Shown here piece by piece: positions 1-64,000 of a stretch of 64,000 nucleotides of DNA. The stretch is taken from NCBI GenBank assembly GCA_030390025.1, contig CM059449.1:930001-994000 (forward strand). Direction: 5' to 3'. Position numbers and translations under genes: made by a program. The notes beneath the pieces were generated by a model that did not search any database, had not been told where the DNA came from, and saw nothing but the letters and a program-made list of their open reading frames with translations. Origin of the DNA: Squalus acanthias (taxonomy: Eukaryota). Each line of letters starts with the position of its first letter. Position 1 is the stretch's first letter.

Positions 1-817
1 ATCCTGAATCAATGCCCCCTCATTCTAAACTCTCCAGCCTGAGGAAACAACATCTCAGCATCTACCCTGTCAATCTCCCTCAGAATCTTGTATGTTTCAA
101 TGAGATGACCTTTCATTCCTCTAAACTCCAGAGAATATAGACCCAATCTACTCAATCTCTCCTCATAGGAAAACGCTCTAATCCCAGGGATCAATCTAGT
201 GAGCCTCCGTTCCACCATCTCTATGGCAAGTATATCCTTCCTTAAATAAGGAAATCAAAACTGTGCACCGTGCTCCAGGTATGGTCCCACTCTTGTACTC
301 CAATCCCCTTGCAATAAAGACCAACATGCCATTTGCCTTCCTAATTGCTTGCTGTAGCTGCATGCTGACTCTCTCAGACCACAGAGGGAGTCATAGAGTC
401 ATAACGGCACAGAAGGAGGCCATTCGGCCCATCGAGTCCGTGCCGGCACTCTGTAGAGCAATCCAGTCAGTCCCATTCCCCCGCTCTATCCCCGTAGCCC
501 TGCAAGTTTATTTCCCTCAAGTGTCTATCCAGTCTCCCTTTGAAAACATTGAGTGTCTCCGCTTCCACCACTTCCATCGTCAGCGAGTCCCAGGTCATCA
601 CCACTCGCTGCGTAAAAAAGTTTTTCCTCACGTCCCCCCTGTATCTCTTGCCCAAAACCTTAAATCTGTGTCCCCTAGTCCTTGTACCATCAACTAGTGG
701 GAACAGCCTTTCCCTGTCTAACCTATCCAAACCTGTCATAATCTTGTACACCTCTATCACATCACCCCTCAACCTCCTTTGCTCTAATGAAAACAACTCC
801 ATCTTCTCCAACCTGTG
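1..817 (-). mobile_element. Two CR1 3'/RT fragments (1..~372 and ~392..817)
   Basis: [30 protein letters not shown] motifs; 8-nt tail repeats. Confidence 0.9.
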
Positions 818-999
818 GATGAGGAGTGAACGATGAAGAATGTCTATAACCCCTGGCGGAGGATTGGTCTGGATCCACGGCTCAGGCCCCCCGGCTCCAG
901 GTGGAGTCCATTTTACCCAAACCAGGCACAGGGCCGCCTGTTGATCGCAGCCTCCCTTGACAAGGCTCCCGGTGCTCGGCAACAAAGACAATGGGCAGG

Positions 1000-1750
1000 A
1001 GCGGGTCCCGGGGAGCGGGAGGTGATTGGCGGGGGGAGCGGGAGCGGGCGGTGATGGAGCGGGAGGTGATTGGCGGGAGGTGCGGGAGCGGGTGGTGATT
1101 GGCGGGAGGTGCGGGAGTGGGTGGTGATTGGCGGGGAGCTGGAGCGGGCGGTGATTGGCGGGAGGTGCGGGAGCGGGTGGTGATTGGCGGGGAGCTGGAG
1201 CGGGCGGTGATTGGCGGGAGGTGTGGGAGCGGGTGGTGATTGGCGGGGAGCTGGAGCGGGCGGTGATTGGCGGGAGGTGCGGGAGCGGGTGGTGATTGGC
1301 GGGGTGGAGTGGGCGGTGATTGGCGGGGGTGGAGTGGGCGGTGATTGGCGGGGGTGGAGTGGGCGGTGATTGGCGGGGGGAGCGGGCGGTGATTGGCGGG
1401 GGGAGCGGGCGGTGATTGGCGGGGGGAGCGGGCGGGGGTGGAGTGGGCGGTGATTGGCGGGAGGAGCGGGCGGTGATTGGCGGGGGTGGAGTGGGCGGTG
1501 ATTGGCGGGCGGGGAGCAGGCGGTGATTGGCGGGGGGAGCGGGCGGTGATTGGCGGGGGTGGAGTGGGCGGTGATTGGCGGGGGTGGAGCGGGCGGTGAT
1601 TGGCGGGAGGTGCGGGAGCGGGTGGTGATTGGCGGGGAGCTGGAGCGGGCGGTGATTGGCTGAGGTGGAGCGGGAGGTGATTGGCGGGAGGTGCGGGAGC
1701 GGGTTGTGATTGGCGGGAGGTGCGGGAGCGGGCTGTGATTGGCGGGGAGC
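1000..1750. repeat. G-rich minisatellite of ~27 GATTGGC (inverted CCAAT) units, most preceded by GGGCGG/GGGTGG
   Basis: Variant 22-29-nt units such as GGGCGGTGATTGGCGGGGGTGGAGT. Confidence 0.95.
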
Positions 1751-1869
1751 TGGTTTGAAGCGGTTGAGGAATGTCTGGCCCGCCTCTGCCAGCCGGGGAT
1801 TGAAGGGCTCGGCGGCCCCTCCTGGGCGGTGAGGAGCTGGGCCCGGGGCCGGGTCTTGTCTCCTTCCTC

Positions 1870-2438
1870 TCAGGCTCCAGGCTCGGAAGCTTCAGCCACT
1901 CTGGGACACCAGCGGCCTCCGGAACCTTCACTGCCCTCTCAGCCCCTGCCATGTGTTCACCGTCCCCTCTGAGCGCCCCCTCTGACCCCCAGCCCCGGCC
2001 TCGGCTTCACCCCCTCCCTGCCCACCTCGCTGGATTCCCGGCCCGGCTCTCCCGCCACCTTCGCCTCCGCGCCCACTCCTCCGGCCCGGAGTCTCCCCCC
2101 ACCCCCCGCACCGCCGACCGTTTCTCCCCTCTTCAGAATCCTCGCTCCGCCCGGACCCCTCCCTCTGGCCTCTCGCCCTCTCTCCATCTGTTCATGGTGA
2201 ACTGCCGGCCTGACATCGGCCGTCTCACTGTCTCTGCTCCCCTCGCTCACTCTAACCTCCCTCCCTCTGAACCTGCAGCTCTCCGTTCTCTCAGAGCCGG
2301 CCCCGACCTGCTCACTGAACCTGCTGACAAGGGCGGCGCTGCTGCTGTTTGGCGAACCCACCTCTGCCGTGCGGAGGCTGAACGGCAAATTCTCCGCCGC
2401 CTCCTCCCCTCTCCCCCGGACCATGACCCCACCACCCA
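1870..2438 (+). mobile_element. Degenerate, GC-enriched Penelope RT ORF fragment
   Basis: Translation RHLRLRAH...HSNL...ALRSLR...PADKGGAAAVWR...AEAERQ...DHDPTT matches the PLE pre-RT KPADKGG region. Confidence 0.75.
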
Positions 2439-2694
2439 AGGCAATGGTGAATTCCAGCACTTCCTGAAGGAGAGCAGAATATCTGTGCTGTTTAGAAAGA
2501 TGTGAACCTGCCTGCCAGTTAATTGGAGGTACCAATAGACACATGTCCCTGCCAGGAGTAATGTTCAAACCCATTAATCTGTCCAACTGTTTCTCTCAGA
2601 GAGGAACCCGAGGCGAGTTTTACCAGCAGCAGCAGATGGTTCTGTTGTAGTATTTGAGTTGTTTGACAGGGAATGTGAGTAGGGACTGGACCAT

Positions 2695-2851
2695 GGGGTG
2701 ATTTTCACATTGTAGCCCGGGTATAAACCTGGCATTGTGAATCAGCCGCCCGCTGTTCTTTAATAGAAATGAAAATCGGGCGGGTTCTATAATGGGCCTT
2801 CGATCTGCAATGCCAGTTTTATGCCTGGGCAGCTCGTTGAAATTCTATCCC
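2695..2851. mobile_element. Small MITE (157 bp); also at ~60270..60427, related remnant at ~15234..15406
   Basis: GGGGTGATTTTCAC / TTGAAATTCTATCCCC ends, CAT TSD, internal dyad symmetry. Confidence 0.7.
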
Positions 2852-4036
2852 CATGGGTTAGTATTTTGAACATCTCAGTGCTGCCTGGAGGCATTTCATT
2901 CACCGACACACAGACACGTGCACTATGTACAAAAGCAGGTATCTGCACACTCAGGGCAATACACTGGGTTTTGTATTAAATGTAACTTTATTTTCTGAAT
3001 TTTATCCCAATAGTTAGGACATGCAAATAAAAATAAAATCCACATCACACTAAATACAACAGGATAATAATGCTGCAATGGTAACCAATTTATATACAAG
3101 CTTGTGAACAGTCAACCATTCGAGACAATGCTGAGCTGATCACTGAATGTTCACAGCAGATATATGGTGAAAACTCAACAAGGACTAAGTTGAGGAGAAG
3201 AGTCTGTTCGGGCCCACTATTGGCAGCAGTTATTGGGACCAGGAGAGCAAATCATGAAAACAAAACCAGGAAAGATATAAGTATCGGCTGTACAGGATCA
3301 GTTCAACAAGACAGAATGAGTAGTCTGGCGAGCTCTGGCAGAAAGAAAACTATTGTTTCACTTTTTTGAGGAGCTGGATGATAGATTTTTGCTGTTAATC
3401 TGTGTGTAACACACAGGTATATATTTGCTTAATGTGGTTCAATAAATTTTCCTTTCGACAAGCTAATAGAATTTCTGCTGCATAGATATGTATATATATC
3501 ATCCGGTTATGTATTCGTTTGCTGATTAATAATTTGCTGAATAATTCAAACCTAAAATGAGGTCTGATGATGCGCTGGTCTCTCCAAGGCTCGAGAAAAA
3601 TCTTACAAAAGCAAAAGATAATTTCCAATAGCTAACCTACTAACAGAAAGATTGTTCTATTTGTTATGCTTGGCGTGTTACTGAAGATTATTGAGAAAGC
3701 GAGGAAAGTGAAGAATCATAAACATAGGGAGTCAAAAACTCACCCATGGAAATGGTTTAAAATTACAGGAAGCAAAATAATCTAGATTAAAGGGTAAAGA
3801 CCCAAAAATATAACCGGGACCACAGGAAGATCCAAGGAACAACCTCTCTCCTCGCTTTCTTGGGGAGGACCTTAAAGTTATGACCCACCAAACAGTGGAA
3901 ATAGTTTGTCCACTCGAATCTTATCAAAATCCTTCATCACATCTGTCCGATCCTTAATCTTCTGTGTTCCAGTGAAATGAGTCCCAGTTTCTCCCGTCTC
4001 TCCTCACAACCAAACCTCAGTGAGTTGGTCACTTTC

Positions 4037-7000
4037 ATCGAGTCACAGAGTTATACAGCACAGAAAGAGGCCCTTCGGCCCATCGTGTCCACGTCGGCCA
4101 TCAAGCCCTGTCTATTCTAATCCCATTTTCCAGCACTTGGTCCGTAGCCTTGTATGCTATGGCGTTTCAATTGCTCATCTAAATGCTTCTTGAATGTTGT
4201 GAGGGTTCCTGCCTCTACCACCCTTTCAGGCAGTGAGTTCCAGATTCCAACCACCCTCTGGGTGAAAAAGTTTTTCCTCAAATCCCCTCTAAACCTCCTG
4301 CCCCTTACCTTGAAACTATGCCCCCTTGTTATTGACCACTCTACTAAGGGGAAAAGTTCCTTTCTATCTCCCCTATCTGTGCCCCTCATAATTTTGTACA
4401 CCTCAATCAGGTCCCCCCTCAGCCTTCTCTGCACTAAGGAAAACAAACCCAGCCTGTCCAGTCTCTCTTCATAGCTGAAGCGCTCCAGCCCAGGTAACAT
4501 CCTGGTGAGTCTCCTCTGCACCCTCTCCAATGCAATCACATCCTTCCTATAGTGTGGCGACCAGAACCGCACACAGTATTCCAGCTGTGGCCTAACTAGC
4601 GTTTTGTACAGCTCCATCATAACCTCCCTGCTCTTATATTCTATGCTTCGGCTAATGAGGCAAGTATCCCATATGCCTTTTTAACCACCTTATCTACCTG
4701 TCCTGCTGCCTTCAGAGATCTATGTACATGCACACCAAGGTCCCTCTGATCCTCTGTCCTTCCTAGGGTCCTAACTTTCATTGTGTATTCCCTTACCTTG
4801 TTAGTCCTCCCAAAATGCATCACCTCACACTTTTCAGGGTTAAATTCCATTTGCCACTGTTCTGCCCATCTGACCAACCCGTCTATATCGTCCTGTAGCC
4901 TGAGGCTTCCCTCCTCGCTATTTACCACCCCACCAATTTTCGTGTCATCTGCGAACTTACTGATCATACCTCCTACATTCATATCTAAATCATTAATGTA
5001 CACTACAAACAGCAAAGGACCCAGCACCGATCCCTGCGGTACACCACTGGACACAGGCTTCCAGTCACAAAAACAACCTTTGAACATCACTCTCTGCCTC
5101 CTGCCACTAAGCCAATTTTGGATTCAATGTGCCAAGTTGCCCTGGATCCCATGGGCTCTTACCTTCTTGACCAGTCTCCCATACGGGACTTTGTCAAAAG
5201 CCTTACTGAAGTCCATGTAGACCACATCAACTGCACTACCCTCATCCACACACCTCGTCACCCCCTCGAAAAATTCAATGAAATTGATCAGATATGATCT
5301 CCCCCTGAGAAAGCCATGCTGACTATTCTTGATTAATCCTTGCCTCTCCAAGTGGAGACTAATTCTGTCCCTCAGAATGTTTTCCAATAATTTCCCTACC
5401 ACTGATGTTCGGCTCACTGGCCTATAATTCCCTGGTTTATGCCTACTACCCTTCTTGAATAATGGTACTATGTTAGCTGTTCTCCAGTCCTCTGGAACCT
5501 CCCCTGTGGCCAGAGATGTTCTGAAATTTGTGTCAGAGCCCCTGCAATCTCCTCCCTTGCCTCACACAGCAGCCTGGGATACATCTCGTCTGGGCCTGGG
5601 GATTTATCCACGTTTAAGCCCGCTAAAACCGCTAGTACCTCCTCCCTCTCAATACTAATTTGTTCAAGAATATCACAATCCCCCTGTCTGAGTTTTATGC
5701 CAACATTATCCTTCTCCATAGTGAACACAGATGCAAAATATTCATTTAAAACCCCACCTACATCTTCTGGCTCTACACACAGATTGCCACTTTGGTCCCT
5801 AATGGGCCCTACTCTTTCCCTGGTTATCTTCTTGCCTTAATATACTTATAAAACATCATGGGATTTTCCTTTATTTTGCCCGCCAGTGTTATTTCATGCC
5901 CCCTCTTCACTCTCCTAATTTCTTTTTAAGTACTCCCCTGCACTTTCTATACTCCTCTAGGGCTTCCACTGTTTTTAGTCCTTTGTATCTGCCAAAAGCC
6001 TCCCTTTTTTTTCTGATCCATTCTCGTATATCCCTTGACATCCAGGGTTCCCTGGGCTTGTTGGTCCCACCCTTGACCTTTACGGGAACATGTTGCCGTT
6101 GTACTTTCTCTCTTTCCTTTCTGAAAGACTCCCACTGCTCTGATGTGGATTTTCCTACAAGTAGCTGATCCCAGTCCACTTTGGCCAGATCCTGCCTTAT
6201 CATATTAAAATCAGCCTTCCCCCAATTTAGAACCTTTATTTCTGGTCCATATTTGTCCTTTTCCATGACTACCTTAAATCTCAGCAATTATGGTCATTGT
6301 CACCAAAATGCTCTCCTACTAACACTTCTACCACTTGCCCGGCTACATTCCCCAGAATTAGGTCCAGTACCGCCCCTTCTCTTGTAGGACTTTCTACATG
6401 CTGGCTCAAAAAGCTCTCCTGGATGCACTTTAAGAATTCCGCACCCTCTAAGCCTTTCACACTCTGACTATCCCAGTTAATATTGGGGAAGTTGAAATCC
6501 CCTACTATTATTACTACACTTCTCTGAGATTTGCCTACATATCTGTTCCTCTTTCTCCCCCTGACTGTTTGGGGGCCTATAGTACACACCCAGCAAAGTG
6601 CTTGCCCCCTTTTTGTTTTTGAGTTCTACCCATATGGCCTCATTAGAGGAACCTGCTAAGATATCATCCCTCCTTACAGCAGTAATTGACTCCTTGATTA
6701 ATATTGCGACACCCCCTCCTCTTTGACACCCCCCTCTGTCTCGCCTGAAGATTCTATACCCCGGAATATTGAAATGCCAGTCCTGCCCCTCCCTCAACCA
6801 TGTCTCTGTGATGGCAACAATATCATACTCCCATGTGTTCATCAACACCTTCAATTCATCTGCCTTACTCGCAAGACTCCTTGCATGAAAATAAATGCCA
6901 TCCAGCCTTGCCATACTCCCTTGTGCCGTTACATATTTGCTCTGCCTTCCAGGCTGACTTGTTTTTTCCTCTATATTTGGCTGTGCATCACCCCCTACTA

Positions 7001-8632
7001 TAGCTCCACTCCGTATCCCAGCCCCCTGCCAAGGTAGTTTAAACACCCCCCAACAGTACTAGCAAACCTCCCCGCAAGGATGTTGGTCCCGTTCCGGTTC
7101 AGGTGCAACCCGTCCGACTTGTACAGGTCCCACCTTCCCCAGAAGCAGACCCAGTGATCCAGGAAACTAAAGCCCTCCCTGCTGCACCAACTCTTTAGCC
7201 ACGCATTCATCTGCTCTATCCTCCTATTCCTATACTCACTAGCACATGGCACTGGGAGTAATCCAGAGATTACAACCTTTGAGGTCCTGCTTTTTAGTCT
7301 GCTACCTAGCTCCCTAAATTCTTGTTGCAGGACCTCATCCCTCTTTCTACCCATGTCGTTGGTACCAATGTGAACCACGACCTCTAACTGTTCGCCCGCC
7401 CCCTTCAGAATGCCCTGCAGCCGTTCAGTGACATCCTTGACCCTGGCACCAGGGAGGCAACATACCATCCTGGAGTCACGTCTGCGGCCACAGAAACGTC
7501 TATCTGTTCCCCTTACGATGAATCCCCTATCACTATTGCTCTCCCACTCTTTTTCCTCCCCTCCTGTGCAGCTGAGCCACTCGTAGTGCCACAGACTTGG
7601 CTCTTGCTGCATTCCCCTGAGAAACCATCTCCCCCATTTTATCCAAAATGGAAAATCTGTTGGAGAGGGAGATGGACCCAGGGGTCTTCTGCACTACCTT
7701 CCTAGTTCATTTACTCTGTCTGGTGGTCACCCATTCCCTGTCTGCCTGTGCACTCTTTACCTGCGGTGTGACCACCAGTTAAACGTCCTATCCACGAAGA
7801 TCTCAGCTTCGCAGATGCTCCACAGTGACTCCAGCTGCAGCTCCAGCTCCGAAACGCGGATTTCGAGTAGCTGCAGCTGGAGACACTTCCTGCACATGTG
7901 TTCGCCCTGGACACCTAAAGTGTCCCTGACTTCCAACATAGCACAGGAGGAGCACTCCACGCTGCCGAGCTGCCCTGCCATGTCCTACCCTTAATTTACT
8001 CCTTTTAAATTAAAGAATATTAAATACACTAAGGACCTTACTTCCCTTTAAACACTACATACTCTAAACTAGAGACCTTACGTTTACTTTAATGACTGGA
8101 ATGTAGAAAGACTGTAGAAATACTCACCGCTGGTTCTCTGTCCCCTCTTGTGCAGCTTTTTAGCTCCTGCTCTCCTGGAAGCTGACAAAGATGGAAAAAG
8201 AAAGGCACCGCCCGCCCGCCCGCCCGCCCGCTCGCTCGCCCGCTCGCTCGCTCGCTCACTCACTCACTCACTCACCAAACTCGCAGCTTAACACTCTGTT
8301 CCGATCTGCACTCTGTGACAAACTGCACTCTAGCCTCCCTTATTTATACTGCTGAGATTTAAATAAGTGAGCTCTCTGGCAGTTACAGAACCAGATTAGA
8401 CCACTTAATTAATTAATGACTCTCACCTGCTCTCCAGCACAAAGCTTGATTAGCCCTGTCCAAGCATAGAAGAAACTTAAAACTTGAAACAGTAAATTGA
8501 AATGCAAATTGCAAGCACACAAGACTAGAATTGATAAAAATAAGAGATTAACCTTTAAGATTTACTCCCTCACTCATCAAACTCGCAGTTCAACACTCTG
8601 TTCCGATCTGCACTCCGTGACAAACTGCACTC
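4037..8632 (-). mobile_element. Near-full-length CR1 LINE (5'UTR, ORF1 zinc finger plus SGNH esterase, ORF2 endonuclease and RT), frameshifted
   Basis: CSSC/CRKC-zipper, CLPGA, HIGTND, DGLHLN; ITETW, YYRPP, GDFN; QGSVLGP, KFADD; 8-nt repeat tail; 63-bp direct repeat in the 5'UTR (8268-8331, 8569-8632). Confidence 0.95.
8208..8275. repeat. Compound tetranucleotide microsatellite (CGCC)n(CGCT)n(CACT)n
   Basis: Directly visible in the CR1 5'UTR. Confidence 0.9.
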
Positions 8633-9043
8633 AATAACCTTCAGTAACACACCAAGCATAACAAAGAGAACAATCTTTCTGTTAGCAGGTTAGCTGTTGG
8701 AAATTATCTTTTGCTTTCGCAAGATTTTTCTCTAGCCTTGGAGAGACTATTAGCCTGAAGAGAGCCAACAGCTTGGAGTACCACAGCCTGACTGCTGGGA
8801 CATCCAGAGATGTGCAAACTGCTCAATCCAGGCACCTCAGAGGGAGAGTGACTTATGGGCTTTTAATGCAGATAAGGCACCAACACATTTCTATGCTTGT
8901 AAATATTTCTACTGAACTAGTGAATCTTAACTCTATAAAGAACATCACATTTAATGAGCTTAATACAAAAATAGAAATGAATATAACTGTCAACGGCTCA
9001 TTCTATTTCAGATCTGTGAGGCACTTTAAGAAACATCTCTCGC

Positions 9044-9600
9044 CTACAAAGATACTTTGTCACCTCTAATGTTTTGGAGAGGACAGATTTTCAGTGGTTC
9101 TGAGTTTTTGCCTCCTTGGTTCAATCCAGGACTGAACAAAGGATACAGATCCCCACTGATACCAGTGACTGTGTGGAGAAGAGACTGACTTTCAGGATTG
9201 TAAAATGACAGTGTTCGTTCCTTACAGTCCAGGTAAACTCCAATCTTCTTTGGTATCTGTCTCAGGATCAGACTGCGGAGGATTACACTTGAACTGACAG
9301 CTTTGTACTCCTCCTCATCTTTCCGCAGCACAGCCCAGCACTCAATGTTGGGGGAAGCATTAGTTGTGTTGTTCTCATCGACGGACTTCTTGGCAATGCC
9401 TATATCCCAGGCAGTCTTCACCCCCACCTCCACCTCCCAGTAATGTTTACCTGATGCAAATGGGGCAGAACCCAGAATGCGTGGATAATGATCAAACCTT
9501 TCCTTGGTGTCATGAGGCGTCTCTCGGTGGGTCACGCGCCTCTTGTCCCCGGACAGGTTTAACTCAGAATGTGCTGTGTTGGAATCCATGGTTACTTCAG
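9044..9600 (-). CDS. Gene A B30.2 (PRY/SPRY) terminal exon, open
   Basis: VTMDSNTAH, ERFD, SGKHYWEVEV, IGVYLDC, LSFY, LYPLFSP motifs; CTTTCATTTAG acceptor, phase 1. Confidence 0.95.
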
Positions 9601-12600
9601 CTAAATGAAAGATTACATTTTATTGGCAGATTGATTCCATGAGGTGAATTCTCACTTACCGCCGCGCGGAGAAGAGGCCGTAGCGGATTGGCCGCTGGTT
9701 TTACACACTTCAAAAGCTTACGGCCTCTTCCCTCTTCTTCCTTTCCAACCCCTCCTCCCAGCGACACTTCCCTTGGGCCGGGGACGGTCCCCTGGCTGAT
9801 CAACGGCCGGCTCCTGCTGCCTGATTTTAATGGCTGGGCAGCCGTTTCTTGCCAACATGCTGTCTCTTTTGGTCGGGAGTTCGACAAGGGGCCTGCTCAG
9901 GATAAACGGCCATTAAAATCGGCCGAGCCTGCGTGCTGCCACACGGGCACACCGCTCACTTTGCCAGGAGTGAAATTTCACCCCAATCTGCAGCAACATC
10001 CGAATCAAATGGAAGATTGCCGATGTGCAACATTTCTTGTGAAATGGTAAACCCGTTCTTTTCACACATCACAAATACTGAGCAGAGGAAATTCTCATTT
10101 GTTTATGGTGTCACGAAACAATGGCCCAGAAATTAAACACTGAGGGGTAAAAATTCACTTGGTTGCGCCTCCCGTTAGCGCCTTAAGAGGGCGCTAATGG
10201 GGTATTAAGCCGCTAACGCCCGGGCGCAGCGCTGTTTGCGCCGCTCGAGAACTTAACTTGAGATTGTGCGGCGGCGCTAAAACTTACCGCTGCGACCACC
10301 TGCGCGCGCAGATTGTGACGTCATTCCATGGTGCAACGCCCTTGGGGCGCCCCGGAGCGGAAATTGAGTGGCGCCCCCTGCCTTACCGCCTGGCGCTTCC
10401 AACGACCGGAAGACTGGAACGTTATCAATCGGTGTGGGGCTGGGGGGGGCGCTATTTAAAGGGGGCCTCTTCCTGTCTTTTTCTGTGGTCGACATTTATG
10501 CACCACTCGTTCTGAGAGAGAGAGAGAGATTCGGAGAGAGAGAGAGAGAGAGACTTCTACATTGACTCAACGCTTTGTGAGGTAGTTTTGCCTATTCATC
10601 CTAACTTTGTTGCTACTTTAGTTGCTGTACCTCATTACTTTTCTGGCAAAGAGAATATGGGGGCTGCAATGATTGGGGGCGTCGTCCTGCTCCAGCTGAA
10701 TCGGAGGATACAGAGACGCAGACAGAGAGTGGCAATGATGGCCAGACGGAGGAGGGCCATCAGGCGCATGTACAGGAGAGCTTACCCTCCCAGGGTATAT
10801 CGTGAACAGCTCTCCTACATCCATATGTCCGAGGAGCTGTGTTTGCGGAGGCTGCGATTCAGCAAGGAGATGGTCACTGAGCTCTGCCACCTGCTGCAGC
10901 CAGATCTGCAGCCTCAGCTGAGGTCCAGGACGTCTCTGTCGGTGGCAGTGAAGGTCACAGTGGCTTTGAACTTCTACGCCACTGGCTCATTCCAAGCTGC
11001 TGTTGGGGACCTCGCCAATATCTCCCAGTTTGCGGTGCATCGCTGCATCCGGCAGGTCACCAATGCCCTCTTCAGAAGGAGACGAGACTTCATCTCTTTC
11101 CCTATAACCCCAGACAAGCAGCGTGACCGTGCTCTGGGCTTTGCGAGGGTAGCGGGCTTCCCCATGGTGCAGGGCGCCATTGACTGCACGCATGTGGCTT
11201 TGCGTGCTCCGCGAGAGAATGCAGAGGAATTCAGGAACAGAAAGGGGTTCCATTCCTTGAATGTGCAGTTGGTCTGTGACCACAGACAGGTGATACTTGC
11301 TGTCAATGCCCACTATCCGGGCAGCTGCCACGATGCTTTCATCCTGCGCCAGACTACTGTGGCAGAAGTTTTCAAGGCACCACATCAGCCAGTTGGTTGG
11401 CTTCTGGGGGACAAGGGGTATGCATTGAGCACCTGGCTGATGACACCGCTCCGTACGCCAAACACCCCTGCTGAGCTGCGGTACAATGAAAGCCATCAAG
11501 CAACCAGGAACATTATTGAGCGCACAATCGGCGTGCTGAAACAACGGTTCCGCTGTCTGGACCATTCCGGAGGAGCCCTGCAGTACTCGCCTGAGCAAGT
11601 TTCGAACTTCGTAGTCGTGTGCTGCATGTTGCACAACATGGCAATCCTCAGGACCCAGCCAATGCCACCAGGCCTTGTAGCACCACCAGAGGAGGAGGAG
11701 GAAGAGGAGGAAGAGGACGAGGACGATGATCATCAGCAGCACCAAGGCAGGAGGGCGGCCCACAATGGTCAAACTGCAAGGGCCGTCCGTCAACGACTAA
11801 TAGCAAGCCGCTTCTAGGGCCCCTGCCATTGCTACAAACACTAATCAACCCAGCACGCAACCCCTAAGCCGGCCAAGGCACCAATAATTCCAATCACCAG
11901 CCATGTATATTTTGAATACAGAAACTTATTTATTTTACAAACTCTGTGTGTGTCAATTCCTCATGACAAACTCATAGAAATAAACACAAAAAAACAGTCA
12001 ATAACATAACTGGTTCTCACAACCTGGAGATAATGTCCAAAACACTAAACAAAAGTTGGACCATGAACCTCAGCCTTTAATAAAAAAATGACCAGCATTT
12101 TGGCACACCTCCTACTTTTTGCCCTTCAAGGGTGATCTCCTTCCCTTGCGCACTTCCCCCCTTCTAACCCTACTGCTCCTCCGTAATGGGACCTCAGTGG
12201 CTGCAGCAAGGCTGGTGGAAGGCTGCTGCTCGTCAGACCCTGACACTGCAGATGCCCCTGAAGGACGGCCTCGACCACTTCTGGGCCTGGAGGGCCCGGC
12301 TGCAGACTGCACCAACTCTGCATGGGCGGCAGCAGTCTGTCCTACAGGTGGTGGCAAGTGCAGTGGAGAAGTGACAGTGTTGGCAGCAGGAATGCTGTCA
12401 TCGTGAGAGAGGCCAGCAACTCCCTGCTCGCCCGACACACTGGCACTCCCACGGGGCAGCACTTCAGCATCCGGAGCAATCTGCCAGAGAACAGATTGCT
12501 GGCCTGCTGCGGCGCGGTGACAGCCCCGGGGACATGTGCACGAACCATCGAGGTTGGCAGCAGTCTGTGCTCGCGTGGCCTCCATCTGAGTCTGTATGAG

Positions 12601-15600
12601 AGCAGTCAGAGGTGGGATCACGGCAGCCAGTGACTGAATTGCAGCACTAAGCGTTAGTGTGGCATCCGCCTGTGCTACAGCGAAGTGCTCCACACTCCTT
12701 GCCAGTGACTCAATGTATTCGGGCACCCTTCCCACTACACCCATGAGCTCAGTGTGCATGCCCACCGCCTGGGTGTTCATTTCTGCAATCAGCCGCTCCT
12801 CCTCTGCGTCCATTGCAGTAGGAGTGTCTGGCATACTCTCCCTCTGGGGAGAAGGCCCCCGTTCTTCCCTACCCCCCCCATGGCGTTGCTGCAGCCCGCT
12901 GGGTCCTGGAGCTTCACCATCATCAGCCCCTTCCCCCCTGCTCCCCTCCGGGGAAGGCGTGTTCCCAGTGTGGGCATGGGCTTCCTCGGGAGAGGGTGGC
13001 ACTGATGCTCCGGCTTCCTCTTCCTCCTCAGCTGCAGCATCACTCCCAGTGGCAGCTTCAGGGCCCGTCTCCTCAGCTGGTGAATCACCATCTGAAAGCA
13101 GGGAGGTACAAGAGTGGCTTTAGCGTGAGGACAGGGTGGCAGTAAGGGAGGAATAAGTGCAGCGAGTTAGCAAGTTGGATTGAAAGTGTCAAAGGCTGGT
13201 ATTGTGAGGGACAAGTGGAAGGACAGAGGACAAAAAGGTGATGACCTTACCATTGCTGTCCACAACGGGGTCGGCGTCTCCAGTGGCGACGGGACCGATC
13301 ACCCGGCTTGCCACAATCCTGTGGACGCGCTCCTCCAGATCGCTGAGGGGTTGCAGCTGAAGCCGCCCTCCACCCGTCCATTGCTGCTGTCTCCGATTAT
13401 GAGCCAGCTTAGCCTGCAAGAAAAAGGACAGCATCTGAGTAAATATACAGCCATGGTCTTGCCTGATGTGCCTCCCATAGGTGAATAGCCCTTACTGTAT
13501 GCAAAGTGTAGAATGTGTGTGTGTGTTTCATGAAAGGGCCATAGGTGTTGGATGAGTGTTGTGCATTGGGGTTTTAAGACCCTCTGGCCATAGAGTGAGG
13601 TTGAGATGGAGGGATGGAGAGGTATTGAGAAAAAACCACTCACCCTGACGACCCGAGTGAGGTCGTTGAACTTTTTGCGGCATTGAACATGGGTCCTGGG
13701 CACCATGCTCCTGGAGGAGACGCTCTGAGCCACCTCCCTCCACACTCTTCTGAACTCGCGTGGCAAAGGCCTCCTGCCACTCTCAGGGAACAGTATACAT
13801 CGTCTGCGCTCCACTGCGTCAACCAGAGCATCCAAGGCCCGCTCGGTGAAGCGATGAGCGCGTTCTCTCACCCTCTCCATGCTTGGCAGCAAAATGGATT
13901 ACATGTCTCTCCAGGCTGAGATTCAAGGCTGCAATGAGCAGGGTGTGGCTGGGGAGCAAGTGGCCCCCCCTGCTTTAAGAAGTGGCCGGCGCCAGTGTGT
14001 CTGTGTTCCCTCGCTAACTGGCAGCAGCTGCGCTGCGCTCGTGCGCTGAGTTAGCGCCTCACTCCTTCGCCTTTGCGCCTTAAGAGAGGTGTGCAGCGCC
14101 TGCTTTAGCGCTCCACTCACCTCCCGGGGCGGTAAAAGTGAAGTTTCCTGTCAGTGCCGATAATTAGCGCCAGGCGCTAATATTTGCGTCCGGACGATAT
14201 TTGCGCCCCAAATGGGGCGCGACCTAATTTCTACCCCTGAGTGTTCACGCGAGGGTAAGGCTTCCCCGCGATATCTCACTCCGCGCCTACCTTTTTCCTC
14301 CGGGCCCACACAAACTTTAGTTTCAAGGCTGCAGCTGTGCAGTGTGTGCGTATCCCAGAGATGGAGTTAGTTCGTGCGAGCTCTGGGATCACGTGATTCA
14401 GTTAGAGCCAATGGCAGCACACCATCTTTCATTCATAGTTTTAACAGCAAGGGCTGTCAAAGCTATGAATCCTACACACCCCCAAAAGAACAGCTAAACC
14501 TCAATTAAATTTAAAAAAAAGCCATCACATTAATCTAATAAGTATAGTTAAATAAATTAACCACTTTAAACAAAAAATTAAACTTTTGAAAAAATGTAAA
14601 ATCTTTTTAAAAGTTATAAAAATAAACTTACCTTTCTTTAAAGTCTCTAAAAAATATAAACCTGTTGAAAAAAATTTAAAATACTTAATTAACTACTTAC
14701 CTTGTTAAAAGAGGGTCTTACGCCTCCTTTCTTTATGTGTAGAATCTTCCATGCTTACCTGCGCGTTCAAAGCACTAAGTGCACTGCGTGCGCGCAGCCT
14801 GTAGCGCGCACGCGGTTCACTTAGGAACCGCCCCCTTTTGAATTCACGAAGTGCTGGTTTCTCGCGCATGCGCAGTGCATGCAAGAAAACGGCAATTGGA
14901 GACCTAAAACGCGAGAGTACGCACTTTAGGTCTAATTTTCGGGCCGCATGACTAAGCAGCCAGTTACACTGCGGGTGTAGAGGGTGAGATGGACTGACAG
15001 ACACAAGTGAAGCTGTTAGATTCCACTTGATGTGACACCACCTGTTCACAGTGTCTGCGTTTCTTGTGACTTGACATTCCAGTTACAATAGGCAGTTTGC
15101 TTCTGTGTAAAACTGAATCTACTTTGTGGAGACATAAACTGCGTAGTATAGCTTTCTGTCGATGGCTACTTAACCTGATCTCTGGCAAACAATAAAACCA
15201 TCTCCAAATATATTGGTTCCTTGGGAGATACTGGGCGAGAGATCCAACCTACTGCCCGGTGTAAAACTGGAATTGGGACCAGCTGCTCATCCTGGAATCT
15301 GCCCAACTTCCATTAAAATCACTGGAAATGCAATCATGCGGTTTCTGTAATGGGAGGAAAATCTACAATACCAGTTTATGTACAGATGGCAAATTGAACA
15401 ACTGCCCTGCTCCTGGGGCTATTGGATCGCTCGGTCACGGCAAATTCATGAAAATTGGCTTTTTTCCCTTTGTGAAGTACCTTGGGACGTTTTCCGATGT
15501 TCAGAGAGTTAATAAATGGACGAACTGGTTACATCTACAAGATGCACTGCAGCAACTCGCCAAGGCTTCATCGGCAGCACCTCACAAACCTGCGACCTCT

Positions 15601-18600
15601 TCCACCTTGAAGGAAAAGGGCAGCAGGCGCATGGGAACACCACCATCTCCAAGTTCCCCTCCAAGTCACACACCATCCTGACTTAGAAGTATATCGCTGA
15701 TCCTTCATCATCGCTGGGTCAAAATCCTGGAACTCCCTACCTAACAGCACTGTGGGTGTGCCTTCACCACACGGACTGCAGCGGTTCAAGAAGGCGGCTC
15801 ACCACCACCTTCTCGAGGGCAATTAGGGATGGGCAATAAATGCTGGCCTTGCCAGCAATGCTCACATCCCATAAACAAATTTTAAAAAATGAAGACGACC
15901 AGCTCCTGACGAGAATTTCCCTGCTTCCACAATGAATGAGTGGACTGAACAAACACATGGGGAAGATAATAATGAAAAACAGCGTCCATTTTGAAGCTAG
16001 ATCAGCAGGAAAATTCCTAATATAGAAACACAGAAACCCCAGTAGAAAAAGAACAGAGAAAAGCTGATGGTGATTTTATCACGTGGTGATGTATGTTTGG
16101 CCGAGCACAATAGAAGTGTGTGTCACTGGATCAGATCATTTGCTCCTGTCACCATATGGAGCAAGATCAACATGGGAGGGGGGAAGATTTACTCTGGGTG
16201 ATGTTTCTTGGGAAATGGTGAATGTTCTCAGGACATTTACAATTCGGTTACAAATACCGAGCAGAGGAAATTTTTCCACAATTCTTCACTACTTGCTTCA
16301 CATTGTGCCTGGGAGATAATGTCCCCAATAGGGACTGTTCATAGGATCAGACTTAATAAATGTTCATATCCAACCTCACCAAGGGCCCAATCATGAAACT
16401 TTCCCATCTCTCACAATACACGGCATCTTCCCTGCCTGTTTACCACCTCACCTCAGCAAGTTATACTGCAGGGTGAGAGGGCGAGAGGGACTGTCAGATA
16501 CGCGCTACACTGCAGGGATCTGCATCACCCTCACTCAACAAATGCATTTACATTTTCACACCAGAAGCGAGTAGAAACGACAGTCCACTCTGCAAACATT
16601 TTAAACTTCATTTTTTTCTTTTAAAGTTCTCAGGTAGTCTTAACAAATCCTGTGATAAATCTTCAAACTTCACTTCACACTGGACTATCTTTGCCCACTG
16701 AGGGGGAGGCCAGCTCCTCATCGCACTTGTGCTTCATGTGACTTTGAACACGATTAATAGTTCGCTGTTTGCTTCTATACCAGTGTTGGCCAATTCATTA
16801 ACCAGTGGCCACATGCGGCTAATTGGGAATGCAAATGTAGCTAATTGCATATGTGATCAGTAAATAAAAATGGGTAATAGACACCGTCGTTGGGCATGTC
16901 ATCTGAATACTCATTTGCATAGCGTATGCATGTGTACTTCAACCTTTGTGCAGTTGTAGCTAAAATGGTAAGATGAAAAGTGGAGGAGAAGCATCCGGGA
17001 AGGCGCCAAACACCTCGAGTCTCTTCACCGGGAGCAAGCGGAAGCCAAGCGCAAGGAGCGCACGTCAACCCAAGCACCCCAGCCACCCCTTCAACCACCA
17101 TCTGCCCCACCTGTGACGGACTGTAGGTCCCGCATTGGACACATCAGTCACCTGAGAACTCATTGTTAATGTGGAAGCAAGTCATCCTCGGTTCCGAGGG
17201 ACTGCCTAAGAAGAAGAAGAAGAAGATGAAAAGCAGAGTGTGCGAGTGTTTTCTTTCATTGACTGTTTTACATCCTTTTGTTATTGAATGGTGGTAGGTG
17301 TTTGTCACTAAACATCCAAGTGAAGTACATTTACCCATATTGTGAGTGTATGCAGGGCATTTTCTACTAGAATTAGTCCATGTGGCTAAAGCGGTGTCAC
17401 CATTGCCACACCTAGCGGCCAGACAGCAATTTCTATTGGACAACACTATTCTATACAAAGCAGTACTAACGAACCATACAGTATAACTTTCCGTCTGTGG
17501 CTACTTCACCTGATCCCCGGAAAACAACAGCCTTCAAGCATAATGGTTCCTGAGGAAACAGCACACACACACAGCCCCTGAAATTCCTGGAGCCCCCCTC
17601 TACCACCAAGTGTAGTGGGTGGGACTTCCGGCTGCTCGTTCAGCTCGGGCTTAACCCCATTCCAAATCCTCGGGACAGACTCATTTACACAAAGGGGGAT
17701 GGGAGACTGCACCATTTACAGCTCTACCCCAGGTGCCTGCCCATGGAAGGCGAGTAATTGCACTTGAGCACTCAGTCTGTCCGCCTGCAGTAAAGGGGGA
17801 ACTGGCAGGATTCCTGTGGAGGCAAGTCATCCTGCCAACCTCACCTTTTCCAATGACATCACCGCAAAGGAGGAATTACTTTCATCAGCCCTTTCTTGTA
17901 GGAATTTAACAAGGTGGGAAAAGGGGTGGAGTCCCAAGGAACCAGGATCTGCCCCAGTTCTGCACCTCTTCCACCCGATTTGTACTTTTATTCCACCCTC
18001 AGAAAGTCAAAGAATTTCCGATCCATCTTCTCCTTTAAGTGACCCTTCCACACGAATAGGGAGACATTTTCCTGTTGCTGTGCCTGCGACTATCGGATTA
18101 CATGGGTGCAGAAGAGATTTATTAGAATGGTTTCAGGGATGATGAATTACAGTTACGTGGAGAGACTGGAGAACTGGGGTTGTTCTCTTTAGAGCAGAGA
18201 AGGCGAAGAGGAGATTTGATAGAGGTGTTTAAATCATGAAGCGTTGAGTAAATAAAGAGAAACTTTCCAATAGCTGAAGGGTCGCTAACCAGAAGGCGCA
18301 GATTTAAGGTGATTGGCAAAAGAACCAGAGGCGACACGAGGAGAAACTTTTTCACGCAACGAGTGGTTTGTATTTGGAATGCACTGCCTGATAGGGTGGT
18401 GGATACAGATTCAATAGTAGCCTTCAAAAGGGAATTGGATAAAAACTTGAAGGGGAAATAATTGCAGGGATATGGGAAAAGAGCGGGGAATGGAACTAAC
18501 TGGATTGCTCTTCGAAAGAGCGGGCACAGACTCGATGGGCCGAGTGGCCTCCTTCTGTGCTGTACTATTCTATGATTCCACGATAGTTTCTTGGGTTATC

Positions 18601-21600
18601 CCTTTCCCCTTTCTTGTACTTACAAACAAATCATTTATAATCCACACTTTATCTTCACTGGTGGAATAATGTTTATCCCACTTTCAGAGCTGTCTTTCCT
18701 CTCCACACAATGTTTTGTAATACAAGTCTGTTTCTTTCAGAGGTGCTGTTCACACATTGGTCACAAAAGATAACTGGCAGTTTCTAAACATTAACATCAC
18801 ACTGGTTAGTATCAAAAGATTAATGAGTGGATTTCTTACCTGCAGAGTTTGTAATCCTTTTCCTTCTAGAAATGTAAAATCGAATGGTTATTTTCTGAAC
18901 TGTTATAAACAACACGGACATTCATATTAATTGCACAGTTTTGGGTCATCAGTTCATTAGAATGAGAATTCTGTAAACCATTACTTACTGATGCTCTGAC
19001 GGTTAACTTAATTTCCTTTTTAATTTTACATCTTGTATTTAGAGATCAAGGGCAGAATGTGTCACTTTTGACAAGAACTCAATCTTATTACATTTTTTTA
19101 CTTAACTGTCGTCAATGTGAACAGGATAAACTGTGCAGAGAAATAATCTTGCAACATGAGTAGAAAAATAGAAGCAGCAGTAGGCCATTCGGCCCTTCGA
19201 GCCTGCTCCACCATTCAATATGATCATGGCTGATCCTCCATCTCAATACCATATTCCCGCTCTCTCCCCATACCCATTGATTCCTTTTTTGTCTAGAAAT
19301 CTATCTAGCTCCTTCTTAAATATATTCAGTGACTTGGCCTCCACAGCCTTCTGTGGTAGAGAATTCCACAGGTTCACCACCCTCTGAGTGAAGAAATTTC
19401 TCCTCATCTCAGTTCTAAATGTCCTACCCCGTATTCTGAGACTGTGACCCCTCGTTCGAGACCCCCCAGCCAGGGGAAACATCCTCCCTGCATCCAGTCT
19501 GTCTAGCCCTGTCAGAATTTTATACGTTTCAATGAGATCCCCTCTCATTCTTCTAAACTCTAGTGAATACAGGTCTAGTCGACCCAATCTCTCCTCATAC
19601 AACAGTCCTGCCATCCCAGGAATCAGTCTGGTGAACCTTCACTGCACTCCCTCTATGGCAAGTATATCCTTTCTTAGGTAAGGAGACCAAAACTGCACAC
19701 AGTATTCCAGGTGTGGTCTCACCAAGGCTCTGCATAACTGTAGTAAGGCATCCTTGCTCCTGTACTCAAATCAGGAAACTGGGGGGGTGGGGTGTGTGAA
19801 GCACAAGCACTATTGGTAAATGAGACGGAGAGGGGCGGTAACAGAAAGTTACTGTGGCAGTAGCTAATTATATATAGAGAGATAATAGGGTGGAGACCAT
19901 TAAAAATGAACAAAACAACAGAATATGTCTGTAAATTGAAGGGTGTATAATGGGGTTGCACAGAATGAAGAGAAGTTTAAACACTTATCACAATAACTAG
20001 AGTCAATGATTTATTAAATAACATGCCCAATACCTTATTGAAATGTCCTGTCCCCAGCTGAAATGTAAAAATGTCCAACTATATAAAATATCTTACCTGA
20101 TATTTTAATTTTGTCTTCAGCCCTACAAAAAAGACACAATTTAGAATTACATGTCAAGTGAATAATATTTACTGGCAGTATTTGTTTACCAATGTGGTAT
20201 ATTCTTTTGTGTGGACACTGGAGTCTCTCCATTTCTAGGTCCCTCGATTAATATTATCTGATACAGTCAAAGATTGCGCAGTTCATGTATATTATGAGTG
20301 GTGTAATGTGTATTTTCAGGCACGGACACTGGCCATATGCCTTTTCAAGTGCTGGGTGATGTATTCAAAGAGAAAAGGACAATGCATTTTATCAGAGAAT
20401 TTTCTTGGTTCCATTTTTTTTTAATTGAGAAACCTGTGTGATGGATCAAAGCGCAGCAGTGTGGGACACCAGGAAGGCAGAAACAGTAGAAGAAAATCAG
20501 GAAAAAGTGCTTAAGGGAAACCATGCTGGGGTTTTCAATGCTGGGAGATTCTGGTAAAGAAAAGCATTCACCTGAGGAAGGGGCAATCGATAGCTCCGAA
20601 AGCTTGTGATTTCAAATAAAACTGTTGGACTATAACCTGGTGTTGTGCGACCTCTCAAAGAAAAGTATTACAGAAGTGAGGAGGTCCTGGGAAAGAATGA
20701 GATAATGAGACTGTGCAATGAGTCTTGATTTACAAAGATGCAGGACGAGAAGTAGTGTGTAGGACAGCATGTGTTCATCTAAGGAAGGAATAAAGAAGCT
20801 CAGAGCAGCACAGAACATAGAATTATTGATAAAGGCAAGACACCGAGACCAACACTGTAAACTAGAGAAGAGACAGATTGAATATCAGACTTTTTTACTT
20901 GTACCTTTCCCTGGTGTCAGAAGATCCTACATATAAAAAGATAAGAACATAAGACGTAGGAGCAGGAGTAGGTCATTTGGCCCCTCGAGCCTGCTCCGCC
21001 ATTCAATAAGATCATGGCTGACCCGATCTTGGCCTCAACTCCATTTCCCTGCCCGCTCCCCATAACCCTTGACTCCCTTATCGTTCAAAAATATATCTAT
21101 CTCCACCTTAAATATATTCAATGACGCAGCCTCCACAGCTCTCTGGGGAAGAGAATTCCAAAGATTCACGACTCTCAGAGAAGAAATCCCTCCTCATTTC
21201 CGATTTAAAAGGGTGCCCCTTATTCTGAAATTGTACCCTCTAGTTCTAGATTCCCCCACAAGGGGAAACATCCTCTCTGCATCTACCCTGTCAAGCCCCT
21301 TCAGAATCTTTTATGTTTCAATAAGATCCCCTCTCATTCTTCTAAACTCCAATGAGTATCGGCCCAACCTGCTCAACCTTTCTTCAAAAGATAACCCCTT
21401 CATCTCCGGAATCAACCTCTTGAAACTTCTCTGAACTGCCTCCAATGCAAGTATATCCTTCCTTAAATAAGGAGACCAAAACTGTACACAGTACTCCAGG
21501 TGTGGTCTCACCAATGCCCTGTACAGTTGTAACAGGCCTTCCCTACTTTTATACTCCATTCCCTTTGCAATAAAGGTCAACACTCCATTTGCCTTCCTAA

Positions 21601-24600
21601 TTACTTGCTGTACCTGCATGCTAACTTTTTGTGATTCATGTACAGGGACCCCGCACCCACCCCCCCCCCCCCACCCACCCCTCTATAGCTCAGCATTTTG
21701 TAATCTCTCCCCATTTAAATAATAATTTGCTTTTTTACTTTTCCTACCAAAGTGGATAACCTCGCATTTTCCGACATTAAACTCCATCTGCCATATTTTT
21801 GCCCACTTTCTATATCCCTTTGGAGATTCTTTGCGTCCTCCACACAATTTGCTTTCCCACCTATCTTTGTATCATCAGCAAATTTGGCAACATTGCACTC
21901 AGTCCCTTCATCCAAGTCATTAATATAGGTTGTAAATAGTTGAGGCCCCAGCACTGATCCCTGCGGCACCCCACTAGTTACAGTTTGCCAACCTGAAAAT
22001 GACCCATTTATCCAGACTCTCTGTTTTCTGTTAGTTAGCCAATCCTCTATCCATGCTAATATATTACCCCCAACCCCGTGAGCTCTTATCTTGTGAAGTA
22101 ACCTTTTATGTGGCACCTTATCAAATGCCTTCTGGAAATCCAAATACACGACATCTACTGGTTCCCCTTTATCCACCCTGCTCGTTACATCCTCAAAGAA
22201 CTCCAGCAAATTTGTCAAATATGATTTCCCTTTCATAAAACCATGCTGACTCTGCTTGACAATATTAAGATTTTCTAAATGTCCTGCTATCACTTCCTTA
22301 ATGATGGACTCCAGCATTTTCCCAATGACAGATGTTAGGCTAACTGGTCGATAGTTGCCTGCTTTCTGTCTCCCTCCTTTCTTAAATGAGGGCATTACAT
22401 TTGCGGTTTTCCAGTCCGCTGGGACCTCTCCAGAATTCAGGGAATTTTGGTAGATTACAACCAATGCATCCACTATCTCTGCAGCCACCTCTTTTAAGGC
22501 TCTAGGATGCACGCCATCGGGTAAAGGGGACTTGTCCCCACCCCACCCCAATAGCCCCTTGATTATCCATTATTGGGATGCTTTTAGTGTCTTCTACCGT
22601 GAAGACCGATACAAAATATTTGTTCAAGGTCTCCGCCATTTCCCTGTTTCCCATTATTAATTCCCCAGACTCATCCTCGAGGGGACCAACGTTTACTTTA
22701 GCTACTCTCTTCCTTTTTATTTTTATATACCTGTAGAAGCTCTTACTCTCTGTTTTTGTATTTCTTGCTAGCTTACTCTCATAAGCTATCTTCTATCTCT
22801 ATCATTTTTTTAGTCGCCCTTTGCTGGTTTTTAAAAAAATTTCCCAATCCTCTGGCCTTTCACTATTCTTCGCAACATTGTATGCTTTTGTTTTCAATTG
22901 GATACCATCCTTTACTTCCTTAGTTAGCCACGGATGGTTCATCCTTCTCTTAAGAGTGTTTCTTTCTTACTGGAATATCCTCTCACATATGGGAGCAGTG
23001 CTCAAGTGTTGGATAGATTGGGATACTTAGAGTTCAGACTTAACTGGGGAAAATGTTTACCATGGAAGAGGCAACATCAGGAATGGAGGAGACTTGGGAA
23101 TTTCACGAGAGTTCAGTGAGACTAAGATATCAACAGATCAAGAAGCACCAGGGGTGGAACCATCGAAGGTAACAGGCAGTTGCTTACACTGGACTTGAAG
23201 AATTGAAAGAAATGGGACTTTATTAACGAAAGCTGGTCGAGAAGCAGTGATCCAGCCATTGCACTGAGAGGAACGGAGGTGTGTGCGCTAAGGATATATG
23301 ATGTAACAGAAGTTGATGAATGTAGTGTGAAATAATCGGTAAGGAATGGATATGTTTGGATGATGTTTGGAGGAGTCATTGACATGGAGGAGAACAGAGT
23401 GGGAGAGGGACTGGAGACTTGAGGAATCCCTGAGTTAATGGAGAGAGTCAAAGGTGAGTAGTCAACCACAGCATAGCTGGAGCAATTTGAGGGCAAACTA
23501 CACAAGTGTTAACATAGGTGATGGGAGACCACATACTGCTGGTTTGTCCAGAAGTGCCTGGTGTTGGAACTGGTGAATGGTTTTGGAAATATCTACGGCA
23601 ATAACAAATGAATCGTCAAAGCATTCAGGAGCAGGAATGCAGAGGTGTTTAACAAGGCTACGTCATAAATAGAAGAATCATTCCAAAAACCACAGTGCAA
23701 TCACGGATCAGACCAGGACTTACAAGGAGGTCTAGCATTGAAGAGTTAATGGCAGCTTCTGTAACTTTAGAAAGCTCTGATGCGAGGACAATATGTTGGT
23801 AGTTGGAAAATGGATTGGGTAGCCTGGTGGTTATGGTACTGGATGAGCAACCCAGAAATCGGACTCAAATCCCACATGGCAAATTGTGAAATTAATCTGG
23901 GAATTTGTGGGCTGGCACCAGAAAAAGGACCATGAGATCTGCCACACTGTTGTAAAAGTCTAACTGCTTCACTGATGTCCTTCAGCGAAGGGAAAACTGC
24001 TGTTGTTACCGTACATGTGACTCCAGTCCCACACTATGTGGTTGGCTCTCAATACCTTCAGTGCAACTAGGGATGGGTTCTCACATCCCAAGAACAATTA
24101 AGGAAGGGATTATCCTTCCCAAGGATTGTAGGGAGAAGGAAAGACAGGCTGGGAGTAAGAGACAACTGAAGATGCTGGTTATTTACCAAATCATCAACAT
24201 TAGAGGAGAGGAGAGCATGGCAATCTGATCATCACCTTTTCCTTTAGGAGAACCTGATCAAGAGGAAGGGGCACGTGTAGATACAAAGATTCAGCAGGTT
24301 TGGAGAGACTAGATCGAGTGACTGCTGGAGAGGCAGCAAGTCAGCACTTGATTCTTTGCATTTCATTTAAGGTCTGTGTCAATATAGCTGATCTCACCTG
24401 TGGCAGGGGTAAGAGTGTTACAACTGATCCTGCGCTGGGAAACTGAAAAATCAGCCAGGATTCCCATTCCTGGTCAATGTTAATTGAATCCTGTTGGAAA
24501 ATGTGACTGTGCAAAAATCAGGTGAGGAAAATTCAGAATGTCCACTTGTACAAGTACAAGAGAGAGAGAGGGCCCATGGAATTCTATGGCAGCAAGATTA

Positions 24601-27600
24601 CACACTTTGAGATGAGGAGAGGAAAAGTATTTGAAAAAAAATTCTACTGAAAGGAAGAAACAGCCCAGGGCCCAGAAACACTGCTGATTACAACTGAAGA
24701 TCAGACACAACAAAATATCAGGCACTAAAGGAAAACCGTGCCTTTGCGGTTTTGAGGTTCTTGCAGATGTTTCGGGTTGAATTGTCTGCGAGGAACACCA
24801 GAATCCACCATGAAAGAATAGAAATTTACTGTGGAATGAAAATTCTCACTGCCTCCTTCCCCTTAAATGTTAAATTTGTAGTAATCAAGGAAGGTGAATC
24901 GCTGAAATCACATTGAGAAATGTCTTTGTAATTCAAAGCTCACAAACCCTGCAATGATTCTCTAAATAAACTTCAGCTTCTAACTCAAAGCCCATTGATC
25001 GGCAGATCTGTGGTAAATGAACGAAGTTGAGGGATGTGAACACAAACAGCAATTTAAAAATACCAGAATTTCATGCAATAAAAACAAAACATGACTGATT
25101 CAAGTCACCAAAAATCTGCCCTAAACCTATAAACTTTAACTAAAGAGAAACACAGATTGTCACAGCAAGGGGTAGTATTTATAGTTTGATGCTGCTGGGC
25201 ATGTTGTTTACAATACACTGCAACTTGGCTGAGCCTTTCATCTTCAAGGTCTACAGTGCTGAACACAGAAGCCTCAGGAGCTACATAGAAAGGTTAAATC
25301 CATGTCTCCATTAATTCCCATAGATCTCAAGTTGCTGACACCAACAGATGTTGGTGTTCTGATTTAGGGTTTATCACCAATGACAGGACAGTGCTCAGAA
25401 CAGCCCTGTTCAAAGCTCCAGGCTCACAAAGTTCAAACCGGTCAAAGCAGAAAATGACACACGGATAAATGAGAATGACTTGTCTGAACATGGTGGGCTG
25501 AATTAGCAGGGCTGGGGGTGTGGGGCCTAGGCTGGAATTTGCTCCCCTAAAGATCTCGAGTCTAATATTAACTGCTGTTCCCATCGTTACACCCCTTACA
25601 GACTGAGGTTACATTTTTTAAATTGTACTCACAGTTTGATACATTATATCCTCATCAGTAAATCCTAGCACACTCTGTATTAAATCTTAACTATTTATAT
25701 TGCACCACAGAAGTGCCAGGCAATGACTATCTCCAACAAGCGAGAGTCTAACCACCACCCCTTGACATTCAATGGCATTACCATCGCCAAATCCCCTGCC
25801 ATCAACATCCTGGGGGTCACCATTGACCAGAAACTGAACTGGACCAGCCACATAAATACTGTGGCAACAAGAGCAGGTCAGAGGCTCGGTATTCTGCAGC
25901 GAGTGTCTCACCTCCTGACTCCCCAAAGTCTTTCTACCATCTACAAGGCAGAAGTAAGGAGTGTGATGGAATACTCTCCACTTGCCTGGATGAGTGCAGC
26001 TCCCACAACACACAAAAAGCTCAACACCATCCAGGACAAAGCAACCCGCTTGATTGGCACCCCATCTACCACCTTAAACATTCACCCCACCACCGGCGTA
26101 CCATGGCTGCAGTGTGTACCATCTACAACATGCACTGCAGCAACTCACCAAGGCTTCTTCAGCAGCACCTCCCAAACCCGCGACCTCTTCCACCTAGAAG
26201 GACAAGGGCAGCAAACGCATGGGAACACCACCACCTCCAAGGTCCCCTACAAGTCACACACCATCCTGACTTAGAAGTATATCGCTGATCCTTTATCGTC
26301 GCTAGGTCAAAATCCTGGAACACCCTACCTAACAGCACTGTGGGAGTAACTTCACCACACGAACTGCAGCAGTTTAAGAAGGTGACTCACCACCACCTTC
26401 TCAAGGGCAATTAGGGATGGGCAATAAATGCTGGCCTTGCCAGCGATGCCCACATCCCATAAATGAATTAAAAAAAATATAAAGAACTTGGATATTGAAT
26501 GCCGAGCAGTTAACATGTTCTTACCTTGGAACAACTTCCTCTTCTTATAGAACAAAATGATAATTGCCATAATGGTGATCAAGGTGATGAGAAGGATGAT
26601 GATGAATGCAATTTGCCAACCTGACAAACTTAGTTCCTTGGGGAACAGTTCACCTGCAAATTAATGCACTGCTGTGTGTAAATATCAAGGCAATACAGAA
26701 AATGTAAGACCGTTGCATTTGGTTTTGTTGCCTACTATTTAACAGGAGATAAGGTAACATTTAAGGTTCATTGACTCATTTTTATCTTCACACAACTACA
26801 TAAAGATATAGAAATAGAACCTGATGCCGCTGCTGTTCTCTCAATTATAACAAATTTAATAGTGACAATTCAGAAGTGTTCTCATGGAAAACACTGTACA
26901 ACACCAACCAATGGCAATAAAGCCCCTTTGTAGTGGCTCACATAGTCCAGCAGATCAACTACAGTCCTGGTCAGCTGGCCACCTGTCCATCGATTTACCC
27001 CGACTTTGGTTCCATTCACAAGTGAAAGCAACACACTGCATTAAATATATTAATCGATGTGTTTAATCTTGTTTGCTGACCTGACATTTGAATCACGGCC
27101 TCTCCCTCAGTTTTCATTCCTTCACTGTGAACAAGACAGGTGTATTTATTTGTGGAATCCTTCGCTATGTCGATGTGACTGAGGACAGTGAAACCTCCCT
27201 TCGGATTCTCAGTTGCCTTAGAGTTGGATGAAGCCCGTTTGTTTGCATCTCCATCTTTCCACGATATTTGAAGGTTGGAGGACGAGCTGTTGGTTTTACA
27301 GAGGAGTTGGATGTTTCTGCCCAGAAACCCGTCCATGCGAATAACAGGTTGGCTGCCAAGGGCTGAAATGTAAATTTTATAATAAGAAAATTTCATTCAA
27401 CAAAATGCCTCTTATGGTAATGATCTCAGGATGCATTTATCCTGCAACTTCTGCCGAAACTAAAACACTATTTTGTAGATGTGTACGCTAGACACTCTCA
27501 TTTTTTTGTGGGGGTGGGGAGGGGAGATGAGGGGAGAATAAATTTTGCACCAGTTAAAAGGAAGGATGTCAACATTAGTTACAGGAACATGTTTTCAAAT

Positions 27601-29625
27601 TTTATCAAATATAGGATCATCTGTGGAGGAAGTTCCCAGCCTCGGACAGCACCATTTCCCACACCAGCCTTCATTTACCCTAATTATTGGCAAATTCAGA
27701 GGACATTTCTGCTGTGAGTCCATACACACGACATAGAACTCTTAGAGTGAGCTGACAAAGAGAAATAGAGAGCTTCATTCATCAGTCTGGATTTCAACCT
27801 GGAGATTAGAGGGAATAAAAGAAGAGACTTGCATACAATACAAAAGCAAAATACTGCGGGTGCTGGAAATCTGAAATAAAAACAGAAAATGCTGGAAATA
27901 CTCAGCAGGTCAGGCAGCATCTATGGAGAGAGAAACAGAGTTAACGTTTCAGGTCAATGATCTTTAGTCAGAACTGGAAAATGTTGGAGATGTAACAGGT
28001 TTTTAAGCAAGTGTAGGGGCAGGGAAAGGGGGAGGGGAGGAAAGAACAAAAGGGAAGGTCTGTGATAGGATGGAAGGCTGGAGAGATTAAAAGACAAAAG
28101 GGATGATGGTGCAAGGCAAAAGGAGATGGTAATGGGACAAGTTAAGAAACAAAAGATGATTCTAGATGAAGTGTAAATGGCAATGGCAGAATCATCAACA
28201 GCTGCCATGTGAGAGAGAAAAAAAATTGGGGCCGAGGTTATGGTCTGAAATTGTTGAACTCGATGTTGAGTCCAGAAGGCTGTAAAGTGCCTAATCGAAA
28301 GATGAGGTGCTGTTCCTCGAGCTTACATTGAGCTTTGTTGGAACAGTGTAAGAGGCCGAGAACGGTGAGGTCAGAGTGGGAGTGAAGCGGGGAATTAAAG
28401 TGACAGGCAACCGGAAGCTCAGGGTCACCCTTACGGACTGAACGGAGGTGTTCCGCAAAGCTGTCGCCCAATCTGCGTTTGGTCTCCCCAATGTAGAGGA
28501 GACCACATCGTGAGCAGCGAATACAGTATACCAAATTGCAGGAAGTACAAGTAAATCACTGTTTCACCTGGAAGTAGTGTTTGGGGCCCTGGACAGTGGG
28601 AAGGGTGGAGGTAAAAGGGCAGGTGCTGCATCTCCTGCGCTTGCACGGGAAAGTGCCGTGCAGAGGGGAGGGGGTGTTAGAGGAGTGGACCAGGGTGTCG
28701 CGGAGGGAGCGGTCCCTTTGGAATGCTGAAAGGGGCGGTGTGGGGGCAATGTGTTTGGTGGTGGGATCACAGACTAGCATACAATGGTCGCTCCAATTTT
28801 TTTTTTTTGAGTGTGCGACCCATTTGAGGGGTTGCGCGGCCCATTCCAATTTCCATGCATGTGCGGTTTTTCCCCATTGTAAAGCTGGCAAGCGGCCTGC
28901 GTGAGATCTCCAGACAGCTACGCAGCTTACAGGAACATTGCTTCCATAAACATAGCCTGTTTCTCAACCTTGGGACATGCCAAAGTGCTTTACCTGGAAG
29001 CCAATGAAATACATTCCAGAATGTCATCACTTTTAATGTAGGAAATGTGGCAGCCAATTTGCACACAGCAAGAGCCCACAAACAACAATGTGATAATGAC
29101 CAGATTATCTGTATTTAGCGATGTTGGTTGAGGAATAAATATTGGCCCCAGGACACTGGGAGAACTCTCCTGCTCTTCGAAGATTGCCATGGCATCTTTT
29201 ATGTCCACCTGAGAGGGCAGATGGGGCGTCGGTTTAACATCTCATGTAAAAGACAACATCTCCGACAGTGCAGTGCTCCCTCAGTACAGCAATGGAGTGC
29301 CAGCCTACATTATGTGCTCAAGTCTCCGGAGTGGGACTTGAACCTTCTGAGTCAGAGGAGAGAGCTCTACCCACTGAGCCACGGCCAACACTGTAATTAC
29401 CTGAATTTTTACATCATTGAGTCGAACTTCTCCAGGTACAAGAAGTGACATCACATAATTATGTCATACAACATGAACAAAGTCAGTGCAGCTACTGTTA
29501 AAGAACAGAACCTGTATAGAATGTCAAAACATAGAAATATTACCGAGAAAGAGAGATTGCTCACCAGATACTGGACCACAAACAAGGAACAGACCGAGAA
29601 GGAGAGTTCCACACTCCATTTTCAT
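9044..29625 (-). CDS. Butyrophilin-like gene A lacking IgV (leader-IgC-TM-micro-exons-B30.2); possibly a pseudogene or alternatively spliced
   Basis: Exons 29565..29625, 27081..27362, 26525..26653, 20905..20926 (tentative), 20097..20122, 18840..18865, 9044..9600, all with AG/GT boundaries. No IgV ORF between leader and IgC. Frame into B30.2 is broken if 18840..18865 is included. Confidence 0.7.
9641..9984. mobile_element. MITE (344 bp) just upstream of the gene A B30.2 acceptor
   Basis: GAGGTGAATTCTCACT / AGTGAAATTTCACCCC ends, CAT/AAT flanks; truncated by deletion in the duplicate. Confidence 0.65.
10657..11817 (+). CDS. Harbinger DDE transposase (HARBI1-family nuclease), 386 aa
   Basis: GAIDCTHV, NRKGFHSLNVQLVCD, GSCHD, LLGDKGY, IERTIGVLKQRFRCL motifs; open frame; TATTTAAA upstream at ~10453. 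Confidence 0.95.
   Translation: MGAAMIGGVVLLQLNRRIQRRRQRVAMMARRRRAIRRMYRRAYPPRVYREQLSYIHMSEELCLRRLRFSKEMVTELCHLLQPDLQPQLRSRTSLSVAVKVTVALNFYATGSFQAAVGDLANISQFAVHRCIRQVTNALFRRRRDFISFPITPDKQRDRALGFARVAGFPMVQGAIDCTHVALRAPRENAEEFRNRKGFHSLNVQLVCDHRQVILAVNAHYPGSCHDAFILRQTTVAEVFKAPHQPVGWLLGDKGYALSTWLMTPLRTPNTPAELRYNESHQATRNIIERTIGVLKQRFRCLDHSGGALQYSPEQVSNFVVVCCMLHNMAILRTQPMPPGLVAPPEEEEEEEEEDEDDDHQQHQGRRAAHNGQTARAVRQRLIASRF
12112..13880 (-). CDS. Harbinger Myb/SANT-like DNA-binding protein, join(13880..13644,13413..13251,13091..12112), 459 aa
   Basis: RFTERALDALVDAV...W.EVA..V...R...QCRKKFNDL and TGGG motifs; GT-AG introns of phase 0 and 1; 1380 nt open; basic C-terminus. Confidence 0.88.
15532..15889 (+). 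mobile_element. Short 3' fragment of the same LINE family
   Basis: Same C-terminal region and tail. Confidence 0.85.
16981..17222 (+). mobile_element. RTE-clade LINE 3' end
   Basis: C-terminal CPTC...SRIG..SHLRTH-like zinc finger, (AAG)n tail, 11-bp TSD AAGATGAAAAG. Confidence 0.8.
18085..18580 (+). mobile_element. CR1 3' fragment
   Basis: C-terminal RT sequence and CR1 hairpin plus ATTCTATG tail. Confidence 0.85.
18840..18865 (-). CDS. Gene A 26-nt pre-B30.2 micro-exon (1 nt shorter than its gene B paralog)
   Basis: TTTTACATTTCTAG acceptor, GCAG|GTAAGA donor; AAGGAAAAGGATTACAAACTCTGCAG aligns to gene B AGTGGAAGGAGATTACGATGTTTGCAG. Confidence 0.72.
19160..19770 (-). mobile_element. CR1 3' fragment
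   Basis: YEERLGRLDLYSLEFRRMRGDLIETYK... Confidence 0.9.
20097..20122 (-). CDS. Gene A 26-nt micro-exon
   Basis: GTCTTTTTTGTAG acceptor, TCAG|GTAAGA donor; positional counterpart of gene B 52514..52540. Confidence 0.7.
20568..20657 (+). mobile_element. Solo ~90-bp PLE terminal fragment with hammerhead (20568..20609)
   Basis: Nearly identical to 54075..54165; stem II has a G-U pair (GGGGC/GCTCC). Confidence 0.8.
20905..20926 (-). CDS. Gene A candidate 22-nt micro-exon
   Basis: CTTTTTATATGTAG acceptor, AAAG|GTACAA donor; 22+26 nt with the next exon preserves phase 1 (GSSDTRERAEDKIKIS). Confidence 0.4.
20940..22975 (-). mobile_element. CR1 RT region, 5'-truncated
   Basis: [32 protein letters not shown]. 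Confidence 0.92.
23818..24100 (+). mobile_element. Old tRNA-derived SINE related to the head, 5'UTR and tail of the 39142..42318 LINE
   Basis: TAGCCTGGTGGTTA...CTCAAATCCC head; GACCATGA, TTCACTGATGTCCTT, ATGTGACTCCAG, ATGTGGTTG body; CAACTAGGGATGGG..CACATCCC tail. Confidence 0.7.
25700..26478 (+). mobile_element. 3' part of the same LINE family
   Basis: RT C-terminal motifs and the same tail. Confidence 0.9.
26525..26653 (-). CDS. Gene A transmembrane exon
   Basis: GELFPKELSLSGWQIAFIIILLITLITIMAIIILFYKKRK; 129 nt, CAAG|GTAAGA donor; paralogous to gene B TM exon (FP...SGW..AF). Confidence 0.92.
27081..27362 (-). CDS. Gene A IgC exon
   Basis: ALGSQPVIRMDG...IQLLC...ISW...KYTCLV; 282 nt, phase 1-1; homologous to gene B IgC. 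Confidence 0.92.
27841..28770 (-). mobile_element. Penelope-like element 3' fragment (GIY-YIG endonuclease plus pLTR with degenerate hammerhead ~27939..27975)
   Basis: VYCIRCSRCGLLYIGETKRRL...EH...HFN...E...GLN motifs; AGTT-CTGACTA...GAAACGTT-AACT. Confidence 0.9.
28970..29392 (-). mobile_element. tRNA-derived Deu-domain SINE
   Basis: TGGCTCAGTGG A box, GGTTCAAGTCCC B box; Deu-like GATGTTAAACCG..GCCCC core. Confidence 0.8.
29565..29625 (-). CDS. Gene A signal-peptide exon (MKMECGTLLLGLFLVCGPVS)
   Basis: TTTGCAG acceptor 4 nt before the ATG, CTG|GTGAGC donor, phase 1, hydrophobic core. Confidence 0.8.
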
Positions 29626-30409
29626 CACTCTGCAAATTCAAAATAAAATGCAATTATTTGAGTGAATTGTCTCAGTACATTCTTCACAAGCTGGATAAAA
29701 TCTGACTGGGAATCCGACTGAAGATTATATGGGATTGCTTGGATGTTAATGTCATTCTAAGGTGTCCAGACTACAGCCCACAAGGCTGCCCACGGCCCAG
29801 GTTCTGGTCCACAATTTCTCAGACATGAACTCACTCTGTTGCTGGGCAACAGGCTGCCGTGTGAAAATGCTGAAGTGAGTGAAGATCCGGACCTGTCGCT
29901 TCCAATGAACCCGGTAAACCCGCTTCCAAAGTTAAATTAAAGAAGCGAGTGGAAGCGGGCGCTTCAGTAAAAGAAGTCCCGTCCCACCGGACTCAGGACA
30001 ACTTGATGTGGAAAGGTTCCTGGGGCCGGGCTCACTTCAGCAGACGGAGCGGCCCCCAAATGTCCCGCAGCATCAAATGTGGGGAAAGGCCGGGGGCGGG
30101 AGCCGAGCTCCGGACTCCGACCTTTGCTCCAATTGACGCCGCGCCCATCCAAAGTACAGCAAAGTGAAAACGCTTTTGTGCATCGAGTTTGAGTCGGGCC
30201 ATTTTGTTGGGCGGAAAGCGGCGGAAAGTTTGGGCGCAGACAGGTTGGTGCCATTTGCTGCTAATGCATTGAGCGAGTGGAATGGGGGGAGAATGGGAGA
30301 GGGGGTGCGGCCCCGGGGAGGAGAGACATGGGCCGGACTGGGCTCCTTCCTCACACCCAGGAGCCGGACTGGAGCAGCTCCAGGCCCGGCCGCACCCTCC
30401 CCGAACCCG

Positions 30410-30683
30410 GGTTACAGAAACAGGGAGGGTTGTAGGGCTGGAGGAGTTTACAGAGATAGGGAGGGTTGCAGGGGCTGGAGGAGGTTACAGAGATAGGGAG
30501 GGCTGCAGGCGGTTACAGAGAAAGTGAGGGTGTTAGGGCTGGAGGAGGTTACAGAGGTAAGGAGTGTTGTAGGTCTGGAGGAGATTACATAGATAGGGAG
30601 TGTGGTAAGGTTTGAGGAGGTTACAGAGATAGGGAGGCTTCTAGGGATGGAGGAGGTTATAGAGATGGAGGATTGTAGGGCTG
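30410..30683. repeat. 36-bp L2-derived minisatellite (~7.5 copies)
   Basis: Unit GGGCTGGAGGAGGTTACAGAGATAGGGAGGGTTGTA, same as at 51878..52052. Confidence 0.9.
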
Positions 30684-30686
30684 CAA

Positions 30687-31085
30687 TGAATTGGATAACT
30701 TCACATTTATCCACGTAATACTGCATCTGCCATATATTTGCCCACTCACTCAACTTGTCTAAATCGCCTTGAAGCCTCTTTGCATCCTCCTCACAACTCA
30801 CAATCTCACCTAGTTTCGTGTCGTCAGCAAACTTGGAAATATTATATTTGGTTCCCTTATCCAAATCATTGTTATATATTGTGAATAGCTGGGGCCCAAG
30901 CACTGATCCCCGCGGTACCCCACTAGTCACCGCCTGCCTCCCCAAAAAAGACCCATTTATTCCTACTCTCTGCTTCCTGTCTGTTAACCAATTTTCAATC
31001 CATGCCAGTATATTACCCCCAATCCCATGTGCTTTAATTTTGCACATTAACCTCTTATGTGGGACTTTATCAAAGGCCTTCTGAA
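30687..31085 (-). mobile_element. CR1 RT internal fragment within the intergenic gap
   Basis: QKAFDKVPH...GSVLGP...KFADD. Confidence 0.9.
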
Positions 31086-31475
31086 GTGTTTTCTGCAAAA
31101 GAGACATTTCTGCAGTGTCTCCTTCCTATAGTCATACATTTATTACTCTGATCAGTGAGCAGCACTGATTACTGGATACATCCCCACATATTTCTGCAAC
31201 ACACTGAAATAAAACATCAGGGTCACGCTGTTATTTTAAAGAAATCTTACTCGCCGCCCAGGCAGGTTTGAATGAAGAGATTTCTTCAGCCTGTTCTCTT
31301 TATCTTTCTGGAATACCAGCCCTGCCTTCTTCCTGTTGCAGCATCCAGCTGTTTCTTCCTTTCACATCAAGATATGAGAATTATTGTCAGTGATATGAAA
31401 AGGGTGTTAATAATGCAGCATGAAAACAATGGGTGGCTGATCCAGGTAACTCTGATCTAATTTACAGGGTCCACA

Positions 31476-31533
31476 ATGGAGAATCACTTACTGGCGTCAT
31501 TCCTATTGTTACAGATTCAGATTACAGCAGCAG
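31476..31533 (+). CDS. Gene B signal-peptide exon ([19 protein letters not shown])
   Basis: Hydrophobic core, ends CAG|GTAAGA in phase 1, 91-nt intron to the IgV exon. Confidence 0.85.
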
Positions 31534-34500
31534 GTAAGAGACTGGGTTAAAGGCATGAAGTCTGGATTATCTGTATAATGTGTGCTGTGACAGTATTTAA
31601 ATGCTATTCATTCTTCACTTACAGGAGACTTCGAAGTGACCGGTGCAGACAGCCCAGTACTAGTGACCGTGGGTAGTAGCGTCACGCTGAACTGTCGGGT
31701 CACACCGAGCCTTGACCCTCTGAGTATGGAACTGGAATGGTTAAAAGCAGATACCCGAGAAACTGTCATTTTATTCATAAATGGACGCAGTCGTGCAAAG
31801 TCAAGCAACTACCTTGGAAGGAGTGAGATCTTTAGGGACAAATTGATTCAGGGAAATATCTCGCTCAGTCTAAGCAATGTCCGTATCTCCGATGAGGGTA
31901 AATACAGATGCGTCGTGAGCACCAGTTCCTGGGGACATGCAGGAGATGCAGAACTAACAGTAGCCGGTAGGTATTGATACAGAGAACTGAATCTGTGAAT
32001 ATTGTCACCAAAACATATTCAGAAATTTACATCCCCGTGTAAAATGTCTTTTTAATTAATTTATAAACTTGGAATACCAACATTGATTCTTAACTGTTAT
32101 TGCTGCTTCAGTTTGAGTACATGGAGTTAATGTTCCGTATTGTGATTGGATTGTGGAGGGAATGAAACCGTGCTCGATCCATTCACTCTCATTCTGAACA
32201 ATCAGTCTCGGGAACACTGGGGATCTTCTACATCTCAATCTGTACAGTGCTCACTGTGGGTGTAGATTCACTGTAGAACGTGTCACTGGGACTCTGGACC
32301 AACACTTTATCTCATGGCCTGAGATTCCCTCCTCCTCCTTCCTGGATCACAAGATAATTACAGATGAGGAAGGCCGTTTGGCCCATTTTATTTTAACTAG
32401 AAAGACCCGAACTTCCCCCATTGGGCCTCCAATTGTTTCTTAAACCACTCCAGGGTTTTCTCCTCCAGCACTCTGTCCAGAGTCCATTCCATGTGTTGAT
32501 CACTCTTTGTTTGATGAACTGGCTGTAACAGTCTCACATTTACCTTTTACTAGTTTGAACCTGTGTTCACTTGTCCCACTCTCACAATTTAAAGTAATAT
32601 TTCAGCTTTACCTTTTCCGTTCCTTTAACTACCTATATGTACCCCGAAGCCTCCTTTCCAGGTGCAAATCCCAGGTTTTTCCAGTCTTTTCCCGTCACTC
32701 AGACCCCTGACACTGGGGATGAGTCTGGTGGATCTTCTCCGATCCGCCTCCAGTGTTCAAATATCTCCCTTGTTTCTCAATGGCCAGAACTGGACACAGT
32801 ATTCAAGGTGGGCTCTGACCAGAGCACCGTGCAGTTTGATCGTGGCTTCCTCTGACTTGTAGTCTACTATTTTTAGCCATTTAGTTTGGGAGGCTGGGGG
32901 AGAGAATGTTGCTCATTTTCCCTTATGAGTACTTCAAGAAAATGAACATTCGGAATATTTCCTATTTTGTGCTTGCCCCCAGTTCTGATGCTGTTTGAAT
33001 CATTTATGGTTTACACCGATTCTCTGACATTCCTGTCACTGCTGTAGGACTGATGTTTATTTACTGTAATGTTTCACTTCAGCTGCTGTGCATTTTTCGA
33101 GGCCTCTCCTGGCCCTTCTCATTACCTGCTGAACGTGTTCCTGCACATTCCTATATTCCTCCCAGTGAACCCCTTCTCCTTTCTCCCTGCAGGATTTATA
33201 GCCATTTCTCCTCTTATTTCACTTCAATCTCTTTGTTAATCCATTGAGGGTCCAGTGTGTTTTGCCTGAGCTTCTGATTTCAGATCCTCACCGTGTTGGA
33301 GTCCGAGTCACCCACTGAGTCTGACTGTAACTCATTCTTTCCCAGGACTGCAGAGCTGTAGAACTCCTGGCCTCCCTCAGCTTTCTCCTCCTCCTACAAT
33401 CTACGGCTTTTAAAAACTCAAGTGTGGCCTCCCCTGATCACAGCTTCATGATTTGCATCCTCTCTAGTCTGTTCTATACCGTGGTGGAGGCCTCCTGTCT
33501 GGGCCTTGACCCTTCACACCCATTCGGCAACAATATCAAAATGAGGCCTCACAAAAAAAAACTTCAAATGATCTGGAGAAAGTAGAAAGAGACAAATTCC
33601 AAACATTCACATTCTCCGTTATCTGCTGATGACTCATGGGAGCTGTTTTCCAGCCTAAATATTGGGATTAACCAGGAAACATTGACACTTGTGCATTGAA
33701 CCAGATGTGTAAATATCTTTTTAATACAGGAAAACTGATTTAAAAGAATAGAATAATACAGGACAGAAGGAGGCCCTTCGGCCCATTGTGCCTGTGCCGG
33801 CTCTCTGAAAGTGCTATCCAATTAATCCCACTCCCCTGCTCTTTCCCCATAGCCCTGCAATCTTTTCCTTTTCAAGTATTTATCCAAATCCATTTTGAAA
33901 GTTTCTATTGAATCTGCTTCCACCGCCCTTTCAGGCAGTGCATTCCAGAACATCATAACTCGTTGCGTAAAAACAATTCTCCTCATTTCCCCTCTGTTAT
34001 TTTGCCAATTACCTTTCTATCTGTGTCCTCTGGTTACTGACCCGCCAGCCAGTGCAAACAGTTTCTCCTGATTTACTCTAACAATACCCTTCATAATTTT
34101 AAACTCCTTGATCAAATCTCCCCATAACCTTTTTTGGTCTAAGGAGAACAATCCCAGCTTCTCCAGTCTCTCCACATAACTAAAGTCCCTCATCCCTGGT
34201 GCCATTGTAGGAAATCTCCTCTGCACCCTCTCCAAGGCCTTGACATGTTTCCTAAAGTGTGATGCCCAGAATTGGCCACAATTATCCAGCTGATGCCTAA
34301 CCAGTGTTTTATAAAGGTTTAGCATAGCTTCCTTGGTTTTGTACTCTATGCCTCTAATTATAAAGCCAAGGGTCCCGTATGGTTTTTTAACAGGCTTATC
34401 AGCTTGTCCTGCAACCCTCAAGGATTTGCGTATGTGAACCCCAGGTTTCTCTATTTCGGTACCCCCTTGAAAATTGTACCATTTTTGAAAATTGCCTCAC

Positions 34501-37500
34501 CTCATTCATCCTTCCAGTCACACACATCAGAATCTGAAATATAAAAGTTTGTTAATACGCACAGATTAATGTTTCTGCCAGTGAGCATGAATTTGTAGTT
34601 TATTGTGAAAGTAAATGGATTATTCCACTGAAATAAACATTATTTTCTCTGGTAAACTGTTACATTCCGTTCAATGAAGAGAGGAGTGAATCTGTCTGGA
34701 TCTGGTAGCCTGGTGTTTATGTACTGGTCTGGTAACCAGAGGTTGAGAGTTCAAATCCCCCGCTCCCCACCCTCTCCATGACAGTTTTTGAAATTGAATT
34801 CAATAAATCTATTAATTTGTGGGTCAGGACCAGAAAAAACGTCCCACTGCAATTATCCCAATTTAGATCCAGTACCACATCTGTACCAACTGATGGCAGA
34901 GGTCAAGAACAGCGATCCGTTCTGGAACAAAACCCTATTAAAAATCCTCTCCTGAACCATCCCTTTCAATAATTACACACTGCATGGACCGTATTGATCC
35001 AATAGATGTCTTGGTACAATAAAATAATATGCAGCTTATTTTCCATATTTGTAGTGTCTGGGAGTCAACCTGAGATCCATGTTGAAGGATTCCATGAGCG
35101 AGGGGGGAGTCTTGTGTGTAAATCCAGTGGATGGTACCCGGCCCCTGAGGTATCCTGGAGATACCCAGATGGACCGGACATTTCTGCACCGTCTAAAACC
35201 CTGAATACTGCAGAGTCCAGCGGAGCTGTCACTATCGAAAGTCACATCAACATCACAAAGGATCTTGGGGAAAGCTACTCCTGTCTGATAAGGAACAGAT
35301 TGCTCTTCGAGGAAAGAGAAGGGATTATTGAGATAGCAGGTCAGTGATGAGCCCTCCTCCACAGAGGGTTTATGAAATATTCACATGAACACATTCATCA
35401 GTCTGATTGATTTATTGTTTGACATGTCAATGGTATCTTAGTTCTACAACAAATAAGTTTCTTTGTTTATTTACAGATGAGTTTTTCCCTCAGGAGATGG
35501 GAGTTTCAGGATGGAGTGTGGCTTTCTGGATATTCACGCTTCTCAATGCTATTCTAATAATTGCAACTCTTCTCTACTGGTTAGAACGATGGAACGGTGT
35601 TTTCTATACATGGAAAGAATTGAAAGGTAACATCTAACAAAAAATGTTTAAAATCTTGAGTTGTGTCAACACTGAAATATACAGAAAATCATTTTTTTTA
35701 TAATTGTACAGAAATAAGAGGATCCATAATCTCGCAGTAACAGTGATTTAATATCACTGCGTTCCATTTCACTAAATCACATCACAGTACAAACCATCAC
35801 TTACTGATCCGGGATTGGGAAAGTCTGCATTCGGCTCCAGAACTCTGAATTGCTGTTCCATATTCCAGTGGAGTTTCACAGTCTCTCTGTGCTGGATACC
35901 TCCAGCTCTACCTGCTTCACGCCACCTAACACACAGGAAAAAATCCTTACATGTGAACTTACAACAGGTTACATTTTAGATACACATTTTCCATCATTTT
36001 GAAAAACTGATGCTTGCTGCACTAGAAATGCTACGAACAGAAACAGCCCTGAAATTGCTGTCAGTGACATTAGGAGGAATGGTTAACCGCGTCGTATGTA
36101 ATTCCTTTGTTTGGTATTTCAATTAAATTTAAACATTTATTTAAGACTACTCAGTCTCCCGCGGGCATTCCACATGTGAAGTCAAAACCAAAAGAAATCT
36201 TCAGGTGGAGTGGGATTGGAGTGTGTCGGGGGGGGGGGGCTGGGAGGAGGTCGTGTAGTAAGTAATCAAACCAGGTCTTGTAGATGAATCATAGACTGGT
36301 TACAGCACAGAAGGAGGCCATTCGGCCCGTCAAGCCTGTGCTGGCTCTCTGCAAGAGCACCTCAGCTAGTCCCATTCCCCCGCCCTTTCCTCTGTAGCCC
36401 TGCAATTTTTTTTCCTTCGGGTACTTATCCAACTCCTTTTTGAAAGCCATGATTGAGTCTGCCTCCACCACCCTTTCAGGCAGTGCATTCCTGATCATAA
36501 TCACTCGCTGTGTAAAAAAGGTTTTCCCCTCATGTTGCCTTTGGTTCTTCTGCCAATCAGATTAAAACTGTGCCCTGTGGTTCTCAACCCTTCCATCAGT
36601 GGGAACAGTTTCTCTCTAACTACTCTGTCTAGATCCCTCATGATTTTGAACTCCTCTATCAAATCTCCTCTCCACCTTCTCTGCTCCAAGGAGAACAACC
36701 CCAGCTTCTCTAGTCTATCCACATAACTGAAGTCCCTCATCCCTGGAATCATTCTCGTCAATCTTTTCTACATCCTCTCTAAGGCCTTCACATCTTTCCT
36801 AAAGTGTGGTGCCCAGAATTGCAGACAATACTCCAGTTGAGGCCGAACCAGTGTTTTATCATAACTCCCTTACTTTTTACTCTATACCTCTATTCGTGAA
36901 GCCCAGGATCACGTATGCTTTTTTAAACTGCTTTCTCAATCTGCCCTGCCACCTTTCAACGATTTGTGCACATATAACCCCAGGTGTCTCTGGTCATGCA
37001 CCCCCTTTAGGATTGTACCATTTAGTTTATATTGCCTCTCCTCATTCTTCCTACCAAAACGTATCACTTCGCACTTTGCTGCGTTAAATTTCATCTGCCA
37101 CGTGTCCGTCCATTTCACCAGCCTGTCTATGTCTTCTTGAAGTCTATCAATATCCTCCACTGTTCACTCTACTTCCAAGTTCTGTGTCATCTGCAAATTT
37201 TGAACTTGTGCGCTGTATACCCAAGGCCAAGTCATTAATATATATCAAGAAAAGCAGTGGTCCTAGTACTGACCCCTGGGGAACACCACTGTATACTTTC
37301 CTCCAGTCCGAGAAACAACTGTTCACCACTACCCTCTTTTCTGTCACTTAGCCAATTTCGTATCCATGCAGCCACTGTCCCTTTTATTCCATGGGCTTCA
37401 ACTTTTTTGGCAAGCCTATTATGTGGTACTTTATCAAACGCCTTTTGGAAATCCATGTACACCACGTCAACCGCATTGCCCTCATCAACGCTCTCTGATA

Positions 37501-40500
37501 CCTCATCAAAAAACTCGATCAAGTTAGTTAAAATGATTTGCCTTTAACAAATCCGTGCTGACTTTCCTTAATTAATTAACACTTGTCCAAGACTGTTAAC
37601 TTTGTTCCTGATTATCGTTTCTAAAGGCTTCCCCACTACCGAGGTTAAACTGACTGGCCTGTAGTTGCTGGGTTTTTCCTTGCACCCTTTTTCTGAACAT
37701 GGGTGTAACATTTGCAATTCTGCAGTCCTCTGTCACCACCCCCATATCTGAGGAGGTTCCGAAGATTATGGCCAGTGGCTCCGCGATTTCCTCCTCAACT
37801 TCCCTCAGCAACCTAGGATGCATCCCATCTGATCCTGGTGACTTACCAAGTTTAAGTACAGACAGCCTTTCTAGTACCTCCTCTATCAATTTTTATCTCA
37901 TCCAGTATCTCCACGACCTCCTCTTTCACTATGACTTTGGCAGCATCTTCTTCCTTGGTGAAGACATTTGGAAAATACTTATTTACTACCTCAGCCATGC
38001 CCTCTGCTTCCATGCATAGGTCTCCTTTTTGGTCCCTAATCGGCCCTACCTCTCCACTTACTACCCGTTTATTATTTATATTTCCTCTTATGTTAGCTGC
38101 CAATCTATTCTCATACTCTCTCTTTGCCACTCTTATTTTCTTTTTCACTTCCCCTCTGAACTTTCTATATTCAGCCTGATTCACAATTGTATTCTCAACC
38201 TGACATCTGTCATACGCGCTCTTTTTCTGATTCATCTTACTCTCGCTATCTCTTTCGTCATCCAGGGAAATTCAGCTTTGCAACAGTCGAAGGTGGGATT
38301 TGAACTTGTGGATCATGAATCCATTTCTTGACATTACCAGTAACATAACCACTACACTACCGCACCTGATGCTAAATGAAATCAATCCCTACTGTAACAT
38401 CATACATTCTGTCCTTATTTTTCTACTTCCAATATAAATTCCTACAGTCAACATTTATAATGTCAACTTGCCATGTTGTTCCTCCTCCTCCTGCCAGTGG
38501 ATTTGCTGCAGCGCCTCCACTGGTGGGAGGGTGTAATTACAGCATGACATGTTTACACAGACAGTTTCCAGTCTAAATGTGAATTAGAAATGTACAATGG
38601 ATAAAGCTGGCAGTAAGTGTGTGAATTCCGCATTTTCTTTTAATATTCATTCCATGTTTGCAAGTTGTAACACTTCAACCTCACCCATAACTGTTAGTTA
38701 ATCACCTGAGTTTATAGCGTTCTGACTTAGAGGTGAGAATAATGTATGCTCTAACTGCACTCCAGGATCCAGCATTATATACTGAGTGCTGCATTGTTTG
38801 ATTTGATAAAACATAAAACTGAACCCTCCTCTGCCTTGTCTAGTGGTTCGGAGTGGGGGAGGGGCGGGCGAGGGGGAAGAACATGGTGTTTCTCTTGGGC
38901 TTGGAATTTCCTCCTGATTTGTGCCCAGATACACATAAGAACATAAGAAATAGGATCAAGTGTAGGCCATTCGGCCCCTCGAGCCTGCTCCGCCATTCAA
39001 TAAGATCATGGCTGATCTTCTACCTCAACTCCACTTTCCTGCACTATCCCCATATCCCTTGATTCCCTTAATATCCAAAAAAATCTATCGATCTCTGTCT
39101 TGAATATACTCAATGACTGAGCCTCCACAGCCCTCTGGAGTTTTTTTACATTCGTTTATGGGATGTGGGCGTCGCTGGCAAGGCCAGTATTTATTGCCCA
39201 TCCATAGTTGCCCTTGAGAAGGTGGTGGTGAGCCGCCTTCTTGAACTGCTGCAATCCGTGTGGTGAATGTACTCCCACAGTGCTGTTAGGTAGGGAGTTC
39301 CAGGATTTTGACCCAGCGACGATGGTGTGCGACTTGGAGGGGAACTTGGAGGTGGTGGAGTTCCCATGCACCTGTTGCCCTTGTCCTTCTAGGTAGAAGA
39401 GGTCGCGGGTTTGGGAGGTGCTGCCGAAGAAGCCTTGGCGAGTTGCTGCAATGCATCTTGGAGATGGTACACACTGCAGCCATGGTGCGCCGGTGGTGGA
39501 GGGAGTGAATGTTTAGGGTGGTGGATGTGGTGCCAATCAAATGGGCTGCTTTGTCCCGGATGGTGTCGAGCTTCTTGAGTGTTGTTGTAGCTGCACTCAT
39601 CCAGGCAAGTGGAGAGTATGCCATCACACTCCTGACTTGGGCCTTGTAGATGGTGGAAAGTCTTTGGGGAGTCAGGAGGTGAGACACTCACCGCAGAATA
39701 CCCAGCCTCTGACCTGCTCTTGTTGCCACAGTATTTATGTGGCTGGTCCAGTTAAGTTTCTGGTTAATGGTGACCCCCAGGATGTTGATAGTGGGGGATT
39801 TGGCGATGGTAATGCCATTGAATGTCAAAGGGAGGAGGTTAGACTCTCGCTTGTTGGAGATAGTCATTGCCTGGCACTGCTGTGGCGCGAATGTTACCTG
39901 CCACTTATCAGCCCAAGCCTGAATATTGTCCAGGTCTTGTTGCATGCAGGCATGGACTGCTTCATTATCTGAGGAGTTGTGAATGGAACTGAACACTGCA
40001 ATCATCAGCGAACATCCCCATTTCTGACCTTATGTTGGAGGGAAGGTCATTGATGAAGCAGCTGAAGATGGTTGGGCCTAGGACACTGCCCTGAGGAACT
40101 CCTGCAGCGATGTCCTGGGGCTGTGATGATTGACCTTCAACCACCACAACCATCTTCCTTTGTGCTAGGTATGACTCCAGCCAGTGGAGTGTTTTCCCCT
40201 TGATTCCCATTGACTTCAGTTTTACTAGGGCTCCTTGATGCCAGACTTGGTCAAATGCTGCCTTGATGTCAAGGGCAGTCACTCTTGCCTCACCTCTGGA
40301 ATTCAACTCCTTTGTTCATGTTTGGGCCAAGGCTGTAATGAGGTCGGGAGCCGAGTGGTCTTGGTGGAACCTAAACTGGGCATCAGTGAGCAGGTTATTG
40401 GTGAGTAAGTGCCGCTTGATAGCACTGTCGATGACACCTTCCATCACTTTGCTGATGATTGAGAGTAGACTGATGGTACGGTAATTGGCCAGGTTGGATT

Positions 40501-43500
40501 TGTCCTGCTTTTTGTGGACAGGACACACCTGGGCAGTTTTCCACATTGTCGGATAGATGCCAGTGTTGTAGCTGTACTGGAACAGCTTGGCTAGAGGTGC
40601 AGCTAGTTCTGGAGCACAATAGCCGGGATGTTGTCGGGGCCCATAGCCTTTGCTGTATCCAGTGCGCTCAGCCATTTCTTGATATCACGTGGAGTGAATC
40701 GAATTGGCTGAAGACTGGCTTCTGTGATGGTGTGGACCTCGGGAGTAGGCCGATATGGATCATCCACTCAGCATTTCTGGCTGAAGTTGGTTGCAAATGC
40801 TTCAGCCTTGTCTTTTGCACTCACGTGCTGGGCTCCACCATCATTGAGGTTGGGGATATTCTTGGAGTCTCCTCCTCCCGTTAGTTGTTTAATGGTCCAC
40901 CACCATTCACGACTGGATGTGGCAGGACTGCAGAGCTTTGATCTGATCCGTTGATTGTGGGATCGCTTAGCCCTGTCTATAGTATGCTGCTTCTGCTTTT
41001 TAGCATGCATGTAGTCCTGTGTTGCAGCTTACCACCACATTTTTAGGTACGCCTGGTGCTGCTCCTGGCATGCTCTTCTACACTCCTTGTTGAACCAGGG
41101 TTGGTGGTAATGGTGGAGTGAGGGATTTGCCGGGCCATGAGGTTACAGATTATGGTGGAATACAATTCTGCTGCTGGCCCACAGCGCCTTATGGATGCCC
41201 AGTTTTGAGCTGCTAGATCTGTTCTGAATCTTTCCCATTTAGCACGGTGGTAGTGCCACACAACACGATGGAGGGTGTTCTCAGTGTGAAGACGGGACTT
41301 CATCTCCACAATGACTGTGCGGTGGTCACTGCTGCATCTGTGACAGATAGATTGGTGAGGACCAGGTCAAGTAGGTTTTTCCCTCGTGTTGGTTCTCTCA
41401 CCACCTGTCACAGGCCCAGACTGGTAACTATGTCCTTCAGGTCTCGGCCAGTAGTGGTGCTACCGAGCCACTCTTGGTGATGGACATTGAAGTCCCCCAC
41501 CCAGAGTACATTCTGTGCCCTTGCTACTCTCAGTGCTTCTTCCAAGAGGTGTTCAACATGGAAGAGTACTGATTCATCAGCTGAGGGAGGGCGGTAGGTG
41601 GTAATCAGCAGATTTCCTTGCCCATGCTTGACCTGAAGCCATGAGACTTCATGGGGTCTGGAGTCAATGTTGAGGACTCCCAGGGCCACTCCCTCCCGAC
41701 TGTATACCACTGTGCCACCACCCCTGGTGGGTCTGTCCTGCTGGTGGGACAGGACATACCCAGGGATGGTGATGGAGGAGTTTGGGACATTGGCTGAAAG
41801 GTATGATTGTGTGAGTATGACTATGTCAGGCTGTTGCTTGACAGCTCTCCCAATTTTGGCACAAGTCCCCAGATGTAGGTGAGGAGGACTTTGCAGGGTT
41901 GACTGGGCTGGGTGTGCCGTTACCGTGGCCGAGGTCGATGCTGGGTGGTCCGTCCGGCTTCATTCTTATTATTTTGTTTCGTAGTGGTTAGTTACAACTG
42001 AGTGACTTGCTAGGCCATTTCAGAGGGCAGTTAAGAGTCAACCACATTGCTGAGTCTGGAGTCACATATAGGCCAGACCAGGTAAGGATGGCAGATTTCC
42101 TTCCCTAAAGGACATTGGTGAACCAGATGGGTTTTTACGACAATCCGATCGTTTCATGGTCACCATTACTGATGCTAGCTTTTTATTCCAGATTTATTTA
42201 ACTAACTGAATTTAAATTCCCCAGCTGCCGTGGTGGGATTTGAACTCGCGTCTCTGGATCATTAGTCCAGGCCTCTGGATTACTAGCCTAGTGACATTAC
42301 CACTACGCTACCGTTCCCGAGTAAAGAATTCCAAAGATTCACCGTCCTCTGAGTGAAGAAATTTCTCCTCATCTCAGTCCTAAATGGCTGACCCCTTATT
42401 CTGAGACTGTGACCCCTGGTTCTGGACTCCCCAGCCAGGGGAAACATCCTCCCTGCATCTACCCTGTCAAGCCCTGTAAGAATTTTGTATGTTTCAATGA
42501 AATCACCTCTCATTCTTCTAATCGCTAGAGAATATAGGCCTAGTCTTCTCAATCTGTCCTCATAGGACAATCCCCCCATCTCAGGAATCAGTCTGGTGAA
42601 CCTTCATTGCACTCCCTCTATAGCAAGTATATCCTTTCTTAGGTAAGGAGACCAAAACTGTAGACAATACTCCAGGTGTAGTCTCACCAGGGCCCTATAT
42701 AATTGCAGTAACACGTCTTTACTCTTATACTCAAATCCTCTTGTAATAAAGACCAACATACCATTTGCTTTCCTAATCATTTGCTGTACCTGCATGTTAA
42801 CTTTCAGTGATTTGTGTACAAGGACACCCAGGTCCCTCTGAACAGCAACATTTACTAATCTCTCACCATTTAAAAAATACTCTGCTTTTCTACTTTTCCT
42901 ACCGAAGTGAATAACTTCCCATTTCTCCACATTATATTCTATTTGCCATGTTCTTGCCCACTCACTTAGCTTGTCTATATCCCCTTGAAGCATCTTTGCA
43001 TCCTCCTCACAACTTACTTTCCCACCCAGCTTTGTATCATCAGCAAACTTGGATACATTACATTCGGTCCCCTCATCCAAATCATTGATATAGATTTTGA
43101 ATAGCTGCGGCCCAAGCACTGATCCTTGCGGTACCCCACTAGTTACAGCCTGCAACCTCAAAATGACTTGTTTATTCTTGCTCTTTGTTTTCTGTCCGTT
43201 AACCAATCCTCAGTCCCTGCTAGTGTATTACCCCCAATCCCATGAGCCATAATTTTGTTTAATAACCTCTTGTGTGGCACCTTACCATAAAAAAAGCAAA
43301 CCAAGCACTAGGGTTTATTTCTAGAATTGAAAAGTAGGGAAGTTATGCTAAACCTGTATCGAACCTTGGTTAGACCACACTTGGAGTACTCTGTACAGTT
43401 CTGGTCGCCATATTATAAAAAGGATATAGAGGCACTGGAGAGGGTGCAGAGAAGATTTACAAGGATGATACCAGAAATGCGAGGATATACTTATCAGGAA

Positions 43501-46500
43501 AGGATGAACAGGGTGGGTCTCTTTTCTCTTGAAAAAAGAAGGCTGAGGGGTGACCTAATAGAGGTCTATAAAATTATAAAAAATTTTGATAGAGTGGATA
43601 CAGAGAGAATGTTTCCAATTGTGGGAAGAGCATACTAGAGGCCATCAATATAAGATAGTCACCAAGAAATCCAAAAGGGAATTCAGAAGAAACTTCTTTA
43701 CCCAAAGAGTGGTGAGAATGTAGAACTCGTTACCACAGGGACTGGTTGAAGCGAATAGTAGGGATGCATTTAAGGGGATGGTAGACAAGCATATGAGGGA
43801 AAAGGGAATAGAGGGTTATGCAGATAGATTTAGATGAGGAAAGACGGGAGGAGGCTCGTGTGGAGCATAATCGCCGGCATGGACTGGTTGGGCCAAATGG
43901 CCTGTTTCTGTGCCATATATCCTATGTAAAAACCTTATGGAATGCCTTCTGAAAATCCAAATTCACCACATCCACTGGTTCCCCCTTATCTATTCTGCTA
44001 GTTACAACCTCAAAAAACTAACCGATTCAGAACATATCTAGTAGCTCAAAACTGGGCATGCATGAGGCTCTGTGGGTCATCAGCAGCAGCAGAATTTTAT
44101 TCCACCACAATCTGTAACATCATGGCCTGGCATATCCCTCACTCTATCATTACTATCAAGCCAGAGTCCAATCCTGGTTCAATGAGGACTGTAGAAGAGC
44201 ATGCCAGGAGCAGCACCAGGCGTACCTAGAAACGAGTTGCCACCCCTGTGAACCTACAACACAGGACTACATGCATGCTAAACAACGGAAGCAGCATGCT
44301 ATAGACAGGGCTAAGTGATCCCACAATCAATGGATCAGATCAAAGCTCTGCAGTCCTGCCACATCCAGTCATGAATGATGGTGGACAATTAAACAAATAA
44401 CGGGAGAGGGCTCCATGAATATCCCCATCCTCACAGATGGCGGAGCCCAGCATGTGAATGCAAAAGACAGGGCTGAAGCATTCGCAGCCATCTTCAGCCA
44501 GAAGTGCCGAGACAATGATCCACCTCCTCCCGAGGTCCCCACCATCACAGATGCAAGTCTTCATCCAATTCGATTCACTCCAAGTGATATCAAGAAATGG
44601 CTGAGCGCACTGGACACAGCAAAGGCTCTGGGCCCCGACAACATCCCAGCTGTTGTGCTGAAGACTTGTGCTCCAGAACTAGCTGTGCGTCTAGCCATGA
44701 TGTTCCAATACAGCTGCAACACTGGCATCTACCCGACAAAGTGGAAAATTGCCCAGGTATGCCCTGTCCACAAAAAGCTGGACAAGTCCAATCTGGAACA
44801 GGAACAACATCCTTGCGGGGAGGTTTGCTAGTGCTGTTGGCGGGGTGGGGGGGGGGTTAAATTAACTTGGCAGGGGGATGGGATAGGGAGTGGAGCTATA
44901 GTATGGGGTGATGCACAGCAAAACATAGAGGAAAAAACAAGTCCGTCTGGAAGGCAGAGCAAATATGTAACGGCACAAGGCAGTATGGCAAGGCTGGATG
45001 GCATTTATTTTAATGCAAGGAATCTTACGAGTAAGGCAGATGAATTGAAGGTGTTGATGAACACATGGGAGTATGATATTGTTGCTATCACAGAGACATG
45101 GTTGAGGGAGGGGCAGGACTGGCAGCTCAATATTCTGGGGTATAGAATCATCAGGCGAGACAGAGGGGGGGTGTAAAACAGGAGGGGGTCACAATATTAA
45201 TCAAGGAGCCAATTACTGCAGTAAGGAGGGATGATATCTTAGCTGGTTTGTCTAATGAGGCCATATGGGTAGAACTTAAAAACAAAAAGGGGGCAAGCAC
45301 TTTGCTGGGAGTGTACTATAGGCCCCCAAACAGTCAGGGGGAGTTAGAAGAACAGATATGTAGGCAAATCTCAGAGAAGTGTAGAAATAATAGTGTAATA
45401 ATAGTAGGGGATTTCAACTTCCCCAATATTAACTGGGATAGTCAGAATGTGAAAGGCTTAGAGGGTGCGGAATTCTGAAAGTGCATCCAGGAGAGCTTTT
45501 TGTGCCAGCATGTCGAAAGTCCTACAAGAGAGGGGGCGGTACTGGACCTAATTCTAGGGAATGTAGCCGGGCAAGTGGTAGAAGTGTCAGTCGGAGAGCA
45601 TTTTGGTGACAGTGACCATAATTCGGTGAGATTTAAGGTAGTCATGGAAAAGGACAAAGATGGACCAGAAATAAAGGTTCTAAATTGGGGGAAGGCCGAT
45701 TTCAATGTGATAAGGCAGGATCTGGCCAAAGTGGACTGGGATCAGCTACTTGTAGGAAAATCCACATCAGAGCAGTGGGAGTCATTCAGAAAGGAAGTAG
45801 AGAGAGTACAATCCCAACATGTTCCCGTAAAGGTCAAGGGTGGGACCAACAAGTCCAGGGAACCCTGGATGTCAAGGGATATACAAGAATGGATTGGGAA
45901 AAAAAGGGAGGCTTTTGGCAGATACAAAGGACTAAAAACAGTGGAAGCCCTAGAGGAGTATAGAAAGTGCAGGGGGGTACTTAAAAAAGAAATTAGGAGA
46001 GCGAAGAGGGGGCATGAAAAAACACTGGCGGGCAAAATAAAGGAAAATCCCAAGGTGTTTTATAAGTATATTAAGGGCATGATGATAACTACGGAAAGAG
46101 TAGGGCCCATTAGGGACCAAAGTGGCAATCTGTGTGTAGAGCCGGAAGATGTAGGTGAGGTTTTAAATGAATATTTTGCATCTGTGTTCACTATGGAGAA
46201 GGACGATGTCGGCATAGAAATCAGGCAGGGGGATTGTGATATACTTGAACAAATTAGCATTGAGAGGGAGGAGGAACTAGCAGTTTTAGCGGGCTTAAAA
46301 GTGGATAAATTCCCAGGCCCAGACGAGATGTGTCCCAGGCTGCTGTGTGAGGCAAGGGAGGAGATTGCAGGGGCTCTGACACAAATTTTCAGAACCTCTC
46401 TGGCCACAGGGGAGGTGCCAGAGGACTGGAGGACAGCTAACGTAGTATCATTATTCAAGAAGGGGAGTAGGGATAAACCAGGGAATTACAGGCCAGTTAG

Positions 46501-49500
46501 CCTAACATCAGTGGTAGGGAAATTATTAGGAAAAATTCTGAGGGACAGAATTCGTTTCCACTTGGAGAGGCAAGGATTAATCAAGGATAGTGAGCATGGC
46601 CTTGTCAGGGGGAGATCATGTCTGACCAATTTGATTGAATTTTTTGAGGGGGTGACTAGGTGTGTGGATGAGGGTAGTGCAGTTGATATAGTCTACATGG
46701 ACTTCAGTAAGGCTTCTGACAAAGTCCCACATGGGAGACTGGTCAAGAAGGTAAGAGATCCAGGGCAATTTGGCACATTGGATCCAAAATTGGCTTAGTG
46801 GCAGGAGGCAGAGGGTGATGGTCGAAGGTTGTTTTTGTGACTGGAAGCCTGTGTCCAGTGGTGTACTGCAGGGATCGGTGCTGGGTCCCTTGCTGTTTGT
46901 AGTGTACATTAATGATTTAGATATGAATGTAGGAGGTATGATCAGTAAGTTCGCAGATGACACTAAAATTGGTGGAGTGGTAAATAGCGAGGAGGGAAGC
47001 CTCAGGCTACAGGACGATATAGGCGGGTTGGTCAGATGGGCAGAACAGTGGCAAATGGAATTTAAACCTGAAAAGTGTGAGGAGATGCATTTTAGGAGGA
47101 CTAACAAGGCAAGGGAATACACAATGAATGGTAGGACCCTAGGAATGACAGAGGATCAGAGGGACCTTGGTGTGCATGTACATAGATCCCTGAAGGCAGC
47201 AGGATAGGTAGATAAGGTGGTTAAGAAGGCATATGGGATACTTGCCTTGATTAGCCGAGGCATAGAATATAAGAGCAGGGAGGTTATGATGGAGCTGTAC
47301 AAAACGCTAGTTAGGCCACAGCTGGAATACTGTGTGCAGTTCTGGTCGCCACACTATAGGAAGGATGTGATTGCATTGGAGAGGCTGCAGAGGAGATTCA
47401 CCAGGATGTTACCTGGGCTGGAGTGTTTCAGCTATGAAGAGAGACTGGACAGGCTGGGGTTGTTTTCCTTAGAGCAGAGAAGGCTGAGGGGGGGGGGGGG
47501 GGGGGCCTGATTGAGGTGTACAAAATTATGAGGGGCATAGATAGGATAGATAGAAAGGAACTTTTCCCCTTAGTAGAGGGGTCAATAACCAGGGGGGCAT
47601 AGTTTCAAGGTAAGGGGCAGAAGGTTTAGAGGGGATTTGAGGAAAAACTTTTTCATCCAGAGGGTGGTTGGAATCTGGAACTCACTGCCTGAAAGGGTGG
47701 TAGAGGCAGGAACCCTCACAACATTCAAGAAGCATTTAGATGAGCACTTGAAACGCCATAGCGTACAAGGCTACGGATCAAGTGCTGGAAAATGGGATTA
47801 GAATAGATATGGGCAATAGAGCTGAATGCCAGAGGTGAGGTGAGAGTGACTGCCCTTGACATCAAAGCAGCATTTGACTGAGTGTGGCATCAAGGATCCC
47901 TAGTAAAATTGAAGTCAGTGGGAATCAGGGGTAACGCACTCCACTGGCTGGTGTCATACCTAGCACAAAGGAAGCTGGTTGTGGTTGTTGGAGGCCAATC
48001 ATCTCAGCCCCAGGACATCGCTGCAGGAGTTCCTCAGGGCAGTGTCCTCGACCCAACCGTCTTGCGATGCTTCAAAAATGACCTTCCTTACATCAGGTTA
48101 GATGTGGGAATGTTCGCTGATGATTGCAGTGTTCAATTCCATTCACAACTCCTCAGCTAATGAAGCAGTCCGTGCCCGCGTGCAGCAAGGTCTGGACAAC
48201 ATTCGGGCTTGGGCTGATAAGTGGCAAGTAACATTCGTGCCACACAAGTGGCAGTCAATGACTATCTCCAACAAGAGATTGTCTAACCACCTCTCCATGA
48301 TATTCCATGGCATTACCATCGTCTAATCCGCCACCATCAACATCCTGGGGGTCACCATTGACCAGAAACCTCCTGACTCCCCAAAGCCTTTCCACCATCT
48401 ACAAGGCACAAGTCAGGAGTGTGATGGAATACTCTCCACTTGCCTGGATGAGTGCAGCTACAACAACACTCAAGAAGCTCGACATCATCCAGGACAAAGC
48501 CGTCCTCTTGATTGGCACCCCATCTACCACCTTAAACATTCACTCCCTCCACCACCGGCGCACCGTGGCAGAAGATCCAGCGCTGTGTGTCTCGGAGCAG
48601 AGGGACACGGCCCTTGTGCAGGAGGCAGGTGTCCAACAGGCCAGTGCAATCTGAGCGGGCTTGTGATTCAGGCTTTCACCCAACGAGCTCTGCTCCCCCT
48701 GGAGCCACGAGCAGAAGCCTCACACACTGATCCGTTCAAAGTCAAAACCATTTTTTACAAAAAGTTTAAAGTTTGAACTGTCAACAAGAAATAGATCATT
48801 AATATAACACTTTTTCTATTGTTAAAAATTAAGAAATCTCTAAACAACTAAGTTTTTTAGTTTCAATATAAAATGCTACAAATTTGAAGAAACATTCTGA
48901 ACAATAAAATTGTATAAGTGCAAACATTTAATTTATTGTTTTTAAAAAGGAGTCCAAACATTGTAAACTTTTATCAACTTTGTACAAATTTTTATAATAT
49001 CATAAAACTTTAATAAATGTTAACATCCTTCTTTAAAATGTGATCACAGGATGAATGTCTTCCACCCCCCCTCCTGCCACTTGGCAACAAGGAGGAGAAA
49101 GAGGAGGTCATAGAGATGGGCTCAAATTTCCCCCACACTCTCACCCTCGCTTCTCCCCCACTTTCAGATGAGCTCTTTTGCCAGCTGCCTCCCTCCGCTG
49201 CTGACCAGTCACCATGCAAGACTTTCCCTTTTGACATCCAATTTTCTAAATTTGTGGACGACACCAAATTAGGGAGGGGATAGTCAATACTGAGGAGGAC
49301 TGCAACAAATTACAGGAAGATATTAATAAACTTGCAGAATGGGCAAATGAAATTCAACAGATAAATGTGATGTATTACATTTTGGTAGGAAGAATAGGGA
49401 GGTCACTTATTACTTGGAGGGTGCGGGTCTGGGTGGGTAGAGGAGCAAAGGGATCATAGAATCCTAGAATGATACAGCACAGAAGGAGGCCATTCGGCCC

Positions 49501-52500
49501 ATCGTACCTGTGCCGGCTCTTTGAAAGAGCAATCCAATTAGTCCCACTCTCCGCCCCCTGCCCCGCTCTTTCCCCATAGCCCTGAAATTTTTTTCACTTT
49601 CAAGTATTTGTCCAATTCCCTTTTGAAAGTTATAATTGAATCTGCTTCCACCACCCTTACAGACAGTGCATTCCAGATCATCATAACTCGCTGTGTAAAA
49701 AGAAATTCTCCTCATCTCCTCTCAAGTTCTTTTGCCAAGTACCTTAAATTTGTGTCCTCTGGTTACTGACCCTTCAACCATTGCAATCAGTTTCCCGTTA
49801 ATTACTCTATCAAAACCCTTCATGATTTTAAACACCTCTCTCAAATGATAATTTTATTCCAGATTTATTTAATTAACTGAATTTAAATTCCCCAACTGCC
49901 ATGGTGGGATTTGAACTCATGTCTCTGGATCATTAGTCCAGGCCTCTGGATCACGAGCTCAGTGACATTATCACTACACTACCGTTCCCTTATTGAACTA
50001 TCAAATCCCCTACCACTATTGCTCTTCCACTCTTTTTCCTCCGCCCCCCCCCACTCCCCCCCCCCCCCCCCCCCCCCACTGTGCAGCTGAGCCACTCGTG
50101 AAATTGAAGTCAATGGGCATCAGGGAAAACTCTCCACTGGTTGGAGTCATACCAAGCACAAAGGAAGATGGTTGTGGTTGTTGGAGGCCAATCATCACAG
50201 CCCCAGGACATCACTGCAGGAGTTCCTCAGGGCAGTGTCCTTGGGCAATCCATCTTCAGCTGCTTCATCAATGACCTTCCCTCCATCATAAGGTCAGAAG
50301 TGGGGATGTTTGCTGATGATTGCACAGTGTTCCGTTCTATTTGCAACTCCTCAGATAATGAAGCAGTCAATTCCCGCATGCAGCAAGTCCTGGACAACAT
50401 TCAGGCTTGGGCTGATAAGTGGCGGGTAACATTTGTGGCACACAATGGCCAGGCAATGACTATCTCCAACAAGAGGCAGTCTAACAACCCCCTTGACATT
50501 TAACGGCATTACCATCGCCGAATCCCCCACCATCAACGTCCTAGGGCTCACCATTGACCAGAAACGTAACTGGACCAGCCTCTTAAATACTGTAGCTGCA
50601 AGAGCAGGTCAGAAGCTGGGGATTCTGCAACAAGTGTCTCACGTACTGACTCCCCAAAGCCTTTCCACCATCTACAAGGCACAAGTCAGAAGTGTAATGG
50701 AATACTCTGAACTTTCTTGGATGAGTGCAGCTCCAACAACACTCAAGAAGCTCAACAGTATCCAGGACAAAGCAGCCCACTTGATTGGCACCCCATCCAT
50801 CACCTTAAACAGTCACTCCCTACAGCACCGGTGTACCGTGGCTGCAGTGTGTACCATCTACAAGTTGCACTGCAGCAACTCGCCAAGGCTTCTTTGGCAG
50901 CACCTCCCAAACCCACTACCTCTACCACCTAGAAGGACAAGGGCAGCAGGTGAATGGGAACTCCATCATCTCCAAGTCACATACCATCCTGACTTGGAAA
51001 TATATCACGGTTCCTTCATCGTCACTGGGTCAAAATGCTGGAACTCCCTCCCGAACAGCATTGTGGGAGCACCTTCACCACACAGACTGCGGTGGTTCAA
51101 GAAGGCGGCTCACCACCACCTTCTGAATGGCAATTAGGGATGGGCAATAAATGCTGGCCTTGCCAGCGATGCCCACATCCCAGGAACTAATTAAAAATAA
51201 AGCACCTTGAGGCTCCATGGGTTCTGTTTCAGTTACGCTCGTTGATTGCACTGATTCACGGATGATTTTAGGTTCAGGATTCTGATCATTTGGTTTGCGC
51301 GACCATTTGGGTGGAATTCCACCTCGACCATTTTGGGTTCAATTTCCTGATTGCGAACACGCAGAAGCCCTTGAATCTTCACTTAAACTTTATCTGGGCC
51401 AACACCACCAAAACCAGATTGAACTCGTTCATTACTTTTCTGTGGGTGGGATCATGCTGTGCATAATATGGCTGACGCTGTTGCTTACATAATGGTCACT
51501 GCACTTCAAACAGTAATTGTTCGGATGTGGTGCACTTTTGGGACATCCTGAGAATGTGATCAGTCGCTATACAACACCAACAACAACTTGTATTTATACA
51601 GCACCTTTAACATAGTAAAACGCCCCAAGGTGCTTCACAGGAGTGTTATCAGAAAAAATGTGACACTGAGGCACATGAGATATTAGGACAGGTAACCAAA
51701 AATTTGGTCAAAGAGGTTTTAAGGAGCATCTTCAAGGAAAAGAGAGAGGTAGAGAGGCGGAGAGGTTTAGGGAGGGAATTCCAGAGCTTAAGGCCCAGGC
51801 AGCTGAAGGCACGGCCGCCAATCGGGGCTGCAAAGGAGGCCAGAATTGGAGGAATGTAGAGATCCCGGAGGGTTATGGGGCTGGAGGAGGTTACAGAGGT
51901 GGGGAGGCATGTAGGGCTGGAGGAGGTTACAGAGATAGGGAGGGTTGTAGGGCTGGAGGAGGTTACAGAGATAGGGAGGGTTGTAGGGCTGGAGGAGGTT
52001 ACAGAGATAGGGAGGGTTGTAGGGCTGGAGGAGATTACAGAGATAGGGAGGGATGAGGCCATGGAAGGATTTGAATACAAGGATGTGAATTGTAAAATTG
52101 AGGTGTTGCCAGACCGGGAGCCAGTGTAGGTCAGCGAGCGCAGGGGTGATGGGTGAACAGGACTTGGTGCGAGTTAGGACACGGGCAGCAGAGTTTTGGA
52201 TCTGCTCAAGTTTACAGAGGGTGGGAGATGGGAGGCCGGCCAGGAGTGTGTTGGAATAGTCAGGTCTGGAGGTAACAAAGGCATGGATTTAGGGTTTCAG
52301 CAGCCTATGAGTTGAGGTGGAGCAGAGAAGGGCGATGTGATCACTCGCTATATAAAGACAAGTCTTCCTTTGTCCCATCCAAACACTGTCTGCTGTCTGA
52401 ATTTGATTCTTTTCTTTAACTCATTAATGAAAGTTATTCCAAGTCCCATGAAAATCACTGAGACCAGTCAGGAAACTGGAGGTTGTTTCTAATGAAAATC

Positions 52501-55500
52501 TATTCTCTTCCAGATCTACAGAAGCAGCTAGAAGTCTCAGGTAAGAAGAGTTGTGAGAAAATCTCAGCTGTGGTTCCATGGCCCCTCCATGCAGTGTGTA
52601 ATTATTGAAAGGGATGATGCCCAGTATCAGTGTAGCTGGATTGTATTTTGTCGATAAGTATTGTGATGAATTCTGGTGATATTTATCTGCTCTGTGTGAT
52701 GTCTCCGCTGAACAGCAGCTGTGTTGTAAGTTTTCCCGAAGGTTTTTACACAGGGTCACACACCATGAGCTGCTCCCTCCTGATCCACAATTACTGTGCG
52801 ACCTCGTTCCCACAGAATGGTCTTACTGACGGAGATAAGCATCTTCTCACAGTGAGTGGATCCGGCTCTTTTAAGGTTCCTGTCTAGAAGTGGACAGTCC
52901 CGAGTGTGGTGGATCCTGTGTGATGTGCAGCTCTCAGTGAGATATGTCAGTGGTGTCCGGGTCACTGTAAATAAATGACAATCATTGTGTCGCCCAGTTC
53001 TGTGATCCATTTATGCTCAGTATTTACACTTTATTATGTGATGGCGCCATTGATATTTTAATCTGTTTTTCAGAGTGGAAGGAGATTACGATGTTTGCAG
53101 GTGAGAGACTTCAGATCCTGGGGCTGTGCCGGTTTCTATCTTGTGAAGTTCAGGTTCTGCTCTGTGCGGACTGTTTAACATCCGTGGGGGAGCCCTGTCA
53201 ATAATTAAAACTGAGAGGTCGCACAACACCAGGTTATAGTCCAACAGTTTTATTTGAAATCACAAGCTTTCGGAGCTATCGATTTGCTCCTTCCTCAGGT
53301 GAAGTAAATTAGATACAGAATCTCCAAAGCATATATAGATGGAAAACAAAGCATGTGTACTTTACAATTGCAGACCAATAAATTAAATCATCCTGACTAT
53401 CTGCCGAGGTGTGATAAAGTTAATTAAGTCAGCCAGGAAGGTACCACATCAAAGACATAGCAAGATACAACTGAGACAATGAGGTGTAGTCGCAGGGGTT
53501 CTAACGTGTCAAAAGCTGCCGTCTGTATGTAAAACGAAAAGCTTTAACATTTTTTTACTTTTTTACTGGGAAAATTTTTACTTTTTTACTGGGAATCACA
53601 TCTGTGAACAAGCTAACAACGACTCGAGTCCGGATCACGTCATGTATCGTGACATAAACCCAAGATCCCGATAGCCAAGTTCCGCACTCATGAAGACGGT
53701 CTCAATCGGGATCTTGGGTTTATGTCACGATACATGACGTGATCCGGACTCGAGTCGTTGTTAGCTTGTTCACAGATGAGATTCCCAGTAAAAAAGTAAA
53801 AATTTTCCCAGTAAAAAAGTAAAAAAATGTTAAAGCTTTTCGTTTTACATACAGACGGCAGCTTTTGACACGTTAGAACCCCTGCGACTACACCTCATTG
53901 TCTCAGTTGTATCTTGCTATGTCTTTGATGTGGTACCTTCCTGGCTGACTTAATTAACTTTATCACACCTCGGCAGATAGTCAGGATGATTTAATTTATT
54001 GGTCTGCAATTGTAAAGTACACATGCTTTGTTTTCCATCTATATATGCTTTGGAGATTCTGTATCTAATTTACTTCACCTGAGGAAGGAGCAAATCGATA
54101 GCTCCGAAAGCTTGTGATTTCAAATAAAACTGTTGGACTATAACCTGGTGTTGTGCGACCTCTCAATTTTGTCCACCCCAGTCCAACACCGGCATCTCCG
54201 CATCATGAATAATTAAAACATCAGCCTTTCCACAAGTCCTGTCTGAAACACCGTCGGTCTATAAATACTGCAGTAAGTGAGAGGGGACTGTGCCACAGGG
54301 TCAGGGTGGTAACTCAATCCCGACAGAGCTGTTGTCTATTTCTCCCTGTAACAGCACATGCCACTGATATTAATATAAAGATTAATCTCTTTCTCAATTC
54401 TAAAGGCACAACCTGAGGTCACACAATCCAGCTGGGGGTCGGGCCCGGCAGATTCAGTGAGATTCCTGCTCCCAGATCCCTGCTCCAGGCCTGGGCTGTT
54501 GGGCTTGAAGCTCCCTGTAGGGAGTTGGATGGACAGAGCCCCTCTCAGTGCCTGATAGTCAGAGTCCCAGGCTGCAGGTTCGGCTCACTCCTGCTCACAC
54601 TGCAGTCACAGTGTAGGTATTGAGCTTTGACACTGTGATACTGTCTGAAATATGATGGGGGAGGAAGTGACTGATAAACATTCAGTCACACAGCACCTGT
54701 AGGAAACGGGCTAAACAGCCGGATGTTTATATGATGGAGATGTTTAAAATCATCTCAGCATGTCCCTGGTGTGTGTGTATTTGACTTGTCCCTTTCCTAC
54801 AATCATTGACTCTCAATCTGTTTGGAAGGGTGAGGGTCTGCTCCTGCTCACGGGGTGGGGTTCAGGGTCAAAGCGGCTGAATGGGCCGATCCCCAGACAG
54901 GAGAGAGACCGAGAGAAATGGTCTGAAAGTGATTATTGGACTGGGTCCGGTCTGTGTGTGACCTGCAGGTACACTGAGCCGGGATTGGACCGGGTGTGAA
55001 TGTGGAGTTGGGTCTGTGTGTGACCTGCAGGTACACTGAGCCGGTCCGTACCGGGATTGGACCGGGTGTGAATGTGGAGTTGGGTCTGTGTGTGACCTGC
55101 AGGTACACTGAGCCGGTCCGGACCGGGATTACACCGGGAGTGAATGTGGGTCTGCGAGCTGGGATCAGGCCACTCCGGGTTGTTGCTCCTGATCGGTGAT
55201 GGTTCGAGCTCCAGTTGCCGGACTCAGTTTTATATTTTTATTGCAGAGCCTGTGACTCTGGATCCGGACACAGCGAATCCCTGGCTCATCGTGTCTGAGG
55301 ACCGGACCAGTGTGAGATTCGGAGAGGAACAGCAGCCGCTCCCTGACACCCCGGAGAGGTTTGATTGGTGGGTCTGTGTCCTGGGATCGGAGGGATTCAC
55401 ATCAGGGAGACACTACTGGGAGGTGGAGGTCGGGAACAAGACTCGGTGGGATCTAGGAGTGACCCGAGAGTCTGCCCGGAGGAAAGGGGAAATCGACCCG

Positions 55501-55791
55501 AGCCCTGAGATCGGATACTGGATTGTGAGGCTGTTCCCCGGAAGGGACTATTATGCCGGCACCTCCCCCTCACGGACCCGCCTCATCCCGAGTGTGGATC
55601 CCCGGAAGATCGGGGTGTACCTGGACTATGAGGGCGGACAGGTGTCATTTTACAATGCGGACAACATGTCCCATCTCCACACTTTCACCCACACTTTCAC
55701 TGAGAGAATCTTTCCCGTCTTCGATACGGGACGGAATGTCGACGGGAAAAACCCCGCCCCGCTGACAATCTGCGAGGTTAAAGGTCACTGA
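31476..55791 (+). CDS. Butyrophilin-like gene B (leader-IgV-IgC-TM-B30.2), join(31476..31533,31625..31966,35055..35339,35477..35626,52514..52540,53074..53100,55247..55791), 477 aa
   Basis: All introns are GT-AG and phase 1; total 1434 nt with no internal stop. Kozak-like ccacaATGG with an in-frame upstream stop at 31458. Classic BTN exon layout; AATAAA at 55868. Extra micro-exons in the 16.9-kb intron cannot be excluded. Confidence 0.88.
31625..31966 (+). CDS. Gene B IgV exon (B7/BTN type)
   Basis: [22 protein letters not shown]...ELEW...YLGRSEIF...[20 protein letters not shown]; 342 nt with AG/GT boundaries. Confidence 0.95.
33745..34515 (-). mobile_element. CR1 3' fragment
   Basis: [24 protein letters not shown]. 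Confidence 0.88.
35055..35339 (+). CDS. Gene B IgC exon
   Basis: [10 protein letters not shown]...[16 protein letters not shown]...[11 protein letters not shown] IgC motifs; 285 nt, phase 1-1. Confidence 0.95.
35477..35626 (+). CDS. Gene B transmembrane exon
   Basis: [35 protein letters not shown]; TTACAG acceptor, AAG|GTAACA donor, 150 nt. Confidence 0.88.
36285..38265 (-). mobile_element. CR1 RT region, degenerate
   Basis: [34 protein letters not shown] across frameshifts. Confidence 0.9.
39142..42318 (-). mobile_element. Full-length CR1/L2-group LINE with tRNA-derived 5' head and a single EN-RT ORF (degenerate)
   Basis: A box TAGCGTAGTGG, B box GAGTTCAAATCC; YRPP, GDFN, QGSVLGP, FADD motifs; A-rich tail; GAGT TSD within a host CR1. 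Confidence 0.88.
43285..43931 (+). mobile_element. CR1 3' fragment nested in an antisense CR1
   Basis: [18 protein letters not shown]...[15 protein letters not shown]; ACCTTA TSD. Confidence 0.88.
44022..48570 (+). mobile_element. Copy of the tRNA-headed LINE family (no head), split by the 44798 CR1
   Basis: Segments 44022-44797 and 47820-48570 are similar to the reverse complement of 39142..42318. Confidence 0.85.
44798..47810 (+). mobile_element. 5'-truncated CR1 of the same family as 4037..8632 (ORF1 end plus ORF2), nested in another LINE
   Basis: ORF fragments nearly identical to those at 4117-7046; stops and frameshifts. Confidence 0.95.
49245..49845. mobile_element. Adjacent CR1 fragments (+ 49245-49455, - 49455-49845)
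   Basis: [10 protein letters not shown]-like segment and a reverse-strand CR1 3'UTR. Confidence 0.7.
50095..51198 (+). mobile_element. 3' part of the same LINE family
   Basis: [21 protein letters not shown]; conserved GCAATAAATGCTGGCCTTGCCAGCG tail. Confidence 0.9.
51572..52338 (-). mobile_element. L2 LINE 3' end with an internal 36-bp tandem expansion (51878..52052)
   Basis: GGRAFS...LWNSLP..LR motif, (TGT)n tail, [12 protein letters not shown] repeats. Confidence 0.85.
52514..52540 (+). CDS. Gene B 27-nt juxtamembrane micro-exon (DLQKQLEVS)
   Basis: tattctcttccag acceptor, CAG|GTAAGA donor, phase 1-1, heptad-like sequence. Confidence 0.8.
53074..53100 (+). CDS. Gene B 27-nt pre-B30.2 micro-exon (EWKEITMFA)
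   Basis: ctgtttttcag acceptor, CAG|GTGAGA donor; W-K motif typical of the exon before B30.2. Confidence 0.85.
53260..53302 (-). ncRNA. Hammerhead ribozyme (inverted copy)
   Basis: Exact reverse complement of 54075..54117. Confidence 0.8.
54075..54117 (+). ncRNA. Minimal type I hammerhead ribozyme in a PLE pseudo-LTR
   Basis: TCAC-CTGAGGA-A-GGAGC..GCTCC-GAAA-GCTT-GTGA: stem I, catalytic core, stem II and a palindromic AAGCTT stem III. Confidence 0.8.
54943..55153. repeat. ~61-72-bp tandem repeat (3 copies) upstream of the gene B B30.2 exon
   Basis: Repeated GGTCTGTGTGTGACCTGCAGGTACACTGAGCCGG... Confidence 0.9.
55247..55791 (+). CDS. Gene B B30.2 (PRY/SPRY) terminal exon
   Basis: [41 protein letters not shown] motifs; ttttattgcag acceptor; TGA stop. 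Confidence 0.96.
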
Positions 55792-55867
55792 CACTAATGG
55801 GTCTGTTTCCATCATTTTACCTCCAATTTCAGTTTCTCATTCCATTTCCTCCCGGGTGTTTCTGTGT

Positions 55868-55873
55868 AATAAA
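55868..55873 (+). terminator. Polyadenylation signal of gene B
   Basis: AATAAA 77 nt after the stop, followed by a GT-rich tract. Confidence 0.6.
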
Positions 55874-56078
55874 CATTTCCAATTGTAACTCAGTTTGTAA
55901 TCAGTGTTTGACTGGAACCCCAGCAGGGCCGAGGGTCACTGAATAACCCTCCCACCCTCACCCTGCAACTTATCATCCCCGCCCAACCTGGACTGGAACA
56001 GAGTCTCTGCCCCTCCAGAGACCACAGCCTGGAATTCCTGTGGAGATATTACCCGATCAATCTGCGAGGTTAGCAGAC

Positions 56079-56301
56079 CCGATCCGGAGTGAAGTGTCTG
56101 TAACTCGGTACTGATCCGGAGTGAAGTGTCTGTAACTCAGTCCCGATCCGGAGTGAACTGTCTGTAACTCAGTCCCGATCCGGAGTGAAGTGTCTGTAAC
56201 TCGTCCCGATCCGGAGTGAAGTGTCTGTAACTCGGTCCCGATCTGGAGTGAAGTGTCTGTAACTCAGTCCCGACCCGGAGTGAAGTGTCTGTAACTCAGT
56301 C
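56079..56301. repeat. 32-bp tandem repeat (7 copies)
   Basis: Unit CCGATCCGGAGTGAAGTGTCTGTAACTCAGTC, head to tail with no spacers. Confidence 0.92.
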
Positions 56302-56967
56302 CTGTTGTACCAGCCCCGTGCTCTCTCCCATGATTATATTCTGGGCAGGGAATTGTTCGGAGGCAGTTTTGAGGCTCAGGTCACCAGGACTCGTGTTTCT
56401 GCTCGCAGTGTTTTATATTATTGCTGTAACAGCATTATTCCAGCACTGGCTAATCTCTACTTTGGGAGCGACACATAGAGTGGCCAAGCCCAGGGATGTC
56501 AGCCCTGGGGTCCAGCTCCTCCGAGGGATTATTGCCGAGTTTCCATCACTCGATATTAAACAGTTAATGTTTGTAAAGGCTTCTTTCAGTAAAATAGATT
56601 TTATAAATCTGCTCATGCCACAAATGAACAAAACCTTTATCGGTGTTTCCATGTCACTGGCTTTTTACAGAGTGAATAAACAGATCCGTGGAAACAATGA
56701 GGTTGATTTGAGTGGTGTTTTATTCCAGAAATTTGAAGCATTTCCTTGCTCGTTTTGTGGCCCCATTTACTGTTTTACTGTTTTCAGACTCTTGTCGGCA
56801 ATCCCGATCTCAGCAATTCCGTGAAGATTCAGGAACATCGGCCTAGAAGTTGGTTATGGATAACATTTAATTAACCTGTACCATGTTGTGTGTAATTTCA
56901 CACGGTACCGTTACATTTATTTAACCCATTTCTGTTAAACAGGTTAATGACTCTGTTCAAACACCTA

Positions 56968-57816
56968 GGGGGAAAAATTCAGTTGGTTGCGCCTTAAGAG
57001 GGCGCTAATGGGGCGCAAAGCAACTAGCGCCCAGGCGCGGAGATGTTTGCGCCACTCGTGAAATTAACTAGACATTTTGCGGCGGCGCTAAACACTACCG
57101 CCATGATCTCCTGAGCCGGCAGATCGTGATGTCAATTGAGTGCGCAGCGCCCCGGAGCAGATATTGAGTGGCGCCCCCTGCCCTGCCGCTAGCAACGACC
57201 GGTTGAGGGGAGCGTTTTGCAGTCAGGAAGGCACTGGGGGAGCGCTATTTAAAGGCGACCTCTTCCTGCCTTTTTTTGTTGGTGACACGCATTCAGAGAG
57301 AGAGAGAGACACTTCTGGAGAGATTCAATGCTGTGTGAAGGAGTTTTGGGTACTGAGCAGCACTTTGCAGGTTCATTTTGATTTGCCCTTCCTTGTATCG
57401 ATTTAGAAGAGACTGTGGGGGCTGCACTCTGAGCTCTTTCCCTGGGCCTCTCCATTGTTCTTTCCAGCAGATTTAATGTACAGGTCTCTTCAGGCCGAGA
57501 TTCAAGGCTGCAATGAGCAGGATGTGGATAGAAAGCAAGATCAACCGTCCCCTTTAAGAACTGGCCGGCGCCATTGTGTTTGTGTTCCATTGCTGACTGA
57601 CATCACATGAGCTTCGCCAGCGCTCTGAGTTAGCGCCTCGCTCCTCGGCTTTTGCGCCTTAAGACAGATGTGTAGCGCCTGATTTAGCGCTCCAATCACC
57701 TCCAGGGGCGATAAAAGTCAAGTTTGCAGTCGGAGGCGATAATTAGCGCCAGGCGCTAATCTGTGCGCCCGGCCGATAATTGCGCCCCAAACGGGGCGAT
57801 ACTGAATTTTTCCCCC
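56968..57816 (+). mobile_element. Non-autonomous deletion derivative of the same Harbinger family (849 bp)
   Basis: Perfect 16-bp TIRs GGGGGAAAAATTCAGT, TSD CTA/CTT; both halves are similar to the ends of 10144..14237 (shared TATTTAAAG, (AG)n, TTCAAGGCTGCAATGAGCAGG, AATTAGCGCCAGGCGCTAAT). Confidence 0.92.
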
Positions 57817-57989
57817 CTTGTGTTTCTCTGCTAATACCACCAACCAGCCAGAGTATTTCAATATAACCTGCATTATATTGGAAAGCAGAGTCTTAACATC
57901 ACTGGGGAGAATTATGTTTGTACAATATGACATAAAAGGAATACACTTTTCAGTTGATGCTTTATTTTTTGAGTTTTTTTAGCATTGTT

Positions 57990-58190
57990 TGTACTTTGGG
58001 CATCAGTGGCAAGGCTGACAATTATTGCCCATTCCTAATTGCCCTTGAGAAGGTGTTGGTGAGCCGCCACCTTGAACCGCTGCAGTCCGTGTGGTGAAGG
58101 TACTCCCACAGTGCTGTTAGGTGGGGAGTTCCAGGATTTTGACCCAGCGATGATGAAGGAACAGCAATATACTTCCAAGTCAGAATGGGG
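57990..58190 (-). mobile_element. Short 3' fragment of the same LINE family
   Basis: Reverse complement of the family tail. Confidence 0.8.
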
Positions 58191-58330
58191 CATCACTTAG
58201 CAGTGAAATCAGGAATCATTTTCTCACATAAAGCGTAATGGAAATCTGGAATACTCTTTCCCAAAAGGCTGTGGGTCAATTAAAAATTTAAACACGGAGA
58301 TCGATAGACTTTTGTTAGCCAGCGTATGAG

Positions 58331-58797
58331 AAAGAAATACTTGCATTTATATAGCGACTTCCACGACCACCGCACGTCTCAAAGCGTTTTACAGCCAATG
58401 AAGTACTTTTGAAGTGTAGTCACTGTTGTAATGTGGGAAATGCGGCAGCCAATTTGCGCACAGCAAGGTCCCACAAACAGCAATGTGATAATGACCAGAT
58501 AATCTGTTTTTGTTATGTTGGTTGAGGGACAAATATTGGAAAGGACACCAGGGATAACACCCCTGCTCTTCTTCGAAATAGTGCCATGGGATCTTTTATG
58601 TCCACCTGAGAGGGCAGATGGGGCCTCGGTTTAACGTCTCGTCCGAAAGACGGCACCTTCGACAGTGCAGCACTCCCTCAGCACTGTACTGGAGTGTCAG
58701 CCTAGCTTTACGTGCTCAGGTCCCTGGAGTGGGACTTGAACCCACAACCTTCTGCCTCAGAGGTGAGTGTGCTACCAACTGAGCCACAGCTGTCACT
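58331..58797 (-). mobile_element. tRNA-derived Deu-domain SINE nested in a CR1 3' fragment (58200..58915)
   Basis: TGGCTCAGTTGG, GGTTCAAGTCCC, GTGCCGTCTTTCGGACGAGACGTTAAACCGAGG. Confidence 0.85.
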
Positions 58798-59321
58798 GTG
58801 GGCTATCGAGGGATATGGAGCCAAGGCGGGTAAATGGAGTTGAGATGTAGATCAGCCATAATCTAATTGACTGGCGGAACAGTCTGGAGGGGCTGAATGG
58901 CCTCCTACTGTTGCTATATCCGGGGGGTGAGCAATTAGCATTCTGACTGGTCTCTCAGTACTCACCAAACACACAGTTTAAACGGATCCCAGTCATTGTT
59001 CCTCAGTTGTTTTCCAAGGTAGTCCGTTTGTATCTCATACACCCCATTGTCATCAAGTTGGACATTCTGTAGCTCAATAAAGCCATCTCGGTGGAACTGA
59101 ACACGGTGTTCATAGTAAGGGTGAGTCACATACGGTCTCTCTGGCTGGTTAGAATTCTAAGCCATGATTTTAAGACTGACTGACTTTCATACTCCTCATC
59201 GCTACGGTGATTGATTGGAAACCTGATGTCTTCTCCAATGGGGAGATTAATGAGGGTGTTCAGGGAGGCTGGTATTGCTGCTCTGCACAGTGTAATACAG
59301 TGAAGTACAGGAATAGAATTT

Positions 59322-59940
59322 AAGAACATAGGAAATAAGAGCATAAGTAGGGCATATGGCCCTTCGAGCCTGCTCTGCCATTCAGTAAGATCATGGCTGA
59401 TCATAGACCTCAACTCCACTTACCTGCACTATCTCCATATCCCTTGCTGCCCCTGGAGTCCAAAAATCTATCGATCTCAGCCTTCAATATGCTCAACGAC
59501 TGAGCATCCACTGCCCTCTGGGGTAGAGAATCCCTACAAGTCACCACTCTCTGAGTGAAGAAATTCCTCCTCATCTCAGCCTTTTAAATGGTCAACCCCT
59601 TATCCTGCATCTATGCCCCCTAGTTCTAAACTCTCCAGCTGGGGAAACAACCTCTCAGCATCTACCCTGTCAATCTCCCTCAGAATCTTGTATGTTTCAA
59701 TGAGATCACCTTTCATTCCTCTAAACTCCAGAGAATATAGACCCAATCTACTCAATCTCTCGTGATAGGGCAACCCTCTCATCTCAGGGATCAATCCAGT
59801 GAGCCTCCGTTGCACCACCTCCAGGGCAAGTATATTCTTCCTTAAATAAGGAAACCAAAACTGTGCACCGTGCTCCAGGTGTGGTCTCACTCTTGTACTC
59901 CAACCCCATTGCAATAAAGGCCAACATGCCATTTGCCTTC
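59322..59940 (-). mobile_element. CR1 3' fragment (paralog of 1..340)
   Basis: Same RT C-terminal motifs; near-identical to the window start. Confidence 0.9.
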
Positions 59941-62352
59941 CACACAGGCACTGGTGGCCAGAATCACCAGTTAACACTCAGCAGTGGCTGATTCTTGTTC
60001 CTCTCTGGATGTTAAAAGCAATGGTGAATTCCAGCACTTCCTGAGGGAGAGCAGAACATCTGTGCTGTTTAGAAAGATGTGAACCTGTCTGTCAGTTAAT
60101 TGGAGGTACCAATAGACACATGTCCCTGCCAGCAGTAATGTTCAAACCCATTATTCTGTCCAACTGTTTCTCAGAGAGGAACCCGAGGTGAGTTTTACCA
60201 GCAGCAGCAGATGGTTCTGTTGTTTTATTTGAGTTGTTTGACAGGGAATGTGAGTAGGGACTGGACCATGGGGTAGATTTTCACATTGTAGCCCGGGTGT
60301 AAACCTGGCATTGTGAATCAGCCGCCCGCTGTTCTTTAATAGAAATGAAAATCGGGTGGGTTCTATAATGGGCCTTCCATCTGCAATGCCAGCTTTATGC
60401 CTGGGCAGCTCGTTGAAATTCTATCCCCATGGGTTAGTATTTTGAACATCTCAGTGCTGCCTGGAGCATTTCATTCACCGACACACAGACACGTGCACTA
60501 CGGACAAAAGCAGGTATCTGCACACTCAGGACAACACACTGGGTTTTGTATTAAATGAAACTTTATTTTCTGAATTGTATCCCAATAGTTAGGACATGCA
60601 AATAAAAATAAAATCCACAGCACACTAAATACAACAGGATAATAATGCTGCAACGGTAACCAATTTATATACAAGCTTGTGGACAGTCAACCATTCGAGA
60701 CAATGCTGAGCTGATCACAATGTTCACAGCAGATATATGGTGAAAACTCAACCAGGACTAAGTTGAGGAGAAGAGTCTGTTCTGGCCCACTATTGGCAGC
60801 AGTTATTGGGACCAGGAGAGTAAATCATGAAAACAAAACCAGGAAAGGTATAAGTATCAGGGCTGTACAGGATCAGTTCAACAAGACAGAATGAGTAGTC
60901 TGGCGAGCTCTGGCAGAAAGACAACTATTGTATTGTTTCACTTTTGAGGAGCTGGATGATAGATTTTTACTGTTAATCTGTGTGTAATACACAGGTATAT
61001 ATTTGCTTAATGTGGTTTAATTAATATTCCTTTAGACAAGCTGTTGAATTTCGGCTGCATAGATATGTATATATACAGTATCATCCGGTTATGTATTCGT
61101 TTGCTGATAAATAAATTTGCTGAATAATTCATCCTATAACGAGGTCTGACGATGCGCTAGTCTCCCCAAGGCTAGAGAAAAATCTTGTGAAAGCAAAAGA
61201 TAATTTCCAATAGCAAACCTACTAACAGAATGATTGTTCTGCTTGGCGTGTTACTGAAGGTTATTGAGAAAGTGAGGAAAGTGAAGAGTCATAAACATAG
61301 GGAGTCACAACTCACCCATGGAAATGATTTAAAATTACAGGAGCCAAAAAAATCTAGATTAAACAGGGTAAAGACCCAAAAATATACCCGGGACCACAGG
61401 AAGATCCAAGGAACAACCTCTCTCCTCCTTTTCTTGGTGAGGATCTTAAAGTTATGACCCACCACACAGTGGAAATAGTTTGTCCCCTCGAATCTTATCA
61501 AAATCTTTCATCACTTCTGTCTGATCTCTTAATCTTCTGTGTTGCAGTGAAATGAGTCCCAGTTTCTCCCGTCTCTCCTCACAACTAAACCTCATCTCTG
61601 ATATCCTCTCATTGAATTTCTTCTCCAGGGTCTTGACACCTTTTCCAAAGTGAGGCATTGAAAACTGGACACAATGTTCTAACTGAGGCCGAACCAATGA
61701 TTTGTATAGGTTTAGAATCATTTCTCTGTACTTTAGACTTCTGATTATAAAACCCAGGACCCCATATACTTGGCTTTATATTTTATAAACGGAACGGCTT
61801 TATCAAGTCCTGCTTCATTTTAAATTTGGAGACTTCCTTATGATCCCCCAAGGTATTGAAACTGTCCATCTCCAGAACACTCAGATGAGTTGCAATTCAA
61901 AAGATAAAGAGGCTAAGAGAAGGCCAACTCGGACAGGGAAACACTTTCAGTACGAGAGACTGAAGCATCTCTCCAAGTGTTGGAGGTGAAACGAGTATTA
62001 ATCATTTCACGAAATGCTTACAACGCTAATTCAGGAGTCATCCTTCAAGTCAGCTAGAAACCATCTGGGCCAAGAGCCTTATTAGCCTGAAGAGAGCCAA
62101 CAGCTTGAAGAACCACAGCCTGACTGATGGGACATCCAGGCACCTCAGAGGGAGAGTGACGTATGGGCTTTTAATGCAGATAAGGCACCAACACATTTCT
62201 ATGCTTGTAAATATTTCTACTGAACTAGTGAATCTTAACTCTATAAAGAGCATCACATTTAATGAGTTTAATACAAAAAATAGAAATTAATATAAATGTC
62301 AACGGCTCAGTCCATTTCAGATCTGCGAGGCACTTTAAGAAACATCTCTCAC

Positions 62353-63579
62353 CTACAAAGATATTTTGTCACCTCTAATGTTTTGGAGAGGACAGATTTT
62401 CAGTGGTTCTGAGTTTTTGCCTCCTTGGTTCAATCCAGGACTGAACAAAGGATACAGATCCCCACTGATACCAGTGACTGTGTGGAGAAGAGACTGACTT
62501 TCAGGATTGTAAAATGAGAGTGTTTTTTCCTTACAGTCCAGGTAAACTCTGATCTTCTTTGGTATCTGTCTCAGGCTCAGACTGCGGAGGATTACACTTG
62601 AACTGACAGCTTTGTACTCCTCCTCATCTTTCCGCAGCACAGCCCAGCACTCATTGGCCCGTAGTTTCCGACCCCCACGGGTGTGTACGAGCTGTGTACA
62701 CACCCGTAGAATCCTCTCAACAGGTCCTCCGCCTGCGGGTGGAGAGTTCTGCTTTCTGCAGAACCTCAGCCCGCTGAAAACCTTTAAAAATCTTACGCCT
62801 GGTAAAAGCAGGAATAAGGCTTGCTTTTACCAGCATAAGAATTTTAAAAAGTAAAAAAATAAAAAAAGGTTCACTCATTTATAGTTTAACCATACTTTTA
62901 AAAAAAGTAAGTTTGTTTTTAGTCCTGTAAAAAAAACTAATTATTTTTTTCAAAAAATTAAATTTTTGTTTGAAATATTTTTTTTACTAATTTTAAAAAT
63001 GTGATTTTTAAAAAATGTATTTAATGTTTTAGTGTGTTTTTTGAATGATCCCCATTCATACTTTTGACTGGTCTATCCGAAGAGACCTGTCGAAAGTGTG
63101 AAGGGGGATTCCCTTCTTTGATTGGTTCCCCAAGACCCACGTGATCCCAGGGATGCTGGCGAACCCCCTGCGCCCCCGGGATACCTGGGCCTCTGCGCGC
63201 GCACCAGGAGAGTCCCAGGAGCGCAAGTGTCGGGACCTACGGACCCAGCAGGCAAGTTTGTAGATTTTTTCCAGGTCGGAGGCATCCGCACGCAGGAAGC
63301 CTCCGATTGGAAAATCCGGGCCAATGTTGGGGGAAGCGGTAGTTGTGTTGTTCTCATCGACGGACTTCTTGGCAATGCCGATATTCCAGGCAGGCTTCAC
63401 CCCCACCTCCACCTCCCAGTAATGTTTACCTGATGCAAATGGGGCAGAACCCAGAATGCGTGGATAATGATCAAACCTTTCCTTGGTGTGATGAGGCGTC
63501 TCTCGGTGGGTCACGCTCATCTTGTCCCCGGACAGGTTTAACTCGGAATGCGCTGTGTTGTAATCCATGGTTACTGAAA
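62353..63579 (-). pseudogene. Second copy of the gene A B30.2 exon (gene A'), interrupted by a 667-bp MITE
   Basis: Near-identical to 9044..9600; 1227 nt minus 670 nt (insert plus TSD) gives 557 nt, the same length. The upstream exons would lie beyond the window. Confidence 0.9.
62656..63322. mobile_element. Harbinger-type MITE (667 bp) inserted in a B30.2 exon
   Basis: Imperfect TIRs GGCCCGTAGTTTCC / GGAAAATCCGGGCC; 3-bp TSD ATT/AAT against a single AAT at the empty site (9344). Confidence 0.9.
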
Positions 63580-64000
63580 CTAAATGAAAGATTGCATTTT
63601 ATTGGCAGATTGATTCCATGAGGTGAATTCTCACTTACCGCCGCGCGGAGAAGAGGCCGTAGCGGATTGGCCGCTGGTTTTACACACTTCGAAAACTTAC
63701 GGCCTCTTCCCTCCTCCTTTCCCATTCTTTTCACACATCACAAATACTGAGCAGAGGAAATTCTCATTTGTTTATGGTGTCGCGAAACAATATGACTGCT
63801 GAATATCTTCACTAATAATGGCCGACTGTATTCAGACTGATTAAAATGCTAATATCCAACTTCACAGAGTGCCCAATCTTTAAACATCTCCATCTTGCAC
63901 TGTGCACAGCCCCTTCCCTCCCTATTTCCCACTCACAAGCTCTAAGCAGCCAGTTACACTGCAGGTGTAGAGGGTGAGATGGACTGACAGACACAAGTGA

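What the first reader, a model, noticed from the sequence alone, without database searches (positions are those of the whole stretch)
26525..29629. IgV-less butyrophilin: leader splices in frame directly to IgC
Seen: the phase-1 leader joins the 282-nt IgC exon in frame. The 2.2-kb intron holds a Penelope fragment, a SINE and short unique DNA, with no IgV ORF or relic that I could recognise. The IgC keeps both Cys and the Trp but replaces the GWYPxP motif (CKTNSSSSNLQISW versus [14 protein letters not shown] in gene B). Established: BTN IgV is the TCR/ligand-binding domain and IgC mediates dimerisation. Inference: either an adaptor or decoy chain that brings a second B30.2, or a copy-specific IgV deletion.
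Basis: partly seen in the sequence, partly recalled or inferred. Interest (0 to 1): 0.75.

Follow-up and report, generated by a model that had tools for sequence, protein, structure and literature searches.

The report
Ancient shark butyrophilin lacking its IgV
Sharks carry an old, still-transcribed butyrophilin subfamily that has lost the IgV domain normally used to contact gamma-delta T-cell receptors; it likely works as the partner chain of the IgV-bearing butyrophilin encoded head-to-head with it, although this particular copy likely makes a tail-truncated protein.

Summary
Observation confirmed, and it is not copy-specific. Gene A splices leader straight to a butyrophilin IgC. No V-set relic lies in the leader-IgC intron of 6 of 6 copies (three are only ~960 nt). 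Annotated orthologues in horn shark and sawshark, on opposite sides of the shark tree, have the same leader-IgC-TM-B30.2 build and also lack GWYPxP. A relative's contig joins leader directly to IgC. The V-less IgC is as conserved to horn shark (81%) as the IgC of canonical neighbour B (81%). Five of six IgC-bearing copies sit head-to-head with a B-type gene whose IgV diversifies. New caveat: in the window copy both 27-nt cytoplasmic mini-exons are 26 nt, so full splicing gives a 175-aa chain ending before B30.2; two paralogues encode intact 360-aa proteins. Best model (about 50%): a natural V-deleted partner chain that pairs with B through IgC and juxtamembrane coil, as engineered V-deleted BTN3A1 does with BTN3A2/A3. 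Complex prediction gave only weak support. I found it in no paper searched; databases call it ERMAP-like. New variant of a known kind.

The parts
29565..29625 (-). Gene A coding part of leader exon (61 nt, phase 1); transcribed exon extends 5' to at least 29799
   Evidence: run X5 contig covers 29565-29799 and continues directly into IgC
27363..29564 (-). Leader-IgC intron, 2202 nt, no IgV exon or relic; holds a SINE-like repeat (~28960-29393) and a GIY-YIG retroelement fragment plus other repeats (~27836-28488) absent from the ~960-nt introns of three paralogues
27081..27362 (-). BTN-type IgC exon lacking GWYPxP
   Evidence: PF22705 E 7e-10; fold matches BTN IgC, TM-score 0.8; motif census
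26525..26653 (-). Transmembrane exon with basic KKRK stop-transfer
   Evidence: IgC-TM joint in contigs of runs X1, X5, X9, X13
20097..20122 (-). Cytoplasmic mini-exon 1, 26 nt here (27 nt in 12 of 14 places examined)
18840..18865 (-). Cytoplasmic mini-exon 2, 26 nt here (27 nt in 9 of 12 places examined; copy A6 has a different 1-nt loss)
9047..9600 (-). A-type B30.2 (PRY/SPRY) last exon, open frame; out of frame if both short mini-exons are included
   Evidence: PF13765 and PF00622 above cut-off
29801..30400 (.). GC/CpG-rich stretch with gene A 5' region, between the divergent start codons (1851 nt apart); candidate shared promoter (inference)
   Evidence: CpG o/e 0.56-0.84; contigs over 29885-30228 in X1 and X5
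31476..55788 (+). Gene B, canonical head-to-head butyrophilin: leader 31476, IgV 31625-31966, IgC ~35055-35339, TM 35477-35626, 27-nt mini-exons 52514-52540 and 53074-53100, B30.2 to 55788
   Evidence: orthologue XP_067865250.1

Best explanation
This is one copy of a shark butyrophilin subfamily whose leader splices directly to IgC, giving a one-Ig chain (IgC-TM-short coil-B30.2) that likely pairs with the IgV-bearing butyrophilin encoded head-to-head, and this copy likely ends before its B30.2. Shown: exon structure, no IgV in 6 of 6 copies, orthologues in both shark superorders, spliced junctions in relatives, head-to-head layout, intact 360-aa frames in two paralogues, frameshifted mini-exons here. 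Inferred: IgV was lost once before the galeomorph-squalomorph split; the GWYPxP loop then decayed because it no longer had a V domain to pack against; the A chain dimerises with a B-type chain through IgC and the juxtamembrane coil (A basic, B near neutral), needs that partner to leave the ER, and contributes a distinct B30.2 while the diversifying B IgV contacts the receptor (a gamma-delta TCR by analogy). The window copy is either a decaying duplicate or a BTN3A2-like tail-less variant.
For: Orthologues XP_067865452.1 (horn shark, 347 aa) and UPI00398E39AF (sawshark, 366 aa) are leader-IgC-TM-PRY/SPRY with no V-set; Galeomorphii and Squalomorphii. A-type IgC clade 100/100 and A-type B30.2 clade SH-aLRT 100. 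X5 contig: leader = record 169-403, IgC = 404-687 (again on paralogue A4 with 2 differences); TM-to-second-mini-exon joints in X5 and X9 carry an intact first mini-exon. Identity to horn shark: A IgC 73/90, B IgC 76/94. 5 of 6 IgC-bearing A copies face a B gene; 8 of 19 B copies face an A leader. Horn-shark A and B orthologues both lie on a record of 74,466,956 bases. A and B share two 27-nt mini-exons. B IgV dN/dS 1.19-2.07 in 6 of 6 pairs, A IgC 0.19-0.68 in 5 computable pairs of 6 (small counts). A-IgC + B-IgC complex: weak support, 0.35 against best control 0.00, runs agree in at least 90% of contacts, partner pLDDT 72; the mark was reached by 51 of 78 solved and 2 of 108 mismatched pairs, but passes at 0.60 or under are more often wrong than right, and solved BTN IgC dimers exist so it may be likeness only. 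Human precedent: BTN3A1-3A2 pairing needs IgC (PMC5798315 passages); V-deleted BTN3A1 reaches the surface and stimulates only with BTN3A2/A3 (PMC10665462 section 6 and passages).
Against: No experiment shows binding; the prediction is weak and cannot say which family member binds. Only 2 of 6 IgC-bearing copies were shown fully intact; intact A4 faces a B copy with a TGA in its IgC, and 11 of 19 B copies have no A leader in the 10 kb fetched upstream, so the pair is not kept one-to-one. A-type proteins were found in only 2 named species although the hits include proteins of many other annotated sharks and rays, so the gene may be dispensable or unannotated elsewhere. dN/dS rests on 2-7 changes per pair. 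The runs are only guessed to be RNA and are of relatives; no run held half of the window's words, so the window copy's own transcription is unshown. Whether the horn-shark genes are adjacent was not seen.
Confidence: 0.5

Rival explanations
1. The A chain acts without B: a homodimeric or monomeric membrane anchor whose IgC is a spacer or a ligand-binding domain in its own right, presenting a specialised B30.2 sensor at the ER, endosome or surface.
For: A-type B30.2 forms its own long-stemmed clade; pairs are not kept one-to-one; butyrophilins persist in squamates that lack gamma-delta T cells, suggesting other roles (PMC12841164).
Against: Head-to-head layout in 5 of 6 copies; strongly basic juxtamembrane segment in horn shark (11 K/R, 2 D/E) and sawshark (7, 2) against 6, 5 in horn-shark B, the kind of charge reported to steer BTN3A1 to heteromers (PMC10665462 passage); V-deleted human BTN3A chains do not traffic alone.
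Confidence: 0.22
2. A pairs with B but as a brake: it dilutes B homodimers to one IgV per dimer and lowers receptor avidity, the tail-less window copy being the extreme form.
For: V-deleted BTN3A2 plus BTN3A1 stimulated worse than BTN3A1 alone (PMC10665462); same pairing evidence as the main model.
Against: A pure brake would not need a B30.2 kept 68-76% identical across the shark tree.
Confidence: 0.17
3. The IgV-less genes are non-functional relics carried along by duplication of the A-B unit.
For: Many decayed copies: frameshifted mini-exons in A1/A2, leader deletion in A6, a mutated acceptor in A3, 13 N-terminal and 10 C-terminal split B30.2 halves. This may well be true of the window copy itself.
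Against: Open, collinear frames in horn shark, sawshark, A4 and A5; IgC conservation equal to gene B's; spliced contigs in four organisms.
Confidence: 0.08
4. An IgV exon was dropped by a collapsed assembly.
For: The region is a large segmental-duplication cluster.
Against: No N; five collinear introns; two other species' models and a contig junction lack IgV.
Confidence: 0.01

Closest known systems
Canonical butyrophilins BTN/BTNL (BTNL3 and BTNL8, PDB 22kk; BTN3A1, BTN2A1)
   Same: BTN IgC, TM, short heptad mini-exons, PRY/SPRY; best PDB matches of the horn-shark orthologue are BTNL3/BTNL8 from residue 131 onward; known to work as heteromers.
   Different: No IgV at all in the gene; GWYPxP loop replaced; human pairs keep IgV on both chains.
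Engineered V-domain-deleted BTN3A1 (Karunakaran et al. 2023, PMC10665462)
   Same: Leader-IgC-TM-JM-B30.2 build; basic juxtamembrane region; works only with a V-bearing partner.
   Different: The shark chain is natural, old and separately encoded; the residue I recall as BTN3A1 His381 is Asp here, so phosphoantigen sensing is not implied.
ERMAP (database label of both orthologues), MOG and chicken BG
   Same: Single-Ig butyrophilin relatives.
   Different: Their single Ig is the V domain (BG: PMC8813856 passage; human ERMAP and MOG recalled); here it is the C domain. A-type does not group with the marsupial ERMAP row in either tree.
BTN3A2
   Same: B30.2-less partner chain, the likely product type of the window copy.
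   Different: BTN3A2 keeps IgV.
PD-L1 exon-3-skipped isoform (PMC10178889, abstract start only)
   Same: B7-family chain lacking IgV.
   Different: A splice isoform that loses membrane location and expression, not a dedicated conserved gene.

Membership tests
Butyrophilin (canonical IgV-IgC-TM-heptad-B30.2) | N-terminal IgV domain | tested here: not met
   No V-set signal in 6 of 6 introns or in 2 of 2 orthologues
Butyrophilin (canonical IgV-IgC-TM-heptad-B30.2) | BTN-type IgC domain | tested here: met
   PF22705 above cut-off; top Foldseek hits are BTN IgC
Butyrophilin (canonical IgV-IgC-TM-heptad-B30.2) | GW[YF]PxP loop in IgC | tested here: not met
   W, P, P present in 43 of 43 rows of my selected non-A alignment, absent in all A-type rows
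Butyrophilin (canonical IgV-IgC-TM-heptad-B30.2) | Single TM followed by short heptad exons | tested here: met
   TM exon and two 27-nt exons in A4/A5; 26 nt each in the window copy
Butyrophilin (canonical IgV-IgC-TM-heptad-B30.2) | Cytoplasmic B30.2 in frame | tested here: inconclusive
   In frame in A4, A5 and both orthologues; in the window copy only if both mini-exons are skipped
Butyrophilin (canonical IgV-IgC-TM-heptad-B30.2) | IgC-dependent heteromer formation | tested here: inconclusive
   Weak support 0.35 vs 0.00 control; may reflect solved BTN dimers
Butyrophilin (canonical IgV-IgC-TM-heptad-B30.2) | Regulation of gamma-delta T cells | not testable with these tools
   Needs cell assays
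ERMAP | IgV ectodomain | tested here: not met
ERMAP | Orthology to mammalian ERMAP | tested here: not met
   Does not group with the one marsupial ERMAP row (P0114) in IgC or B30.2 trees; deep forks poorly resolved
BTN3A1-type phosphoantigen sensor | Basic B30.2 pocket with His381 | tested here: inconclusive
   Asp at the position I recall as His381 in all five A-type rows; the equivalence is recalled, no alignment to BTN3A1 was displayed
Pseudogene | Disrupted frame and no conserved intact orthologue | tested here: inconclusive
   Window copy has two 1-nt losses; subfamily has intact members

The most novel reading that the evidence does not exclude
Sharks hard-wired the butyrophilin division of labour into two facing genes: a near-invariant, V-less chain that supplies pairing, trafficking and its own B30.2 sensor, and a multi-copy chain whose IgV diversifies to engage lymphocyte receptors. 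That would be the natural counterpart of the engineered V-deleted BTN3A1 and a ready candidate for the unknown gamma-delta TCR ligand system of the oldest jawed vertebrates.
Probability: 0.3. Interest if true: 0.78.

Novelty: new variant of a known kind. Interest (0 to 1): 0.58.

Why it matters
Butyrophilin heteromers select and activate gamma-delta T cells in mammals, and the IgV is the TCR-binding part; all natural one-Ig relatives I know keep V and drop C. A C-only chain kept across the deepest shark split shows that a butyrophilin has a selected function without IgV. It gives a natural test of what IgC, juxtamembrane coil and B30.2 do on their own, and names a concrete gene pair to test against shark gamma-delta TCRs, for which the searches found no described ligand. 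It also corrects a database label (ERMAP-like).

Tried and rejected
No RNA holder is listed on record for the window; the laid runs are guessed RNA. Run X14 had no cover over the IgC. Single-sequence fold of the horn-shark protein failed (pLDDT 41) and was not used. Homologue search at 51-163 aa found no candidate. Three look-ups of earlier findings returned nothing. Gene A' as a control: rejected, it is an orphan split B30.2. One origin for all leader-IgC butyrophilin models: rejected; the Callorhinchus model XP_042200830.1 groups with an IgV-bearing Callorhinchus BTN (100/98) and the sturgeon model XP_058873096.1 nests among IgV-bearing rows. Placing the window's species by these genes: rejected, IgC groups with horn shark and B30.2 with sawshark. 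A direct test that the GWYPxP loop touches IgV was not possible; the antibody elbow paper's passages named only the VH residues, so the analogy to the CH1 Phe-Pro ball is recalled. The first B30.2 tree had two rows out of frame and was replaced. The A3 frame check mis-anchored and is void; for A3 I rely on exon-level results. Cross-species dN/dS was not possible without orthologous DNA.

Full report
OBSERVATION. The window is G000:C26:930001-994000, in a cluster with 48 butyrophilin-IgC matches among 105 candidates. Gene A lies on the minus strand: leader 29625-29565, 2202-nt intron, IgC 27362-27081, TM 26653-26525, B30.2 exon from 9600. Leader and IgC join in frame through GT/AG sites. The Ig exon is a BTN IgC by Pfam (PF22705, 39.2 bits, cut-off 27) and by fold (pLDDT 90.6 from a 49-row alignment; 9 of the top 10 Foldseek rows are butyrophilin entries). 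The window has no N.

NO IgV RELIC. tblastn with gene B's IgV gave nothing better than E 8.5 in the intron. A profile of 95 IgV domains scored at most -0.4 bits in the leader-IgC introns of 6 of 6 copies; gene B's IgV scored 110, controls decayed by 20% scored 10-49 (3 of 3) and by 30% scored 7 and 17 (2 of 3; one missed). A relic decayed beyond about 30% could be missed, but three copies have introns of 955-965 nt, about 460 nt of which is a SINE-like repeat. The extra 1.2 kb in the window copy, including the GIY-YIG fragment (E 0.007), is absent from those three.

NOT COPY-SPECIFIC. Six IgC exons in the genome are 92-100% identical to this one; I call them A1 (window) to A6. A search among longer proteins returned 2 hits of 36 candidates: horn shark XP_067865452.1 and a sawshark UniRef entry, both labelled ERMAP-like, both leader-IgC-TM-PRY/SPRY without V-set. 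They belong to Galeomorphii and Squalomorphii. A-type IgC domains form one clade (100/100, 67 rows, 93 columns) and so do their B30.2 domains (SH-aLRT 100). The simplest reading is one IgV loss before these groups split (inference). All A-type rows lack GWYPxP, whose W, P and P are present in 43 of 43 rows of my non-A alignment (Y/F in 32 of 43); I left the two other leader-IgC models out of that alignment. I recall the equivalent loop in antibody CH1 forming the V-C elbow joint, which would explain its decay once V is gone; not tested.

TRANSCRIBED IN RELATIVES. No listed run is on record as RNA or holds half the stretch; the runs laid are contigs guessed to be RNA, from related organisms. 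In X5 a 778-nt contig (depth 246) maps leader exon to record 169-403 and IgC to 404-687 with nothing between; it has 7 differences from A1 and 2 from paralogue A4 over the IgC. The IgC-TM joint is in 4 of 4 runs (four organisms, four studies). X9's 1138-nt contig has only 95 nt before IgC. On A4, joints in X5 and X9 bridge TM to the second mini-exon with letters that read as an intact first mini-exon. X11 covers IgC and TM; X14 does not cover IgC. Exon-to-exon joins argue these are spliced RNA.

UNDER CONSTRAINT. Against horn shark, A1 IgC is 73/90 identical, TM 33/42, B30.2 117/171; gene B against its orthologue XP_067865250.1 is IgV 75/112, IgC 76/94, B30.2 125/173. The V-less IgC is thus as conserved as a canonical one. 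Among paralogues, uncorrected dN/dS is 0.19-0.68 for A IgC (5 computable pairs of 6; few changes) and 1.19-2.07 for B IgV (6 of 6 pairs among 4 copies).

THE WINDOW COPY IS DAMAGED. Intact copies have two 27-nt cytoplasmic exons. In A1 and its duplicate A2 both are 26 nt: 2 of 14 places for the first exon, 2 of 12 for that loss in the second. Including both gives 175 aa, stopping at the start of the last exon; either alone gives 168 aa; skipping both gives 342 aa with B30.2. The stop lies in the last exon, so such a message would likely escape nonsense-mediated decay (inference). Sharing by two separately placed copies suggests the losses are real, but no same-species reads were available. A4 and A5 have canonical splice sites throughout and encode 360 aa. 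A3 has a mutated first mini-exon acceptor; A6 has a 15-nt leader deletion and a different 1-nt loss.

CONTEXT. Gene B starts 1851 nt from gene A on the other strand and is intact, with the same two 27-nt exons. Five of six IgC-bearing A copies face a B gene. Of 19 B-type IgV copies, all examined upstream, 8 face an A leader, 3 of these without a full A IgC. Horn-shark A and B are both on a 74,466,956-base record; adjacency not seen. The juxtamembrane stretch is basic in A (horn shark 11 K/R to 2 D/E, sawshark 7 to 2) and balanced in horn-shark B (6 to 5).

MECHANISM. In humans BTN3A1-3A2 association and surface expression need IgC (PMC5798315, passages); BTNL3/8 likely form a V-shaped IgC dimer in which only BTNL3's IgV binds the TCR (PMC6868513, passages); V-deleted BTN3A1 is retained alone, rescued by BTN3A2/A3, and that pair stimulates better than wild type, whereas V-deleted 3A2 plus 3A1 stimulates worse (PMC10665462, section 6 and passages). 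I commit to A as a natural V-deleted partner of B (0.5). Prediction for the two IgC domains gave weak support: 0.35 against 0.00 for the best of 3 controls, partner pLDDT 72, runs agreeing in at least 90% of contacts; the mark was reached by 51 of 78 solved and 2 of 108 mismatched pairs, passes at or under 0.60 are more often wrong than right, and solved BTN dimers could explain it. Against: intact A4 faces a B copy with a stop in IgC; most B copies have no A beside them; A-type proteins turned up in only two named species while the same search listed proteins from many other sharks and rays. Rivals: stand-alone B30.2 anchor (0.22), brake (0.17), relic (0.08), assembly collapse (0.01).

COMPARISON AND NOVELTY. 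It works like a butyrophilin heteromer subunit but fails canonical membership on IgV and on the GWYPxP loop; it is not ERMAP. Six searches of the held library listed no paper on an IgV-less butyrophilin gene; for most hits I saw only the listing and start of abstract. The 2026 survey of jawed-vertebrate butyrophilins (PMC12841164, parts 1-3 of 4 read) covers four cartilaginous fish and mentions none; I did not open its supplement, which could bear on this. PMC8968916 and PMC8813856 were seen as passages. Subscription papers are not searched. Automatic gene models exist, so the sequences are public but, as far as I found, unremarked. Verdict: real, conserved, new variant of a known kind; window copy probably truncated; interest 0.58.

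Noticed in passing
window 62352-63609 (-): Gene A' is an A-type B30.2 exon split by a ~670-nt insertion, with mini-exon remnants but no A-type IgC in the 60 kb upstream; the genome search lists 13 N-terminal and 10 C-terminal halves of this kind.
   Followed up: partly
window 31625-31966 and L035, L040, L050: B-type IgV exons differ at 12-32 non-synonymous sites per pair with dN/dS above 1, while their IgC barely varies: a diversifying ligand-binding domain in 19 copies.
   Followed up: partly
window 55246-55788: Gene B's B30.2 groups with shark TRIM B30.2 domains (SH-aLRT 99), not with A-type or several other shark BTN B30.2s, hinting at exon exchange with neighbouring TRIM genes.
   Followed up: partly
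P0046/P0207 (Callorhinchus XP_042200830.1) and P0060 (Acipenser XP_058873096.1): Other leader-IgC butyrophilin models of separate origin; the chimaera one is V-less in two annotations and has an altered loop (GWSSQP). Gene or isoform not checked.
   Followed up: partly
window 10122-14952: Insertion in gene A's last intron, absent from duplicate A2, with an open 433-aa frame (10516-11814) that resembles a Harbinger-type transposase (recalled) and a second frame on the other strand.
   Followed up: no
window 30410-30690; L034-L035: A ~36-nt tandem repeat between the two start codons, short here but expanded to several kb in the A3 unit, spreading the genes from 1.9 to about 15 kb apart.
   Followed up: no
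L062, L070, L083: A-type leaders facing B genes whose IgC (and in L062 TM) is missing or cut while mini-exons and B30.2 remain; could splice leader to cytoplasmic exons.
   Followed up: no
G000:C26: The contig holds most of 149 B30.2 matches and several IgV-bearing BTN subfamilies at 1.5-7.6 Mb; the five distal loci with both exons in view have IgV upstream of IgC and keep W[YF]PxP.
   Followed up: partly
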